NCBI GenBank assembly: GCA_965243605.1
Contig: CBDEVQ010000089.1
Coordinates: 1,462 to 65,461, forward strand
Direction: 5' to 3'
DNA from: Flavobacteriales bacterium
GTDB taxonomy: Bacteria; Bacteroidota; Bacteroidia; Flavobacteriales; CAJXXR01
DNA length: 64,000 bases
In this document: piece by piece, positions 1 through 64,000 of the stretch
How positions within the stretch are numbered: position 1 is the stretch's first letter
How the letters are laid out: every line of letters starts with the position of its first letter
Program-made: the position numbers and the translations under genes
Notes under the pieces: model-generated
What the model saw: the letters and a program-made list of their open reading frames with translations, nothing else
What the model was told of the DNA's origin: nothing
Database searches by the model: none

Positions 1-777
1 GCGCTTCTGTAATGCCTTTAGTCTTACAAGCATGCTCTGGGCTTCCATTCTCTTTCTTCGCTGACTTAATAGAAATGCTTGCTGTGATGTTTTGGCTAGT
101 TGCGGACGGGCATCGTAAAGGTATTTTTGAAAGTTGAGTTTGCTCTCTTTGGTAAAGGGTACAAAACGCTCTTTGTTGTTTTTCCCATGTCTAACATGGA
201 TATATGATTTTGAAAAATGGATATCATGGGTATTCAGTTGGTATGCTTCATTTCTTCTGAGACCACAATTATAAAATAGAGAGAGCATGGCTTTATCTCT
301 AAATTCCAAAGCTCTGTTTTTTCTGTCTTGGTTATGTTTTTCTGTTAAGTGGAATAGGTGCTTTATTTCATCTAGGTTTAATATTTCTTTTTCTTTGGTT
401 TCTGATAATTCATTTCTGATCTCCAAACTTGGAAGGGTTAGCTTCGCTGATTTCCGTAGGTATTCACAAAATCGGTTTAAGGCTTGAAGTTGCTTGTTGA
501 GCTGTGCATTGGATACTCCTCTAGATCGATTGTGCTTGTTTTCTCTTACTTGCAGGTGGCTGTAATAATAGTCTCTAATGGATTGCTTAGTGATCTCTTG
601 TAGTTCCTTTTTGTTTTTTGTTTCCAAGTAAAACAAATATTCTTTTATCATTGCTGAGAGGTTGTAGCTTGTTGAATCTGCGTAACCAAGTGTTTTAAGC
701 CACAATTTAAAGTCTCTATTAGCATAGATAAATGCCTTGCTTTTTAGTATATTTGCGGGCCTTCTATTTGTTTTCAT
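1..777 (-). CDS. Tyrosine recombinase/integrase, N-terminal 259 codons (catalytic C-terminal half lies beyond the left edge)
   Basis: Manual minus-strand translation from ATG 777-775 stays open to base 1: MKTNRRPANILKSKAFIYANRDFKLW...AMLSLFYNCGLRRNEAYQLNTHDIHF...HVRHGKNNKERFVPFT. The GLRRNE (Arg I context) and GKxxKERxVP hairpin are typical of the phage-integrase family. Absent from the ORF track because it runs off the edge. Confidence 0.8.
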   Translation of the reverse strand, partial: MKTNRRPANILKSKAFIYANRDFKLWLKTLGYADSTSYNLSAMIKEYLFYLETKNKKELQEITKQSIRDYYYSHLQVRENKHNRSRGVSNAQLNKQLQALNRFCEYLRKSAKLTLPSLEIRNELSETKEKEILNLDEIKHLFHLTEKHNQDRKNRALEFRDKAMLSLFYNCGLRRNEAYQLNTHDIHFSKSYIHVRHGKNNKERFVPFTKESKLNFQKYLYDARPQLAKTSQQAFLLSQRRKRMEAQSMLVRLKALQKR

Positions 778-818
778 AACTCTATGTTTAGTTTGCTTTA
801 TGCGTTTTTTGGGTTCAA

Positions 819-919
819 CTGTCCCACCCTACAAAATCCTTCTTTTACTTTCTATTTAGGCTATACAAGCGGGACACTAGAAGTACTGTCCCACCCACTA
901 ACCTAGTCTGTCCCACGCC
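819..919. repeat. Three direct copies of CTGTCCCAC (819, 886, 908) plus one inverted GGGACAC (871) between the integrase start and the next gene
   Basis: Read directly. These are GC-rich 9-mers in an otherwise AT-rich intergenic region. Confidence 0.6.
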
Positions 920-2501
920 CCACCACCCTCGGTTTATTTTCAATATCTGACTCTGCGTTTATTTTGCTGGTGTACTCTTGTTTATTTATGGCGTAGATAT
1001 AACCTGTATGTTTTTTGCCTGAACATATGACGATGAGTCCATTTTCAAGCAATTCTTTTAGATACCTGTTTAGACTTCTTTTCTGAAATTCAGGCTTATG
1101 CTGTCTGATCTGATAGGCTTGAAATTCTTCTTTATTTTGATCTTGTAACCACTTTTGTAAGAACTGGTAAAACGTTTCTGTGGCTTTGGTTAGTAATCTG
1201 GCTTTGGTTTCTAGCACAGGTTTTAGCAACTCAAAGGCGAGCTCAATGTCTTCTGAGCTTGTTTTAATATATGGATCACAAGGGTTGTTAAATCCATCAA
1301 GAACATAGTGCTCACGTTTAATTTGGTGGAGGTATGTAATGGTTTTTATAAAGTTTAAGACCTGCTCTAAGAGCTTTGTATTTGTTTTGTGCCCTTTAGG
1401 TAATTCAATGTCTATAGCATACGGATTAATGACATTTATGTTTTGAAGTGTGCTTTGTATATGCCGTAATCGTTCCTGTGCTTCTTTTTGTTTTTGAATA
1501 TCTACAAGCCCTGCTGATTCTAGCTTCTTTGCATGATGCCAACTCTGCATCTGTTCTAAGGTGTGCTCTAGATCAATTATCAATACGGGTAACTTTGAAA
1601 GCTTGGGTTTATATTTTGTTTTTGCAATAACATTTAAGTTAATTGGTCCCTCCATCTCTGGGCTCATGGCATACGGAAGTCCAGAGCGATCCTTAAGGGC
1701 AACAATTTTTTTTAAGCGTTTATGAGTGATCAGTTCTGACAAGGGCTGGTATATTTCCTGCTTCTTTCCAAAATCAGACAGGAATAAGGTTTTATGTTTA
1801 AAATCTTCCAGTCCTAGATAATAGAGTGCTTGGGCTGAAATGGAACTTGGGTACATATAGTCTGATGTTGGTATGCATGTTTTGATTACCTCAAAAAGTT
1901 GCTTACTAACATCGGTATCATCCATAAATGCAAGTTGAAGTGGTGAATTTGTTTTTCTCGATGCTAAGCTTAAATACAGAAGCAATGCCTGGTTAAGGTT
2001 ATTATGTACCCCTGCTTGTTTTAGGTCTTCCTTGATGGAGCTTATGATATTTTGTTTTCCCAAATAGCGTTTGGCTTGACGCTCTTCTTTTAAGGATAGT
2101 GTATTTGTTTTAGAAAATTGATTCTTGTTTTCGATTTCAGAAAAACGATAGTCCTCCAATTGCTCTGTAAGAGCGTAAAGTGCGCTTTGGGTTTCTGAAA
2201 AACCTAATTCAAATTTTTGACAGAGTTTATTTAGCAGTTCCTCCATTTGCTCATCCAAGTATAAATCTAGGGATGAGCGAAGTGGAGGCTGCTCTGTATT
2301 GCGTTTAGATATTTTTAAGGTGACAGATAGTGCGTCTAAATTGTCAGTATCAACAGACCCTAAAAGTTGTATCTTAATATATGGCGTTTGCATACAGATC
2401 TGCTGTCTATTTTGTGTATCGAGTATGTACTGGTTTTTTGCCATTTTTATCATTTTTGCAGTTCTCGCAAGGTATATTTCATGTTTGAAACAGGGTAGCA
2501 A
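903..2501 (-). CDS. Hypothetical mobile-element protein (532 aa; a start at MIKMAKNQ, nt 2453, is also possible)
   Basis: Long ORF directly between the integrase and the mobilization genes. I recognise no catalytic motif; a replication/primase-like role is only a positional guess. Confidence 0.6.
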   Translation of the reverse strand: MLPCFKHEIYLARTAKMIKMAKNQYILDTQNRQQICMQTPYIKIQLLGSVDTDNLDALSVTLKISKRNTEQPPLRSSLDLYLDEQMEELLNKLCQKFELGFSETQSALYALTEQLEDYRFSEIENKNQFSKTNTLSLKEERQAKRYLGKQNIISSIKEDLKQAGVHNNLNQALLLYLSLASRKTNSPLQLAFMDDTDVSKQLFEVIKTCIPTSDYMYPSSISAQALYYLGLEDFKHKTLFLSDFGKKQEIYQPLSELITHKRLKKIVALKDRSGLPYAMSPEMEGPINLNVIAKTKYKPKLSKLPVLIIDLEHTLEQMQSWHHAKKLESAGLVDIQKQKEAQERLRHIQSTLQNINVINPYAIDIELPKGHKTNTKLLEQVLNFIKTITYLHQIKREHYVLDGFNNPCDPYIKTSSEDIELAFELLKPVLETKARLLTKATETFYQFLQKWLQDQNKEEFQAYQIRQHKPEFQKRSLNRYLKELLENGLIVICSGKKHTGYIYAINKQEYTSKINAESDIENKPRVVGRGTD

Positions 2502-2528
2502 ATTCTATATTTCCTCCCTATACTTTAG

Positions 2529-2558
2529 CCTTGGATATATAGGTCAGCCCTATATATC
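2529..2558. promoter_or_regulatory. CCTTGGA followed by the perfect palindrome GATATATAGG-TCAGC-CCTATATATC
   Basis: 10-bp perfect arms at 2534-2543 and 2549-2558. Lies between the stop of 2550..2948 and the start of 903..2501. Near-identical to the motif at 21273-21294. Confidence 0.5.
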
Positions 2559-2948
2559 CGTAGGTTTCTTATTATCCTTTTGCTTTATTTTTTCAATATA
2601 AAGATGTGCATCTATGCAGTCCCTTAAATGGCATTCCTCAAATTCAGGATCTACAAACATTGCTGTTTCATCATTCTCCTTCATTTCTTCCAGAATACTC
2701 ATATCGATTGTTTTAAATTCAGCATCAATAAAATCCATAAATGACATAACTACAAAACCATAAGCGGTATAGTTCTCAGGATTGTACTCTGTTAGGTACA
2801 TTTCAATGCTTCCTGTAGATTCTATTAGTTTGACTATTGCAACTGGGTTTAGAGCGCCTCCTTGCGTTCCTGTTTCCTTAAGTCGATCTAAAATCTTAGG
2901 GCTTAAAATGCCCTCTGTTTGTTGTTCTTTCTTGAAATCTTCTTTCAT
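2550..2948 (-). CDS. DUF2958-like protein (paralog 1)
   Basis: MYLTEYNPENYTAYGFVV... parallels the W-Y-ATEYNPE..FYGYV..G.EWGYFSL.ELE pattern of its neighbour. This pattern matches my recollection of DUF2958 proteins on conjugative elements. Confidence 0.55.
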   Translation of the reverse strand: MKEDFKKEQQTEGILSPKILDRLKETGTQGGALNPVAIVKLIESTGSIEMYLTEYNPENYTAYGFVVMSFMDFIDAEFKTIDMSILEEMKENDETAMFVDPEFEECHLRDCIDAHLYIEKIKQKDNKKPTDI

Positions 2949-2995
2949 ATCTTGTAACTTTTAAAAGCGTATTAAGTTTCATTTATAGAGCTGAC

Positions 2996-3391
2996 CTATA
3001 GATCAACATCTACTTCCATAGATGCGGTTGGGTTTTCATTTTCTATACTTTTTCCAATTCCGAGTTCAGGTTGAGAATTTCGTTCTATGGTCATACAACA
3101 TTTAGTAATGGGCATTGGAACAAACCAAAGATCTCGCTCCATTGGTAGCCCATGTACAACGGTGTTTTCTAATTCATGTAAAGAGAAATATCCCCACTCA
3201 TCTCCTCCTGGGCTTAGGTTTTCTACATAGCCATAAAAATTCTTAGACTCAGGATTATATTCTGTTGCGTACCACGTTGCACTTGGATGCAAGGGGTGGA
3301 AAAATTTGGTTACCACAGTCGGATTAGGATTGTCTCTTTGCATTCCTATCTCATTAAACTGTGCTTCAAGCGTCTTTGTCATTAATTTCAT
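2996..3391 (-). CDS. DUF2958-like protein (paralog 2)
   Basis: WYATEYNPESKNFYGYVENLSPGGDEWGYFSLHELEN motif. Confidence 0.6.
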   Translation of the reverse strand: MKLMTKTLEAQFNEIGMQRDNPNPTVVTKFFHPLHPSATWYATEYNPESKNFYGYVENLSPGGDEWGYFSLHELENTVVHGLPMERDLWFVPMPITKCCMTIERNSQPELGIGKSIENENPTASMEVDVDL

Positions 3392-3403
3392 AATATTCTG
3401 TTG

Positions 3404-4198
3404 TTATCGGTTTAGGGTTTGTGTTTTCATTTTTATGATTTGGTTGTTTTTTTCAAGAAGCATATCGTCTGTTATTCCAAGGGTCTTAAACCTAAATTTT
3501 CTGTTTCCAAAATGAACCCCTGTGAGCTTCCCTCTTCTTAGGTACGGTTTAATGTCGTTATGTTTCAAAGTGTGAATAAAACTTTCAATGTTTGGTGAAG
3601 CGTGGAAAATAGATTGGATCGTGTAATAGAGTGTTTCCTTATCTGATACAACATCCGTTCTTATAGATCTTCTTCGTTCGCTTTCTTTTATTCTTGTACG
3701 CTTATCTTTTTCATGCTGAACAAGTGAATGATTAAGTTCAGGGTAGTTCTGCTTTTGAAAATCCTGCATGTCTAATTTAAGTTGTGCAAATTCTTGTTTG
3801 CTTAAACGATTTGATTGCCCCATAAAATCTGTGCTTGCAATAACCAGGTGGACATGAAAATGATCTTTCTCCTGATGGAATACAACCAAAGCCAAGGTTC
3901 GCTTTGCTCTTTGTTTGATATACATCTTACTGATATCAATTAGTTTTTCTTTGTTTATATAAGGGCTTGATTCAGGAGAAAATGATAAAATTTCATGATG
4001 TAAATAGACGGCGTTCTTTCTGTTTATTTTTCGCTTTTTTGAGTTGTTTATAAATTGCTTTTGCCACATCTGCAGCGTATCACCTCTCAGTAATTGTTTG
4101 TGAATAATTTCCGCATTATGGTCATCACTCATTAGGTATTCTAATAAATACTTGAATGATGTTTTTCGCTTATGAGAAATGCTTTTTATAATCATCAC
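3404..4198 (-). CDS. Relaxase/mobilization nuclease (MobA/VirD2 family)
   Basis: The N-terminus MMIIKSISHKRKTSFKYLLEYL and the histidine triad HFHVHLVIAS are typical of relaxases. Sits next to MobC-like and T4CP genes. Confidence 0.85.
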   Translation of the reverse strand: MMIIKSISHKRKTSFKYLLEYLMSDDHNAEIIHKQLLRGDTLQMWQKQFINNSKKRKINRKNAVYLHHEILSFSPESSPYINKEKLIDISKMYIKQRAKRTLALVVFHQEKDHFHVHLVIASTDFMGQSNRLSKQEFAQLKLDMQDFQKQNYPELNHSLVQHEKDKRTRIKESERRRSIRTDVVSDKETLYYTIQSIFHASPNIESFIHTLKHNDIKPYLRRGKLTGVHFGNRKFRFKTLGITDDMLLEKNNQIIKMKTQTLNR

Positions 4199-4606
4199 TT
4201 ATTTACTTTGAAGTTGTCTTAGTAAGACTTCTAATCTTTCGATAATAATGTCTTGAGGTATTGATTCACTTTCTAGTTCGACTATCAAACTCACCAACAA
4301 GAATTCAAGTTCGGTAAGGTCGACGTGATCTAAAGAAATATGTTCCTTTATACACCGACTGATTGGAAGGTTTTTGTCTTGGGCTTTCTTTTTAAACTGA
4401 TTGTATTCCTTCAGAGAAAAGCTTATCGATACGCTTTTATTGTTTTTGGTAAATACCTCCTTTTTGTACGTTTTTCGATAGCATGCCCAATAGTAATCAC
4501 GGGCACTCTGTATGGATTCATGACTGCCATATTCCAAGATATCCAAAGCCTCTAGATACTCATAGATGGAGTCATAGTCTTGTGGTTGCATCTTACTATT
4601 CTCCAT
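4199..4606 (-). CDS. MobC-like relaxosome accessory protein
   Basis: Small protein immediately upstream of the relaxase. SISFSLKEYNQFKKKAQDKNLPISRCIKEHI resembles the RHH-type MobC signature. Its stop abuts the relaxase start. Confidence 0.6.
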   Translation of the reverse strand: MENSKMQPQDYDSIYEYLEALDILEYGSHESIQSARDYYWACYRKTYKKEVFTKNNKSVSISFSLKEYNQFKKKAQDKNLPISRCIKEHISLDHVDLTELEFLLVSLIVELESESIPQDIIIERLEVLLRQLQSK

Positions 4607-6161
4607 ATTTTGGAAATTTAATGTTGATGATCTTTTCTTCTTGTTTTGGATTTTCTTTCTTTTTGAAAGCGGATAGATCCAAGTAAACAGCAGTGTAGTT
4701 AGGTTGTGCTTTTGGATCCTCGTTTTCAGCCTGTGTTTCTCCTTTCATATTTAGAGCATCTACCATCCATTTTTGCTTGTAGTATGGGATTGTTTTCACC
4801 TTAAGTGGTTTTGCTCCACTTGGTATAATCAGAACTTGGTTTTTAGGCATAGTTCGTATTTCATCAGCGGTCATTAATCGACGTGTACGTGTGTGCCCCT
4901 TTTCATCTTCATATTCGTATTCACCAAGAATTTTAGAAAGGTTTTCGCTCTCATCAGTAAGTCCAGTGAAATACACTTTTACCCCTGCGTTGTTTAATAT
5001 CGTTTTGGCATTATAAGCTCCGTAATTCTCAAAAATCTGATTTTCAGACTGTAATACACCCAATATAGGAACCATGAATTTTCTCGCGTTAGAAATGATA
5101 TTTGCAAGGTTTGGCAAATACATCGAGCCCAATTCATCCGCTATGACTGAGATAGGCAAATCATTTTCATTTGGAAGCTCCTTATTAAAAACTGATGAGA
5201 AGAATTGCTCAAAAAATATCGAAATAATCTTTTGGTAATACACAGTATCTCCAAGCGGACATCGAATAAAAAGAGCCGTTTTTTGTGTTCTAAATGAATC
5301 AAAATCGACGGTATCTACACAGGTTAAGTTTTGAAGCTCTTGATCGTTTCCGATAAAACTCAAACTGGCTAAAGCTGAACTTACGATTGAAGCTCTTGTA
5401 TTTTCGCTATTCTTTAAAATTCCTTCTAGTTTTCGCTGTAAGGTTTCAGTAGCTTTTTCTTTAAATAAGGAACGAATCGTTTCTGACTCACTTTGCAGGT
5501 GTTCCAATAAATAATACACGTTGGCTAGATTTCTATAAATCTGAGATTCATTTTGAATAAGATATTCAATGCAAATAGAAATTAATTCTTCGGACTTCAA
5601 TGTCCAAAAATCAGATTTATCATTGGAGGTTCGTACAAGCATGGAGCTTACCTTGGCAATATCAGAGCTTGAGTTAATTCGTTTTAAAGGATTGTAGAAG
5701 AGTGATTTTTCAGGATTACCAAAATCAAGATATTTTACAACAAAACCCTTACTTAGAAGGTAATTTTCACTCTGCGACAATTCACCTGAATTATCGTTAA
5801 CAATCATCGAATTTTGGCAACGAAATATACTAGGAAAAATTATTGTAGTAGATTTACCGACACCACTAGGGGCTACACATATAACATTTTCTTGGCTTCT
5901 TTTAAGCGTCAAGGCTCTTTTTCCATCCAAAATATATCCCAGATGCTTCTTACGAATCAGCTTATGAGCCTTTCCAAACCCAGCCTCTAATTTATCTGAT
6001 TTGGTCATTAAGTAATCGCCTATATTTTCTAAAGTAATTTCTATCTGTTCACCTAAACTCACCAGTATTTCATATCCTGCTTCACAAATAGGCTGTGTTG
6101 CTTTGTATGCTTTTTTAAGCTTGGCTTTTGCAAAACGATAGTATATTTGTAACTTCTTCAT
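4596..6161 (-). CDS. Type IV coupling protein (TraG/VirD4 family)
   Basis: Walker A VCVAPSGVGKSTTIIFPS, Walker B-like VIADELGSM, and size and position next to the relaxase. Confidence 0.85.
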   Translation of the reverse strand: MKKLQIYYRFAKAKLKKAYKATQPICEAGYEILVSLGEQIEITLENIGDYLMTKSDKLEAGFGKAHKLIRKKHLGYILDGKRALTLKRSQENVICVAPSGVGKSTTIIFPSIFRCQNSMIVNDNSGELSQSENYLLSKGFVVKYLDFGNPEKSLFYNPLKRINSSSDIAKVSSMLVRTSNDKSDFWTLKSEELISICIEYLIQNESQIYRNLANVYYLLEHLQSESETIRSLFKEKATETLQRKLEGILKNSENTRASIVSSALASLSFIGNDQELQNLTCVDTVDFDSFRTQKTALFIRCPLGDTVYYQKIISIFFEQFFSSVFNKELPNENDLPISVIADELGSMYLPNLANIISNARKFMVPILGVLQSENQIFENYGAYNAKTILNNAGVKVYFTGLTDESENLSKILGEYEYEDEKGHTRTRRLMTADEIRTMPKNQVLIIPSGAKPLKVKTIPYYKQKWMVDALNMKGETQAENEDPKAQPNYTAVYLDLSAFKKKENPKQEEKIINIKFPKYGE

Positions 6162-6307
6162 TTCTTACTTTTTAATTGTTCATTTAAGATGTCGTTTAGA
6201 CTCGAGAATAAGCCTTCAACCAGCTTACTGATAGCAAATACTCCTAGAAGGAGTATTTGCATGAATAACTTGAAGACGGCTTTTATTATTCCTAAAATGG
6301 TATCCAT
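6158..6307 (-). CDS. Possible 49-aa hydrophobic peptide translationally coupled to the T4CP gene
   Basis: Manual translation MDTILGIIKAVFKLFMQILLLGVFAISKLVEGLFSSLNDILNEQLKSKK. Its TGA overlaps the T4CP ATG (ATGA). Below the ORF-track size cutoff. Confidence 0.35.
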   Translation of the reverse strand: MDTILGIIKAVFKLFMQILLLGVFAISKLVEGLFSSLNDILNEQLKSKK

Positions 6308-6310
6308 AAC

Positions 6311-6997
6311 TTAAGATGTTAAAGGGTTAATATTTCCGATCAAAACTTCATAGCCTTTAGGTTCTAGAAGTGATTTATAGAGCTGAATCATAAATTGAAA
6401 TTCCATACCTGAATCGTAATCTTCTATTTTATGGTAGAGATAGATTTTTGCTTTTCCTTCTTTAAGCTTTATCTGCTCAAAAGCCGATCGTATCTCCTGA
6501 TAATTTCGCCTTAATTCAAGAATGTTTTTGTATTGGTATAAATTGATAAAGCTGTTTTCTTTTAAATCCGAAAACAAATGAATTTCATCGGCTTTAGCAT
6601 GGTTTAGATGATCCACCAAAACGGGATACAGTATCGATTTTGAACTTTCATTTCCAGCGGAGTCTGGATGAATGAGTTGATTTTGCATTTCTTCAATAAA
6701 GACCTTTAACTTTTGCTTATTTTCAACCTCATTAGAAAACACACCACTTGTGCCATCGTAGTTAATCGTGTTTATTCCATGGTATGGAACATCATCTAGT
6801 ACTTCATGTGAGATCATGATCTTTGAGTACCTAGACCATGGTTTTAATTGCTCCAACCAATCGGCTGTTGGCTCTATTGTAAATTCATCCGACTCATCGT
6901 CTAAAATGTAGACATAAACATTTTTTTGATCTGTAGAGGTCTGCTCATTACATCCCGTAATAAGCAGTGACATGATTAGTAGAAGTATTCTATACAT
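6311..6997 (-). CDS. Lipoprotein, unknown function
   Basis: Signal peptide with lipobox LLITGC. Confidence 0.6.
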   Translation of the reverse strand: MYRILLLIMSLLITGCNEQTSTDQKNVYVYILDDESDEFTIEPTADWLEQLKPWSRYSKIMISHEVLDDVPYHGINTINYDGTSGVFSNEVENKQKLKVFIEEMQNQLIHPDSAGNESSKSILYPVLVDHLNHAKADEIHLFSDLKENSFINLYQYKNILELRRNYQEIRSAFEQIKLKEGKAKIYLYHKIEDYDSGMEFQFMIQLYKSLLEPKGYEVLIGNINPLTS

Positions 6998-7940
6998 AAT
7001 CTTCGATATTAGTTGTTAGGTACTGTCTGTTTAAGTTTGGAATTTCAGGGGTGTCCAGCTTATTTCCTGTCTGAAGTTGATAATCCAACAAAGCGGTTTG
7101 AACCGTTTCCAAATACAAACCTTCAATATGAATTTCTTGTTCATGGATGTAAACCAATAAACTACTGAGCAAGGTCTCCTTCTCGGAAAGTTCTTTTGGG
7201 ATGGATTTTAACTCCTTATCAATTTCTTTTAAGCGACTTAAACTTTCCTCGAGTTTTTCGGAATTGGTAATGTTTTTTAAGTATTTCTTTCGTTGATCTT
7301 CCGTTGGTGAATAGTAACTCGATAACAAGGCAGCTACGATGAAGTACATTAAATTTATCACCATAAAATGCATGGTTGATATTCCATAAGCATTTTGATC
7401 ATTCATGGCTGTAAAATAGACCATGCGTAGGCTACCGATAAAATAAAAAACAATAGTCATGACAAGAATCGAAGCCAACCATAATAAAATATGCTGAAGT
7501 ATATTGTTGGCATATTTTTTCACAATTTTTGATATAAAATGACTGCAAAACAAGAAACAAATACCTAGCCCAGCTGACATGATCGTAGCAACAGCAAGGT
7601 TTGAAGAGACAATTTGAAAGGAGCGTACATTAAACCCTGTTTCTGTTAACAGGAGTACAGCAATGACCAAAACAACTGCTTTCCAACGCTTCATAACATG
7701 AGTTAGATAACTGAAGTCGTCTTTCTCATTGTTTAATTGATGTTTTCGTACTTTTTCGTTTAGAGATTTTTGTTCCTGTTTAAGTCTTTGGATTCTATCC
7801 TCAGATTCAGTCTTTAATTGAAGGTATTCCTTCAATTGTTGCGTCCATTGAATCGATTTACTTAATCCTGAGATTACAGGATTTGAAAGTATTGCAAAGC
7901 ACATATTTGAAAATGAAAAATGTAGTATTAAAGCATTCAT
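6990..7940 (-). CDS. Membrane protein with coiled-coil segments
   Basis: Several hydrophobic helices flanked by charged heptad-like stretches. Overlaps the downstream gene by 8 nt. Confidence 0.55.
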   Translation of the reverse strand: MNALILHFSFSNMCFAILSNPVISGLSKSIQWTQQLKEYLQLKTESEDRIQRLKQEQKSLNEKVRKHQLNNEKDDFSYLTHVMKRWKAVVLVIAVLLLTETGFNVRSFQIVSSNLAVATIMSAGLGICFLFCSHFISKIVKKYANNILQHILLWLASILVMTIVFYFIGSLRMVYFTAMNDQNAYGISTMHFMVINLMYFIVAALLSSYYSPTEDQRKKYLKNITNSEKLEESLSRLKEIDKELKSIPKELSEKETLLSSLLVYIHEQEIHIEGLYLETVQTALLDYQLQTGNKLDTPEIPNLNRQYLTTNIEDYV

Positions 7941-8241
7941 ATCGATAATTTATTTTATTATAGAATCAAATAAGAATAGGAACTATTTAAAACAACTATT
8001 CGAGAACGTAACTTTTAATGATTTAAGTAATCCTGATCTAATAAAAGTTTTTGATTTCATTGTCATTCTGTTCTATACAAAATATAACCAAGAACTTATA
8101 CCCGAAATTAATTATGATCAAAAAAAAATCATAATACCAGATTCAAAAATTAATTTACTCAAACCCAATACCCCAAAAAAAATATCAGATTTTGATTATC
8201 AAGTATATTGGAATAGTATCATCAAACTATTAGAAAAAAAA

Positions 8242-9288
8242 TTGTATCAAAAAGTTTTACAATCTATTTCTTTTTTAGACTTTAATAATTTAAATGAAAA
8301 TCAAATTAAAAATTTAGTTAAAGTTAAAATATATGTTTACCATCGTCTTTTTAACTACCCAGCTGTTAAGTTAGCAATACATGAAACTCCTACTGTTCTA
8401 AGTGAATCTGAAAGAATTATTCTTTATATAGGTACAATACGTTACATACCTAATATCAAACACGAAGAATTTAATGAAATGATGAAATTATGTAACAAAA
8501 AACTAAAACAAACTAAAACAGTATTTTGGACCACTGCATATCTAATTCTTGAGTGTTTATACTTTTATAAAACAAACCCTAGTGATCCCTACAATAAGAA
8601 ACTACAAAATATATTCAAATATCATTTAAGTTTTGAGGATGAAAAATCAAACTTAGAAATATTAAATTCTGTATTTAGTTATCTTTACATCTACAATAAT
8701 CAAAAAAGAGCAGTTATAAAAGATGAAATAATAGCTACATCTAAAACACAAGTGTATTTCTTTTACATTCTGGGTGCTTACACATTAAATAGTTTTTCAA
8801 ATTTATTTAATGATAAAGATCCGACATTAGACTTAATCAAGCTTATGGGGGTTTTTAAAATGAAACATATTGACAGAAAATATTTATTTGAAGCTAATGA
8901 ACTGATTAATAAAATTACACTTAAATTTCCTAATTCTTCTGAAGCTCACTATCACAAATACTTTATATCTGATCATATAAAGAATGATAATGATAATGTA
9001 CTACATCTTGATAAATGTATTGAGCTTTCTAATAGATGGGAATATAAATATTCTAAATTAAGTCATTTTAAAAATAGTTTCTCAAATCATGAATTTACAT
9101 TGTTACAAAGGAAATATGCAACTGAGTGTACAAACTACAATAATTGGAGTAAGTATAAGTTATATGGTATACCCACATATTACAAACTCTTTTCTAACCT
9201 TGATTACACACTATTAGAAAATAATGAATTTGAATTGGGCACTAAAAGTTATAAAACCCTAATTATTGTAAAAAGAAGAGAGCTATAA
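8242..9288 (+). CDS. Hypothetical protein, probably 5'-truncated
   Basis: The ORF begins at TTG. The same frame is open back to 7852 with protein-like sequence but no ATG/GTG/TTG. Extremely AT-rich. Confidence 0.45.
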   Translation: MYQKVLQSISFLDFNNLNENQIKNLVKVKIYVYHRLFNYPAVKLAIHETPTVLSESERIILYIGTIRYIPNIKHEEFNEMMKLCNKKLKQTKTVFWTTAYLILECLYFYKTNPSDPYNKKLQNIFKYHLSFEDEKSNLEILNSVFSYLYIYNNQKRAVIKDEIIATSKTQVYFFYILGAYTLNSFSNLFNDKDPTLDLIKLMGVFKMKHIDRKYLFEANELINKITLKFPNSSEAHYHKYFISDHIKNDNDNVLHLDKCIELSNRWEYKYSKLSHFKNSFSNHEFTLLQRKYATECTNYNNWSKYKLYGIPTYYKLFSNLDYTLLENNEFELGTKSYKTLIIVKRREL

Positions 9289-9295
9289 GCTCTCT

Positions 9296-9826
9296 TCATT
9301 CATAAATTTTGGTTTCAATGGAACGCATTAAAGCTCTGCATAATTCATCTCCATCATCTTTAAATTCAAGATATTCTTTATATGCTTTTTCTGCATCATA
9401 CCTTGTAGATAAAGTAGAATCAAATTTCCAAAAACTCAACATTGATAAGTTTAATGTTTTATTTAAGGTTTCCGTAAGTTTTGCAATCTCGAATTTCTCG
9501 TTAGCATTAATATTAAAAATATCCTTAAAGTTGGGAGCTGAATAAATTATGACCATACGATCTTGTTTCCAGTCAGAAAATTCACTAACCCTTCTACTAA
9601 TTTTAGATTCTGAAATATCATCAACTGAAAAATCTTCTATATTTTCAATATGAATTAGTTCTTTTACATGCCCATGTTTATTATAAATTAGTGCCCAAAG
9701 TGCAGGTGTACCATGCAATTTAAACAATTGATGTAAATTAGGTTGAAAGGCTAGTTTTGATGATTGCTCTTTTGAAAATATTATTCTTGAAATTTGTGGA
9801 AATGACTGTATTTCTTGTATACACAT
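9296..9826 (-). CDS. Hypothetical protein
   Basis: ORF only; convergent with 8242..9288. Confidence 0.45.
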   Translation of the reverse strand: MCIQEIQSFPQISRIIFSKEQSSKLAFQPNLHQLFKLHGTPALWALIYNKHGHVKELIHIENIEDFSVDDISESKISRRVSEFSDWKQDRMVIIYSAPNFKDIFNINANEKFEIAKLTETLNKTLNLSMLSFWKFDSTLSTRYDAEKAYKEYLEFKDDGDELCRALMRSIETKIYE

Positions 9827-9933
9827 AGTTATTTTTTTTAGTTTCTAATTAAAAAATAACACAGTAAATATAACATTGTCAATATTCAAAAATATATTAT
9901 CCACAGCTCAAAGAGCTCGATACCAAAAACTAG

Positions 9934-9992
9934 CTAGATTGCGTATTTCATAGAAAAATCATCTCTTTATTTTCCGTGAAATACGCATCTAG
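9934..9992 (-). terminator. Long hairpin followed by a T-run, downstream of the helicase operon
   Basis: CTAGATTGCGTATTTCA (9934-9950) pairs with TGAAATACGCATCTAG (9977-9992). On the minus strand it is followed by CTAGTTTTTGG. Lies 23 nt after the stop at 10015. Confidence 0.5.
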
Positions 9993-10014
9993 CAAAGGAG
10001 ACCTTTTGAATCCC

Positions 10015-10899
10015 TTAATCCTTAACATATTTAATTACTGGCATAGACTTGTCAATCCCAATTATCAAGCTACCTTCAACTAGATTCTCAGTTAAAGTTT
10101 CCTTGTCTCTATGAACTACAGAGAACGTATGTCCTTGATTACTTCGTGGAATTCTAAATTTATCAGGCTTCTTCCACTCTTTGTTGAAAGGCCTAAAAAC
10201 TCTACTTAGATCCTCTAATTTATCCCACTCTAGCTTCTCACCCATAGGGTAATTAATTAACCTAAGTTGAATGGTTGGATATCCATCCTCTATGTCAATA
10301 TCTGGCATTTCACCAGGCTTCATCTGAGGCATTAATCTTAAGGGCTCCTGCTCTGGTTGCACTAGAACTATTGCCTTTGGAGCAGAATCAAGACCTTTAT
10401 TTTTCCAAGCAACATTATAAAATCTATACTCCATATCTTTAGTTATTACATATGGATTTAAGTTCATGTTTGAGTGCCTGAATTTTGACGTACCTCCCGG
10501 TAGAATAAAATGACTGCAAAAGTGTGTGCATAAAACATCATATTTATCATTTTGGGGAAACGACTTTCTATCAATAACATCTTGCAACCAAAATTCAGGC
10601 TCATAAGGAATTTGAAGTTCTGCAAAAAATGGAGTTTTTTTCTTTAAAGCAATGGCAACAAATTCAAAATATTTTGTTGGACCTAAGGCTGTAAACTCAA
10701 CTTTTGTATCCGCACTTTTGCCATCTTTATCCTTAAGAATACAATCTGGAGGATCGGATTCAGGTATATCTACCGTAAATCCATTCTTATAGCGTAAACC
10801 TATCAATGGAGACAAAAGATCAAGCGCCCATTTTTCATCTCCCTTTAATTCTCTGCTCATAGGGCTTATGTTCTCTTTGTTAATTTTATTCACTAACAA
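10015..10899 (-). CDS. Partner protein of the helicase-nuclease (294 aa), possible PD-(D/E)xK-like fold
   Basis: Overlaps the helicase stop by 14 nt. ESDPPDCILKDKDGKSADTKVEFTAL is only suggestive of a restriction-endonuclease-like core. Confidence 0.6.
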   Translation of the reverse strand: MLVNKINKENISPMSRELKGDEKWALDLLSPLIGLRYKNGFTVDIPESDPPDCILKDKDGKSADTKVEFTALGPTKYFEFVAIALKKKTPFFAELQIPYEPEFWLQDVIDRKSFPQNDKYDVLCTHFCSHFILPGGTSKFRHSNMNLNPYVITKDMEYRFYNVAWKNKGLDSAPKAIVLVQPEQEPLRLMPQMKPGEMPDIDIEDGYPTIQLRLINYPMGEKLEWDKLEDLSRVFRPFNKEWKKPDKFRIPRSNQGHTFSVVHRDKETLTENLVEGSLIIGIDKSMPVIKYVKD

Positions 10900-13800
10900 T
10901 AATATTAAGATTAATATCTGCTACTTCTTTTAAATAATTTTCTGTCACCCCTAATAAAGTCATAATAGATTCAGTAGTATTAGCTTTTGATAAACTAGGC
11001 TGTACTATGTAAATTTCAAATGTCATTGGTTTTCTATTTTTTGCTAAAAGCAATAACCTCTCCAAATCATCTTCAGTCCCTTTTTCTATCCTACTCCTTT
11101 CTTCACCTTGTCTTGTTTTAATTTTCCTCCTTAAAAGATGCTCGAAAAACTCAGTCCCTTTTTTATGCTTCCAATGAATAGACTTTTGAGCTTGACCACA
11201 AACTTCATAAAAATTGTCGACCCTCGTATTTACAGCGCCACCTTTTGCAAATTTTATATGATAGAATTCGACTTTAATTTCATTATCTAATTCTTTAATT
11301 GCCACCACATCCGCAATTTCTCCAGAATAATCGTCGTCATAAATAATATCAAAATCTAATTGTTTTAAGTTATCAATAACCTTATATTGTATTGAATTAG
11401 TTAACAACGGCCTAACATGTTGAGACTCTTTATTTATATCCACACCATGCCAATCCCAAACAATTAGTTTTTCAGCTGGGTAAGGTTGCATTATTTGTTT
11501 TAATTCAACATGTTCATTCCCCTGAAGAGTAGACCCATCAGCAAACCAGATCACTACAGGGTTTTCATTTAAATAGGATTCTAGATCAAGAGGCTTATTC
11601 CCCAAAACTATCTCAGATTTTACATCATTAGTTTTCACAACACGGAAATTTGGAAACCGCACATCCTCTGAACTTTTATCCATAAATAATTCTAGTTTAA
11701 ACTTAACTGATAGAGATGGGGTTACAACTTCAAAATCAATAGACCCAGTATTGTTTAGGTTTATCAATTGAATTGAGCAATTATCTGATCCAAATTCTAC
11801 ATTATTAACAACGAAGGATATTTTTGACTCAGCCAAATTATAAAAACTATCATCCCAATCAATATGAGTTGGATAAATTTTTGGAATTTCTGTTACATCC
11901 TTAGGGGTCAAGGTCTGCCTTAAAACTTGATTTGGATCTACACTATCATCATTCAGCTTCTTTCCAAGATTTTTACACCAATTTACAAAGCCTCTTAAGT
12001 CATCTCTTAAATAGCTCCATATACGTCCTTTTTTATAAGAACACCCCAGCGTTATTTTTTCTCCATCCTCATATCCTGACCCAAAAACGAAAGCTTTCTG
12101 CCCGCTCTGTTGTTCCGCCAGAGATAAGGCATCTTCTATATCCGTACCCACCCTCATTGTAAATCGTATTTTTCGATTTAAAAACTGTTTGAGACCAACA
12201 TTTTGAAGTGAAACACGATTAATTCCATGGAAACTTTTAAAAACGTTTAACTTATTGATAGGCTCTGCTGAATCATACAATATTGCATTAGCTAGTTTTC
12301 TATATGAACTAGACTTATCTGAACTATGAATGAAAAGTAAATCCTCACTAGTATCATAAAATAATACAGTTAGTTTCCAATCTAACCCAAAGACTTCCTT
12401 ATAATTAACCCAGTCAATACCTACCTTACTAGCGGTTATGAGTACTAAGGTATTTTCGCTAGTGTTTACATTCGGAAACTTATACTCTAACTCATCATAA
12501 TTCACTATACCCCTATTAAACCCTTTAAGATTAAACCTTTTACCAGGTTCATTATTCTTATACACAACAGCACTTAAAGCAAACCGTATATTCTGAAATG
12601 GTATTTTAGAGTTTTCTAGGTGTTGAAAACCATTCATAAATTCATTAAAATCAATTTGCTCTTCAATCTCCTCTTCACTGGAGATCGATAATAATGAATT
12701 CCAATTAGAATCTTGTGCATAAAGCTCACTTAGCTCATTCTCAGTATCGACATTCGCCAGATTTGCTATAAAACTAGCATTATTCAATTCGTCGTCAATT
12801 GATGTTCTTGTGAACCTACCTGCGAACTGAAGAGTAACTGGTAAACTTTTTCTTATGTCATGAAAGGCAGCCACTTTCAATTGCGGCAAATCAAACCCTT
12901 CACCTAACATATTCACTGCTACTATTATTTTATGCTCACCGTTTATTATAGATTCTAAAATTTCTTTTTTCCGAACAACAGATGAGTGTACCAAAACTGG
13001 ATTTAAATCAGTATATTCCTCATAAAGACTAAATACATGCTCTGCTCTACTTTTATTTTGACAACGTGCCATTAGAATATGATTATAACCATTGGAAATG
13101 TCGCTCCGTAAAATCTCAACTGCTTTTTCTGATATCAGCTTATCTGCTTTTTCAAAATCATATTCCCTTATTGGAATAAAGTTAATAGGCTTAAAATAAC
13201 CTTGCTCCTGTGCTTTTTTAAGAGAGAAATTAAATATTACCCTCCCTTCAAGTCGCTTCCTGTCATTTCTAAATGGAGTAGCTGTAAACTGCAAAACCTT
13301 GTTTTTGTCAAATACAGATCTTACTTTTTTCCATGATGACGCCTCAATGTGATGAGCTTCATCGATAAATATGTGAGAAAATTGCTCATTAAGTAAGCCA
13401 AGTGTTTCTATGTTATTGTTTGACAACAGATTCATAGTTGTAATAACTACGTTACAACTTTCAAGAAATTCAATCAACTCACCATTAGACTGAAAATTTT
13501 CTTTTAATAAGCCAACCTTAGGGTATAAAGTATTTTCTTCTAAAATACCAAAGTCTTTAAGTAATCCTAATTTTGAAAATTTGTTTCCAATTTGATTTCT
13601 TAATGCATCAGAAGGTACTGTAATCAAAAGCTTTTCACACTTATTTGCTGTTAATGCTGCTAACATTGTCTCAGTTTTACCAGTACCTGTCGGCATTACA
13701 ACTGTTCCTATTTCATTACCCACCTTAAGGTGACTTAGTATAGAATATAATCCTGCTATTTGAGGTTCCCTTAATCCATTTACAGAGTCAGTTTCTTCAA

Positions 13801-14146
13801 TGAAGTTAAAATTCCCTTCCCAAGAATCAGTAATTTCCTGATTTGAATAAGTTGCTAACTTAGGATGCTTAATCCATTGACCAAACAACACCTCATTGTT
13901 TTCAAATTTATCTAATGTTACCTTACCCTTAACCTTAATAACATACTCATAACCTCCTGGATCATATTCTAATTTTGTTACAAGACAATAATTTACTTCG
14001 TTAGATCTTATAATTGAATAGCCGCGATGAGAAGAAATAAACTCAAAATCTCCTTTTATTTCTCGATCCAGAAGTTGGGTTATAATATTTTTACACCCTG
14101 CTCTTTTCCAAATTGTGCTTTCTAATTTAGGTAGTTTTAATTCCAT
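10886..14146 (-). CDS. SF2 (ResIII/DEAH-type) helicase, 1086 aa, with long C-terminal extension (nuclease-like)
   Basis: Motif I VVMPTGTGKTETM, motif II IFIDEAHHIE, motif III QFTATPFRND, motif VI QFAGRFTR. C-terminal DDDYSGEIADVVAIKELDNEIKVEFYHIKFAKGG resembles a D..E..K endonuclease core. Confidence 0.85.
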   Translation of the reverse strand: MELKLPKLESTIWKRAGCKNIITQLLDREIKGDFEFISSHRGYSIIRSNEVNYCLVTKLEYDPGGYEYVIKVKGKVTLDKFENNEVLFGQWIKHPKLATYSNQEITDSWEGNFNFIEETDSVNGLREPQIAGLYSILSHLKVGNEIGTVVMPTGTGKTETMLAALTANKCEKLLITVPSDALRNQIGNKFSKLGLLKDFGILEENTLYPKVGLLKENFQSNGELIEFLESCNVVITTMNLLSNNNIETLGLLNEQFSHIFIDEAHHIEASSWKKVRSVFDKNKVLQFTATPFRNDRKRLEGRVIFNFSLKKAQEQGYFKPINFIPIREYDFEKADKLISEKAVEILRSDISNGYNHILMARCQNKSRAEHVFSLYEEYTDLNPVLVHSSVVRKKEILESIINGEHKIIVAVNMLGEGFDLPQLKVAAFHDIRKSLPVTLQFAGRFTRTSIDDELNNASFIANLANVDTENELSELYAQDSNWNSLLSISSEEEIEEQIDFNEFMNGFQHLENSKIPFQNIRFALSAVVYKNNEPGKRFNLKGFNRGIVNYDELEYKFPNVNTSENTLVLITASKVGIDWVNYKEVFGLDWKLTVLFYDTSEDLLFIHSSDKSSSYRKLANAILYDSAEPINKLNVFKSFHGINRVSLQNVGLKQFLNRKIRFTMRVGTDIEDALSLAEQQSGQKAFVFGSGYEDGEKITLGCSYKKGRIWSYLRDDLRGFVNWCKNLGKKLNDDSVDPNQVLRQTLTPKDVTEIPKIYPTHIDWDDSFYNLAESKISFVVNNVEFGSDNCSIQLINLNNTGSIDFEVVTPSLSVKFKLELFMDKSSEDVRFPNFRVVKTNDVKSEIVLGNKPLDLESYLNENPVVIWFADGSTLQGNEHVELKQIMQPYPAEKLIVWDWHGVDINKESQHVRPLLTNSIQYKVIDNLKQLDFDIIYDDDYSGEIADVVAIKELDNEIKVEFYHIKFAKGGAVNTRVDNFYEVCGQAQKSIHWKHKKGTEFFEHLLRRKIKTRQGEERSRIEKGTEDDLERLLLLAKNRKPMTFEIYIVQPSLSKANTTESIMTLLGVTENYLKEVADINLNIIVSE

Positions 14147-14454
14147 TTATTTTTATAATTAATGCTATAAATACATAATAACATATTAAAGTAATGCTAA
14201 AATTCTGTTTATTAATAGATTATCTATTAAATGTTTACGGACAAACATTTCTTAAAAAAATCCATAAAGATTCTTTTAAGAAAAATGAAAATTTACTTTT
14301 ACAAGTAAGTGTATCAAAAATAGTGTTTTAATTATTACATTCATGTGATGATTATCATAATTTAATTGTAATAACTTATTTAACAAAAAAATCAATCGTA
14401 TCACAGATCAAAAAGAAAAACACAGCTATTAACCATGTTCTTTTTCTTAATCAA

Positions 14455-14967
14455 CTATTCTCTCAAGTAATATGTTAGCCCCATACTCACCGCATCAAAA
14501 ATTCCTGCTCGGTGGTTTTCACTGAGCCATTTCTTACGCTCAGGAAAGGCGTACTTTTTAAGATCTGGATAAGCTTTAATAAGAACTTTTGAAATTTCAT
14601 ATTTTGTATAGGCATTATATCCACTAAATACTTCACGAATGAGCGTTCGTGAAAAGCGATGTATTTTTAACCCTCTATCCTTAGCAACATCTTCTATCTT
14701 ATTCACAAGCTTCTTCATTCGCTTCCCTGCTTGTTCTCCTGAGTCTCTCAGTAGTACAATGTCAGGTTCATAGAAATCCAAATACTTCTGGACACGCTTC
14801 TTCGCTCTTATATTGCATGCGGGTTGAACATAAGCTACTCCACAATCAACTATATCTTTTACGCTATGAAATAGAGCATATGCAATCCCCCATTGGTTTG
14901 GATAAAGAGCGAGTATGGTGCTATTATTCTTCACACTCCTGTGGGATAAGTTTTCGTAAAATATCAT
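14455..14967 (-). CDS. Hypothetical protein with RuvC/RNase-H-like pattern
   Basis: ILALYPNQWGIAYALF ... YEPDIVLLRD ... AGIFDAVSMGLTYY parallels RuvC strand/helix order, but the first acidic residue is Tyr. Confidence 0.45.
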   Translation of the reverse strand: MIFYENLSHRSVKNNSTILALYPNQWGIAYALFHSVKDIVDCGVAYVQPACNIRAKKRVQKYLDFYEPDIVLLRDSGEQAGKRMKKLVNKIEDVAKDRGLKIHRFSRTLIREVFSGYNAYTKYEISKVLIKAYPDLKKYAFPERKKWLSENHRAGIFDAVSMGLTYYLRE

Positions 14968-15277
14968 TTATTGCATTCTTTCTGCTTTCAGAATTATAGT
15001 CTGATTTTATAGACTCTATCTTTTCTAGAAGCTGAAAGCATTTGCTTTCTATTGATTCTCGTAAGCGTTCGTATTCTTCATGAATTATAGTAGGTATTGG
15101 CAAATCAAATAATATGTGGTATCCTAAAACTACTTTGAGCTCGGGAGATAAATTCTTTCCGTTCTCAAAGCGTGAAAGTTTACTAGGAGTTATTCCTAAA
15201 AGAAAGGCTATATCAGTTATCTGTAAGGCCTTTCTTCGCCTGTGAGCGGATAGGTGGTACTTTTTATATGCTTTCAT
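14924..15277 (-). CDS. XRE-family HTH regulator
   Basis: LQITDIAFLLGITPSKLSRFENGKN helix-turn-helix. Overlaps the next gene by 44 nt. Confidence 0.75.
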   Translation of the reverse strand: MKAYKKYHLSAHRRRKALQITDIAFLLGITPSKLSRFENGKNLSPELKVVLGYHILFDLPIPTIIHEEYERLRESIESKCFQLLEKIESIKSDYNSESRKNAINDILRKLIPQECEE

Positions 15278-15542
15278 GGTTAATCATTACGACAGTCGTT
15301 AATGGTTAATAATAGACTTAGGCAATGATTCTGTGTCAGCAGAAATTCATTGCCTTTTTCTATTCTACCCCTTATTGACAGACACTAAAGGCAAAGGAAT
15401 ATGCAGATCAAACTAATGAGCTTATAAAACAAAAAGTATTGTTACGATTTGTATTATGATTAGTTTAATATCTAATTAGTTTAATCGTGTTTCAATTTGT
15501 AACAGGATTTTTACCAAGAAAAAAAACACCTTTTTAAGATTT

Positions 15543-15890
15543 TTAATAGTCCAATAATGGCTTACTTGAATAGAATAATTTTGAGGCCATTTGTCTTTGC
15601 TTAGCTGTGAATACTTCCCTGCCCATTTCATTATAGATTTTTACAAGTTCCTTTCGGCATAGAGCATCTATTCCCTCCGATACAGATTTAGGTGACATGC
15701 CTGTAAGCATCGCAAATAGTCGTTGGGTAATCCATGCCCTTTCAACACGTTTACCTTTGTATTTCTTACTCATCATTCCAAATGTTCTTCTAATGATTAT
15801 GAGCAAGACTTTGGTTTCTGATTCAGATAATTTTTGTAATAGCTTATCAAAAAGAATGTTTGGTGTTTGAGTTGAATGTTTATAGTTCAT
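15543..15890 (-). CDS. Replication-protein-O-like winged-helix protein
   Basis: TQTPNILFDKLLQKLSESETKVLLIIIRRTFG...AWITQRLFAMLTGMSPKSVSEGIDALCRKELV matches the phage Rep-O N-terminal-domain pattern as I recall it. Confidence 0.55.
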   Translation of the reverse strand: MNYKHSTQTPNILFDKLLQKLSESETKVLLIIIRRTFGMMSKKYKGKRVERAWITQRLFAMLTGMSPKSVSEGIDALCRKELVKIYNEMGREVFTAKQRQMASKLFYSSKPLLDY

Positions 15891-15922
15891 ATGGTCTAAG
15901 TATAATTCTTTTACACTACGAA

Positions 15923-15962
15923 ATATAGACCAAGGAATATGGGATATTCTCTTGGTCTATAT
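15923..15962. promoter_or_regulatory. Inverted repeat ATATAGACCAAGGAATAT / ATATTCTCTTGGTCTATAT upstream of the Rep-O-like gene
   Basis: Read directly. Lies 33-72 nt upstream of the start at 15890. The half-site recurs at 20063 and 21282. Confidence 0.5.
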
Positions 15963-16320
15963 ACGTTTGTAATGATTTTTTATAATGCTTAGTACAATTA
16001 TGCATATCCCCCTGAAATTACCTCAAAACAAAACGGCTGAATTTATCAAGATTTATAATCAAGTATTTGGTATTGTACTCAGCACTGAAGAAGCCAATGC
16101 TGAAGTTTATAGGTTACTCTCTCTGATTTCATTATTTACAGAAGAGTCGTAAATAGACCCAGTATGATGAGAGCTTTAGTCGTGATTTATTTACTCGGTT
16201 GATACGTGATATATTGTATATGCTACATAAGAACAATCCGATTTAAGCTAAAAAGGACAACAGAAGATTTTTTGTGTAGCAACTTAAATCCTAATTCTGT
16301 TGTTCTTTTTTATTACAATT

Positions 16321-18036
16321 ATGAAAACAGAAAATATTACATATTTTCTCTATGCAAGAAAGTCCAGTGAGTCTGAAGACAGACAAATGGCATCTATTAA
16401 CAATCAAATCGAAGTTGTTAAAGAATTGGCAAAAAGCAAAGGTATTGAAATTGCTGAAGTATTTGAGGAATCAAAATCCGCAAAAGCTCCAGGACGACCC
16501 GTTTTCAACGAAATGATGACTCGCATCGAACAAGGTGAAGCTGATGGGATTATTTGTTGGAAATTAAATCGACTTGCCCGAAACCCCGTTGACGGTGGAC
16601 GAGTCAGTTGGTTATTACAAAATCGAATCATTAAACATATTCAATGTAATAGCAGCAGCTATCGCCCAACGGATAATGTGTTAATGATGGCCGTTGAACT
16701 TGGAATGGCTAATCAATTTGTTAAAGACCTGAGTGTTGATATTAAACGAGGGGTTCATGCTAAGGCACAAAGAGGATGGTATCCTGCACCGCAACCACCT
16801 CTTGGATACAAACACAATAAGAGCTCTAAGAAAACGGTCTTGAGTGAAGAGATTATTCCAGACCCAATAACCTTTCCCGCTGTTAAGAAATTATGGAAAT
16901 TAATGTCTACAGGAGATTACACCCTTAGGCAAATCAAAGCCGTTGGAGACCAGCTTGGACTTAAGACTCACCGTAGGTCTTTTTTAAGCCTCTCAGGCTA
17001 CAACAGGCTATTTAAACACACTTTTTACCACGGAACGTTCCACTGGAAGGATGATAATGGAGAGTATATTAAATACAAAGGAAAACATAAAACGATGATT
17101 TCTGAACATGAATATAATAAGGTTCAAGAATCTCTTCTATCTAACATTACATCCAGCACACCCTCCAAATGCGAATTTAAATACAGGGGCTGGCTGAGGT
17201 GTGGCGAATGCAGTTCAATGATTACCGCTGAACGTAAAAAGCAAGCTCGATGCACAGGGTGTAATCATAAGTTTTCAATCATTCAGAAGCAAACTTGTCC
17301 AAAATGTAGATTAGAACTTAAGGACATGATTCAACCTAGTATTCTTGATAAAACGTATTATAGATGCACAAGAAGTAAAGTTTGTTCTCAGAAATATATT
17401 GAGGAAAGTAAATTAGAGGGTCAGTATATTAGTCTCATTTCCAAGCTCTATATTCCTGAAGCTTTTCAATCCTTTCTACTTGAATCTCTGGAGGATATTG
17501 AAAAAGAAGAAAACAAAGATTCCAAAGAGCTTCTTTGCTCCCTAGAAAAAGAAAAAAAACGTATTGAAAAACGTTTGGAGTCACTCGTATTAATGCGTGC
17601 TGATGGTGAAATTGAAAAGGATTCATTTCTTAAAAGCAGACTTAAATTAGAGAATGAATTAAAGGAATTTGAAAAACAAATTCACCAGATTAGTTACTCT
17701 ACTATTCACTGGAAAAAGGAGCTGAAATCTTATCTAGATATTGGAAAACAAGGGCTTAAAATTTTAAAATCTAATGATAAAAGGAAGATAAAGCGGTTCA
17801 TGAAGAAAATATCTTCGAACCAGACACTTTTTTCCAATTCCCTTTATATTACAACGTCTAAACCACTTTTAGCCATTGAATCATGCAAGGTAGCATTCAC
17901 TACCCAAAAACACACCTTCGAACCAAAAAACCCCCTTGTAAAACAAAGGGATTTGGATGATTTTGAGACTGGTCGTCTCGTTTGGTGGACAGAAGTACGC
18001 CAACTTCGAAAAGTCTTCATGTCACACCCACAATAA
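16321..18036 (+). CDS. Large serine recombinase (integrase)
   Basis: The resolvase catalytic region is YFLYARKSSESEDRQ ... GIICWKLNRLARN. It is followed by a recombinase domain, a Cys-rich zinc ribbon (CGECSSMITAERKKQARCTGCNHKF..CPKC) and a coiled coil. ATG at 16321 is preferred over the TTG at 16300. Confidence 0.9.
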   Translation: MKTENITYFLYARKSSESEDRQMASINNQIEVVKELAKSKGIEIAEVFEESKSAKAPGRPVFNEMMTRIEQGEADGIICWKLNRLARNPVDGGRVSWLLQNRIIKHIQCNSSSYRPTDNVLMMAVELGMANQFVKDLSVDIKRGVHAKAQRGWYPAPQPPLGYKHNKSSKKTVLSEEIIPDPITFPAVKKLWKLMSTGDYTLRQIKAVGDQLGLKTHRRSFLSLSGYNRLFKHTFYHGTFHWKDDNGEYIKYKGKHKTMISEHEYNKVQESLLSNITSSTPSKCEFKYRGWLRCGECSSMITAERKKQARCTGCNHKFSIIQKQTCPKCRLELKDMIQPSILDKTYYRCTRSKVCSQKYIEESKLEGQYISLISKLYIPEAFQSFLLESLEDIEKEENKDSKELLCSLEKEKKRIEKRLESLVLMRADGEIEKDSFLKSRLKLENELKEFEKQIHQISYSTIHWKKELKSYLDIGKQGLKILKSNDKRKIKRFMKKISSNQTLFSNSLYITTSKPLLAIESCKVAFTTQKHTFEPKNPLVKQRDLDDFETGRLVWWTEVRQLRKVFMSHPQ

Positions 18037-18060
18037 ACAACATCTCATGCATAGAGAAAC

Positions 18061-18084
18061 AAAACACACCTCATGGTGTGTTTT
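18061..18084. terminator. Hairpin between convergent genes
   Basis: AAAACACACC-TCAT-GGTGTGTTTT. Confidence 0.55.
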
Positions 18085-18097
18085 CAATTAAGATTAT

Positions 18098-18580
18098 TTA
18101 CTTTTTTGGTTTTTGATACAAGGAAATAAAGTCGTCCTTTGAGGAGGTCGAATCCTTCCCTTTTGTTCGTGTAACTCTCGAGCTATTAAACAAAGTTCGG
18201 CACCTAATATTAAATGCGCTATAGGATATTTTCTGATCTTCACCTTTGGCTATTTTTAGATAAGACTCGTACCACTGAATATTTGTTAGTCTGTGGTCTT
18301 TTGCTTTTACTAAAATATCAAAGGCTGTCTCTGCCACCATATTTAAGGCAGAACTTCTAGAGTTCTCAAGATCTAAATTCAGTTCATCTAGCTTCTTCTT
18401 TTGCTCTTCATCTAAGTATTTTATAAAAACCTTGATGTCGCTATAGGACTCTTTTAAGCGATCTTGAATTTGCTTTTTCTCATCTCGTGAAGTCTGTATT
18501 TCCTCTTCGACTTTAGTTAAAGATACTCTATCGTTCTTTATATTTTCGATGAGAACATCAATCATGTCTGTTGTTTTCAT
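18098..18580 (-). CDS. Hypothetical coiled-coil protein
   Basis: ORF only; charged heptad-like sequence. Confidence 0.5.
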   Translation of the reverse strand: MKTTDMIDVLIENIKNDRVSLTKVEEEIQTSRDEKKQIQDRLKESYSDIKVFIKYLDEEQKKKLDELNLDLENSRSSALNMVAETAFDILVKAKDHRLTNIQWYESYLKIAKGEDQKISYSAFNIRCRTLFNSSRVTRTKGKDSTSSKDDFISLYQKPKK

Positions 18581-18607
18581 AGCAATTGTTTTAAATGGTT
18601 CACATAT

Positions 18608-19159
18608 TTAAAGAGCTCTCAGATCTTGGTGAATGATTAGTTCATGGTTTTCAAAGTCTCTGGAGCCCGTCATTTCTGTCTTCATCTCTTCAGCGAGTTC
18701 TAAACTTGGAAACCAACGTAGTGGAGGTGAATCGACCGTTCGTATGTCTTCCTTGTAAACTTCAAGCATAAAAATACCGTAGCCATATTGAGCTCTTCCA
18801 CTCTTTATCTTAAGTCGATTGAAATTTGAAAAGTCATAATCATCAAATTCTACTACCATTTTTGAATTGAGATAGTGCCCATACATTCCAAGCTGACTTA
18901 AGATATTTTGGATATAGAGATTGCTCGGGTATTCACTCAGGTATTTCTGATTTTCCTGCCAATCTATTAAATACTTAATGACATCAGCATCTGTGATTTC
19001 ATGCGGATCAGGATGACTTAAGCAGGCTCTGATATCCTCTCGTTCTTTACTGGTAAAAAAGTTATAAGCAAATGAAGATTTCTTAGTACTTTCTTTTTTG
19101 AGCACAAGGTATTCTTTCAAATAATGTAGTATTATTTGATTTTTTGTTAGGTTGTCCAT
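18608..19159 (-). CDS. Hypothetical protein
   Basis: ORF only; in an operon-like series with the methyltransferase gene. Confidence 0.5.
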   Translation of the reverse strand: MDNLTKNQIILHYLKEYLVLKKESTKKSSFAYNFFTSKEREDIRACLSHPDPHEITDADVIKYLIDWQENQKYLSEYPSNLYIQNILSQLGMYGHYLNSKMVVEFDDYDFSNFNRLKIKSGRAQYGYGIFMLEVYKEDIRTVDSPPLRWFPSLELAEEMKTEMTGSRDFENHELIIHQDLRAL

Positions 19160-19179
19160 AACAAGGTGATTTAAAAGAT

Positions 19180-19989
19180 TTATGAAGTATGTTCGATATG
19201 TAGTGGATAGTTAGCTGTTAATACTTCAACCTTTCTATCTCGTTGTTTTCCATTTGTAGATTTTTTAGCAGATAGTGGTTTTTCAAAGTGTATACTCTGC
19301 CAATTATTTTTCTTGATAAATTCAGATAGAATATCACTTGGATATGAGCTTAAGAGAAACTTCCCTTTTACATTCTCCAAGCAGGATAATAGTTTGGTGT
19401 AGTCTTCTTCTGTATAGCCTCCATAGCTCCCCTGATTTGAATTAATGTATGGAGGATCAACATAATGGAAAGAGTCCAAGGTATCTCTTGCTTCTATAAC
19501 GGAAATGGCGTCTTTGTTTTCTATCTGAGCATGTTCAAGTCGATCGACTAGATCTGTATTAAAGATGAGTTTCTTGTTTCTCAGAGCCTTAACGCGTTTT
19601 CCATATTTATCATAGCCCCAAGACCCACCTGCCTTACAAGCAAATCCCATATTAGTAGAGATATAAAACGCCCATGCTTGTTGTAGTCTATCGAACAAAT
19701 GCGGCATCCTATAAATCGTATTGGCAACGATATAGCTCGAGCGTGAAAAGAGCGTGGATTCTATTTTCTTTTTTAGATTTACAAAGTCTGTTTTAAGAAC
19801 TTCATAAAAGTTAACAACAAGGGCGTTTGTGTCATTAATCGTTTCAGATTCTACGGATTGTTTTGCAAAGAATACCGCTCCTCCTCCAAAAAATGCTTCA
19901 GTATATATTCTATGGTTTGGGATTCTTGGAAGGATTTCCTTAAGCATATTAAGTTTTCCTCCGTAATAGGTTATTGCTGTCTTGGGCAT
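19180..19989 (-). CDS. Dam-like N6-adenine DNA methyltransferase (D12 class)
   Basis: The N-terminal YYGGK..L and FFGGGAVFF (AdoMet site) plus the catalytic HYVDPPY motif. Confidence 0.85.
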   Translation of the reverse strand: MPKTAITYYGGKLNMLKEILPRIPNHRIYTEAFFGGGAVFFAKQSVESETINDTNALVVNFYEVLKTDFVNLKKKIESTLFSRSSYIVANTIYRMPHLFDRLQQAWAFYISTNMGFACKAGGSWGYDKYGKRVKALRNKKLIFNTDLVDRLEHAQIENKDAISVIEARDTLDSFHYVDPPYINSNQGSYGGYTEEDYTKLLSCLENVKGKFLLSSYPSDILSEFIKKNNWQSIHFEKPLSAKKSTNGKQRDRKVEVLTANYPLHIEHTS

Positions 19990-20085
19990 TGAATAATTAA
20001 AGCTTAATCGAGTAATCTTTAAAGAACTGATTTAATCTTATTATTCTATGTTCTATCTTTTCATATAGACCAAGGGAATTGCACT

Positions 20086-21270
20086 CTATATTTCAAACTT
20101 GCTTTGGTGAATTCCTCTTGCAGAGAAAGCTCTAGATGGCGCACCTTGAATCATCATCTTGATATAGAATTCTTGGTTTTGAAGATTAATAAAGTCATCC
20201 GAGCAAAAGATGGGATGAAATTCTTTTTCCATAAGTTTTGCGTCTTGATAAGACAATCTAAAGGAAACAATGCTCCCCACGTTACCCAGTACAGCGTCTC
20301 TAATAGCGGGCTCTAGCTGGTTTAAGTACTGATGAGCCATAATGACTCCTATTTTGAATTTACGAAGCTCAGAAAGCATTTCTATTAGCGATAGGTTGGT
20401 ATAATTTTGAAATTCATCAAAGTATAGAAAGAATGGGCGGCGTCTTTCTTCTGGAGTGTCGATACGACTAAAAGATGCTGAGCTTAGAGCAGTCACCAGT
20501 AAAGAGGCAAGAATATATGCAGGCTCTTTCCCGATGCTTCCCTTTGATACATTAACCAGCAAAACCTTCCCTTCATCCATAATTCTTCGCAAGGAAATTT
20601 GCCTCTTGTTATCGATAAGGATTCTTTTGAGCGAAGGATACAACAAGAGCCCTCCAATTTTATTATAGATTGGCAGAAGATCGTTTTTGCTGTAGCTTGG
20701 AAATTCCTTATTCCAAAAATCAAGAATATGTTTATTTTGAACATGAGCTAAACAACGCGCTCGGAAATCCATATCGTGCAGAATCTTTGTGATATCTGAA
20801 AAATTAGAATCTGCTTGAACAAGGAGTGTTAAAAGTATATTTCGTAGAATGTGAGCCAACTTTATTCCCCATGCCTGTTTACCCCAAACCCTTTGAAAAG
20901 TTTCCAGGATACTTGATACAACTAAAGCTTGTTTTTCTTTTGATACTTTTCGAAGTGGATTATATCCAAAGCTCATGTTTGTGTCTGTTGCATCAAGGTA
21001 AATTAATTTACTTTTTGGAACTTGTGTTTTAACTTTTTGAATTAAGTCTCCATGGATATCAATAAGACATAGACCTCTTGAGTAGAGGATGTCTTGCAGG
21101 ATTTTTGTATGTAACAATGTTGTTTTTCCAGTTCCTGTTTTACCCAAGACATAGAAATGGTGTAAGCGATCTTTTTGTAATATTCCAAAAGATGTATTGG
21201 TATTTCGGAAATTGGTTTTACCAAAATATGAAAGTGAAGCCTTGAATTGCATGACTACATTTTTAATCAT
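20086..21270 (-). CDS. Soluble P-loop ATPase of the T4CP / TraD / HerA-FtsK type
   Basis: Walker A VLGKTGTGKTTLL, Walker B FFLYFDEFQNY, then LRKFKIGVIMAHQYLNQL. No N-terminal transmembrane segment. Confidence 0.7.
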   Translation of the reverse strand: MIKNVVMQFKASLSYFGKTNFRNTNTSFGILQKDRLHHFYVLGKTGTGKTTLLHTKILQDILYSRGLCLIDIHGDLIQKVKTQVPKSKLIYLDATDTNMSFGYNPLRKVSKEKQALVVSSILETFQRVWGKQAWGIKLAHILRNILLTLLVQADSNFSDITKILHDMDFRARCLAHVQNKHILDFWNKEFPSYSKNDLLPIYNKIGGLLLYPSLKRILIDNKRQISLRRIMDEGKVLLVNVSKGSIGKEPAYILASLLVTALSSASFSRIDTPEERRRPFFLYFDEFQNYTNLSLIEMLSELRKFKIGVIMAHQYLNQLEPAIRDAVLGNVGSIVSFRLSYQDAKLMEKEFHPIFCSDDFINLQNQEFYIKMMIQGAPSRAFSARGIHQSKFEI

Positions 21271-21298
21271 TTCCTTGGAACATATAGGTCAAGGAATT
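21271..21298. promoter_or_regulatory. TTCCTTGGAACATATAGGTCAAGGAATT motif immediately upstream of the ATPase gene
   Basis: The 7-bp arms TTCCTTG/CAAGGAA enclose ATATAGGTCA. Shares CCTTGGA..ATATAGGTCA with 2529-2549, and ATATAG.(C/T)CAAGG with 15923 and 20063. Confidence 0.5.
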
Positions 21299-21359
21299 TT
21301 GCTTAAAGAAGAAAACCTCATGCATTGATGTACATGAGGTTTTATGTGGGGAATTATAT

Positions 21360-21593
21360 CTATTTAAGAATCTTCTTCTTTTCTTTTTTGGAATAGTGAT
21401 AAATAATATTCGGAATAAAAAAGAGGTAGCAAAAACAGACCGCTAAGATAATATGAACTGTTGTTGAAGCTGTACTTCGAGTGAGCAAAAAATACTCTGG
21501 TGTTTCTTCTTTTAGATTCCAATCATTCGCCATATACATCTTCATGTCTCTTATGGCTTCTTCCCTTCTTTTGTCTGTGTTTTGATCAGTCAT
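21360..21593 (-). CDS. Small membrane protein
   Basis: One hydrophobic helix. A hairpin (21312-21343) follows the stop. Confidence 0.45.
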   Translation of the reverse strand: MTDQNTDKRREEAIRDMKMYMANDWNLKEETPEYFLLTRSTASTTVHIILAVCFCYLFFIPNIIYHYSKKEKKKILK

Positions 21594-21596
21594 AGT

Positions 21597-22367
21597 TTAG
21601 CGTTGTTTTGAGTGTATTTGTTTTTTGATTTCCTCTAATTCTCTTGTATCAATATGATTCCATACTTTTTCCATGGCACCTTTATAGTATTCTTCTAAAG
21701 CCATCGTTACGGGGTTATATACATTTGGATCTTGATCTAAGAGTTCTTTGTATTTTGGCTGGCTATACCAGCGCGTCATGGGTTCTCCAAATTGCACCTC
21801 CTTAGCTTCAAGCTCAATGCTTTTCTTAAAGAACTTTTCTTTATCTATGGGATCCATAATGGTCAGGTTTAATTTTCCTGAAATATGAACTCCTCCATAG
21901 GCTCGATAATAGCTTTGACCTCCCGTATAGCTTGGGAAGGTTTTGAATCGATAGTTCTTGCGTTCTTTTAGTTCGATATGAACTAACACAAGCATGTCTG
22001 AGTTTTGTTTTTCTGAATACACCATTTCATCATGTGTTGAAAATGGTCCGATGATCGTCACACCCTTGCTTGTCAAAATTTCTTCCAAGTCATTACTCAC
22101 GGCTGCTTTAAAGTCAACATATGGAGGTTTACGGAGTCTCATTTTATCTGTTAGACTTAAACCCCTTGAATCAAATGCTGTTTTTATCAAGGCGATCTTA
22201 ATCCCCTTTGAGTTTATCTGCTCTCTTGTAGGCGGAGTAAAGTCAAAGCTTGGAATATGCTTTGGAGGAATTGGTGCTTTAGTTGTTAGGCAAGACCCCA
22301 GAACAACTAGAGTTAAAAGCAATAATAGCTGTTTCATATATTTATTTTTTCGTTTGAGAATGTTCAA
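21597..22367 (-). CDS. Lipoprotein, unknown function (probable start MKQLLLLL at 22337)
   Basis: Lipobox LVVLGSC. Confidence 0.6.
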   Translation of the reverse strand: MNILKRKNKYMKQLLLLLTLVVLGSCLTTKAPIPPKHIPSFDFTPPTREQINSKGIKIALIKTAFDSRGLSLTDKMRLRKPPYVDFKAAVSNDLEEILTSKGVTIIGPFSTHDEMVYSEKQNSDMLVLVHIELKERKNYRFKTFPSYTGGQSYYRAYGGVHISGKLNLTIMDPIDKEKFFKKSIELEAKEVQFGEPMTRWYSQPKYKELLDQDPNVYNPVTMALEEYYKGAMEKVWNHIDTRELEEIKKQIHSKQR

Positions 22368-22384
22368 ATATATAAATAAATTTT

Positions 22385-22410
22385 AAATTACTACTTACAA
22401 GTAGTAATTT
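22385..22410. promoter_or_regulatory. Perfect palindrome AAATTACTACTT-AC-AAGTAGTAATTT in a divergent promoter region
   Basis: 12-bp perfect arms, between the minus-strand lipoprotein gene and the plus-strand XRE gene. Confidence 0.5.
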
Positions 22411-22453
22411 ATAGATGGTAACAAATAAATAGTTTATCCTTTTTATTTGCCTT

Positions 22454-22723
22454 ATGGTTAAAAAAGATAAAGAAACAGAGATTCAACTTGAGAATCTTGG
22501 TAAACGCTTACAAGAACTCAGAAAGGCAAAGGGCTATAGCAATTATGAATTATTTGCTTTTGATAATGGTATTCCTCGTGCTCAATATGGACGATACGAA
22601 AACGGACAAGACTTAAGGTTTAGTAGTTTATGTAAACTTGCTAAGGCTTTTGGCATAAGTCTTGAAGAGTTTTTCAGTGAAGGGTTTGAAATCGATGAAA
22701 TTGAGCAAAAGAAAAAACCATAG
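22454..22723 (+). CDS. XRE-family HTH regulator
   Basis: LGKRLQELRKAKGYSNYELFAFDNGIPRAQYGRYENGQD. Confidence 0.8.
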   Translation: MVKKDKETEIQLENLGKRLQELRKAKGYSNYELFAFDNGIPRAQYGRYENGQDLRFSSLCKLAKAFGISLEEFFSEGFEIDEIEQKKKP

Positions 22724-22739
22724 CAGTTATGGTTTTTTC
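22712..22739 (+). terminator. Rho-independent terminator
   Basis: AACCATA-GCAGT-TATGGTT followed by TTTTT. Confidence 0.55.
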
Positions 22740-22844
22740 TAGATTCTAATTATTCTTTGTGGTTTTATAAAAATTTATTTTTCCGAATCTGTGTATCAAA
22801 AGAGTAGCTATACAAATAATTACCAACTAATTGAGACAGCAAGA

Positions 22845-23096
22845 TTATAGATCAAATAAAATTAAAATAGCGAATAAAATAAGCACAAGACCGCTAAACA
22901 AAAAACGTAAACCTCTTACATATTTGGCATAATTATACCATTCTTTTCCTACATAAGGGCTACCCTCATCTTCTTTCCAGCATCCTTTCTGAAGTTTTTC
23001 TACATATCCTTTTTGAAAAACAACCCTAAAACCAAACACAGAGAAAAGGATTCCGACAAGTAGCATCATGTAAGGTATTTTATTTTCTAGTGACAT
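22845..23096 (-). CDS. Small two-helix membrane protein (immunity candidate)
   Basis: Hydrophobic N- and C-terminal helices; downstream of the RHS toxin gene. Confidence 0.5.
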   Translation of the reverse strand: MSLENKIPYMMLLVGILFSVFGFRVVFQKGYVEKLQKGCWKEDEGSPYVGKEWYNYAKYVRGLRFLFSGLVLILFAILILFDL

Positions 23097-23124
23097 ATTA
23101 TTTCCTCTTAAATCATTAGAATAA

Positions 23125-23721
23125 CTATTCTTCGATAAGATTTCTGTCTAAAATATATTTAGTATCAGGAATCATAGTTACTTCATAATAACGACCTTGC
23201 TTAAAGCGAAGTCCTGTAAACCACATTCTAAGTTTACCCAAGTTTTCAAATTCAACATTTTGAACAGTAAATTTTGATGTTCCTGTCCCAGCCCTAGCTT
23301 TTACAACTAGATCTGTTTCTGTAACTGGTTTTTTATTTTGAATGTATAAATAATCTATTCCTTTAATGGAATATGAAAGAAACCAAGATGCTAGAATTCC
23401 AAAACCTATAATACCTATAATCATCACGATACGACCTATTACTTTAACTGTCTTCGGTGATAGCTTTTGAAGATTTTTAGGTCCTGTTGCTATTTTTCCT
23501 ACTTCAGGCTCTCTAAAAAAGAGCGCTGTAATAGAAATTAACACTATTAGTAAAAGCGCTATAGATAAAATTACTATTGACCAGAATCCGTGCTCCCATC
23601 TAGTATCAAAAAAAGATCTTGATATGGCTGGTAGTATAAACATGACAATCCCTCCAAAACCCAATATATAGCTTGCTAAAACATCTATTCTCTTATTTAT
23701 CTTTTTCTGTTTTGTATTCAT
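23125..23721 (-). CDS. Polytopic membrane protein (immunity candidate)
   Basis: At least three hydrophobic helices; downstream of the RHS toxin gene. Confidence 0.55.
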   Translation of the reverse strand: MNTKQKKINKRIDVLASYILGFGGIVMFILPAISRSFFDTRWEHGFWSIVILSIALLLIVLISITALFFREPEVGKIATGPKNLQKLSPKTVKVIGRIVMIIGIIGFGILASWFLSYSIKGIDYLYIQNKKPVTETDLVVKARAGTGTSKFTVQNVEFENLGKLRMWFTGLRFKQGRYYEVTMIPDTKYILDRNLIEE

Positions 23722-23798
23722 GTTAATTTACTCAGATTTATTTTCTGAGCTATTACTATTCTTCTTGTCATTTCTAGATATTCCATCCATGATACCTT

Positions 23799-24044
23799 TT
23801 ACTTAAGCTCAATAAAATACATAGCAAAGAATAATAAACAAAGAAGACCTATTCCTACCAGTTTTGCCAAGTATACAGAAGACCAGCTATCAAAACTCCA
23901 TTGTTTTAATATTGGTATTTTTGAAAATCTTTTTCTAATTGAGTCTCTAAAGAAATCCTTTTGACTTTTTTTTTCTAAAGTAAAAGCAAGAATGATCAGA
24001 ATGATACCTATTAAACCTATTGTTGAATGTATTAAGAAATTCAT
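23799..24044 (-). CDS. Small two-helix membrane protein (immunity candidate)
   Basis: Starts 2 nt after the RHS stop codon. Confidence 0.5.
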   Translation of the reverse strand: MNFLIHSTIGLIGIILIILAFTLEKKSQKDFFRDSIRKRFSKIPILKQWSFDSWSSVYLAKLVGIGLLCLLFFAMYFIELK

Positions 24045-24046
24045 AA

Positions 24047-27000
24047 TTATTTTTCATTATTTTTAACCTTATTGTTTGTTTTTTGTTTTTGTATCTTTTT
24101 ATCACTCTCACCAGAATCAGAGAGATTTCCAAGCAATGCATCAGCAGCTGTATTAATAGACTCATTAAGGTCAAAAATTGTACTTGCCTTTCTACTCAAT
24201 AGCTCAGGTACGAATACTGCTGCTGTATTTTTAAGGAGATCAACAGAAGAGCCCTGCTCGTTATCTTGGAAATCTCCAAAACTTTCAAATAAATTTCCCA
24301 CTTCTGGTAAAACCTGACCTCCTGAATGCACAAGAACCGCACCCTCTAGCCCCTTAGCAAAAGCATACTTTAGACCTATTCCAGTCGCAGCATCTGCTGA
24401 TAATACGGACAAGGTTGCCGCACCACTAGCTAATGCAGGAGCAGCAAATGCACCTGCTGTAATACCAACAATAGGTCCAGCTACGCCAGGATTTGATATC
24501 GCAAAATCATATGCCTGACTATCATCAGATAATTGAGCAGCTGCTTGCCCAATCTCTAAGGTAAAATCATTAAATGATTGTTGCCCTGTTGCATATTCTT
24601 TAAACCACTCTCCATTTTCATCTATGTATCGAACTGGATTATTTCTTGCGTATGAATAAACATTATGTGATTGCGGATCTCCAAGATACTTTTTAGGTTC
24701 AATTTTAGAAATTTCTTTCATTTTATTAGTATCTCCAAGTGCTAATCCGACTGGATCCTGACTAATAAACCTCCCAACATCACCCTTGTAATACCTCGCT
24801 CCGGCATACTGCAAATCAGTAGCCTCGTCTTTGGTATATCCTGTATATTGTTTTGATTCGTCACTGTTTCCTGTTTCGGTATGTGTGTCTCCGAATGGAT
24901 AATATACAAATGATTTGGTCGGTGCTCCTGATTGATCAGTTGTAATTTCCGTACCACCGAGGTGATCGGTATATACATATTCAAGTGTACCATCTACCAC
25001 ACTTGCGACATATGAGTCTCCTAGATTAAGTGATAGTTTGATTGATCCACTTTCACTTTCGTAATCTGAGCTTGGGTACAATGTTGTTATTCCATTTTCT
25101 ACAAGCTTGATTCTTTGTTTTGATTCATCGTAGCTGTAACTTGAGTTTGATCCTCCGTTGGTAGATGTACGAAGTGTATTGTCATAGTTCCAAGAATGGT
25201 TCCATGTGCTGTCGCTTGTTAGGTTTCCACTATTATCATAACTATAGTTTTGTCCGTTAAGACTTGCTAGAGCATGAGGGTTTGCGTTACTTTGCGCGTT
25301 TGCGTAAACGTAAGTGTTGATAGGGTTTGTTCCATCAGACATCATCATGATATTTCCAATCGGAGAATATTCATAGAGACGAGAATATGATTCATCATTT
25401 CCAGCATAATCATACATTCGTGTTTCTTTGAGTCGGTACAAATCATCGTATGAATACACTTGGGTATGCTTTGTGTCATTGTCTGCCGTTCGTTCAATCT
25501 TGAGAATGTTTCCTACGTTATCATAATCGTATGAAATATTTTGAAGTTCGTTTCCGTTTGAAAGTGAAATTTTCTTTTTCAGTTCGTAGAGATTATTCTC
25601 ATCAAAATGATATTGTGTTTGACTACCATTTTGATAGTTCACCTTGGTTGCTTTACCATGTACACCGTACTCAGCATTCGCAATTTGGTTTCCGTTATGG
25701 GCAAGGCTTGTGGCTTCGCTATATGGTGAATAGCTGTAGTTTACGTTGTCTCCATTTGGATAAGTTGTAGCTAGTAGTCTTCCCTGTTTGTCATATGAAT
25801 AATTGAAACTAAAGTTTTGTGAATCGATAGTTTTTGATTCAGTTTTTAGTTTTCCGTCCTTGTAATAGGAAAGGTTTTTAGCAATATCATTTGTTTGAAC
25901 TGAACACAGTTTTCCAATTCCAAAGGAACAAGAATCATAGCTAAGTGTTTTTTCAATTCCTGAAAGTGAATCATTGTCTTCCTTGAGGATTCTTCCTAGT
26001 TCGTCATAAGTGAAACTTGTTGTTGATCCGTTTGGATTTGTTTCCGAAATTAAGTCCCTATCGTTGTAGGTGTAATCCCAGATTCCAAAACTTGAGTCGC
26101 CTTGTTTATGGAGGTCTTCAAGTTTTGTTCGTCGCCCTAATCCATCATATGAAATGTTTCTAATATTGTCCTCTGCGTCAGTTATTTTCGTCAGAAGAGA
26201 AAGAGGGTTGTATTCATAAAAAGTTTTATATACTGAATCATTATCATATTCATTGACTTGAACAAGATTTGAGAATGCATCGGTAATAAGATCCTTTTTG
26301 TTTCCGAGTGTATCTTTTATCTCTGTTGTAAATCCATCGTATGAGGTTTGTGTTGATCCTTTTACATTTTCTGTTTCTGTTACACGTGCAAGGGCATCGT
26401 ATGTGAATTTTGTATAAAGACTTGAGTCAGCATTAAATCCATCAAAGTGACCATCCTCTGAATGGTATGGAAGTGAGGTTCTCTCAAGTTCCCCTTGGTT
26501 GTTGTATACAGAATCAATGACCCTATAATCTCCTTCTGTCCCTGTTTTTGTTTGAATTGTTCGACCTAAGCCATCAATGAAAGTGTGTGTTATTAGGTCT
26601 TCTGAAACACCGTTGTGAACTCTTTGAGCAACAACCCGTGGGAAGTCAAAGTCATCATATTGATAGCTTTGCAAGGTTTCTACTCCTGCGTCAGCAACTG
26701 TTTGTTTTGTTTCAATGAGTCGACCAAAAGCATCATACTCGTTTGTGCTTTGGGTTCCGTTTTCTGTTGTTGTTGAGATCACTTTTCCAAATGCAGTATC
26801 GTATTCATATTGCGTCGTGTGACCCAAGCTATTTGAAACAAGCGAAGGATACATATGATACTGATCGTATTCAATATTTGTTACATTTCCAAGTGGATCA
26901 ATTTGTTTGATAACTTGCCCTATCTGATTGTATTCAAATTTTTCTGTTGAGTAATCAGATCCTGAAATCCATGATGAGGTCTTTATTCTATTCCCTGTTT

Positions 27001-30000
27001 GGTTGTATGAATGCTGTCGTTCAGAAACCTTGTTGTTACTATTATCTTTCAGTGTTTCATTATCTGGAAGGCCAACAATATAGTTTACTGGATTGTTAAA
27101 GTACGTCAGGTATTGTGTTCGCTTATCGTTACCAATATCACTAAAGCTACCATCAGCATTTGAATCTACTATCCCATGTTGAACATGTTTCGAGATATTA
27201 CCGTAACTTGAATATTCAAATGATTCAGCCGTATCTACCGAGTTTGAGTTTCCATCAAAGATCTGAGTAGTATTAGATTTGTTTTGAGTAAATCTTGAGC
27301 CTGACCCATTTGGAACAACATTGTAGTTATTTCGTGATCGTGTATAGAGATTATTGTTATCATCGTACACAGATGTTTCGTACACCTTTCCAAGAGTAAA
27401 GTAGCTATCAGCTGGTTCGTTTCCCTGTTCACCATTTCCTTGATGGTATTTAGTAATGACTCTTGATCCGTTAGCTTTTGTTTCTATCACCTCTGCAAAT
27501 CCTGCAAATTTTTTATCATGAGGGTTTCTGTAATAGTAATCGGCTCCTTTATATTCGTAGGTGGTTTCGGTTGTGTTTCCGAGTCCGTCGGATTGGGTCA
27601 TTGACTCAAGGACCTGTACAGGGAATGGGACTTTGTTTGATTGGTCTTGGATTCTGGCATGAGTATAAGTGAAATCTGTTTCAAAATCTTGAGCTTCTAT
27701 TCCGGTTAACAGAGAGCTTTCATTTTCATTTTCATACAAAACATTCATATCATCATAACCCACCATATACCCACTAGGATATCCTGTGAAATGCTTTAGA
27801 AAATCTAACAAACCATCGCCATTAAAGTCTCCAATCAGTGTTCTTCTTCCTTCAAGAGAAATAACTCTATTGTTTGAAAGCGTTGGTAATTCAAAGCTAG
27901 TATCAAGCTGAAAACCACTACCTGTATTTATAAAAATATTATTTCCTTCATCAGAGTTTATTGGAGAATTATTGTACGCATACCTCTTCCAACGAATTAA
28001 GTCAGGCAAACCATCTCCATTTACATCTTGAAACAGTGAACCAAATTCATGCTCAGAAGAATCATTAAAGTGGAATTCAACCACATCTCCATTATATTTT
28101 TCTGGGAAAGTGTAATCAGAAGATTCAATAAATCCTGATCCCGTATTGATATAGAAATTATTACCATATTTACTTTTACCGTATTGATAATAGTGGTATC
28201 CGTTAGCTTCTCCCCTTCTGTACCTTACAATATCAGATAACCCATCACCATTAACGTCGATATTAAATGTTGCGTAATTACTGTTTGAGCCAACAGATTT
28301 TATACCTATCACGTTGTTATTTTGATCAAGTGGAAGTGTGAAATTTGTGTTTAGATTGTAACCTGATCCAGTGTTTTCATACAAAACATTCATATCATCA
28401 TAACCCACCATATACCCACTAGGATATCCTGTGAAATGCTTTAGAAAATCTAACAAACCATCGCCATTAAAGTCTCCAATCAGTGTTCTTCTTCCTTCAA
28501 GAGAAATAACTCTATTGTTTGAAAGCGTTGGTAATTCAAAGCTAGTATCAAGCTGAAAACCACTACCTGTATTTATAAAAATATTATTTCCTTCATCAGA
28601 GTTTATTGGAGAATTATTGTACGCATACCTCTTCCAACGAATTAAGTCAGGCAAACCATCTCCATTTACATCTTGAAACAGTGAACCAAATTCATGCTCA
28701 GAAGAATCATTAAAGTGGAATTCAACCACATCTCCATTATATTTTTCTGGGAAAGTGTAATCAGAAGATTCAATAAATCCTGATCCCGTATTGATATAGA
28801 AATTATTACCATATTTACTTTTACCGTATTGATAATAGTGGTATCCGTTAGCTTCTCCCCTTCTGTACCTTACAATATCAGATAACCCATCACCATTAAC
28901 GTCGATATTAAATGTTGCGTAATTACTGTTTGAGCCAACAGATTTTATACCTATCACGTTGTTATTTTGATCAAGTGGAAGTGTGAAATTTGTGTTTAGA
29001 TTGTAACCTGATCCAGTGTTTTCATAATCAAAAACCACCTCAGGTTTCTCAAAATCCTGCCCATCTTTAAAAGCTTTTTCTTTGATTGAAACAAGAGTGT
29101 TATTTTCAGTCACAAGCTCATAGTGACGAAGAAGATCACCTTGGAATGCTGTTGAAATTGCATTAATTTCAAAAGCAGTAACTACCTTGAAAGCTGATTT
29201 ATATGATGTTGTTTGAGTTTGTTTTTGCGTTTTTTGAAATTGAATTTGAAATAATTCATCACTGTTATATGAAATAACATCAGGATAGATTTGCCCTTGG
29301 TCTTTGCTATATGAATATGAAATACGATCACCGTTTGGGTTTACCTGTTGTGATAACATCCACGTATATATTTGTGTTGAGTCACTTGGATTGTCTTGTC
29401 GTGACAATGTATCTGCACCGAGGATATACTTCACTCCAGACTTGTCTGTTAGCTGCCATACATTATTAACAAGTTCATACTTAATAAATGAACCATTTTC
29501 TGTACGTGGTACATATTTTGTTCCTCCTTGGTGAACAAGCTCTCCATCAAAACTTGAAACAAAGTTGTCATCGGTATAAAGATTATTTGTTCCTGTTTTG
29601 TTTTTTCTGGTGATGTTTGGAATATTGAAAGACCATCCTTTTGAAAGAATGTTGTTTGTGTTTGTGTCACTTGAATTATAGGTCAGTGAGATATTTGGCG
29701 TTAAACCATTACGCCCCTGCGGAGCGTTTATTGGGAAACTATACAAAAGTGAACCTTGGTTTGTAGAGACTTCAGGTTTGAGTTCTATGGTTTTACTTGC
29801 ATCTGATTCTGCATCAGCATTTGAACTCGATGATGCAGATGGTGCTACTGCTGGAGCAAGAGCTTCGTCTTCTGTGGCTTGATCTGATTCAATTTCAGCA
29901 GGATCAGACTGTTGCGCTTGCTCAAATTTTGGAGCCTGTGCTTGACTTGGTGAATCCAAAATTTCTGGAGCCTGAACCTCGTTAATACTCACTTGCTCGA

Positions 30001-30112
30001 CTACTGGTCGCTGATTTCTTTCAACATTTCGTTCGATTTCCGCATGCGCAAATGACGACGTTAAAAAACTCATAATAGTAATAAGGCTAATGATGTATTT
30101 TGTGGTTTTCAT
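24047..30112 (-). CDS. RHS/YD-repeat polymorphic toxin, 2021 aa, with SpvB-like N-region and FG-GAP/VCBS repeats (TcB-TcC-fusion-like architecture)
   Basis: In order along the protein: a signal peptide; the SpvB-type motif LLYSFPINAPQGRNGLTPNISLTYNS..GWSFNIP; DVNGDGLSDIV / DVNGDGLPDLI / DFNGDGLLDF repeats; many YD repeats (YDALARV, YDGLGRR, YDELGRI, YDKQGRL); the core end RYYKGDVGRFISQDPVGL...NNPVRYIDENGEW; and a 185-aa C-terminal domain. Confidence 0.9.
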   Translation of the reverse strand: MKTTKYIISLITIMSFLTSSFAHAEIERNVERNQRPVVEQVSINEVQAPEILDSPSQAQAPKFEQAQQSDPAEIESDQATEDEALAPAVAPSASSSSNADAESDASKTIELKPEVSTNQGSLLYSFPINAPQGRNGLTPNISLTYNSSDTNTNNILSKGWSFNIPNITRKNKTGTNNLYTDDNFVSSFDGELVHQGGTKYVPRTENGSFIKYELVNNVWQLTDKSGVKYILGADTLSRQDNPSDSTQIYTWMLSQQVNPNGDRISYSYSKDQGQIYPDVISYNSDELFQIQFQKTQKQTQTTSYKSAFKVVTAFEINAISTAFQGDLLRHYELVTENNTLVSIKEKAFKDGQDFEKPEVVFDYENTGSGYNLNTNFTLPLDQNNNVIGIKSVGSNSNYATFNIDVNGDGLSDIVRYRRGEANGYHYYQYGKSKYGNNFYINTGSGFIESSDYTFPEKYNGDVVEFHFNDSSEHEFGSLFQDVNGDGLPDLIRWKRYAYNNSPINSDEGNNIFINTGSGFQLDTSFELPTLSNNRVISLEGRRTLIGDFNGDGLLDFLKHFTGYPSGYMVGYDDMNVLYENTGSGYNLNTNFTLPLDQNNNVIGIKSVGSNSNYATFNIDVNGDGLSDIVRYRRGEANGYHYYQYGKSKYGNNFYINTGSGFIESSDYTFPEKYNGDVVEFHFNDSSEHEFGSLFQDVNGDGLPDLIRWKRYAYNNSPINSDEGNNIFINTGSGFQLDTSFELPTLSNNRVISLEGRRTLIGDFNGDGLLDFLKHFTGYPSGYMVGYDDMNVLYENENESSLLTGIEAQDFETDFTYTHARIQDQSNKVPFPVQVLESMTQSDGLGNTTETTYEYKGADYYYRNPHDKKFAGFAEVIETKANGSRVITKYHQGNGEQGNEPADSYFTLGKVYETSVYDDNNNLYTRSRNNYNVVPNGSGSRFTQNKSNTTQIFDGNSNSVDTAESFEYSSYGNISKHVQHGIVDSNADGSFSDIGNDKRTQYLTYFNNPVNYIVGLPDNETLKDNSNNKVSERQHSYNQTGNRIKTSSWISGSDYSTEKFEYNQIGQVIKQIDPLGNVTNIEYDQYHMYPSLVSNSLGHTTQYEYDTAFGKVISTTTENGTQSTNEYDAFGRLIETKQTVADAGVETLQSYQYDDFDFPRVVAQRVHNGVSEDLITHTFIDGLGRTIQTKTGTEGDYRVIDSVYNNQGELERTSLPYHSEDGHFDGFNADSSLYTKFTYDALARVTETENVKGSTQTSYDGFTTEIKDTLGNKKDLITDAFSNLVQVNEYDNDSVYKTFYEYNPLSLLTKITDAEDNIRNISYDGLGRRTKLEDLHKQGDSSFGIWDYTYNDRDLISETNPNGSTTSFTYDELGRILKEDNDSLSGIEKTLSYDSCSFGIGKLCSVQTNDIAKNLSYYKDGKLKTESKTIDSQNFSFNYSYDKQGRLLATTYPNGDNVNYSYSPYSEATSLAHNGNQIANAEYGVHGKATKVNYQNGSQTQYHFDENNLYELKKKISLSNGNELQNISYDYDNVGNILKIERTADNDTKHTQVYSYDDLYRLKETRMYDYAGNDESYSRLYEYSPIGNIMMMSDGTNPINTYVYANAQSNANPHALASLNGQNYSYDNSGNLTSDSTWNHSWNYDNTLRTSTNGGSNSSYSYDESKQRIKLVENGITTLYPSSDYESESGSIKLSLNLGDSYVASVVDGTLEYVYTDHLGGTEITTDQSGAPTKSFVYYPFGDTHTETGNSDESKQYTGYTKDEATDLQYAGARYYKGDVGRFISQDPVGLALGDTNKMKEISKIEPKKYLGDPQSHNVYSYARNNPVRYIDENGEWFKEYATGQQSFNDFTLEIGQAAAQLSDDSQAYDFAISNPGVAGPIVGITAGAFAAPALASGAATLSVLSADAATGIGLKYAFAKGLEGAVLVHSGGQVLPEVGNLFESFGDFQDNEQGSSVDLLKNTAAVFVPELLSRKASTIFDLNESINTAADALLGNLSDSGESDKKIQKQKTNNKVKNNEK
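27729..29026. repeat. Perfect in-frame tandem duplication, 2 x 645 bp (215 codons), inside the RHS gene
   Basis: The offset is 645 nt (for example ACAAAACATT at 27736 and 28381). Spot-checked lines are identical and the two 215-aa segments in the translation are identical. Confidence 0.9.
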
Positions 30113-30190
30113 ATAAAAATACTATACCATCAATACTGAACATAGAGCAAATAGGACTATAAACTCGTTAATTTAGGGAGTCTATAAACA

Positions 30191-30224
30191 AACAACGCTC
30201 ATCATAATTATGGTGAGCGTTGTT
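30191..30224 (-). terminator. Hairpin separating the two RHS loci
   Basis: AACAACGCTCA ... TGAGCGTTGTT with 11-bp arms; T-rich tract follows on the minus strand. Confidence 0.45.
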
Positions 30225-30318
30225 TTCAAATTAACTGAACCAATATTACAAGATTGCAAATCACTCCGTGACTCTTCGTTTACATGCATTCTTGCTAGGG
30301 ATTCCCTAGAACCCTTTC

Positions 30319-30828
30319 CTATTTACAATCACCTTTAACTCTATAAATACAATTCTCACTTAAAAATTCAATAAGAGTATTATTCTCATAACTATCATCA
30401 TCTCGATTCACCATTTTGCCGTAATAGTACTCAAATACCTTATCATGTTTCCTTATATAAAGAGCTTGATGATTATATATCTTACCTGAATCATGCTCTA
30501 ATTTAAATTTAACAAACAACTTATTATCACACTCTTCAACTTCATATTCATCAAAATCATACTGTTCGTGTCCTCTAGTTGCCCATTTCTTAATTGTGTT
30601 GTTAAACAATAATGTTCCTGTTGAAACACTTAAATATATAGAATCACCATTCACATAAAATTCTCTCTGGTCAGCACTTATCAAAAAAATCGAATTATTG
30701 TAACCATAGTAATCTATTTTATTAAACGAATCAGGTATTTTAGATTCACATTTTTCTTTGAAGTTGCATCCCATTGCAATAGCAATCAAAAGTAATACCT
30801 GTCCAACTCTACATATTCCTGTTATCAT
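30319..30828 (-). CDS. Lipoprotein, candidate cognate immunity protein
   Basis: Lipobox IAIAMGC. Starts 11 nt after the stop of the 2857-aa toxin gene. Confidence 0.55.
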   Translation of the reverse strand: MITGICRVGQVLLLIAIAMGCNFKEKCESKIPDSFNKIDYYGYNNSIFLISADQREFYVNGDSIYLSVSTGTLLFNNTIKKWATRGHEQYDFDEYEVEECDNKLFVKFKLEHDSGKIYNHQALYIRKHDKVFEYYYGKMVNRDDDSYENNTLIEFLSENCIYRVKGDCK

Positions 30829-30839
30829 CTATAAATAAT

Positions 30840-33800
30840 TTATGGATTCTTACTATTTTTCTTATTCTTTTGATAATTATCTGTTGAAGTTCCGGTACAA
30901 TTAGGGTCGTAATGCGATTCTAGTTTATCTACTGCCGCTGCATTCTTATTTGGGTCAGAAATATCTTCCATTGTCTTTAAGCCCCTTGTATTCGTTATAT
31001 CATATCCTTGACTAGAGCCTTTACCAGTCAGAACTTTATTTACAAAACCTCCATTTACATTTAAACCAGCATCTTCGATTTCAACATCTTCTTTACTAAG
31101 AGTTCCTTCAGTTTCATTTACATGACCATTTACTCCTGTCGTATGAATTAAACCATGTACTAGTAAATAAGCTCTAAACATATTTACTCCAAGACCTAAA
31201 TTACCAGCTTCAACTTTACTCCCTGAGGCATGAATTCCAACAACATTAACATTCAACCCTGACAATTCTGGATTAGATGAACTCCCCCATGGTAACCTAG
31301 AGCTTAAACCTACCTTTTTCCAATTTTCACCTTGCCATTCTGCGTCCGTTAGATTTGCCTTTATAGCTTCATTAACACTATAAACCTCTCCAATAACGGA
31401 AAAACCATCGTTATCATCTAAATACTTACTAGAAAATGGTTCGCTATCATTAAATACAACCACTTTAGTTGACAATCCAAGATCTGCCAATATTTTATTG
31501 GCATTCTTTGCTATTTCATTTAAATCCGATACAGTTAATTTGGCATCAACTTTTTTAGATAACATCAAATAAATCACATTATCATTTCCATCAGGGTCTA
31601 CAAATAAATTTGGATTATTATATGCAAAATGATATGGTGACTGCTCTGGATAACTTGAAGCATGAGCATCTGGGGTAAACCAACGTCCTAGTCTAGGATC
31701 ATACATTCTAGCTCCAAAATCTATAGAGTTACCAGGTCCTTTATTAACTTCATCATCGTTTTCCATTCCATTAAATCCATATCGATACCCATCTGGTGAT
31801 GTGTATTTACGCCCTGGCATTTGCATTCCAAAAGGTAAATAATCGGTTGCGGTTACTAAACGTGCTTCGGTATCTGATGTTTTAAAATCTGATACGACAG
31901 ACAATACATTCCCTAAATGATTTTTTAATTCATAGCGCTTTAAACCTACGGTTAAACTATTAGAAACATCGTTAATACCATCCAAAGCAATATAATCAAT
32001 ATATTCTATATCCAACTCTGGATAATAAGAAACATCCAAGTCATCAAAATCCAATTGGTCGTTTTGGAAGGCATCTAACAATACAAAACCAGTTCCTAAA
32101 TCTGGTAAACCTGTAATATTTACATTTGCTCCTTGCGGACTAAACTCAAAGGTTGTTTGAGCCGGAACTTGATAATATCCATTAACAAGTTGAGCTGACT
32201 GAGTAAATGCAGTTAGATTACGTACCTCGCGCTGATTTATTTTTAATGGCGTTAAAGAACGTAATTTCATTTTAGCAGGCACTACTTTTGTAAAATTAAG
32301 ATGGATATATTCCTTACTCATCATTTTAATGTCAGACACGCCTGTAGTCCCTAAACGATCTACCAAAGCCGATGATAGCCTAAACACTCCTCCATCTAAA
32401 ATAACATCGTCTACCACAACATTTTGTGCCCAACCAGTAGAACTAGGGTTCCATGTGGTCGATTTTGTTCGTATTGTTTTGTTGTTATTTTCCTGTACTC
32501 CTAATCGGTCGGATCCATACAAAACATGGCTCTTAAGTTTAACCTCTAACAATTCGTTTCCAGAATTATACGCCCACTCATAATGTGCCATTTGGTTTCC
32601 TCTCGCATCTAAAGCATAATATTTATATATCCAATCGGCCGACGAAGTACCTTCTTTAATTATTTTTAAAATACGGTTACCCATGGCGTTATATACAAAT
32701 TCTAGATCAGCACACCCTGCACAGCTGCTGTTATAAATAATTTTATGAACCTTACCTCCTGGTGTCCATATAATTTGATCTATTTTGTTTCCTGGGTCTT
32801 CTATTAAGTTACCAATCGCATCATAATCGTAAGCTAAACTATTTGTTTGATCAAATTCATTATTAATACTTGTAGATGCATTCGTTTCGTTAACCCGGTG
32901 TAAATAATTATTATTATCATCGGTATCTGTTGGCACAGCAGGATCGTTATACTCATATCGTAATGCATCATAGGTTACTCCATCTTGAGATCGGTCTAAC
33001 TCTGTTAAGTTACCCATTTTATCATAAGCATAACGGCTCTCTGCAAATGATTGACTTATGGTATACTCATCAAAGGCATCAGTTTTAAACCCTTGCATTT
33101 GCGTTATACGTTGTAACTGATCATAATGGTAATTATAATATACATGCCTAGGGTCTGTAGATTGGTCCGGAAAATTTATACCTGTATACATTCGGCTTAT
33201 ATTTCCATTAAATAAATTACGACGATCTGCTGATAATATTTGATTTGTAAATCCACCAGGATTCGCACTTTCTGTTATATAATCGCCGTTAAAATAGTCT
33301 AAACTAAAGGCCATAACATCTTGCCCAAACGCAGAGTTACCATTTGTTTGACCATCTCCACCAATATCTTTTATACCTACCTTAGATCCGTTTACTCCTT
33401 TTAACCAACCTTGAAGTGTATAGGCATAATCTAACCCTTGTACACTAGAAGATCCAATTTCTGATCGTTTTAATGGTCCATGAGCATAATAATAATATTT
33501 AGCATCTTCTTTCCATAAATGCCCATTATTACTGGTAAATGCCTTTTTTAATCGATTGTCTTCATCATAGGTATATTTATGATGGAATTGATCTGACTGA
33601 CCAGGTTGAAAGTGAACCTCTAATACATTTCCACTTACCAAATCATATTCATATTCTGTCAACTTAAAATCGTCTCCAAATGCATGATGACTAAACACTT
33701 GAAGCATTTTTTTCACATTTCCATGTACATCATAACTATAAATAGTATGCGATTTAAACCTTTTTAACGGCACTGTACCTGGTGATGGAACCGAAGACAC

Positions 33801-36800
33801 AAATGATAAATAGTTTGAATAACGTGTATATGACACACGCCCACGAAGATTTTGTTGCCCTTGTACTCCTAAATGTTGTTGGTAATAATTTTGGATTTCT
33901 TTATCGTAGATTGTTTCTGAAACATCCTGCCTATCCTGATCATGTACCCAAGTTTTAAATGGATTGGTTCCTCCTGAATATGTCGTATTACTTGGTACAT
34001 TTTCAAACAATGTAACTGTTGACGGCTGAGCCTCACCTGTTTCTACAATACGCCCTAATTGATCATAAATGGTGTAACTAAAATCATTATCTATACGTTG
34101 TTGGGCATTTTGAGAGCATATTACACGTCCTAGTTGATCATATTTATATTTTGTTTTTCCTCCATCTGGAGTTTCTTTCTCTATAAGGTTATTAAGCACA
34201 TTATATTTGTAATGCGTCATTAAGCTGTGGCTTGGATAGGTTGGTTCTGTAACTGTACCTTCTCTAAATGCTTTTACAGCATTTAATTCACCATTTATTT
34301 GGCGAAGCGTATCTACACCTTTAGGCGGTACTGTGGCTATTAAATTACCAGAAGCATCATAATAATATAATGTGTATTGATATTCTTTAAGGTTAATATT
34401 TAGAGTTAGCTTTTCGTTAATATCTAAACATTTGGTTAAATAATTATCCTTATACGTTAAATGCTTTTGGTCTTGAGTTTGGAAATATTCGAGTAAATTA
34501 TTCGTTCTTATTTCCTCGTTTACTTCTTTAATTAAAATAATTTGAGGATCGGTTTCATCATATACTGAACATTCATATAAACTTGTTATATCATGAATAT
34601 TACCACTTCCTCCATAATTATCTACAAAATCTAAATAAGACCCTGTAAAAGTCGATAGAGCATTGTAAGACAATCCTGTATAATCATCTAAAACAACATC
34701 ATACAAATCTTTTGGTTTATATACTCCTTTGTTTACATCACATGTTGATTTCCAATTATCTAATTTATTAATTACCATAGTACTAGCTGATGGTGGTAGA
34801 TTTAAAAGATCGTTAGCAAAATAAAACTCTGATAATTTTGTATTATTTCCAATTCCTGGCATTACAACATCAGTATTATAAGATTTACATGCACATTCGA
34901 TATCTTTAATACGTTTAACCGCATTATTATAACCTATCGCTTCATCGGTAGAACTTCCTTCTAAATTAAAAATATCATTCGGGTTTTCCGTATGAGTAGA
35001 GTAGGTAAAATCTACTAATGCGGTTGACAAAGCAGCATCTGCTTCAGCTTTAGAATAATACAGTGCCCTTTTATTAATACAATAATCATACATTTTATTT
35101 TCTAGAATAGAAAATGGCATATCGCTAGGAATAACCGAAGTAGAGTTACGTTCATCATCCACTAACAGTAAATAGGCTAAATCCGTTCGTCTAGATTTAC
35201 ATATTTTAGCATATTCTACATCCAGATCAACTGCAGCTGTTTCCATCATTTCTTCTAATAACTCTAATAGCTCTTGATTATCTTCTGCATCTTCCATAGC
35301 TTCAAAATAATCAACCACCGGATATCTAAAGGTAAACCCATCATTCCGTTTAATCTGCTTTTCTTTTATTTCGTCCTCATAAAATCGACCATATGAATTA
35401 TCAACATACCCATTGTTAAATGGATCATAGCTCTCATTATATGTAAAATAGGACAATGTACCATCTATATTTTGAATAATACGATTCGCAATACCAGGGA
35501 AACAATACCCATTATTTCCACCTCCAGATGATGTACGCTCTATTTCTATTACAGGATATAAACCTGGAAGATAGTTACAACTTTGTGCATTATTATATCT
35601 GGCATAAATATCATGAGATATTTTAGGCATATAATATAAAGGATAACTAAAGTGAGGGTGCGCATAAAAATGAGGATATGCCGAAGATAATTGATCGTCT
35701 AAAGGGTTATAATTATTGTATTGGTTTGCAAATACAAAATGTGAATTTGGCGTAGATCCTAATTCTTTAAATACAGTATATTGAGCAAAGTTTCTATAAT
35801 TTAAATATATAGATTTAAAAAACTGAAATTTATTAGTCATTGAAATAAGCCCAATTTCTGGATAATGATAAATGGCCATATTTAATGCTTCAATCAGATT
35901 TTGAGAACAGCCTCCTCCATCACAATCATCTATCGCATCTTTAAGCTGAGCTAAAGATGTAAGTGTTGTACTACCAAAGTATGCATCTACTTCACCAATA
36001 TCTAAATTATATTCTAAGAGCTCATAAATGGACATCATATCTGTTGTTCCATCAAATTTTGGAGTAAAATTCATTAAAAATGACCCTACTTTCTCTTTTA
36101 TCCACTCTTTATTACCCGTTAATGATTTAAAATAAGGATCTATCTCATAAGTCTCATCTGGATTATTTGGATCATATGGGATAGCTGGGAGTAAACTTGG
36201 CTGTGGGTAATCCTCAACAAGCAATCCTAATGGATTAAAATATCCTAATGGTATAGCATCTACAGGCTCTAACACATTACTAAACTTATGCTTATAACGA
36301 GCGTTTGGTAAATGGTCAGGCATGTAAATATTCTTATCGTCTTCAATATCTAAACGTAAACCTAAATTCCCAATGTGCGACGGTTTATAACTTAGAGGAC
36401 TTTCATGATTAAACCCTTGAAAATGTATCTCGTGTTCAGTCATTACACTAATTACCTCTTCCATTTGTGGTAAATAGCTTCCTCTACAATTATAAATCAT
36501 AGCTAGAAATTCTGGATGAAATGGTAAAAATATATGTGCAAATTCAGGCCTCCAATTATTTCTAAGATCATCCCAAGTATTAAACTCAAAATACCAAGGG
36601 TCAGAAGTAGACATATCTGTTTGAATCACAAATTGTATATACGGTAATAACCCCGTTTCGCCTATACCTGCATTTTCATGAATTGCATATTTTAGAGAAG
36701 GTGCTTCTCGCTCTCCCATAGTACCATTTTCTAGCCAACCATTCTTTTGGTAATCTGGATTTATTTTCAGGACATCCTCTACATATATATACTGGTCTGG

Positions 36801-39413
36801 TGTATTATCAAAATATTGCCCTCCAGGACTAACATCTGCTAAAAATTCATCTATAGATTCTAAACATTTTCCATTATCAATTTCATCATTAAATTCTATA
36901 TTCGAATTCTCACAAGCTGCTTCTATATATGCATTTAGCTCAGCATTATTCATTGGTTCCAACTCTTCGCCTTCTTCTGAAAAACGCTTATTTTTTATAC
37001 CATCACCATCAACATCCTGTAACCGTGTTATGTATTTGTAATACCCATAACATGTTTCATCGTATTGCATTGGTGCTTCAAAAGCAACTTCTGGCTTAAA
37101 ATTCAATAATGCTCGGTTAATTCTATTTTTAAACTCTAATGTATCTTCGTTTATAGATAGTACCTTAATAATTGTATATGTACCTATTTCTCTTAATTCT
37201 GCATTAAAATTTTCTAATTTACTATTAATTACATCTGTTGATTTACTTTCAAAATTGACTTCTTCTGTGGTTGAATTCTCTCCAACATAACACTTTATAG
37301 CATATCCGTCAGGGTCTATAACTCCAATAAAAAGATTATATAAACAATCTGTACAACCATCTATTATTTCTGTTTGATTCTGTGAAGGAGAAACTTTAGC
37401 TTTGTCTAATATTACCTGGTCTACTGGGTATGTATCAAAGTCGTTAAGTTTTAAATATCCTGTTTGTGTTTGGAATGCATTTTCTACACCGAATCCAACA
37501 GGTGGGGTTCCTATTTCAGAACAATATTTTAGTCCATCGTTAGCAGTTGAAGGCAAATCAACACCATCAGCGTCTTTAATTTGATAAGAAAACACATGAA
37601 CTCCTGGAATGGTTGATGTAAAACTTTGGGTATATGTTAATCCCAATTCATCAATCTCCTGAACTTCTTTATCACTTTCATCTCCAGATAATAAATCGAC
37701 TTTTAAAACAACATTATCGGAACTTAAGTTTACAGAATCCAAATTCCTTGGACTGTTTTGACTTAATGCAGATGCAACAACTTGACCAGCTTGATTTAAA
37801 TACGTTACAGACATTTGGTAATTGGCATCACGAGTATAGTTTTTCTTATATTTTGATGCATCACCTGCATTATTTCCAAATAAACGATCAAGCTCTTCTT
37901 GAAATGGTGAGGCATAATAAAATCTCGATGTTCGACCATTTTGTATGGTTAATGAGTCTCCTAATGACGATACTTCGATAGGACGATCTGTTCCATCATT
38001 AGTATATAATGTTTTTGTATAAGCATAACCCTCAGCATATGGAATATTTGTTTCTATGGTATTTGATGAGGAATAATAAACACCGGCTCCATTTCCATTA
38101 GTTGAAGACAACTTCTCCATTTCACTTAACGTATTTGTAGACAAATCTTTTGATTTGGTATCAAAATTATCTGGAGTAATTGGTCCGCTAACAAAACGGT
38201 TAAATTCACTACGTAAATTCAGGCTATTGTTTGATAAATCTGGAACAGGTAAAGGGTTAATTGAAGGTCGTCCTTGATAATCATAAAATGTTTCCCCTAC
38301 AATGGCCTTATCAATACTTTCAAGCTTAGTTACAATTTGTCTATTACGCTGTGAACCATCATAATAAGATACTACATCTTTATGTTTCCCATTTTCTATA
38401 TAAGAAGATGTGCTTTGCCATACCGCAGCATCTTCAAAAGTTGATTCTATTTTTAGTACATTAGCAACAGACCAATCTCCTTCAATACGTATTCCTTCAG
38501 GAGTATAATCTACGGCTCTACATCTTGCCAACAAATACCCTCTTTTAAATAAATTAGGTATTGTATATTCATCCTCATTTTTTAAATTAACACGGGTCGC
38601 ATATTTAAAATGATTTTCTTCTATTGAAATACTTGATAAAGCATTATAAGAACTTGTAGGAATTCCATTTAAATTATCAATGGCTGTTAATCCGGCTAAA
38701 GGCCTTTCTATATTTATCCATTCTAAATCAATACCATGACCTTCATTCAATTCAATAGGTGGAAGAGTAAATTCAACATTTTCTTTGGTAGAAAGATTAC
38801 TGAACGAGATAACTAGATCAGGACCAGATATAAAATTTGGGCTTGTACTATAAGTTTCTGAAGTCTTAAATACTCTTAATATTGCATTTTCAGGAAAAGA
38901 ACTACATAGAGTTGGTGAAGTAATACTAACATTACTTAATGCTATAGTATAGTTTCCTGTAGGAATATGTTCTATACTTATTAAGTCGACATATTTTAAA
39001 TGATCTAACATTGAACCTACCTCAGGTTCAACCGTTAATTCTACAGATTCCATTCCTCCACCTTCAGGATAAACAACAGCTCCTGATGCATTTAAGACCT
39101 GATAATTAAAAGATATAACTAAACTTTCGGATAATGAATTCAAATCACTAATAACAGGATCTATTTGATCTGAAGTAAATAATGTATTCACATGATCTTC
39201 AATACCAAAAGCGATATGAAGTGCATTATTATATTCTGATGATTCGAACTCCACATCAAATTCCCCAAAAGGTCCAATATCACAAATACTTGCAATATTA
39301 GTTAATAATAGAGGTGAAGACTCTGGAACCACAACTTGAGCATTTACGTTTAGCCCTAATAAGATATAGCAGGCTAAAGATATCCTCCCTAATATATAAG
39401 TTAAATTTCTCAT
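30840..39413 (-). CDS. Giant RHS/YD-repeat polymorphic toxin, 2857 aa
   Basis: In order along the protein: a signal peptide; VVSYYDGSQRNRQIVTK...FYDYQGRP (DUF6443-like, from memory); YD repeats from about nt 34380 downward (YYYDASGNLIATVPPKG, YKYDQLGRV, IYDQLGRIV, YAYDKMGN, YDYDAIGN); the core end GARMYDPRLGRWFTPD...YNNPNLFVDPDGND; and a 246-aa C-terminal domain. Confidence 0.9.
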   Translation of the reverse strand: MRNLTYILGRISLACYILLGLNVNAQVVVPESSPLLLTNIASICDIGPFGEFDVEFESSEYNNALHIAFGIEDHVNTLFTSDQIDPVISDLNSLSESLVISFNYQVLNASGAVVYPEGGGMESVELTVEPEVGSMLDHLKYVDLISIEHIPTGNYTIALSNVSITSPTLCSSFPENAILRVFKTSETYSTSPNFISGPDLVISFSNLSTKENVEFTLPPIELNEGHGIDLEWINIERPLAGLTAIDNLNGIPTSSYNALSSISIEENHFKYATRVNLKNEDEYTIPNLFKRGYLLARCRAVDYTPEGIRIEGDWSVANVLKIESTFEDAAVWQSTSSYIENGKHKDVVSYYDGSQRNRQIVTKLESIDKAIVGETFYDYQGRPSINPLPVPDLSNNSLNLRSEFNRFVSGPITPDNFDTKSKDLSTNTLSEMEKLSSTNGNGAGVYYSSSNTIETNIPYAEGYAYTKTLYTNDGTDRPIEVSSLGDSLTIQNGRTSRFYYASPFQEELDRLFGNNAGDASKYKKNYTRDANYQMSVTYLNQAGQVVASALSQNSPRNLDSVNLSSDNVVLKVDLLSGDESDKEVQEIDELGLTYTQSFTSTIPGVHVFSYQIKDADGVDLPSTANDGLKYCSEIGTPPVGFGVENAFQTQTGYLKLNDFDTYPVDQVILDKAKVSPSQNQTEIIDGCTDCLYNLFIGVIDPDGYAIKCYVGENSTTEEVNFESKSTDVINSKLENFNAELREIGTYTIIKVLSINEDTLEFKNRINRALLNFKPEVAFEAPMQYDETCYGYYKYITRLQDVDGDGIKNKRFSEEGEELEPMNNAELNAYIEAACENSNIEFNDEIDNGKCLESIDEFLADVSPGGQYFDNTPDQYIYVEDVLKINPDYQKNGWLENGTMGEREAPSLKYAIHENAGIGETGLLPYIQFVIQTDMSTSDPWYFEFNTWDDLRNNWRPEFAHIFLPFHPEFLAMIYNCRGSYLPQMEEVISVMTEHEIHFQGFNHESPLSYKPSHIGNLGLRLDIEDDKNIYMPDHLPNARYKHKFSNVLEPVDAIPLGYFNPLGLLVEDYPQPSLLPAIPYDPNNPDETYEIDPYFKSLTGNKEWIKEKVGSFLMNFTPKFDGTTDMMSIYELLEYNLDIGEVDAYFGSTTLTSLAQLKDAIDDCDGGGCSQNLIEALNMAIYHYPEIGLISMTNKFQFFKSIYLNYRNFAQYTVFKELGSTPNSHFVFANQYNNYNPLDDQLSSAYPHFYAHPHFSYPLYYMPKISHDIYARYNNAQSCNYLPGLYPVIEIERTSSGGGNNGYCFPGIANRIIQNIDGTLSYFTYNESYDPFNNGYVDNSYGRFYEDEIKEKQIKRNDGFTFRYPVVDYFEAMEDAEDNQELLELLEEMMETAAVDLDVEYAKICKSRRTDLAYLLLVDDERNSTSVIPSDMPFSILENKMYDYCINKRALYYSKAEADAALSTALVDFTYSTHTENPNDIFNLEGSSTDEAIGYNNAVKRIKDIECACKSYNTDVVMPGIGNNTKLSEFYFANDLLNLPPSASTMVINKLDNWKSTCDVNKGVYKPKDLYDVVLDDYTGLSYNALSTFTGSYLDFVDNYGGSGNIHDITSLYECSVYDETDPQIILIKEVNEEIRTNNLLEYFQTQDQKHLTYKDNYLTKCLDINEKLTLNINLKEYQYTLYYYDASGNLIATVPPKGVDTLRQINGELNAVKAFREGTVTEPTYPSHSLMTHYKYNVLNNLIEKETPDGGKTKYKYDQLGRVICSQNAQQRIDNDFSYTIYDQLGRIVETGEAQPSTVTLFENVPSNTTYSGGTNPFKTWVHDQDRQDVSETIYDKEIQNYYQQHLGVQGQQNLRGRVSYTRYSNYLSFVSSVPSPGTVPLKRFKSHTIYSYDVHGNVKKMLQVFSHHAFGDDFKLTEYEYDLVSGNVLEVHFQPGQSDQFHHKYTYDEDNRLKKAFTSNNGHLWKEDAKYYYYAHGPLKRSEIGSSSVQGLDYAYTLQGWLKGVNGSKVGIKDIGGDGQTNGNSAFGQDVMAFSLDYFNGDYITESANPGGFTNQILSADRRNLFNGNISRMYTGINFPDQSTDPRHVYYNYHYDQLQRITQMQGFKTDAFDEYTISQSFAESRYAYDKMGNLTELDRSQDGVTYDALRYEYNDPAVPTDTDDNNNYLHRVNETNASTSINNEFDQTNSLAYDYDAIGNLIEDPGNKIDQIIWTPGGKVHKIIYNSSCAGCADLEFVYNAMGNRILKIIKEGTSSADWIYKYYALDARGNQMAHYEWAYNSGNELLEVKLKSHVLYGSDRLGVQENNNKTIRTKSTTWNPSSTGWAQNVVVDDVILDGGVFRLSSALVDRLGTTGVSDIKMMSKEYIHLNFTKVVPAKMKLRSLTPLKINQREVRNLTAFTQSAQLVNGYYQVPAQTTFEFSPQGANVNITGLPDLGTGFVLLDAFQNDQLDFDDLDVSYYPELDIEYIDYIALDGINDVSNSLTVGLKRYELKNHLGNVLSVVSDFKTSDTEARLVTATDYLPFGMQMPGRKYTSPDGYRYGFNGMENDDEVNKGPGNSIDFGARMYDPRLGRWFTPDAHASSYPEQSPYHFAYNNPNLFVDPDGNDNVIYLMLSKKVDAKLTVSDLNEIAKNANKILADLGLSTKVVVFNDSEPFSSKYLDDNDGFSVIGEVYSVNEAIKANLTDAEWQGENWKKVGLSSRLPWGSSSNPELSGLNVNVVGIHASGSKVEAGNLGLGVNMFRAYLLVHGLIHTTGVNGHVNETEGTLSKEDVEIEDAGLNVNGGFVNKVLTGKGSSQGYDITNTRGLKTMEDISDPNKNAAAVDKLESHYDPNCTGTSTDNYQKNKKNSKNP

Positions 39414-40117
39414 TACTCTTCTATTTTTATTAATTGATAACCTTTCATTTTCGACTTTGGAGTCCCTTGAATATCGGTTATATAATATTCTATTTTAAGT
39501 TTATTATTATCAGAACTACTTAGATTATTCTTCCATTGTTTTACAACCAGTTCATAACGGTCATAGTATTCTGACTCATAATCTAAAATCATTTTATTTA
39601 AAGCTCCATTCTTTTTATTTATTAAGTAACGGATACGCATTGGCTTCGTTTCACTAGAAAAAACGAACTCTAATTCATGACCTTTATCTATGGTTTCCAT
39701 ATTAACATCTGGCAAATTCCCAACTTCAGATGTATCTAGAACATTTAAAATACTCTTTTGTAATTTTTCTTGTTCATTTTTAGTTAATGCTTTTTTCTTT
39801 TTCGTAGCCTCTCCAAAATACATTCGTTTAAGTCCATTCAGAATGACAACATATTTATTCCTTGTATTTAAGGTTATTCCATTGCTGTTTTTAGAATAAT
39901 AACTATCACCTGATTTAATAGATTCGATATAAGAGGTTTCTATTTCTTTTCCTGATTTATACACATGTATTTCAGCTTCAAAAACATATTTTTCTCTTTT
40001 AAAAAACATAGAAACTTCTTTAAGCTCTTCCGTTTTAATATCTTCTAATTTTACTTGTGCCCAACTAGAAATTGAACACAGAATACATATCCCTAAAAAT
40101 ATTGTCTTACTGTTCAT
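39413..40117 (-). CDS. Secreted protein, unknown function (234 aa from MNSKTIFLG)
   Basis: Signal peptide IFLGICILCSISSWAQ. The start at 40117 avoids overlap with the upstream gene. Its stop overlaps the ATG of the RHS gene. Confidence 0.6.
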   Translation of the reverse strand: MNSKTIFLGICILCSISSWAQVKLEDIKTEELKEVSMFFKREKYVFEAEIHVYKSGKEIETSYIESIKSGDSYYSKNSNGITLNTRNKYVVILNGLKRMYFGEATKKKKALTKNEQEKLQKSILNVLDTSEVGNLPDVNMETIDKGHELEFVFSSETKPMRIRYLINKKNGALNKMILDYESEYYDRYELVVKQWKNNLSSSDNNKLKIEYYITDIQGTPKSKMKGYQLIKIEE

Positions 40118-40124
40118 AATTCTA

Positions 40125-43100
40125 TTAATATTGGATTGGTAAATTTTGACGTGTCGTTTGAAGCGTTTTAATTCCACGTGTTGTTTCCTTCTTAATTTGA
40201 AATAAATTACGATTAATGTCATAATCATATAAAGTTGCTAAATTCTGATTATCTAATTCAGCTAATACTTTATAATCCGTAGGGTCGTACACGATGGTTT
40301 TCATTGAAGAGTTAAACGGATGAATACGTATATCATCAATATAAGTGTCTTCACTTACACCATCCCATTCTAATTGCAGCCCATGTTCTAAAACTGATGA
40401 TTGAATTAAGCTAGAATTCACTTTAGCAATAAGATCTGTTCTTACCCAACCTTCAATTGGAGGAGTAACTTGAATTTGTACATCTTCTATATCCATTTCA
40501 GTTTTAAAAGATTGACCTAGTGTATTAGTATAGAAATAATACAATTTCACATTTGGACATAATCCTTCACAAGAGTTAGTGTTTTTCACCCAATAACTAA
40601 ATACATATTTTTTAGTTGGATCAAAATCTTTCCCTCGCCTTACAACATGACAATCTGAATCAATTTTTAACGAGTGACTACCCGTATGTGCTTCACTATT
40701 ACTTACTGTAGCTGAATTTACAGCTGTTGGTATAAAAAATAGATTTCCTATTTCTAATCCACTTACATCTGTACCCACATCCGTTTGTTCAAAATCATAA
40801 CATCCAATTTCACCAAAACGGGCGTTTCCAGAAACAGCTACAGGTACAGTATTATCAAACCCTATAAGCTCTGTGGAATATTGATCTAATGCATTTTTAC
40901 TCTCTAAAGCAAACCCGTATGGACTATACTTAGTCATTTCATTTGTCTTTGTCCATTCCGAATTATTACTCTGATCTTCCCAATCAAATGGTTTAAATAA
41001 CGAATATACTCCAGACATTGATAAATCAGACTCTTCTAAAGTCGCATCCCCCTTATAATCAACACGTACACGTTCAATTTCCGGATTCACAACAAACGAC
41101 TTATAAGGTTTCCAAATTCCTTTAGCACCACTTCTATATTTTGATGATTCAGGAATATCTGTTGATGAATTTCCTAAAAAGGCATTCTCTCCATAAAGCA
41201 ATTTGTCATTATTCCAATCGTCTTTATATGTAACAGCATTAGCATCTAAAACATCATAACATACCTTGAATGCTTCATACCAACTCTGTTTAAGTAAATC
41301 AGGCAAATCAATACTAATCCATGAGTATGTTACCTCTTCACCTGTTTGAGGAGAAATTTCTTGACATTCTATTTCAGTTGGTGAAGCAAAATAATAGAAT
41401 GCACCAGTATTTACACAAGGTAATGGGTTATCATTTATTTTGTCGTAAATAAATTGTTCTATTACATCGTTATCACTAATAGTAGATTCATCTTCTTCTT
41501 CATGGCTTTCTATTTTTAAATATAGATCTCCTGTAAAAGGAACATAGTTATCTCCAAAACAACTTGCATTAGGGAATGCATCATAGCCTATTTGATAATA
41601 ATCAACCTTTAAAGTGTATCCAGGACACGCATTAGTTTCATTAAATATTTTAGTACGTTTACTCTCACTAAAACTTTCAGTATTTATCCTATCGTAACTA
41701 CACCCTACTGTGTTAGGTAAATCAATTTCTTCTATAATATGTCTACTCATTGGCTGAAGTCCGTTTAACCATTGAAATATTTCATGCTGACCAAACATTA
41801 AACCTGCAATGTTTTCATTTAAACTAAGAACAGATCCTATAGAAGCCGTTAACTGATTTGTATTTCCTGATTTCACAATCTTAAAACGGTATTCATCACC
41901 AGGTATTATTTCTATATCTTCATTGAAATCACTAGCACCTGTAGGTGTATAGATATTATAGTACCCTCCTAAATCTAACTGTGTATTATTTACCCCTGAA
42001 ACTGAATAGTGCCCTAAGTATTCATTAGTAGACTCTTTATATAAACTCACTAAGTCTCCAGGCCTAAATGCAGACAATGCATTTTGATTTGTACTACCAA
42101 ATGAGAAAGATGCTTTACTACCTGAAAAATAACCAGTAGGTTTCATATATATTTCTTTACCCAAATTCTCGTACGCAGCACCCATTTGAGGATAACGTTG
42201 ATGAGCAAGCATTTCTAACGCGTGTGTTTCCTTATATTGATCATTATTTACTGAAACCAACATTGGTTTTCCTGAATACACATCGTACACATTATTTTTG
42301 GTTACAATACGTTGACCTTTATTAAACTGAATTGTTTTAGACAACACCCCTCTACGATTAACAACCTCATTAGAAACCAAAGAACTATACCCTGAAACAT
42401 CTAAACTAAACTGGAGTTGATAATCCATTGCTGGAGGAATAGGAAGTGTAAAAGAAGGAACATCCAAATTATACGCTTCTCCAAGTGTATAATTTCTTGA
42501 TTTTTGATAACGAGTATCTAAATAAAACTCTCTGGACTCTCCTAAGTTCTTTTTAGTAATCGCACTTTTATCTCCCATAACCCAAGCTTCAGGATCAAGA
42601 ATATTTTTATAACTTCCATCGTAGTGTCTAACTTTCTTAGTTTGATACTCATACTTGGTATAAGTTAATGGCTGATGATCTACATCATCATCAAACAAAT
42701 CTTGTGTTGTTTTATATGAAGATACTTGTTTAACCTTTCCAGCCATATCATTTAAATGTACTCTATATCCCTGAGAATAAGCTGCAAAATTAGCTGTAAA
42801 TGACCCTATATAAGGTAAAGCTATATTCGTTTTAACATCAGAAACTTTATTTTTTGCATTACTATGTTGTATAACTACAGGGAAATCTTTATTCGTATAG
42901 AATTCATGTACTTGTTTTCCTGCACCTGACTTCTCTGTTAAACGTTCAGTACCTTCTATTTCTTCATCTCTAACTATATTTTCTACAATTACCTTAGAAT
43001 ACCCTACCATAGGTGATGGTTGGAATTGTTCTCCATAAGTGTCTTCTACATACCGTGCTTCATTATCAATGATATATGAATCACCTTTATAATATAAAGG

Positions 43101-46100
43101 TTGCTTAAATGGATTTTCTTCACTACCAACAAGTGGTTCATATGAACACACTCCATAAGAATTCCCTTTATCATCTTCATATTGAAATGTTTGACCATAG
43201 AGCATATCACTAGCATCACCCCCAGCCATGCTACTCCAATTATCATTTAATGTAATCTGTGAGACACGATGACCTCCTCCAAATTTTTTCCCTACAGAAT
43301 TTAAACGTATAAAGGATTTATAATACATATTTTCAGAACCAGGGTTCGTATCAATTGGTATAAACTTACTTGAACTTCCCTTTTTCATTGCTACCTTATA
43401 ATATCCCTTAAACACATCAGTAAAATCAGATAATAACTGTATAACATTAACTACATCAAATGCAGCTTCTAAAAAGTTATCGCTTACAGGCTCACTTATT
43501 ACTTCTGGACGTTCGTTCTTAATATAGCGGATTCCACCTGCCCTTACAGGATGTGTCTTAATTTTCTTTCCTAAAGACGCTGGTTTTAGTTTCAATAATA
43601 TATATTCATCTCCTCCTTCAATATAGTCTCCTCCTGAAGAATCTAAAACTGGAGAAATAACAGAACTTCCATGCTCTAATTTCCCATACCCTTCAACATA
43701 ATCATTATGATTAGGAGACAACTCCATAAATATCTTAAAATAAACATTCGAAATATTTGAAAGAGCTGCATCTAAATTAAATAGACTATTGTTTATAGGT
43801 TTTTTAACAACAAGATATTTACTTTTATTAATCTTATCATTATTGTCTAATAATTTATATGATGTTTTAGAATCCTCAATCTCCTTGGATGCAAAACCAA
43901 TAACCTCATACATCTGCATAGCCTTTTTATCTTGGACATAACTATACGTATCTTTCTCATAACTAATATTAATATCAGCCCCTGACGGCAATGTTATTCG
44001 ATTTAAATTCCATAGTCCAGCTTCCTTATCGCTTGTAGCCTTATCTAGATCTTGGTTGACATAAGGAAACAAATTATAATCTGACTCACTCATTGTTGAA
44101 GCATAGTTCCCCCAACGGTCTATTTTATACGGACTATATACATTATCAATAGCATCACCTAACTCATACTCAAATCCATATCTATTTAATGCACCTCCAT
44201 ACTTATCTGCACCAGTTCCTCGAGAAAACCAAACATTAGTTAATGTTAATTTAGCCTTATTTAAGCTCGTAGAATTTTTTGTATTCTTACACAATAAATA
44301 GTCGTATTCAAAATGCACAGTTTTTATTAGAGTTTCAGCTTCATTATTCATGCGTAACTCTATTGTATTTAACCTTTTCATAGATTCTCCTAATTCGTAA
44401 TTAGGACCAGAGCTCAAATCTGGATCTTTTTGATCCTCTGAACTTACCCCTTTTGCATCTTCACGATTTTCGGTATTAAAAACTGCTTTATGTGTTTTTG
44501 TTTCAATGGTACTTAAATAATAAATTTCCTTTCTACCGTATGTAAAATTGGCTTTATCATCATGTTTATTACTCCCTACACTTGTTGGATGACCTATTGC
44601 TAAATTGGCATCAAAAAATGGAGCTCTCCATTCATAATCAGATGTCGCCAAATCATAATTAAAAAGCACATATGACCCAAAATCATCTTTTGATGGTCCA
44701 TTACCCGTTAAATCCACATAATCTGCTGAATAAATCCCTGTTAAATGAAATGCATGTGCATAAGCAGGAGTTTTAACATGCTCATAAAACTCATCCTTTC
44801 CTTTTTTATTCATTTTCTTCTTTTCTGAAGAATTATAAGGAACCGTTTTCTTTACTTTACCTAGGTCAGTAGTAACTTCTTTAATTGAAAATGCATATGT
44901 ATTCGTTTCAGTATTCATGGCCGGAAGGCCATACACATAACGCATTCCCGAAGAATTGACAACACTGACCTCTCCCATTAAATCTTCATGATTTTCAATT
45001 GAAAGATTCCATTTATCATCCATATCAGGATGAGGAAATAAATATGAATAATAGCCTGAATGATCACTCGCGTCCTTTAATTCTTTTATAGTTTTAAAAG
45101 ACATAGCGTCACCAATAAACTCATTACGATGTAAAAAGTTATGTGAAACTGAACTCAATGGATTAACACTATGCTTAACTCCAAATTTATTAGGATCAGC
45201 ATCTCCAAAAATACTTAACTTTTTACTTATTGAAGTTACTTTTGATGATACGGCTTTTAATGATGAACTATTTGTAAGTTGAGAAGCTGACATTTCCCCC
45301 GTATTTTTAAAATAATAAGGTTTAAAATGAGGGTGATTTTTTTTATAATCCAAATTTTTAAATCCATAATCTGCACCAGATAATAAAGGAATTATAGACT
45401 GCCAACGTCCACTTACTGTAGTATTGGAGCTATAATTTTTATCTTTCCCTAAATGGGTTCCTCCACCTATTCCACCTTCTATACTCCACTCAAATCCATC
45501 AGACTCAGACTCCACTTTAGGATCTCCAAGAATTCCAACATCTGTTCGCATAGCACGAAAACTCCCTCCTATTCCATGACCAGAAGCACTAAATACATCA
45601 TTTGTGTATACAGGCAGAGGTAAACGTGGACTATCATGATGAATTGCTCCATCATTTTCTCGGTTAAAATCCAGTAGACCATGTTTATCTGCATTTTCTG
45701 AATATAAATACCCATAACTCTTCACATTCTTGTATTCATCAACTGCAATTAACCTAGATTCTGTTTTTGCAGCCCAGATATCAACTTTTGCAGTTGTTCC
45801 AAATGCTGCAAATCCCACTTCAAACATTCCTTTATTTGAAGTTTCATCCATTCTAAAACTTGATGAAGGCATAAACGTATTATAAGTATTGGTTGAAAAA
45901 CCTATACTTCCACCACCACCTTTATAAGTAAACGCTGATTTGTTTGGCTTTATTGGTGTTACACTCAAACCAAAATTGGTTGGCAAAGCACCTTGACGTG
46001 AATGTAGTGTTTTTGATAAATTTAATCCAAACTGCTGAGACGCCTTCTTAAATGTTCCTGTGATCGATAATGAAGGGGTAATACTTGATCCATTTTGAGT

Positions 46101-46703
46101 ATCCGTTGTAAACCCTAATCCAACTTTTGCTTTACCAAAAGCTTCAAAACTGGCATTAAATCCTTTAGTAATATCTACCCCTCTATAATTATTATAACGA
46201 ATTCCTAAACTTGCTCCAATACCAGCATTGGCTTTCTTTTCTTTTGCAAAATCACCAACAAAGATAATTTCAGATCCAAGTCCAAGATTAAAAGCACCTC
46301 CCATAGATAATGTTGTACTTGGTTTAATGTATCGATCTTTAACAATTACATCTCCATTAAAATCATCAGGTAAACCTCGAAGACCTCTTGTTAGTACTCC
46401 TGGATTTAAATTCCAACCTAACCCAACCCAAGATGCTTCCTCTTCCATACCTACACCAGCATGATAAGCCATATTTATTGGATAACCTCCATTAGGTCCA
46501 GGAACAGTTAATAAAGGAATATTATAGTTGAAATCTCCACTAAATACATCAACCATTTGATTCGTTGAAACAGGTTCAAAACTTTGCACTTCTGGTTGGG
46601 AAGGCCCACCAGTTAACGCAAAAGCCTGATAAGGAAAAATGGATTGAATGAATATTAAATTAGCCAACACAAATGGCCCTATTTTAAATTTTGTATTTAA
46701 CAT
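40125..46703 (-). CDS. 2192-aa secreted giant with SpvB-like N-terminal motif and C-terminal CBM-like region
   Basis: Signal peptide, then GGPSQPEVQSFEPVSTNQMVDVFSGDFNYNIPLLTVPGPNGGYPINMAYHAG...WVGLGWNLNPG. Near the C-terminus, SEAHTGSHSLKI...YVFSYWVK...GWV resembles a CBM4_9-type jelly roll. The last 60 aa are YD-like (YDPTDYKVLAELDNQNLATLYDYDINRN). Confidence 0.85.
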   Translation of the reverse strand: MLNTKFKIGPFVLANLIFIQSIFPYQAFALTGGPSQPEVQSFEPVSTNQMVDVFSGDFNYNIPLLTVPGPNGGYPINMAYHAGVGMEEEASWVGLGWNLNPGVLTRGLRGLPDDFNGDVIVKDRYIKPSTTLSMGGAFNLGLGSEIIFVGDFAKEKKANAGIGASLGIRYNNYRGVDITKGFNASFEAFGKAKVGLGFTTDTQNGSSITPSLSITGTFKKASQQFGLNLSKTLHSRQGALPTNFGLSVTPIKPNKSAFTYKGGGGSIGFSTNTYNTFMPSSSFRMDETSNKGMFEVGFAAFGTTAKVDIWAAKTESRLIAVDEYKNVKSYGYLYSENADKHGLLDFNRENDGAIHHDSPRLPLPVYTNDVFSASGHGIGGSFRAMRTDVGILGDPKVESESDGFEWSIEGGIGGGTHLGKDKNYSSNTTVSGRWQSIIPLLSGADYGFKNLDYKKNHPHFKPYYFKNTGEMSASQLTNSSSLKAVSSKVTSISKKLSIFGDADPNKFGVKHSVNPLSSVSHNFLHRNEFIGDAMSFKTIKELKDASDHSGYYSYLFPHPDMDDKWNLSIENHEDLMGEVSVVNSSGMRYVYGLPAMNTETNTYAFSIKEVTTDLGKVKKTVPYNSSEKKKMNKKGKDEFYEHVKTPAYAHAFHLTGIYSADYVDLTGNGPSKDDFGSYVLFNYDLATSDYEWRAPFFDANLAIGHPTSVGSNKHDDKANFTYGRKEIYYLSTIETKTHKAVFNTENREDAKGVSSEDQKDPDLSSGPNYELGESMKRLNTIELRMNNEAETLIKTVHFEYDYLLCKNTKNSTSLNKAKLTLTNVWFSRGTGADKYGGALNRYGFEYELGDAIDNVYSPYKIDRWGNYASTMSESDYNLFPYVNQDLDKATSDKEAGLWNLNRITLPSGADINISYEKDTYSYVQDKKAMQMYEVIGFASKEIEDSKTSYKLLDNNDKINKSKYLVVKKPINNSLFNLDAALSNISNVYFKIFMELSPNHNDYVEGYGKLEHGSSVISPVLDSSGGDYIEGGDEYILLKLKPASLGKKIKTHPVRAGGIRYIKNERPEVISEPVSDNFLEAAFDVVNVIQLLSDFTDVFKGYYKVAMKKGSSSKFIPIDTNPGSENMYYKSFIRLNSVGKKFGGGHRVSQITLNDNWSSMAGGDASDMLYGQTFQYEDDKGNSYGVCSYEPLVGSEENPFKQPLYYKGDSYIIDNEARYVEDTYGEQFQPSPMVGYSKVIVENIVRDEEIEGTERLTEKSGAGKQVHEFYTNKDFPVVIQHSNAKNKVSDVKTNIALPYIGSFTANFAAYSQGYRVHLNDMAGKVKQVSSYKTTQDLFDDDVDHQPLTYTKYEYQTKKVRHYDGSYKNILDPEAWVMGDKSAITKKNLGESREFYLDTRYQKSRNYTLGEAYNLDVPSFTLPIPPAMDYQLQFSLDVSGYSSLVSNEVVNRRGVLSKTIQFNKGQRIVTKNNVYDVYSGKPMLVSVNNDQYKETHALEMLAHQRYPQMGAAYENLGKEIYMKPTGYFSGSKASFSFGSTNQNALSAFRPGDLVSLYKESTNEYLGHYSVSGVNNTQLDLGGYYNIYTPTGASDFNEDIEIIPGDEYRFKIVKSGNTNQLTASIGSVLSLNENIAGLMFGQHEIFQWLNGLQPMSRHIIEEIDLPNTVGCSYDRINTESFSESKRTKIFNETNACPGYTLKVDYYQIGYDAFPNASCFGDNYVPFTGDLYLKIESHEEEDESTISDNDVIEQFIYDKINDNPLPCVNTGAFYYFASPTEIECQEISPQTGEEVTYSWISIDLPDLLKQSWYEAFKVCYDVLDANAVTYKDDWNNDKLLYGENAFLGNSSTDIPESSKYRSGAKGIWKPYKSFVVNPEIERVRVDYKGDATLEESDLSMSGVYSLFKPFDWEDQSNNSEWTKTNEMTKYSPYGFALESKNALDQYSTELIGFDNTVPVAVSGNARFGEIGCYDFEQTDVGTDVSGLEIGNLFFIPTAVNSATVSNSEAHTGSHSLKIDSDCHVVRRGKDFDPTKKYVFSYWVKNTNSCEGLCPNVKLYYFYTNTLGQSFKTEMDIEDVQIQVTPPIEGWVRTDLIAKVNSSLIQSSVLEHGLQLEWDGVSEDTYIDDIRIHPFNSSMKTIVYDPTDYKVLAELDNQNLATLYDYDINRNLFQIKKETTRGIKTLQTTRQNLPIQY

Positions 46704-46707
46704 TTTA

Positions 46708-47313
46708 TTACATTTTTAGTGTTGGTTGATTATTTAATACTTCTAAACTTTGTGTAAATTGTAGTTTCCCCAAATTAAATAGGCGTTCCTCATAAATAAA
46801 GGTTTGCTTACCACTAGATTTTGATGATTTAGGAAAGGTTAACAAGAGAATCAATCCTTTTTGCATTCCATAACTCCGTTCAAAATAGCTGTCGATACAA
46901 TGGATTGTATCTGAAGATTCTACAATGTAAAAATCAGGTTGAATATCAGACAATAAAAATTCTAAACGCCCAACATAATCCTGAGTATTTGTTGCCCCGA
47001 AATTTACTAACGAAGACTCACCATCAGCATGAGATACAGAAAGCTTATAATAGTCAAAATGAGAATACCGTAATTGAATACTGTCATTAATAGCCTTAGG
47101 AGATGATCTGAAATCCATGAGCATTTTATAATCGGATGGTATATACTCTAAATTTGTAACTATACCTCCCACTTGTTTCTGCCAAAACATTTCACTTGAC
47201 TGCACCCAAGAAATATAATCAGATCTACTATAAACTTCTTGACTTAAATCCTTTTTACAACTCATAAAAAAAGCAAAAAGTAATCCTATAAAACTATATT
47301 TAATCCCCTTCAT
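46708..47313 (-). CDS. Lipoprotein, unknown function
   Basis: Lipobox FFMSC; 4-nt gap to the next gene. Confidence 0.6.
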   Translation of the reverse strand: MKGIKYSFIGLLFAFFMSCKKDLSQEVYSRSDYISWVQSSEMFWQKQVGGIVTNLEYIPSDYKMLMDFRSSPKAINDSIQLRYSHFDYYKLSVSHADGESSLVNFGATNTQDYVGRLEFLLSDIQPDFYIVESSDTIHCIDSYFERSYGMQKGLILLLTFPKSSKSSGKQTFIYEERLFNLGKLQFTQSLEVLNNQPTLKM

Positions 47314-47797
47314 ATTTTTTATTAATATAAGTCAACATTTCATCAGTTACATCCAAATCTTGAGCCCCATACATAACTTGTCCTTCTCCTTTCACGCCTA
47401 AAATAATATCATATTTAGAATGAGATCCAAAATCTTTAACGTAGGTATTAATTTGTTTCCAAATCTGATCGTCATACTGTAAACCTAAACGCTCAATTTC
47501 CTGTGTATAATCCTGCTGATATGAACCATAAAGTGAAGCATACTTGTTATACTTTTCTGATTCTTTATCCAATTTTAAAATTTCGACTTCTAAACTATCT
47601 AAATGAATTTTTCTGAGTGATTTAACATGGTCATATTTCTCAGTTAATTCTTTAGTTAAATCAAAATTTTGATATACCTGATTTAAATCAACATAAGCTG
47701 CTGGTTTAGATGAATATGCCATCACCATAAAGACAGTAATCCCTAATAACCAAATTACTAATACCCATTGTACAATCTTATTCATAATTATTTTCAC
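47300..47797 (-). CDS. OmpH/Skp-like periplasmic chaperone candidate
   Basis: 165 aa with an N-terminal anchor, then AAYVDLNQVYQNFDLTKELTEKY and long charged helices typical of the OmpH family. Confidence 0.5.
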   Translation of the reverse strand: MKIIMNKIVQWVLVIWLLGITVFMVMAYSSKPAAYVDLNQVYQNFDLTKELTEKYDHVKSLRKIHLDSLEVEILKLDKESEKYNKYASLYGSYQQDYTQEIERLGLQYDDQIWKQINTYVKDFGSHSKYDIILGVKGEGQVMYGAQDLDVTDEMLTYINKKYEGD

Positions 47798-48672
47798 TAA
47801 TTTTTATATACAAAATCGAAATAACGATACTCTCCCTTATTTCCATAAATTTCTATTCGATAATGGTCATTAACCTTTAAATCCCCTTGTGATATCAATT
47901 CTGTTAATCCACATTGATATGTATTTAAACCTCTTTCCACAGGGAAATCACGTTTGGGTACAAGCTTACGTTTCCCATCTGAAATATTATAAATACTAAA
48001 TGACAATTGAGACCCTTCACTTTGATGGTATCTCTCTTGGTAATAAAACCCCAACTGATCTCCTATTTCAATTACCCGAGTATTTTTCTTTGTTGTAACC
48101 ATATTAATGGATACTGTTGGTTGAATACGTTCATTTGCAAAACTTGCTTTAACATCTGGTAATATAGAGCCTACTGTATGTGATGAACCAGAAACAAACA
48201 AATCTATTGTTACGTTTCTACCTGACACATATATTAGCTTCTCGTTATGGAAATAATGTATCCTATTGTTAATTTTATGAATCTCTATTAAATCTCCTAT
48301 TACTAGTCCAGGGCCAACTAAGCGCTTAGTTCCGGACTCATAAATATACAATCTACGTTGTGCTTGATATAAAGCATACTCAATATCTCTATAATGATTT
48401 GTTGTACTATTACGCCCTAAACCTACCATTTTATAACTACTAACCTCTTGTACAACGATCTCTATCTCTCCATCTTCGGAAAGAGGTAAAACATCTTTAG
48501 AAACACTTCCTGAATTCCACCCTTTAGCAGAGCACTTTATTTGCCTTCCTGAAGATTCACAATATCCTGTTACTCTGTCCCACTCTATTGAATTTAAAGT
48601 TTGAGCATTTCCACTCTTCAATACTAAGACAAAGCATAAAATAGAAAGCACCCATTTTATATTTATTTTCAT
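47797..48672 (-). CDS. Secreted protein, unknown function
   Basis: Signal peptide ending NAQ; 1-nt overlap with the next gene. Confidence 0.6.
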   Translation of the reverse strand: MKINIKWVLSILCFVLVLKSGNAQTLNSIEWDRVTGYCESSGRQIKCSAKGWNSGSVSKDVLPLSEDGEIEIVVQEVSSYKMVGLGRNSTTNHYRDIEYALYQAQRRLYIYESGTKRLVGPGLVIGDLIEIHKINNRIHYFHNEKLIYVSGRNVTIDLFVSGSSHTVGSILPDVKASFANERIQPTVSINMVTTKKNTRVIEIGDQLGFYYQERYHQSEGSQLSFSIYNISDGKRKLVPKRDFPVERGLNTYQCGLTELISQGDLKVNDHYRIEIYGNKGEYRYFDFVYKN

Positions 48673-48697
48673 TCTAAATTATTTTTACTATTAGTTA

Positions 48698-49156
48698 TTA
48701 TCTTTCAATATTTCCCGAAAAAGGTATTGTATGATGTCCTAAACTATCTTCTAACTCTATAGAATAATGCAATAAACTATCTACAGTATATTCACCAACT
48801 TTTATGTTAATAAAATTGGCATATGTATCATAAACTAAATTGATGGTTGATATATTTGAATTCACACTATAGGATTGTGATAATACATTTGAATCTCCTA
48901 TACTTTTACCAATGTTAATATGAACCTGATCGACTAAGGAAGAATCTTCTACTTCTACTATAAATATTATTTCAAATTCACTTACATCAGTCATTAAATC
49001 ATCCATAGTGATATCTACTAAAGTATCTACGACTGATGTTGAATCTTCAGATATTACAAGAACCGTTGCACAGTCAATAATTGATAAATTCTGAGCTTTA
49101 ACAAGTCCTATACAAAAAAGACAAATTACACAAATTAAGTATTTCATTTTCAACAT
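48698..49156 (-). CDS. Secreted protein, unknown function (first gene of the operon)
   Basis: Signal peptide ending KAQ. Has a 300-nt AT-rich upstream region containing TAATTTTG (minus strand, 49197-49190), which fits the Bacteroidota -7 element TAnnTTTG. Confidence 0.55.
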   Translation of the reverse strand: MLKMKYLICVICLFCIGLVKAQNLSIIDCATVLVISEDSTSVVDTLVDITMDDLMTDVSEFEIIFIVEVEDSSLVDQVHINIGKSIGDSNVLSQSYSVNSNISTINLVYDTYANFINIKVGEYTVDSLLHYSIELEDSLGHHTIPFSGNIER

Positions 49157-49460
49157 TATTATATGTATTTCATTATTCTAATAAGTGATCAAAATTATAG
49201 TAAAATACCTTAATTTCAAAATTGATTACTAAACTTTCATAAAGTGTATTTTTATTTTTTTTTAAAAAAAAATAAACTTCACACCAAGGTTACTTACCAA
49301 GTACTGTAGATATAAACAACTTCTAAAAAAACAACATTAACTATTGTTATATATTTTTTTTAAAAAATTAATTATATTTAAACAGTATAAAACAAATAAC
49401 TCCTTTAATTGTTCTTCTAAATATTATTTATTTCCTTCAATTTTAGTTTTATTTCATTAC

Positions 49461-50129
49461 TTATTTAATCCATTCTACAGTTGCAACAGCATCTTTCCAT
49501 AATTCAGCAATTGCACCATCTGTTAGGTAATTAAAATAATTTTCAAAGTCAATTAGAATAGATTTTGCTTTTTCTTCGCCATTTATTGCAAGGAGTTCTA
49601 ATTTACCAATGATCAACTCTAGATCTTCAAGTTCTCCTCTCAATTTCATATTTTCGAGTTCGATATAAAACGCATCGATCCGTTCTTTTTTTATTGTAAT
49701 ATTATGGTAATATGTCAATTGCCCAGTTGAAATTATATCATTCCCTTTTTCATATATCCGTTCAATACCAATTGGTAATGGCATCCATTCCCAATTTTCT
49801 CCTGCTGGATAGAGTCTAAGCTCAATAATTTCTAATGCATTATTCTTTATGGAAACTTTACAGTTTTGAAGCGCCTCATATTCAACATACACAGTACCGG
49901 TTTCACAATTAAATACGTTAAATTCTGAGATTAACAACTCGTTATCTGCAGTTCTATTTTGTTCAAACCCACAAACTGATATTTTTTGACCATTTGAAAA
50001 ATTGTATATCAAATTGGGTATATCTTGATCATTTGAACCAATTCCTTTATAGCATCTACAGTCTTTATTTTGTCCAAAAGAAATAACGGAATTAAGCAAA
50101 AAGAAACTAAGTATTAATATATTTTTCAT
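49461..50129 (-). CDS. Secreted protein, unknown function
   Basis: Signal peptide LNSVISFGQ. Confidence 0.55.
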   Translation of the reverse strand: MKNILILSFFLLNSVISFGQNKDCRCYKGIGSNDQDIPNLIYNFSNGQKISVCGFEQNRTADNELLISEFNVFNCETGTVYVEYEALQNCKVSIKNNALEIIELRLYPAGENWEWMPLPIGIERIYEKGNDIISTGQLTYYHNITIKKERIDAFYIELENMKLRGELEDLELIIGKLELLAINGEEKAKSILIDFENYFNYLTDGAIAELWKDAVATVEWIK

Positions 50130-50397
50130 GATTCTAATTTACTATTATTTATTCTATAATATTTGTGATTTTATAACTTCCAAAATGGTATCCATACGTT
50201 TACAGACTCTTAGGGATTGTTCTAAATTATATTCGAATTATAAAAACTCTTTCTCACTTGAGTTTCTTTACGATCCATTCTTCTTCTTTTTTTGTTGTTA
50301 TTGCATGATGTCCAAAAGGCAACATGTCAAGAATACTAATAATAGATAAATTAGGATTCATATCAACATTTGACAGATAATACGTTTTAAAACGCTC

Positions 50398-50573
50398 TTA
50401 ATATTCATCAAAATAACCTCTCCATATTCCATGTAAAACAACATTATGAGCAGCATCAGCACGGTAATAGGAATCAATTTCATATATAAATTCTCCTTTA
50501 CTATGAGTATATTTAAATATTCTAGTTTTCCCTTCTCCTAATTGTCTAGAGAAGTTCCCAGACCCTTTTTGAT
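50398..50573 (-). pseudogene. Startless 3' remnant of a paralog of gene 51079..51546
   Basis: Manual translation ...RQLGEGKTRIFKYTHSKGEFIYEIDSYYRADAAHNVVLHGIWRGYFDEY* aligns with ...KEIGEGKTKIFRYLHEKGEFLYEIDSYYPADAAHNNILHKMWTGYFDEV*. No start codon; bounded upstream by the stop of the 128-aa gene. Confidence 0.65.
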
Positions 50574-50576
50574 ATA

Positions 50577-50963
50577 TTATTCAGGCATTTTTCTATGATT
50601 TATCATCTTATTCGATAAATCACTACACTCTGGCATATAATCATAATTAACATATATATATCTAGTATAATATTGATACCATAACAAAAACTTCCATGGA
50701 TCTTTCTTAAAAGTCCGATAAAGTTTATAATCTTTATCTATATTCTCAGGTTTATTTTTAAAATCATCAAACGTACTCTCAAGATATTCAACCTTCCCAC
50801 CTTTAAAAAAAAGAATTTTATAAACAAACTTACAATCAGCTGTCTGAAACAAATATTTTTCTTGACTACCAAAAAGGTATAATCCTATCGTTCCAAGAAA
50901 AATATTTAATAATACAATAATTGAAATAATCCACAATAATATCCTTTTAGCTTTTTTAATCAT
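50577..50963 (-). CDS. Small membrane-anchored protein
   Basis: One N-terminal hydrophobic helix. Confidence 0.5.
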   Translation of the reverse strand: MIKKAKRILLWIISIIVLLNIFLGTIGLYLFGSQEKYLFQTADCKFVYKILFFKGGKVEYLESTFDDFKNKPENIDKDYKLYRTFKKDPWKFLLWYQYYTRYIYVNYDYMPECSDLSNKMINHRKMPE

Positions 50964-51078
50964 AACTTATATCTTACTTAATTTTTCCTTTCAGAAACTT
51001 ATTATGTACTAAAATACCATTTGCAAAGAAATTAGGATTCATATCAACATTTGAAAGATTATACGTTTTAAAACGTCC

Positions 51079-51546
51079 TTAAACTTCATCAAAATAACCT
51101 GTCCACATTTTATGAAGAATATTATTATGAGCTGCATCAGCTGGATAATAAGAATCTATTTCATATAAAAACTCCCCTTTCTCATGTAAGTACCTAAAAA
51201 TCTTAGTTTTCCCCTCTCCTATTTCTTTAGAATACCTAAAATAAGTTATGTCACTTTCTAAAAAATCTTTATAACTCATTTTATACAAAATGCCTTTAAA
51301 ACGACTATACATATTTCTAGTCGTTAAAACTGTAATATTAGTATTTGGTAAAATACAGTACATAACAGGTAATTCAAATTGCTCAAAATCAAACAATTTA
51401 AAATATTCTATTTTAAATTCCTTAGCCTTTTCAAAATCAATAATAACTACAGTATTCTCTGTATCATTATTCGTTTTAAGAATACTCCCTCCATACCTAT
51501 CAACTAATTTAGATGACATTTTTTTAAATAAATTTAGATCAATCAT
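51079..51546 (-). CDS. Hypothetical cytoplasmic protein (immunity-like size)
   Basis: ORF with a paralogous remnant at 50398-50573. Confidence 0.55.
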   Translation of the reverse strand: MIDLNLFKKMSSKLVDRYGGSILKTNNDTENTVVIIDFEKAKEFKIEYFKLFDFEQFELPVMYCILPNTNITVLTTRNMYSRFKGILYKMSYKDFLESDITYFRYSKEIGEGKTKIFRYLHEKGEFLYEIDSYYPADAAHNNILHKMWTGYFDEV

Positions 51547-51626
51547 AAACTATAAATCTTTAGTTCTTAATAAATGACTATTGTGAATTACTGAGACTAC
51601 TCATTACATAGAACCTATCACCCTAA

Positions 51627-52232
51627 TCACGGTGTATACAGATTTACGATTATTTTTCTTAATACATTATTTCTAAAATAAAACCGACTTTCACTGGTGT
51701 CATCATTGACCTTAATGGAATCGCAAAAATGAGAACTATGCTCTGAAAATACGTATTGAAATTGCTCTTTATTCATTCCAACATCTATCAATTTTTGTTT
51801 ATGTATTAATTGATAATCTTCTGGATTATTCACTTTATAAAACTCAGAGGAGAAATTTATTTCGGCATACTCTAATAGCAGCCTTCCGTTCAATAATAAA
51901 AAGGTATAGGTATTAACCTCTGTTTGGAAATTACTATTAGATTTTGAAAATGTTACATATGTCCTTCCCTCATTGGCTTGATGGTATGTTTTATCAAACG
52001 TACCAAACCACTTTTCAGAAAGAACACTTTCAGCAAATATGGTATTTTGATCAAATACAAATGTTGGAATTGCATTATCTAAATATAAATACTCAGTACA
52101 CGAATCTGAATCTATTACGGCATGTGCAGAATACTTAAGGGAGGGGTCTATAGAACTTGAATAATCTTCATTTTTCAGACCGAAAAAAAAAGCAATCAAA
52201 ATAATGGAATACTGGAATGTATTTTGAATCAT
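51627..52232 (-). CDS. Secreted protein, unknown function
   Basis: N-terminal hydrophobic signal-like segment. Confidence 0.5.
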   Translation of the reverse strand: MIQNTFQYSIILIAFFFGLKNEDYSSSIDPSLKYSAHAVIDSDSCTEYLYLDNAIPTFVFDQNTIFAESVLSEKWFGTFDKTYHQANEGRTYVTFSKSNSNFQTEVNTYTFLLLNGRLLLEYAEINFSSEFYKVNNPEDYQLIHKQKLIDVGMNKEQFQYVFSEHSSHFCDSIKVNDDTSESRFYFRNNVLRKIIVNLYTP

Positions 52233-52288
52233 ATGTCTTTAATCGCTAATTATATTATTTGATAATCTATATCATATTATTACGGTGT

Positions 52289-52714
52289 TTACACCCCTTT
52301 ATTACAATCTAGGCAAACACCTTCAAGTGTGAGTTTAGCATGTTTTATTGTAAACCCTTCGGCATTCGTAATAACAGGAATTTCAATATCTTCTATACAA
52401 TACGTTTTATTGCAATTATCGCAAATAAAATGGGCATGATTGTGTTGATGACCGCTTGAACTACACTTCTCTTCATGGCATAGTGCATAGCGAATTAAAT
52501 TGCTTTTATCTGGAACTTGATGTATTAATCCAGTCTTTTCGAATGCATCAAGGGCACGGTATATGGTCACCTTATCATTCGTACTTTTAACTTTACTTTT
52601 TATTTCTTCTACAGTTAGAGAAGAGCGTGCGTCAGAAAATAGGGTCAATAATTCTTTTCTAAATGCCGTTTTCCTTAAACCATGATTTTTTAATATCAAT
52701 TCTAAGTCTGCCAT
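52289..52714 (-). CDS. Fur-family metalloregulator (Zur-like by context)
   Basis: The wHTH is VTIYRALDAFEKTGLIHQV. It also has a His-rich stretch (SGHQHNHAHF) and two CxxC pairs (CDNC, CLDC). Confidence 0.85.
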   Translation of the reverse strand: MADLELILKNHGLRKTAFRKELLTLFSDARSSLTVEEIKSKVKSTNDKVTIYRALDAFEKTGLIHQVPDKSNLIRYALCHEEKCSSSGHQHNHAHFICDNCNKTYCIEDIEIPVITNAEGFTIKHAKLTLEGVCLDCNKGV

Positions 52715-52764
52715 CTTTGCCTTTTGAGATATTAGCCAAAGGTAATTAATAATTTAATTAAATA

Positions 52765-52783
52765 AACGCAACTAAATTGCGTT
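52765..52783. promoter_or_regulatory. Box O1 AACGCAACTAAATTGCGTT
   Basis: 19-bp palindrome in the divergent fur-family/merC-like intergenic region. Confidence 0.5.
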
Positions 52784-52802
52784 AAATGTATTTTTACTTA
52801 TA

Positions 52803-52821
52803 TTTGCAACTGAGTTGCGTT
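52803..52821. promoter_or_regulatory. Box O2 TTTGCAACTGAGTTGCGTT
   Basis: Second copy, 17 nt before the merC-like ATG. O1 and O2 are flanked by inverted AATTTAATTAAAT arms. Confidence 0.5.
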
Positions 52822-52837
52822 TAATTAAATTAATTTT

Positions 52838-53233
52838 ATGAATACTTCCCTCAAAGTAGATTATGTTGGTATTGTAGCTGGCTTCTTATGTTTAGTACAT
52901 TGTGTGGCTACTCCTTTTATTTTCATTGCAAAATCCTGTGCAGTTTCTTGCTGTGCTAATACACCTACATGGTGGTATACCATAGATTGGATTTTCCTTG
53001 TTATTTCTTGTTTAGCCATATACAACTCCACCAAAACATCTCAAAAATCGTGGGTAAAAATAGCCTTATGGACAAATTGGGCTGCATTATTATTCATTGT
53101 GGCTAATGAGAAATTAGAATTCATTTTTTTAGCTAAAGAAGCCATCTATTTCCCATCTATACTTATTGTCATTTTACATGTATACAACCTTAAATACTGT
53201 CAATGTAAAGAAGACAAATGTTGTGTAAATTAA
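52838..53233 (+). CDS. MerC-like Cys-rich membrane protein
   Basis: Four hydrophobic helices with LCLVHCVATP and SCAVSCCA motifs. Confidence 0.55.
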   Translation: MNTSLKVDYVGIVAGFLCLVHCVATPFIFIAKSCAVSCCANTPTWWYTIDWIFLVISCLAIYNSTKTSQKSWVKIALWTNWAALLFIVANEKLEFIFLAKEAIYFPSILIVILHVYNLKYCQCKEDKCCVN

Positions 53234-53241
53234 ATTAATCC

Positions 53242-53913
53242 ATGAAAAAAAAACAAGTTGAGGCTATTGAAGCCATTGGCGATAGTCATATATCAACCAA
53301 TATAGAAACCCCATTGCGTAAAGATGCCTTTCAAAAATCTGATGAAGAAAAAATTGAGGCTATTCAAGCACACTTCACAAAAATAATGGAAGAATTAGGC
53401 TTAGATTTAACAGACGATAGTTTGTCTGGAACGCCTTTTCGTGTGGCTAAAATGTATGTTAAAGAGCTCTTTTACGGGTTACATCCAGAAAATAAACCTA
53501 AGCTTTCTATCTTCGATAACAAATACGGGTATAAAAAAATGCTGATTGAGCAAAACATCAGCCTTGATTCAGTTTGTGAGCATCACTTTTTGCCAATTAC
53601 GGGTTATGCACATGTGGCTTATATTCCTAAAGACAAAGTGATCGGGTTATCTAAAATAAACCGACTCGTGCATTATTATGCGCACCGTCCACAGGTTCAA
53701 GAAAGACTTTGTCTGCAAATATTAACCGAATTACAAAACGTTCTTAATACTAAAGATATTATCGTAATGGTTCATGCTAAACATTTGTGTGTATCGTCTA
53801 GGGGTATTAAAGATAAAACAAGCTTTACAACAACATTAGAGTATAGTGGAAAGTTTAAGCAATCTAAATATCGAAATGAATTTTTAACCTGCATTCATCC
53901 GAAAGATATATAA
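53242..53913 (+). CDS. folE: GTP cyclohydrolase I (type IA)
   Basis: GTPFRVAKMY, the zinc/active-site motif SVCEHHFLPITG, YAHRPQVQERL and HLCVSSRG. Confidence 0.9.
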   Translation: MKKKQVEAIEAIGDSHISTNIETPLRKDAFQKSDEEKIEAIQAHFTKIMEELGLDLTDDSLSGTPFRVAKMYVKELFYGLHPENKPKLSIFDNKYGYKKMLIEQNISLDSVCEHHFLPITGYAHVAYIPKDKVIGLSKINRLVHYYAHRPQVQERLCLQILTELQNVLNTKDIIVMVHAKHLCVSSRGIKDKTSFTTTLEYSGKFKQSKYRNEFLTCIHPKDI

Positions 53914-53916
53914 TTT

Positions 53917-53949
53917 AAAAAGCCTCTTTATTTTCATAAAGAGGCTTTT
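53917..53949. terminator. Bidirectional terminator between convergent genes
   Basis: AAAAAGCCTCTTTA-TTTTCA-TAAAGAGGCTTTT. Confidence 0.6.
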
Positions 53950-53953
53950 GTTT

Positions 53954-54577
53954 TTATTGGATGTTTAATACAAATTGTAAGTTAAAATCGGTATCACCAT
54001 CTCCAGCTCCAGATGTTGACGTTTTTATACCATCTGGTTGGTGTTGTAATCGCACTATAAATGTTCCTCCCGTTAATTGTGTAGCAGATGTTTCCCACTC
54101 TGTAGAAAGTCCAACTGGGTTACTGTTTTCATCTGTATCATTATACGTTAAAGGATCTGATGTATTGTCTACATTTCCATTTCCTAATGGTGATGCAAAT
54201 GCATCGTTTGTGAAACTATAGAAAATCTGGTGTTCATGATCTTCAGCAACTATTTCTTCTGTAATATCTTCTCCTGGAGTTTCTAAATTATTAGCAATTT
54301 CTAGATTTAATGTATAGGTTTTATTTACATCTAAATCGATCGGATCTAAAATTTGTAATTCTTGTACCCCTTCTCCATCAGGATCCTGAGCTCTGGCTTC
54401 AACAACATCACTAGCATCACTTTTATTTGTAAAAACAAGCTTTACATCTGTTATGATTTCTTCTTCGTTTTCATGCCCTGGAGCGTCGTCATCTTTACTA
54501 CACCCTGTTATTGCAAAACCTGCAAGTAATACAAGTCCTAATTTGTAATTCTTAAAGTTACTTAGTAATGTGCTCAT
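53954..54577 (-). CDS. Acidic, His-containing surface lipoprotein downstream of the TonB-dependent receptor
   Basis: Lipobox AITGC. GHENEEE and AEDHEHQ stretches suggest metal binding. Confidence 0.6.
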   Translation of the reverse strand: MSTLLSNFKNYKLGLVLLAGFAITGCSKDDDAPGHENEEEIITDVKLVFTNKSDASDVVEARAQDPDGEGVQELQILDPIDLDVNKTYTLNLEIANNLETPGEDITEEIVAEDHEHQIFYSFTNDAFASPLGNGNVDNTSDPLTYNDTDENSNPVGLSTEWETSATQLTGGTFIVRLQHQPDGIKTSTSGAGDGDTDFNLQFVLNIQ

Positions 54578-54627
54578 GATTCTTAATTGTTTATGTGTTT
54601 GGTTAGTGTATTGGTTCTTTTCTTGTG

Positions 54628-57046
54628 TTATTTTTTGGAAGTCTTTAAACTGTAGTTTAAGTTGAAAATGAAGTTTCGACCTAATTCATCAGCGAAGTAC
54701 CTCATCTCGTTAAGGTAACTTCTATAGGTTGTATTTAATATATTGTTAACTGAAATGCTCCCGTTAAACTGCTTCCATTTAAACCTCCAAGAAGCATTAA
54801 GCATAAGATATCCATCTGGAGCTTCTTTAAAATCAAAAATTTCGGAATTAGGAGATATAGCAATCGTACCATCTATTAAATCTTCTGGTTTTACCGTAAC
54901 GAGGGGCATTAAATTGTTTAAATGTATAGCTTGGTTTTAAAACTAAACTCGAAGAATCAAACTTCCAAAGCTTTCCTAAATTCCAATCGAGTTTATAACT
55001 GATTACAACTGGAGGTTGATTAATTAAAGCTTCTTTTTTATCTAGATTTTGTGACCATAGATAGCTAAGTCCAAATGTACCAGCGATATGTTCTGACCAA
55101 TCCGTTTTTAAACTATAGTCCGCTCCAACAAAGAATGCATCTGCCTGATCATAAATAAATACAGGCATTGGACCTCTAATGGTTCCAATAACTGCAAATG
55201 GACGATTAAAAATAAAGTTTTCTATATAATGAGAATACACCGTTACAGTATGTGCATTTCTATTTTTACGAACTTGATATTCATTAATAAATTTATATCC
55301 CTTTTCTGGTTGAACATTGCTGTTTTCCATTTTGATGACTTGGTTGGTTTTTAACGCATCTGATTCTGAAAAATGGTATCTTAATAAACCAAATGAGGTT
55401 TTATATCCGTGCTGACCAAAACTGTATAATTCTGCCATATTTGGCGTACGCCATGCTGTTCCTAAGTTTGTTCTAAATGTTTTGTTTTTTGATATTTTAC
55501 GTACATAACCTATAGATGATGTTACATTCGTAAAGCTATATTCGTCTTTAAAAATATCCTGATTCGTTTCTCGTCCTCTTACATTGTTTAATTCATAATC
55601 TAATCGGACTCCTGCTTCAAATGTATGTTTACCAACATTTTTATTCTCCGTTACAAATCCACTAAATCTAGATGTATTGTAGTTCGGAATTAAAGGGGTT
55701 GTTCCTGTACCAGAGTTATTATCGTTATTTTGATTAAAATACTGAACACCAACCAGTCCATTTAATTGTCTCCATCGAGGGTGTTTCCATTCCAATTGAT
55801 AATCGGAAGTCAATAAATCCAAATCTACAATTGGTCTATCTGCATTTCTTCTGACGTCAAATTCTTGTCTATTATTAAGTTGTTGCCCAGCACGAAACGT
55901 TAATTTCCCATCCTTAGAATACCACCAGTTAATCTCTACTTTACTAAAATGGTGTTGCGCTTGTTGATTGGGCTCATTAATATCATAGGAAAACGGCTTG
56001 ATAAATACAGGCTCTTCGGCATTAAGCGCTTTAATAAAAGCATCTCCACTTTCTGCTATCGAAGACCTTAACAAGGCTAATTTTTGATTGATATAACTAT
56101 AATGCAGTTTAAAATCCCAATTACCTTTACGATATCTTACGCCAAAATTAGCTGATGCTTCTTCTTTTCCAGAATTGGTTAACATATAATCTGGCGCATG
56201 TCTATCCCCTATTTTTGTATAATTTCCTCCTAAGTAATAACTCCAGTTTTCAAATCCTTCACCCACTTCTAGACTGGTATTAAAACCTCTACCATTGCTT
56301 TGGTATCCTGTTCCAGCTTCGGCCTTTAAGGGTTCATCTAAATATAAAGGGTTTGGTTGTACAATGATTGCTCCACCCAAAGCTTCAGGTCCAAAACGTA
56401 CACCAGAAGCACCTTTAATTACCGTAATGTTATTAGCCGAATTAATATCTATTTCGGGTGCATGGTCTGTTCCCCAATTCTGAAATCCATGTTTTAATCC
56501 GTTGTTTAATATTAGAATACGATTTCCATATAAACCATGGATAACGGGCAATTGAATATTGGTTCCCGCAGATGTTAAGGCCACACCTTGTTGGTCCATA
56601 AGTGCGGATGCAAGACTTTGGGTAGGATTACTTTTTATCTCTATTTTTTTTACGGCAACCTGAGAAATGGTTTTTGTTCCTACTTCTTTCTGTCGCTTCA
56701 CCTGAATGGTCACCATTTCCAGCTCCTGAACGTTTTCGGTGAGATAAATATGAGATGTTTTCCCATCGTGATTATGATAGTCGCATACAGAATTTGAATA
56801 GCCTACACAGGAAATAACCAAGGTATTACTATCTGTACATAAACCCTTAATTTCAAATTCACCGTTCGAATTGGTTGTGGTAAACCTTTCGGCATTAAGC
56901 ACCTCAACATTAACATATGAAATTGGCTGATTTGTCTCCTTATCGAGCACTCTACCGTTAACAGAATAAGAACAGCTGTCTATCTGAGCAAATACTACAG
57001 ATGGTAAACCAATGAGCAGATATGTGAGTATTAAAAGTATTCGCAT
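54628..57046 (-). pseudogene. TonB-dependent receptor interrupted by a 1-nt frameshift
   Basis: The 732-aa ORF has a CarboxypepD_reg-like N-terminus, a plug and a barrel, and ends in ...SYTFKQFNAPRYGKTRRF*. The overlapping 93-aa ORF continues barrel-like sequence (...LMLNASWRFKW...). The frames differ by one base around GGGG 54903-54906. Confidence 0.8.
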
Positions 57047-57180
57047 TGTTTGTTTGAAGTCGGTGTCCTTTTGTTCTGTAAAAGAAGAAGGTTGCTATTT
57101 GAATAGCATAGGATTAAATAATTCTTATTTTCTTAGACCCTTCTTCATGATATATGAATCATTTTGAATGCAAATATATG

Positions 57181-57223
57181 ATTAATTTAATTAACGCAAC
57201 CAAGATGCGTTAATTAAATTAAT
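57181..57223. promoter_or_regulatory. Box O3: 18-bp perfect arms ATTAATTTAATTAACGCA / TGCGTTAATTAAATTAAT (core AACGCAACCAAGATGCGTT, 57193-57211)
   Basis: Same core and same AT-rich flanks as O1/O2; about 150 nt upstream of the receptor ATG. Confidence 0.5.
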
Positions 57224-57520
57224 CATATATACATCTCACAATTCAGATATTGGGTATGACTTACAAATCCATGCGTATAATAGATATAATTTATATGGTT
57301 TTTGTTACTAACATACATGTGAGTCAATATTAAAAGATAACAAAAACCTTTCAATTCAGCTCATTGTTAATTATATACCTGTATTAAAAAAGGCATCAAT
57401 ACATTCATACTGATACCTCTTCGCCTAAATATATAACGCAAGTATTAACTTCAATTTGAAAGGTAGATACTAATAAAGAAAACTCACAAAATAACATTAT
57501 GGCTCTCTGATTATTCATTT

Positions 57521-59551
57521 TTATGACTCGGCAACCAATAACTCAAAATATTGTTTTGCTGTGAGTGGAATAATTTCGCCTTCTGGAATCACTTGTTTAC
57601 TCATCTCACAAATCAAAACATCCCCTTGTCTTTTTAAGCATTTAATATATGGAATCACATTTTTATGTATTCTAAACGTAGATGCAATCGCTTCTAATGG
57701 CTTATCTTTATATTGCTCTTCTATCCACAACCAATGCTCTTCATTTGTAGATGTACACCAGCATTTTACAGCATAGGCATAATTAGGGTTATTATCCCAT
57801 GACCAACGTTTTAAATCTTCAAACTGATTTAAATCGGCACAATATGTCTCGAAAACATTGTGCTTTTTTACGGTCTTCTTTTCTCCAAGCCCATTGTATT
57901 CAAAGTATTTAACTTTTATTCCGTCTGTTGCTATACGCTTAGCCTTTAGGGATTTCATAAGTTCAGACACGCCAACATAATTAAATGCAAAACGACGTAT
58001 ATTTTGATTCTCAATCAAAAACAAACTTCCTATACTATACGCTTCTTCTATTTTCCAAAAACGCTTAATTTTCTTCAAAATACCATTAAGATCAGGATTA
58101 TCCTTACAGAGCCATTCCCTATCCACTTCTCTGGTAATAAAATTCTGATAAGACTGATGTCTCATTTTAAGAATCTTCGTGTATTCCTTTAAAGAAATTC
58201 CAGAATGTTCAATTCTCCAACTTTTTATATAGAATTTACTTCGAGTGATGTACTCATTTTCTCTAATTTTATGATAAAAAGATTTAACAAGATTCGGGGC
58301 ATTCACTTCAAAGTATTCTGAGGTAAGAATACGCTTTAAAGACGTTTGATGTTTCCGTACATACTCTGCCTTTATTTTGGGATCTCCAACGAGTTCACCA
58401 ATCGTTTTTAATTGACTTAATTCCGGCTGGTCATTATCAATATTCAATTGGCCAAATACATGTTCTAAACCTGGGGTTTCAATAGACTTTGATGCATGAA
58501 AATCTCCACTAATTACTTTTAGATACTTAAAGGTTGTATACTGTTCGCAAGTGAAATATGGTTTCCTTGCAATTAAGTTTCCTTGTATAGATTTAATATT
58601 TGGTAAATCATGTTGAAAATAGTACGTGTTATCTATGTTCAATTCTTCAAGATTTTCGGCCGAAAATTTACCTAAGATTATAGATTGTTTCCTTAATTTT
58701 AATAGTTTAGGAGCAATTAGTTCAGAATTATTTCGGCTAATATTTAGATAATTGACGTCTTTTAAATTCGGAAATACATTCCCCATTCCAGATTTTACAT
58801 AGAGCATTCCTTTCACCGTTTCAACTTGGATAACTTGATCTGAAGCACTAAGAATACAATCCTCTCCAATTTCTTTAAGATTGGGGGTTTCTATTGAATG
58901 AAATTTATTATTTGAATGGACCTTTAAAGTTCGCCCTATTTTTTTAAGGTTAGGAAAAACACAACTTGATTCAAATATTGATATTGACCCATATATATTT
59001 TCAAGATCAATTTGTAACGGTTTTACAAGTCCTAATTTACCCAATATTGACCGTGTATCAATTATAATATTTCTAAACTCTAATCCTTCAATTTTATCAA
59101 CATCACTCTGTGTTTTTATTTCAACCCAAGAATCACTTTGATTATTAACAACATGAGATAAATCAATCTTTATTCCTTTTTGAACGATTCTACCTATGAC
59201 CATTTTTAAGCCTATTAAATTCACATCATTATGAATTTCTAAATCCCCCATAATAATTTCCAAAACAGGAACCTGAATAAATTTCTCGTGAATATTAACC
59301 GATCCATTTACCCGTTCTAAAAAAGGTAAATAAGCATCTTCAGCATCTATTGACAAACGACCATCAATTTGCAATAAATTTGGGCAAAAACAGTGTTTGG
59401 CTCTAATGATTAAATCTCCGTAAATGTATTTTAAAGGAATATTAGCGTCTTGTAAATACACTTCAATATGGCATTCTAAGCTATCGCTTAATTGCTTTAA
59501 ATCTTCCTTTTTATATATTTTAATTGTTTTAATCGTAGGCATTCTCAACAA
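57521..59551 (-). CDS. Hypothetical protein with N-terminal LRR-like repeats
   Basis: Recurrent I.G.L.I / L..I.G.L patterns (IYGDLIIRA, IDGRLSIDA, IMGDLEIHN, ISGDFHAS) over about 400 aa, then a non-repetitive C-terminal domain. Confidence 0.5.
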   Translation of the reverse strand: MLRMPTIKTIKIYKKEDLKQLSDSLECHIEVYLQDANIPLKYIYGDLIIRAKHCFCPNLLQIDGRLSIDAEDAYLPFLERVNGSVNIHEKFIQVPVLEIIMGDLEIHNDVNLIGLKMVIGRIVQKGIKIDLSHVVNNQSDSWVEIKTQSDVDKIEGLEFRNIIIDTRSILGKLGLVKPLQIDLENIYGSISIFESSCVFPNLKKIGRTLKVHSNNKFHSIETPNLKEIGEDCILSASDQVIQVETVKGMLYVKSGMGNVFPNLKDVNYLNISRNNSELIAPKLLKLRKQSIILGKFSAENLEELNIDNTYYFQHDLPNIKSIQGNLIARKPYFTCEQYTTFKYLKVISGDFHASKSIETPGLEHVFGQLNIDNDQPELSQLKTIGELVGDPKIKAEYVRKHQTSLKRILTSEYFEVNAPNLVKSFYHKIRENEYITRSKFYIKSWRIEHSGISLKEYTKILKMRHQSYQNFITREVDREWLCKDNPDLNGILKKIKRFWKIEEAYSIGSLFLIENQNIRRFAFNYVGVSELMKSLKAKRIATDGIKVKYFEYNGLGEKKTVKKHNVFETYCADLNQFEDLKRWSWDNNPNYAYAVKCWCTSTNEEHWLWIEEQYKDKPLEAIASTFRIHKNVIPYIKCLKRQGDVLICEMSKQVIPEGEIIPLTAKQYFELLVAES

Positions 59552-59753
59552 CTTTGGTAATCGGATTAAATTCTTGTTGAATGTATTTTATAACATGTTC
59601 GCTTTCGGTCTTAATACATCCATGTTCTCCATGAGAAATAATCCCTTCGCCTTTAATTTTTAAAACCTGAACGCTATCTATAGTTTTAACAACTTTTATT
59701 TTTTCAGCTTTTAAAACATGTGTATTTGTTGTCTTTTCTAAAAAATGCTCCAT
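59529..59753 (-). CDS. Small hypothetical protein
   Basis: ORF only; overlaps the next gene by 23 nt. Confidence 0.3.
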   Translation of the reverse strand: MEHFLEKTTNTHVLKAEKIKVVKTIDSVQVLKIKGEGIISHGEHGCIKTESEHVIKYIQQEFNPITKVVENAYD

Positions 59754-59770
59754 TGTTATTCAATTTAAAA

Positions 59771-59843
59771 GGAAAGAGAGCTGGGTTCGAACCAGCACTT
59801 CCGGAAGTGAGGTCCAGCGCCTTCCAATTAGCTACCTCTTTCC
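59771..59843 (-). tRNA. tRNA-like gene with non-canonical anticodon loop (best fold gives UCA)
   Basis: The minus strand reads GGAAAGAGGTAGCTAATTGGAAGGCGCTGGACCTCACTTCCGGAAGTGCTGGTTCGAACCCAGCTCTCTTTCC. The T-arm GCTGG-TTCGAAC-CCAGC is perfect. There is a D-arm-like UAGCUAAUUGGAAGGC and a 7-9 bp acceptor. The anticodon stem is CTGGA/TCCGG with loop CCUCACU, which lacks U33 and a purine at 37. Confidence 0.5.
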
Positions 59844-59885
59844 TATGTTATAATAGATTGTATTATGTTTCAACAACTCTATTTA

Positions 59886-61247
59886 TTACCATTGTTCTAT
59901 TTTATAATTTTTAAGCAATACGCCTACTAAAATAGGCTTTTCTTTTATTCCCTCAATAATAGGATGCATTATTCGTGCAGCCCCATCTACAGAATCTAAT
60001 GGTGGAATATATCCTTTAGAGAACTGCTTTTCTCTTAATTCCTCTTTTGCCCCTGTAGATATCCACCCTACATCTACAGCATACATATAAATACAATCTC
60101 CTTCATATGCCTTTGCTGAAGTCCGTGTTAACATATTTAACGCAGCTTTCGTCATATTTGTATGTGGATGGTATACAGTTTTATTAAGGTAGCTAAATTG
60201 ACCTTCGGATGACGTGACGTTAATAATAAAACGTTGGGGAAACTTAGATTTTTTAAGCCAAGGCGTTAATTCCTTGATTAAAAAATAAGGGGATATTTGG
60301 TTGATTAAGTTAACCTCTAATAATTCATACATCGAAATTTCTTCCAAGGTTGAATTCCAACTGGTTTTAAGTCGGTTATCAATAGGCTGCCCAAATCTAT
60401 TTAATGCAAATTCTTCAAATGTTTTATTCGAAGTGATAACTTGTGTTTCTTGAAATACAGACGTTGTGTTTGGCACCAACTTTTTATGATCAATGTTTCT
60501 TCCTATTTTTTGTTCTTCTTGCTGTACTAAAGGTGAATAATAGGTGTCGGTATACTTTATCGTTTGTGCTGCATTATTTATTAAAATATCTAAAGATTCA
60601 AAGTTTGACTTCATATACTCTACAAAGGATTCTACAGCGCTCAAATTCCTTAAATCTAAACCATATAGAGTTAAATTATCTTTCCAATGATTAAAATCCT
60701 TTTCTTTTTCAAATTGCTCTAATGCCAATCCAGGAAATCTTGTGGTTACAATAACTATGGCACCATTTCTTAAACATTTTAAAGCGGTAGAATACCCTAA
60801 TTTCACCCGTCCTCCAGTAATAACTATACGTCTACCACTTAAATCGATGGTATCAAACCTTCGGTCATAATTTTCCTGAGCACATACGGGACACATTCTA
60901 CTATAGAAAGAATGCACATGTTTGTATAATGCATTACACGCATAACAATGTCTAGGCTTATTTAAAGTCCGATCTGTATGCTGATTTTGTTTTACCCCAG
61001 AAGAATATGTTGTTTTATTATTAAGGGCTAAATTAGACATGGTTGAATGTGCCAATGTATCTAAGTCAATCTGAATACGCTCTTGGGAATTTTTATTTCG
61101 CTTTAGTTTTTTAGCCGCTTTATGTATTTTAACAATCAACCCAGAAAACAATTCATTATCTGGATTATTAAAAGGATCATTTTTCAATTCAGATAATACT
61201 TTTATACAAGTTTCCCATTCTTCTTTACTAAAATTATGATTATCCAT
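59886..61247 (-). CDS. SDR-family oxidoreductase with about 140-aa N-terminal extension
   Basis: Rossmann motif IVITGGRVKLGYSTA, NNAAQ, catalytic region HPHTNMTKAALNM, and an N-terminal CxxC...CxxC (CYAC, CPVC). Confidence 0.75.
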   Translation of the reverse strand: MDNHNFSKEEWETCIKVLSELKNDPFNNPDNELFSGLIVKIHKAAKKLKRNKNSQERIQIDLDTLAHSTMSNLALNNKTTYSSGVKQNQHTDRTLNKPRHCYACNALYKHVHSFYSRMCPVCAQENYDRRFDTIDLSGRRIVITGGRVKLGYSTALKCLRNGAIVIVTTRFPGLALEQFEKEKDFNHWKDNLTLYGLDLRNLSAVESFVEYMKSNFESLDILINNAAQTIKYTDTYYSPLVQQEEQKIGRNIDHKKLVPNTTSVFQETQVITSNKTFEEFALNRFGQPIDNRLKTSWNSTLEEISMYELLEVNLINQISPYFLIKELTPWLKKSKFPQRFIINVTSSEGQFSYLNKTVYHPHTNMTKAALNMLTRTSAKAYEGDCIYMYAVDVGWISTGAKEELREKQFSKGYIPPLDSVDGAARIMHPIIEGIKEKPILVGVLLKNYKIEQW

Positions 61248-61383
61248 GATCGTTTTTTAATAGGTAGATATGATTTAAAGCAAAAGATATTTTAATAGTA
61301 TCCGTATTCTAAACTTAACATATTTTTATTCCTTTTCAAATTAACGAAAACTTATTAGTTACATGATCAGAGCCCGTAATAAA

Positions 61384-61427
61384 AACAAATACCCCAATTA
61401 ACGCTTAGGGTTAAAGGGGTATTTGTT
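61384..61427 (-). terminator. Hairpin with flanking T/A runs
   Basis: AACAAATACCCC ... GGGGTATTTGTT with 12-bp arms and a 20-nt loop. Confidence 0.4.
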
Positions 61428-61488
61428 TTGTCATCTATTTTACATCTACATGTATTTATTTAACAAATAGAATAATATGTGAATATTC

Positions 61489-62694
61489 TTATTGTTTAAT
61501 AAACTTCCCTGATGTTCTTTGGGTTCCATCATTAATTTCAAGAATATATATTCCACTATTTAAATTCGAAATATCAACATTTTTTTCTCTCGTCTTAATA
61601 ATTCTATTTCCTCTAGAATCATAAATAACAACTTCCATATGCTCTTCTAAAAGCGGTATTTCTAATACATTTCCTAAAATTGGATTAGAGATATGAGATA
61701 AAATACTCTTTAAACCATCAATTTCATACACATCAACATTCTGATATACACATGTACTATCATCAAATATAGCAGACGCATTATAATTAATAGCTGTTGA
61801 ATCTGTACATCCCCATAAGTTAGAATCTACTTGATAAGATGTAAAACTATTAGCCGATAAAAAAACAGCACTATTATACAAATTATCTCCAATGTCAGAA
61901 ATGACCATCTTTAAATGATAAGTTGAATCTGGAATTAAAGAATCGATAATTGATAAACTTTCTGTGTATCCATTAAATGGAAAAGGGATATTACCAGGTA
62001 AAGCTGGATTATTCGAATTAAAAAGCGGTGCGTTATTTTGAAAATTACTGTCTACATAAAAACAAGCCGTTGGTAAATTACTCCCAGATGGAATACCTGC
62101 ATTTATTGAGTTTATACAAACCGGAATATCATTAGATCCAGGTATAACGGCTAAGTTTTTACTGTTATTGTAATACGTTCCGCTAATTCCAGGCCCAGTT
62201 AAAAAGAACCCAAAAACATCATTATACTGAGAACATGTAAAATTTTGATATTCTGTAGATGCAAAAATATACTCAAAATTAATGGCATCAAAATGTGGTT
62301 TAAAATCAAACTCAATACAAATAAAATTATTCATATTTACAGCACCCGTTGGTTGAGATATAACGGATACTAAAGATTGAAGATAAGGATTTGTCATTGG
62401 ATTTGGACCTGAAAAAGGACCTGTTACGCCTTGGTTAGCTCCAGTAACTCCCCATTCTGCTCCACCTGTTGATAAGACAATTCCTTGGGTTACGGGTAAA
62501 TCAGAAAACCCTTGGAATATTCCAATGGTGGAATCATTAGCCATAATATTAACATTAGATATTTCTATTGTATTATTAGTGGACACAAAATTGGCCATTA
62601 ATAATGCTGAATCAATAATAGAAACAGGCAATGGTAATACGGTTTGAGAGAATAATTGAGTGCTAAGAAAAAATAATAAAATCAATTGTTTCAT
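61489..62694 (-). CDS. Secreted protein with T9SS C-terminal sorting domain (choice-of-anchor-L-like N-region)
   Basis: Signal peptide, then GIFQGFSDLPVTQGIVLSTG. The C-terminal tail VIYDSRGNRIIKTREKNVDISNLNSGIYILEINDGTQRTSGKFIKQ is typical of Por/T9SS CTDs. Confidence 0.75.
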   Translation of the reverse strand: MKQLILLFFLSTQLFSQTVLPLPVSIIDSALLMANFVSTNNTIEISNVNIMANDSTIGIFQGFSDLPVTQGIVLSTGGAEWGVTGANQGVTGPFSGPNPMTNPYLQSLVSVISQPTGAVNMNNFICIEFDFKPHFDAINFEYIFASTEYQNFTCSQYNDVFGFFLTGPGISGTYYNNSKNLAVIPGSNDIPVCINSINAGIPSGSNLPTACFYVDSNFQNNAPLFNSNNPALPGNIPFPFNGYTESLSIIDSLIPDSTYHLKMVISDIGDNLYNSAVFLSANSFTSYQVDSNLWGCTDSTAINYNASAIFDDSTCVYQNVDVYEIDGLKSILSHISNPILGNVLEIPLLEEHMEVVIYDSRGNRIIKTREKNVDISNLNSGIYILEINDGTQRTSGKFIKQ

Positions 62695-62861
62695 GATACG
62701 AAAAATTAAAAAGTTAAAAAAATGAAAGCGAAATATACCTTTTTACGTTTAAAGATCAAAATAAAAACACATTGATTATCACACATTTACAATAATATCC
62801 TCAAAAATGAGGATATACTTATTCATCTATTATTTTAAAATAAGCCTTTGTTCATATTGTA

Positions 62862-63536
62862 TTAAAACATAATATTAAGAACAAAAAACAGAGAAATTAC
62901 AGCAATAGTAATATACAATGTCCAGTGTTCCATTATTTCCGAATTTTGCCTTTTGTTGTTCTCCATTTCATCCATTACAGCCTTCACATCATGCTTTTTA
63001 AACGCCTCTTTATACACGCCTAGATCCTTAATTTCATGGAGTTTGTAAGTTAAGACTAGATATGGACCATTTTGTTGTATTGTTTTATCACATAAATCAA
63101 TGCTTTTTCTAATGATCTCCTCTTTCTTATTTCTCACGACTTCTAAATCATCCATTTGATTTAAAATAGCAATTACTTTATTCGTGAAAACCATAGGAAT
63201 AGATTCAAATAAATCTGATCTTAATATTTGATCCAACAATAAATTAGCCGTTTCTAAATCTTGATTAATTTCTTCGAGTATCTTTTGTTTAGATTGTTCT
63301 ATCCATAAACATTGCACCGCTCCTAAAATGGCTACTAATTTATCTTTATTTTCATTTTTATAAAGCGCCTTAAAGCTGATTACTAGATCTTCTTTTATAT
63401 ATTCCTTTAACGCTATATTATTATATTTTTCATCTTTAAAATAATTACTAAGCCCAATATTATTTTCAATAATTAAGCGATTTAAATGTCTATCCTGATT
63501 GATGAATATTTTGATTTCCTTTGAACTAAGTTTCAT
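62862..63536 (-). CDS. Hypothetical tail-anchored protein
   Basis: Single C-terminal hydrophobic helix. Confidence 0.5.
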   Translation of the reverse strand: MKLSSKEIKIFINQDRHLNRLIIENNIGLSNYFKDEKYNNIALKEYIKEDLVISFKALYKNENKDKLVAILGAVQCLWIEQSKQKILEEINQDLETANLLLDQILRSDLFESIPMVFTNKVIAILNQMDDLEVVRNKKEEIIRKSIDLCDKTIQQNGPYLVLTYKLHEIKDLGVYKEAFKKHDVKAVMDEMENNKRQNSEIMEHWTLYITIAVISLFFVLNIMF

Positions 63537-63625
63537 TATAATATTATATTTTATTTCACTGTAAATTTAATATTTAATTACTTTTGTTACCTATAAAAGA
63601 ATTAATAATATTTAAATCCCTTAAT

Positions 63626-64000
63626 ATGAAATTGAATATTGCTATCCTTGTTTTCATTATAAGTACTCTACAAGTATTTGGACAAACAACAGAAACATTT
63701 CAAGCGGATGATAGTGCATTGTGGGGTCTAAAAAACCGAACCACAAACCAAACCGTTTTAAGCCCAGAATACGACTATATTTATACGTTTATAGATACTA
63801 ATTTTGTGAAAATTATTCAATCTGGGAAACAGGGTGTATCAAAAACCGATGGGACAATAATTATTAAACCCGAATACGATAAAATTAAGCAATTAAGAAA
63901 TCAAAACTTTATTGGAACATTAGATTCTAAATCGGCACTTATAGATCACAATGGAAAAATTATTATCCCATTACAAGAATACCTGATCGATTTATTTTTT
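63626..64000 (+). CDS. WG-repeat (KWG-like) secreted protein, partial (continues past the right edge)
   Basis: Manual translation MKLNIAILVFIISTLQVFGQ...ALWGLKNRTTNQTVLSPEYDYIY...GKQGVSKTDGTIIIKPEYDKI...; open to base 64000. Confidence 0.55.
   Translation, partial: MKLNIAILVFIISTLQVFGQTTETFQADDSALWGLKNRTTNQTVLSPEYDYIYTFIDTNFVKIIQSGKQGVSKTDGTIIIKPEYDKIKQLRNQNFIGTLDSKSALIDHNGKIIIPLQEYLIDLFF

Follow-up and report, generated by a model that had tools for sequence, protein, structure and literature searches.

The window that we analysed, a stretch of 64,000 nucleotides, contains a large helicase gene with a small gene directly behind it on the minus strand. The relevant features are the following.

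9933..9993, minus strand: hairpin of terminator type with a U run behind it, lying downstream of the small gene (fold, sequence)
10015..10860, minus strand: small orphan gene, 281 aa from the ATG supported by homologues (alignment of 6 homologues, model, rarity)
10886..14146, minus strand: helicase gene, 1086 aa (ORF, Pfam, homologues, invariant columns, AlphaFold2)
13847..14146, minus strand: N-terminal domain of the helicase, aa 1 to ~100, predicted all-beta (strands predicted between residues 2 and 93, pLDDT ~90)
12758..13777, minus strand: SF2 motor core, aa 124-463 (Pfam, invariant residues, profile and fold matches)
11432..12757, minus strand: middle region, aa 464-905, helical hairpin and then beta-rich domains (predicted secondary structure, pLDDT)
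10889..11431, minus strand: nuclease-like domain, aa 906-1086 (predicted secondary structure, invariant residues)
14147..14454, minus strand: AT-rich 308-nt spacer upstream of the helicase (sequence; promoter presumed)

Both open reading frames of the original prediction, of 1086 and 294 aa, are real, but the 14-nt overlap between them is not; it appeared because the longest ORF (10015-10899, minus strand, 294 aa) had been taken for the small gene. In all homologues of the small protein the first residue corresponds to the ATG at 10860, which gives 281 aa and a spacer of 25 nt after the helicase stop codon. The strong terminator hairpin is indeed there: it folds at -28.4 kcal/mol (z = -7.0), none of 200 shuffles folds as well, UUUUU comes after it, and judging from the sequence it closes the transcription unit within the window. 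With 25 nt between the helicase and the small gene and this terminator after both, the two are probably co-transcribed here. The claim that the pair has its own AT-rich promoter region holds only for base composition. The spacer is AT-rich, but sigma-70-like promoter matches (30, against 23.9 +/- 4.1 expected) are not above chance; given that the host, to judge from a T9SS sorting domain and from a receptor of SusC-like type, is probably a member of Bacteroidota, to which that consensus is unsuited, this is the wrong test. That the genes sit on a mobile element is borne out by genes for a relaxase, two T4CP-like ATPases, a large serine recombinase and a Rep_O-like HTH protein.

The helicase gene is intact and keeps all residues that are invariant in its family. 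The complete SF2 ResIII/DEAH core that had been read from the sequence is recognized by Pfam (ResIII at residues 125-293, Helicase_C, PF00271, at 355-448). Motifs I (MPTGTGKT), II (DEAHH), III (TATP) and VI (QFAGRFTR) are all present, and K157 (motif I), D262, E263 and H266 (II), T290 (III) and Q440, R444 and R447 (VI) are invariant in 54 family members. By profile and by fold alike, the solved structures nearest to the motor are XPB, RadD and SauUSI. The AlphaFold2 model of the whole protein has a mean pLDDT of 80.4.

On both sides of the motor the protein departs from familiar domains. The N-terminal domain proposed earlier is found in the model as about 100 aa of beta structure, and it is possibly a recognition module. 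Across the family the N-terminal region comes in two length classes, of ~120-130 and ~40-60 aa; the beta domain is present in the ~1085-aa form and missing from the ~996-aa gammaproteobacterial form. The long C-terminal extension was also described correctly, as none of the ~640 aa C-terminal to the helicase core matches a Pfam family. The middle region accounts for ~440 of these residues and includes a low-confidence loop at 649-684 in the predicted model; it has no Pfam match in 46 diverse family members, nor any sequence match in the PDB.

The end of the protein had been described as a D...E...K-like segment. Its predicted elements (helix 919-928, strands 934-937, 947-952 and 957-964, helix 977-988) fit a restriction-endonuclease-like topology, and seven residues (D938, D939, E943, D946, H963, K965 and Q985) are, like those of the motor, invariant in both alignments, of 54 and 46 sequences. 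Thus the nuclease-like residues are there, but E960, which had been chosen as the 'E', varies across the family. D946 and K965 are retained throughout, and the middle residue of the set is an invariant histidine, H963, standing where the canonical acidic residue would be expected. Pfam, PDB and fold searches, the last with a larger query, gave no significant match of this domain to a known nuclease. From the predicted topology and the conserved residues we infer a putative nuclease of PD-(D/E)xK type.

The family is large and widely spread. It comprises more than 5000 protein clusters, with homologues 36-78% identical over their full length, and occurs in at least 481 species of many phyla and in one archaeon; besides Bacteroidota and many further phyla, its range takes in Acinetobacter baumannii, Klebsiella, Salmonella, Vibrio and E. 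coli, and 218 plasmid records contain a member. No papers citing the family accessions that we tried were found. There is no conserved neighbour of the helicase, as the immediately flanking ORFs of 81 loci gave 132 singletons and a largest cluster of 3. The immediate neighbours include PtuA/AriA-like AAA_21 ATPases, DRT-type reverse transcriptases, PDC-S01, PDC-M62A and MADS genes, and further SIR2-like, kinase-deaminase, Schlafen/AlbA_2 and N6_Mtase/Eco57I genes and integrases. In ECONIH5 the family copy has as neighbours a retron RT-PtuA-PtuB system together with integrases and IS elements, and on a Klebsiella plasmid a copy stands alone between IS5 copies. The context of the family is therefore one of defence islands and mobile elements, in agreement with the defence-island setting of the original prediction; the mostly housekeeping repair context, which was looked for as a counter-indication, was not what we found.

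In our opinion, the 1086-aa protein is probably a member of a large, unnamed and horizontally mobile family of single-polypeptide helicase-nucleases that act alone, most likely in anti-phage or anti-plasmid defence. The defence role is inferred by guilt by association, and we judged it from a census of immediate neighbours rather than from a calibrated defence score.

Given that the closest solved helicase cores include the repair proteins XPB and RadD, the protein might instead serve repair, recombination or replication of the mobile element as a RadD/XPB-like helper, without being an immunity gene, and indeed one close relative adjoins a DinB_2 gene among ordinary genes. We consider this unlikely, though the least unlikely of the alternatives. 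Even within a species the family is sporadic, as in E. coli, where 8-10 of 5426 complete genomes have a member; it is also often pseudogenised or truncated, its neighbours are retrons, DRTs, Septu-like ATPases and integrases, and no conserved replication or transfer gene is linked to it across the 81 loci.

Slightly more doubtful is the view that the motor is conserved and the slot downstream of it variable, taking up ATPases, reverse transcriptases, SIR2-like proteins or orphans of 270-316 aa; the small gene would be one such cassette. In about 14 of 75 loci a same-strand gene does follow the helicase within 30 nt, and the downstream genes are of many kinds, several of them without a Pfam match and 270-316 aa long. 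Many other downstream genes, however, are encoded on the other strand or lie hundreds of nucleotides away, and some members of the family are found by themselves, flanked by IS elements or surrounded by housekeeping genes. The tight neighbours, moreover, are recognisable independent defence genes (DRT, PtuA-like, SIR2-like), whose close linkage is explained by the dense packing of defence islands.

The small protein itself deserves attention, as the original prediction made it the second half of a two-gene cassette. Its model (pLDDT 81.7, pTM 0.80) has in the N-terminal half a predicted restriction-endonuclease-like topology (helix 7-23, strands 28-31, 40-44 and 52-59, helix 62-72, strand 78-85), with E9, D39 (in PPDC), E55 and K73 invariant in 6 homologues and no lysine at position +2 from E55. 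Structure matches are weak (best E 0.37 in PDB, 0.12 in BFVD); the weak PDB matches that rank highest are for the most part EcoRV and Hjc, and among those in BFVD there are scattered proteins of nuclease fold, with NOV_C and VRR-NUC domains. A nuclease-like fold is probable on the basis of the model. Neither Pfam nor PADLOC gave anything at E <= 1.

If the pair were an obligate system, the helicase would be the sensor or motor and the 281-aa protein a second, nuclease-like effector, as in a reversed Hachiman. The common strand, the short spacer with one strong terminator after the second gene, the PD-(D/E)xK-like N-terminal half with its invariant residues, and the one homologue of the small protein that adjoins an Upx-like defence gene would all agree with this. 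The comparative context speaks against it, and we give it a still smaller chance than the variable slot. The small protein has 5 relatives in 5.8 billion proteins and about 10 matches in 1.84 billion representative ones, each no longer than 282 aa and none fused to a helicase; none of its relatives was found in ~85 helicase loci by BLAST or by a six-frame profile search, it is missing beside helicases as close as 78% and 75% identity, and in none of the four readable contexts of its relatives is there a helicase nearby. The pairing is thus confined to this window, and because of this context we judge it accidental, although the short spacer and the common terminator make a functional link at this one locus conceivable. 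In addition, no DUF1837/HamA or HamB model is matched, and the helicase has a conserved nuclease-like domain of its own. Going by these sequence comparisons, the small gene is best regarded as an independent and extremely rare orphan, unrelated to the helicase, and neither its conserved partner nor part of its system.

In Type III Res subunits, which are about 1000 aa long, an endonuclease domain lies C-terminal to a motor of ResIII type, and our protein resembles them in its ResIII motor, its C-terminal nuclease-like domain and its size of ~1000 aa. That it is an orphan or degenerate Type III or Type I restriction subunit, served by a methyltransferase elsewhere such as the D12-class (Dam-like) one at 19180-19989 on the same element, is nevertheless very improbable, because the HsdR/EcoAI and dnd-restriction models match weakly, in the motor alone and far under family cut-offs, EcoP15I Res is missing from the PDB profile matches, N6_Mtase domains occur in just 2 of 143 immediate neighbours elsewhere, and the methyltransferase here lies 5 kb off, behind a recombinase gene and other ORFs. 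As stated in the original prediction, no methyltransferase adjoins the helicase in the window. Type III R-M was rejected since there is no Mod partner here or at nearly all other loci and the Res models stay under their cut-offs; Type I, since the EcoAI-type HsdR match has 28.9 bits against a cut-off of 550 and no HsdM or HsdS is nearby; and a PbeABCD or Dnd-linked system, since PbeA and TIGR04095 match the first helicase lobe only (38 bits against a cut-off of 600) and companion genes are lacking.

Returning to a helicase-nuclease that acts alone, neither protein could be assigned to a described defence system with PADLOC 2.0.0, Pfam, NCBIfam or structure searches, as had been anticipated; this PADLOC release is from 2023 and may miss systems named later. 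The closest parallels are instructive all the same. Like SauUSI-type Type IV enzymes, the protein combines a nuclease-like domain, an SF2 motor and extra, presumably DNA-recognizing domains in one polypeptide without a methyltransferase, and its best profile and fold matches include the helicase core of SauUSI (7clg), although only the motor aligns; PADLOC mREase_IV likewise gives a weak match to the motor. In SauUSI, however, a PLD nuclease stands at the N-terminus and a DUF3427/SRA-like reader at the C-terminus, whereas in our protein it is the C-terminal domain that is nuclease-like, putatively of PD-(D/E)xK type, and no PLD or DUF3427/SRA-like Pfam domain is found in the 1086-aa protein or in the C-terminal parts of 46 family members. 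An Arcobacter homologue has been named a Type IV enzyme by one depositor.

Hna is an abortive-infection system of a single gene, with an N-terminal SF2 helicase, a C-terminal PD-(D/E)XK nuclease and a broad stand-alone distribution (PMC13381803). Our protein shares the stand-alone, single-protein layout of an SF2 helicase followed by a C-terminal nuclease-like domain. Hna nevertheless was rejected: it has 845 aa and a DinG/XPD-like motor (ResIII and Helicase_C_2), whereas the present protein has 1086 aa, Helicase_C, XPB, RadD and SauUSI as its nearest structures, and additionally the N-terminal beta domain and the 440-aa middle region. No homology beyond the motor was detected in PADLOC and PDB searches, and the Hna structures 9YKJ and 10UJ are not among the profile and fold matches, in database copies that may predate these 2026 entries. 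HmaA illustrates that one helicase-nuclease gene with a C-terminal PD-(D/E)xK-superfamily domain suffices for defence (PMC11232893), a layout that our protein resembles; but HmaA is built from a motor of Snf2 type and a NOV_C/DUF3883 domain, and it was rejected because Snf2-rel_dom, NOV_C (DUF3883) and the PADLOC Hma models are all unmatched. With Hachiman there is in common a helicase, a putative PD-(D/E)xK-type nuclease and a defence-island setting, but Hachiman consists of two genes that are conserved as a pair, its nuclease being of DUF1837 type, while in our protein a single polypeptide contains both the helicase and the nuclease-like domain. The original prediction was right to set Hachiman aside: HamA and HamB are unmatched, DUF1837 has no match in the small protein or in the C-terminal parts of 46 family members, and the small gene is not conserved with the helicase in the ~85 loci.

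How might such a protein work? The XPB/RadD/SauUSI-like SF2 motor would translocate on DNA or remodel it at the expense of ATP, and the C-terminal domain, putatively of restriction-endonuclease (PD-(D/E)xK) type and coupled to the motor, would cut the DNA with an unusual catalytic set, D938/D939/E943/D946 and then H963-x-K965. The target may be chosen by the N-terminal beta domain together with the beta-rich middle region of ~440 aa. Since no methyltransferase accompanies the family, discrimination between self and non-self must be of one of two kinds. It could depend on modification, by analogy with Type IV enzymes such as SauUSI, or it could be triggered by DNA structures or proteins induced by phages, by analogy with Hna and Hachiman. 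Further, we tentatively propose that the family of ~1000-1090 aa is a new and very widespread single-gene immune system with a non-canonical D...HxK nuclease, and that its N-terminal and middle domains provide a novel means of distinguishing self from foreign DNA without a methyltransferase. If that is true, the unassigned domains and the histidine-containing nuclease site would be a new example of target choice by helicase-nucleases.

Annotation tools of today miss this family, and the database label is merely "DEAD/DEAH box helicase"; if it does protect against phages or plasmids, a common single-gene system would be added to the defence catalogue. The locus also illustrates that genes which share a terminator and lie close together in a single genome do not, for that reason, form a system. 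Given the presence of the family in clinically important species and in their plasmids, it could affect phage therapy and the spread of plasmids.

The original prediction read the helicase and the small gene 3' of it as a two-gene defence cassette on a mobile element, and the observation behind it is largely real. The mobile element does carry a helicase-nuclease that is a defence candidate of unassigned type, but the two-gene system did not hold. What deserves attention is the helicase family, which is widespread, has no name and escapes PADLOC 2.0.0, Pfam (2025) and NCBIfam (2026). The family is a solid candidate to put to experimental test.

The gene models and signals at the locus are the following.

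10886-14146, minus strand: helicase ORF, 1086 aa, ATG start
10015-10899, minus strand: small-protein ORF in its longest form, 294 aa, TTG start
about 9933-9993, minus strand: hairpin 3' of the small gene, then UUUUU
14147-14454, minus strand: AT-rich spacer of 308 nt, upstream of the helicase

Since the starts of all five database relatives of the small protein (276-287 aa) match an ATG at 10860, its true product is most likely the 281-aa protein encoded from there, and what had been described as a 14-nt overlap of the genes would instead be a 25-nt spacer. The hairpin said to follow the pair is present and strong (-28.4 kcal/mol, z = -7.0, with 0 of 200 shuffles as good). As for the proposed AT-rich promoter region, the spacer is AT-rich, but sigma-70-type matches around the helicase are at chance level, and that consensus is unsuited to a Bacteroidota host. 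Such a host is indicated by two proteins of the window, one a SusC-like TonB-dependent receptor, the other bearing a C-terminal T9SS sorting domain (54848-57046 and 61489-62694, minus strand), hence the sigma-70 scan is uninformative for the window. The locus is contained in only three sequencing runs, none of them identified as RNA.

Pfam recognizes ResIII (residues 125-293) and Helicase_C (355-448) in the large protein, with zero matches beyond residue 463. All four SF2 motifs that had been read from the sequence are there (I, MPTGTGKT; II, DEAHH; III, TATP; VI, QFAGRFTR), and their key residues are invariant in an alignment of 54 members. The AlphaFold2 model built on that alignment (mean pLDDT 80.4) has four parts.

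about residues 1-100: all-beta N-terminal domain, pLDDT about 90
second part: two RecA-like lobes
third part: helical hairpin 466-505, then beta-rich domains to about residue 900, with a disordered loop at 649-684
C-terminal part: helix 919-928; strands 934-937, 947-952 and 957-964; helix 977-988

The order predicted for the C-terminal part is that seen in the core of restriction-endonuclease-like (PD-(D/E)xK) folds. Across the 54 aligned sequences, and across 46 additional, diverse C-terminal segments, the invariant residues are D938, D939, E943, D946, H963, K965, G984, Q985, W992, R1007, Q1049 and P1050. E960, originally read as the catalytic glutamate, is variable. The active site would thus most likely consist of D946, where strand 2 begins, and H963-x-K965 in strand 3, closely preceded by further acidic residues. 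PDB searches by sequence and by profile matched only the motor and nothing in the C-terminal 640 residues, Pfam on the C-terminal parts of the 46 diverse members gave noise only, and the only structures that Foldseek matched to the whole model were helicase cores (XPB, RadD, SauUSI, UvsW, UvrB).

The family is large. A protein search gave more than 5000 significant matches, and the best 120 of them are full-length at 52-78% identity and come from Bacteroidota, Acinetobacter, Arcobacter, Pasteurella and Deferribacter. A second search, with a Klebsiella plasmid copy as seed, brought in a form of about 996 aa without the first ~90 residues, found in Klebsiella, Salmonella, Raoultella, Pectobacterium, Serratia, Photorhabdus, Yersinia, Proteus, Vibrio, Shewanella, Aeromonas and Acinetobacter. 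When one genome was scanned for each species, the family turned up in at least 481 species, among them Bacteroidota, Bacillota, several proteobacterial classes, Campylobacterota, Patescibacteria, Planctomycetota, Poribacteria, Acidobacteriota and one archaeon. From every source its members carry only the name "DEAD/DEAH box helicase", except an Arcobacter porcinus copy that one submitter labelled a Type IV methyl-directed restriction endonuclease.

Within a species the gene can be rare: only 8-10 of 5426 complete E. coli genomes have it. Copies are often split or truncated (for example at loci L008, L077 and L090 of other genomes and in Acinetobacter clusters), and some are only C-terminal remnants. 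Such copies suggest that the gene is frequently inactivated, as would fit a gene that is costly to carry. Of the plasmid records with a match, 45 are from Rhizobium, and all four Rhizobium records examined carry a 127-aa ORF. A stand-alone nuclease architecture was considered for these ORFs and rejected, as they are truncated remnants without D946.

What, then, accompanies the helicase in other genomes? ORFs were called in 81 loci, and the nearest one of 100 aa or more on either side, upstream and downstream, was taken for comparison; this gave 132 singletons, with a largest cluster of 3 members, and none of these flanking ORFs resembles the small protein. In many loci the downstream gene is read from the other strand or begins hundreds of bases off. 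Even in the closest relatives, at 78% and 75% identity, what follows the helicase is a convergent 97-aa ORF or a DinB_2 gene, and one Klebsiella plasmid has the gene by itself with IS5 copies on both sides. The helicase is a stand-alone family.

Several of 143 immediate neighbours in other genomes have domains typical of defence islands or mobile elements: AAA_21, PtuA-like and AriA-like ATPases (4), reverse transcriptases matching DRT3a (3), PDC-S01 (3), PDC-M62A (3), MADS genes (3-4), phage integrases (3), S24/LexA (3), N6_Mtase/Eco57I (2), YhcG nucleases (2), resolvases (2) and AAA_14/DUF4143. Among the genes packed directly 3' of the helicase are PtuA-like ATPases, reverse transcriptases, a kinase-deaminase, a SIR2-like protein, a Schlafen/AlbA_2-Fic protein and DUF2779. 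In E. coli ECONIH5 (L095, 12001-18957) a retron-type RT-PtuA-PtuB system is only 700 nt away from helicase WP_001549206.1, in an island rich in IS elements and integrases. Together with the rarity in E. coli, the frequent truncation and the plasmid remnants, these neighbours argue for an accessory, frequently exchanged immunity gene and not a housekeeping repair enzyme.

The profile of the small-protein family, run at maximum sensitivity on all six-frame ORFs of the helicase loci, gave zero matches, and the helicase is absent beside the small protein's relatives in all four readable contexts. The pair is thus unique to the window and does not recur elsewhere, and a two-gene system has no comparative backing from the census, the six-frame profile or the contexts of the small protein.

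The small protein is itself very rare, with only five relatives in 5.8 billion proteins. Its profile has ten matches among 1.84 billion representatives, every one of at most 282 aa, and therefore none is a fusion. One relative (L085, 3884-8837; 56% identity) is divergent from a 1274-aa Upx-like (PF28173) defence protein, which hints that the small protein may be a defence-island gene in its own right; another has a fumarate-reductase-type Fe-S subunit on one side and a GyrI-like gene on the other, another lies among genes of unknown kind, and the one in Neptuniibacter adjoins unrelated genes. The protein has no match in Pfam, PADLOC, NCBIfam or PHROGs, or in PDB by sequence or profile. A model from the six sequences is confident (pLDDT 81.7, pTM 0.80) and places the invariant residues E9, D39 (in PPDC), E55 and K73 where a nuclease site would be. 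Foldseek found nothing significant in PDB or BFVD; the top ranks of the weak PDB matches are mostly EcoRV, with Hjc also listed, and in the weak BFVD matches proteins named NOV_C, VRR-NUC and restriction endonuclease are scattered amid unrelated ones. In the alignments of the small protein (10015-10860) and of the helicase C-terminus (10889-11100, both minus strand), a strand that has (I/L)VQP(G/E/S) at its end comes after a helix, a curious likeness as both proteins look nuclease-like; hhalign between the two is not significant (probability 7%, P = 0.005, 38 columns).

With regard to named systems, the Pfam (2025), PADLOC 2.0.0 and NCBIfam (2026) collections, and likewise PHROGs, recognize only the helicase core and assign no described system. 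Several characterised examples already exist in the category to which the candidate belongs. Its best functional analogies are single-chain helicase-nucleases without a methyltransferase, namely SauUSI-type Type IV enzymes, Hna and HmaA, which it resembles in outline without membership in any. It may act either by modification-dependent restriction or in a triggered, abortive-type way. Membership in Hna is rejected since the published protein has 845 aa and a DinG/XPD-like motor (PMC13381803), and in HmaA since that protein combines a Snf2 motor with NOV_C (PMC11232893). The match to the PbeA/Dnd restriction models, a candidate also rejected, is confined to the first helicase lobe, versus full length and companion genes. 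Hachiman needs a DUF1837 partner, and no DUF1837-type match is found at the helicase locus. Type I and Type III restriction need methyltransferases, and none is adjacent here. Literature tried by accession numbers gave no paper, and that on GAPS or domain-centric discovery offered nothing of relevance.

The surroundings of the helicase in the window are a mobile element, as had been claimed.

3404-4198, minus strand: MobA/VirD2 relaxase
4596-6161, minus strand: TraG/VirD4 coupling protein
14924-15890: HTH protein and Rep_O-like protein
16300-18036: large serine recombinase
19180-19989, minus strand: D12-class (Dam-like) N6-adenine DNA methyltransferase
20086-21270, minus strand: second coupling-protein-like ATPase, shorter, TrwB-like

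A relaxase and coupling-protein-like ATPases, with no mating-pair genes seen in the examined part, suggest that the element is mobilizable rather than self-transmissible. Megablast of the element against plasmids gave zero matches. The element also encodes a DUF2958 protein. The methyltransferase is solitary, without a recognisable restriction partner adjoining, and may be an orphan or anti-restriction methylase. Directly downstream of the cassette (8242-9826) are very AT-rich orphan genes (GC 24-28%), including a 348-aa ORF (plus strand) and a 176-aa ORF (minus strand) with no match in Pfam or PHROGs. The sole tRNA in the window, an ARAGORN tRNA-SeC (anticodon TCA; 59771-59841, minus strand), may be a false call. 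Beside the element, giant ORFs of 2021, 2857 and 2192 aa stand in a row (24047-46703, minus strand), the first with SpvB, FG-GAP and RHS repeats and the second with RHS repeats; this run resembles a Tc-toxin-like (TcB/TcC-type) or polymorphic-toxin locus.
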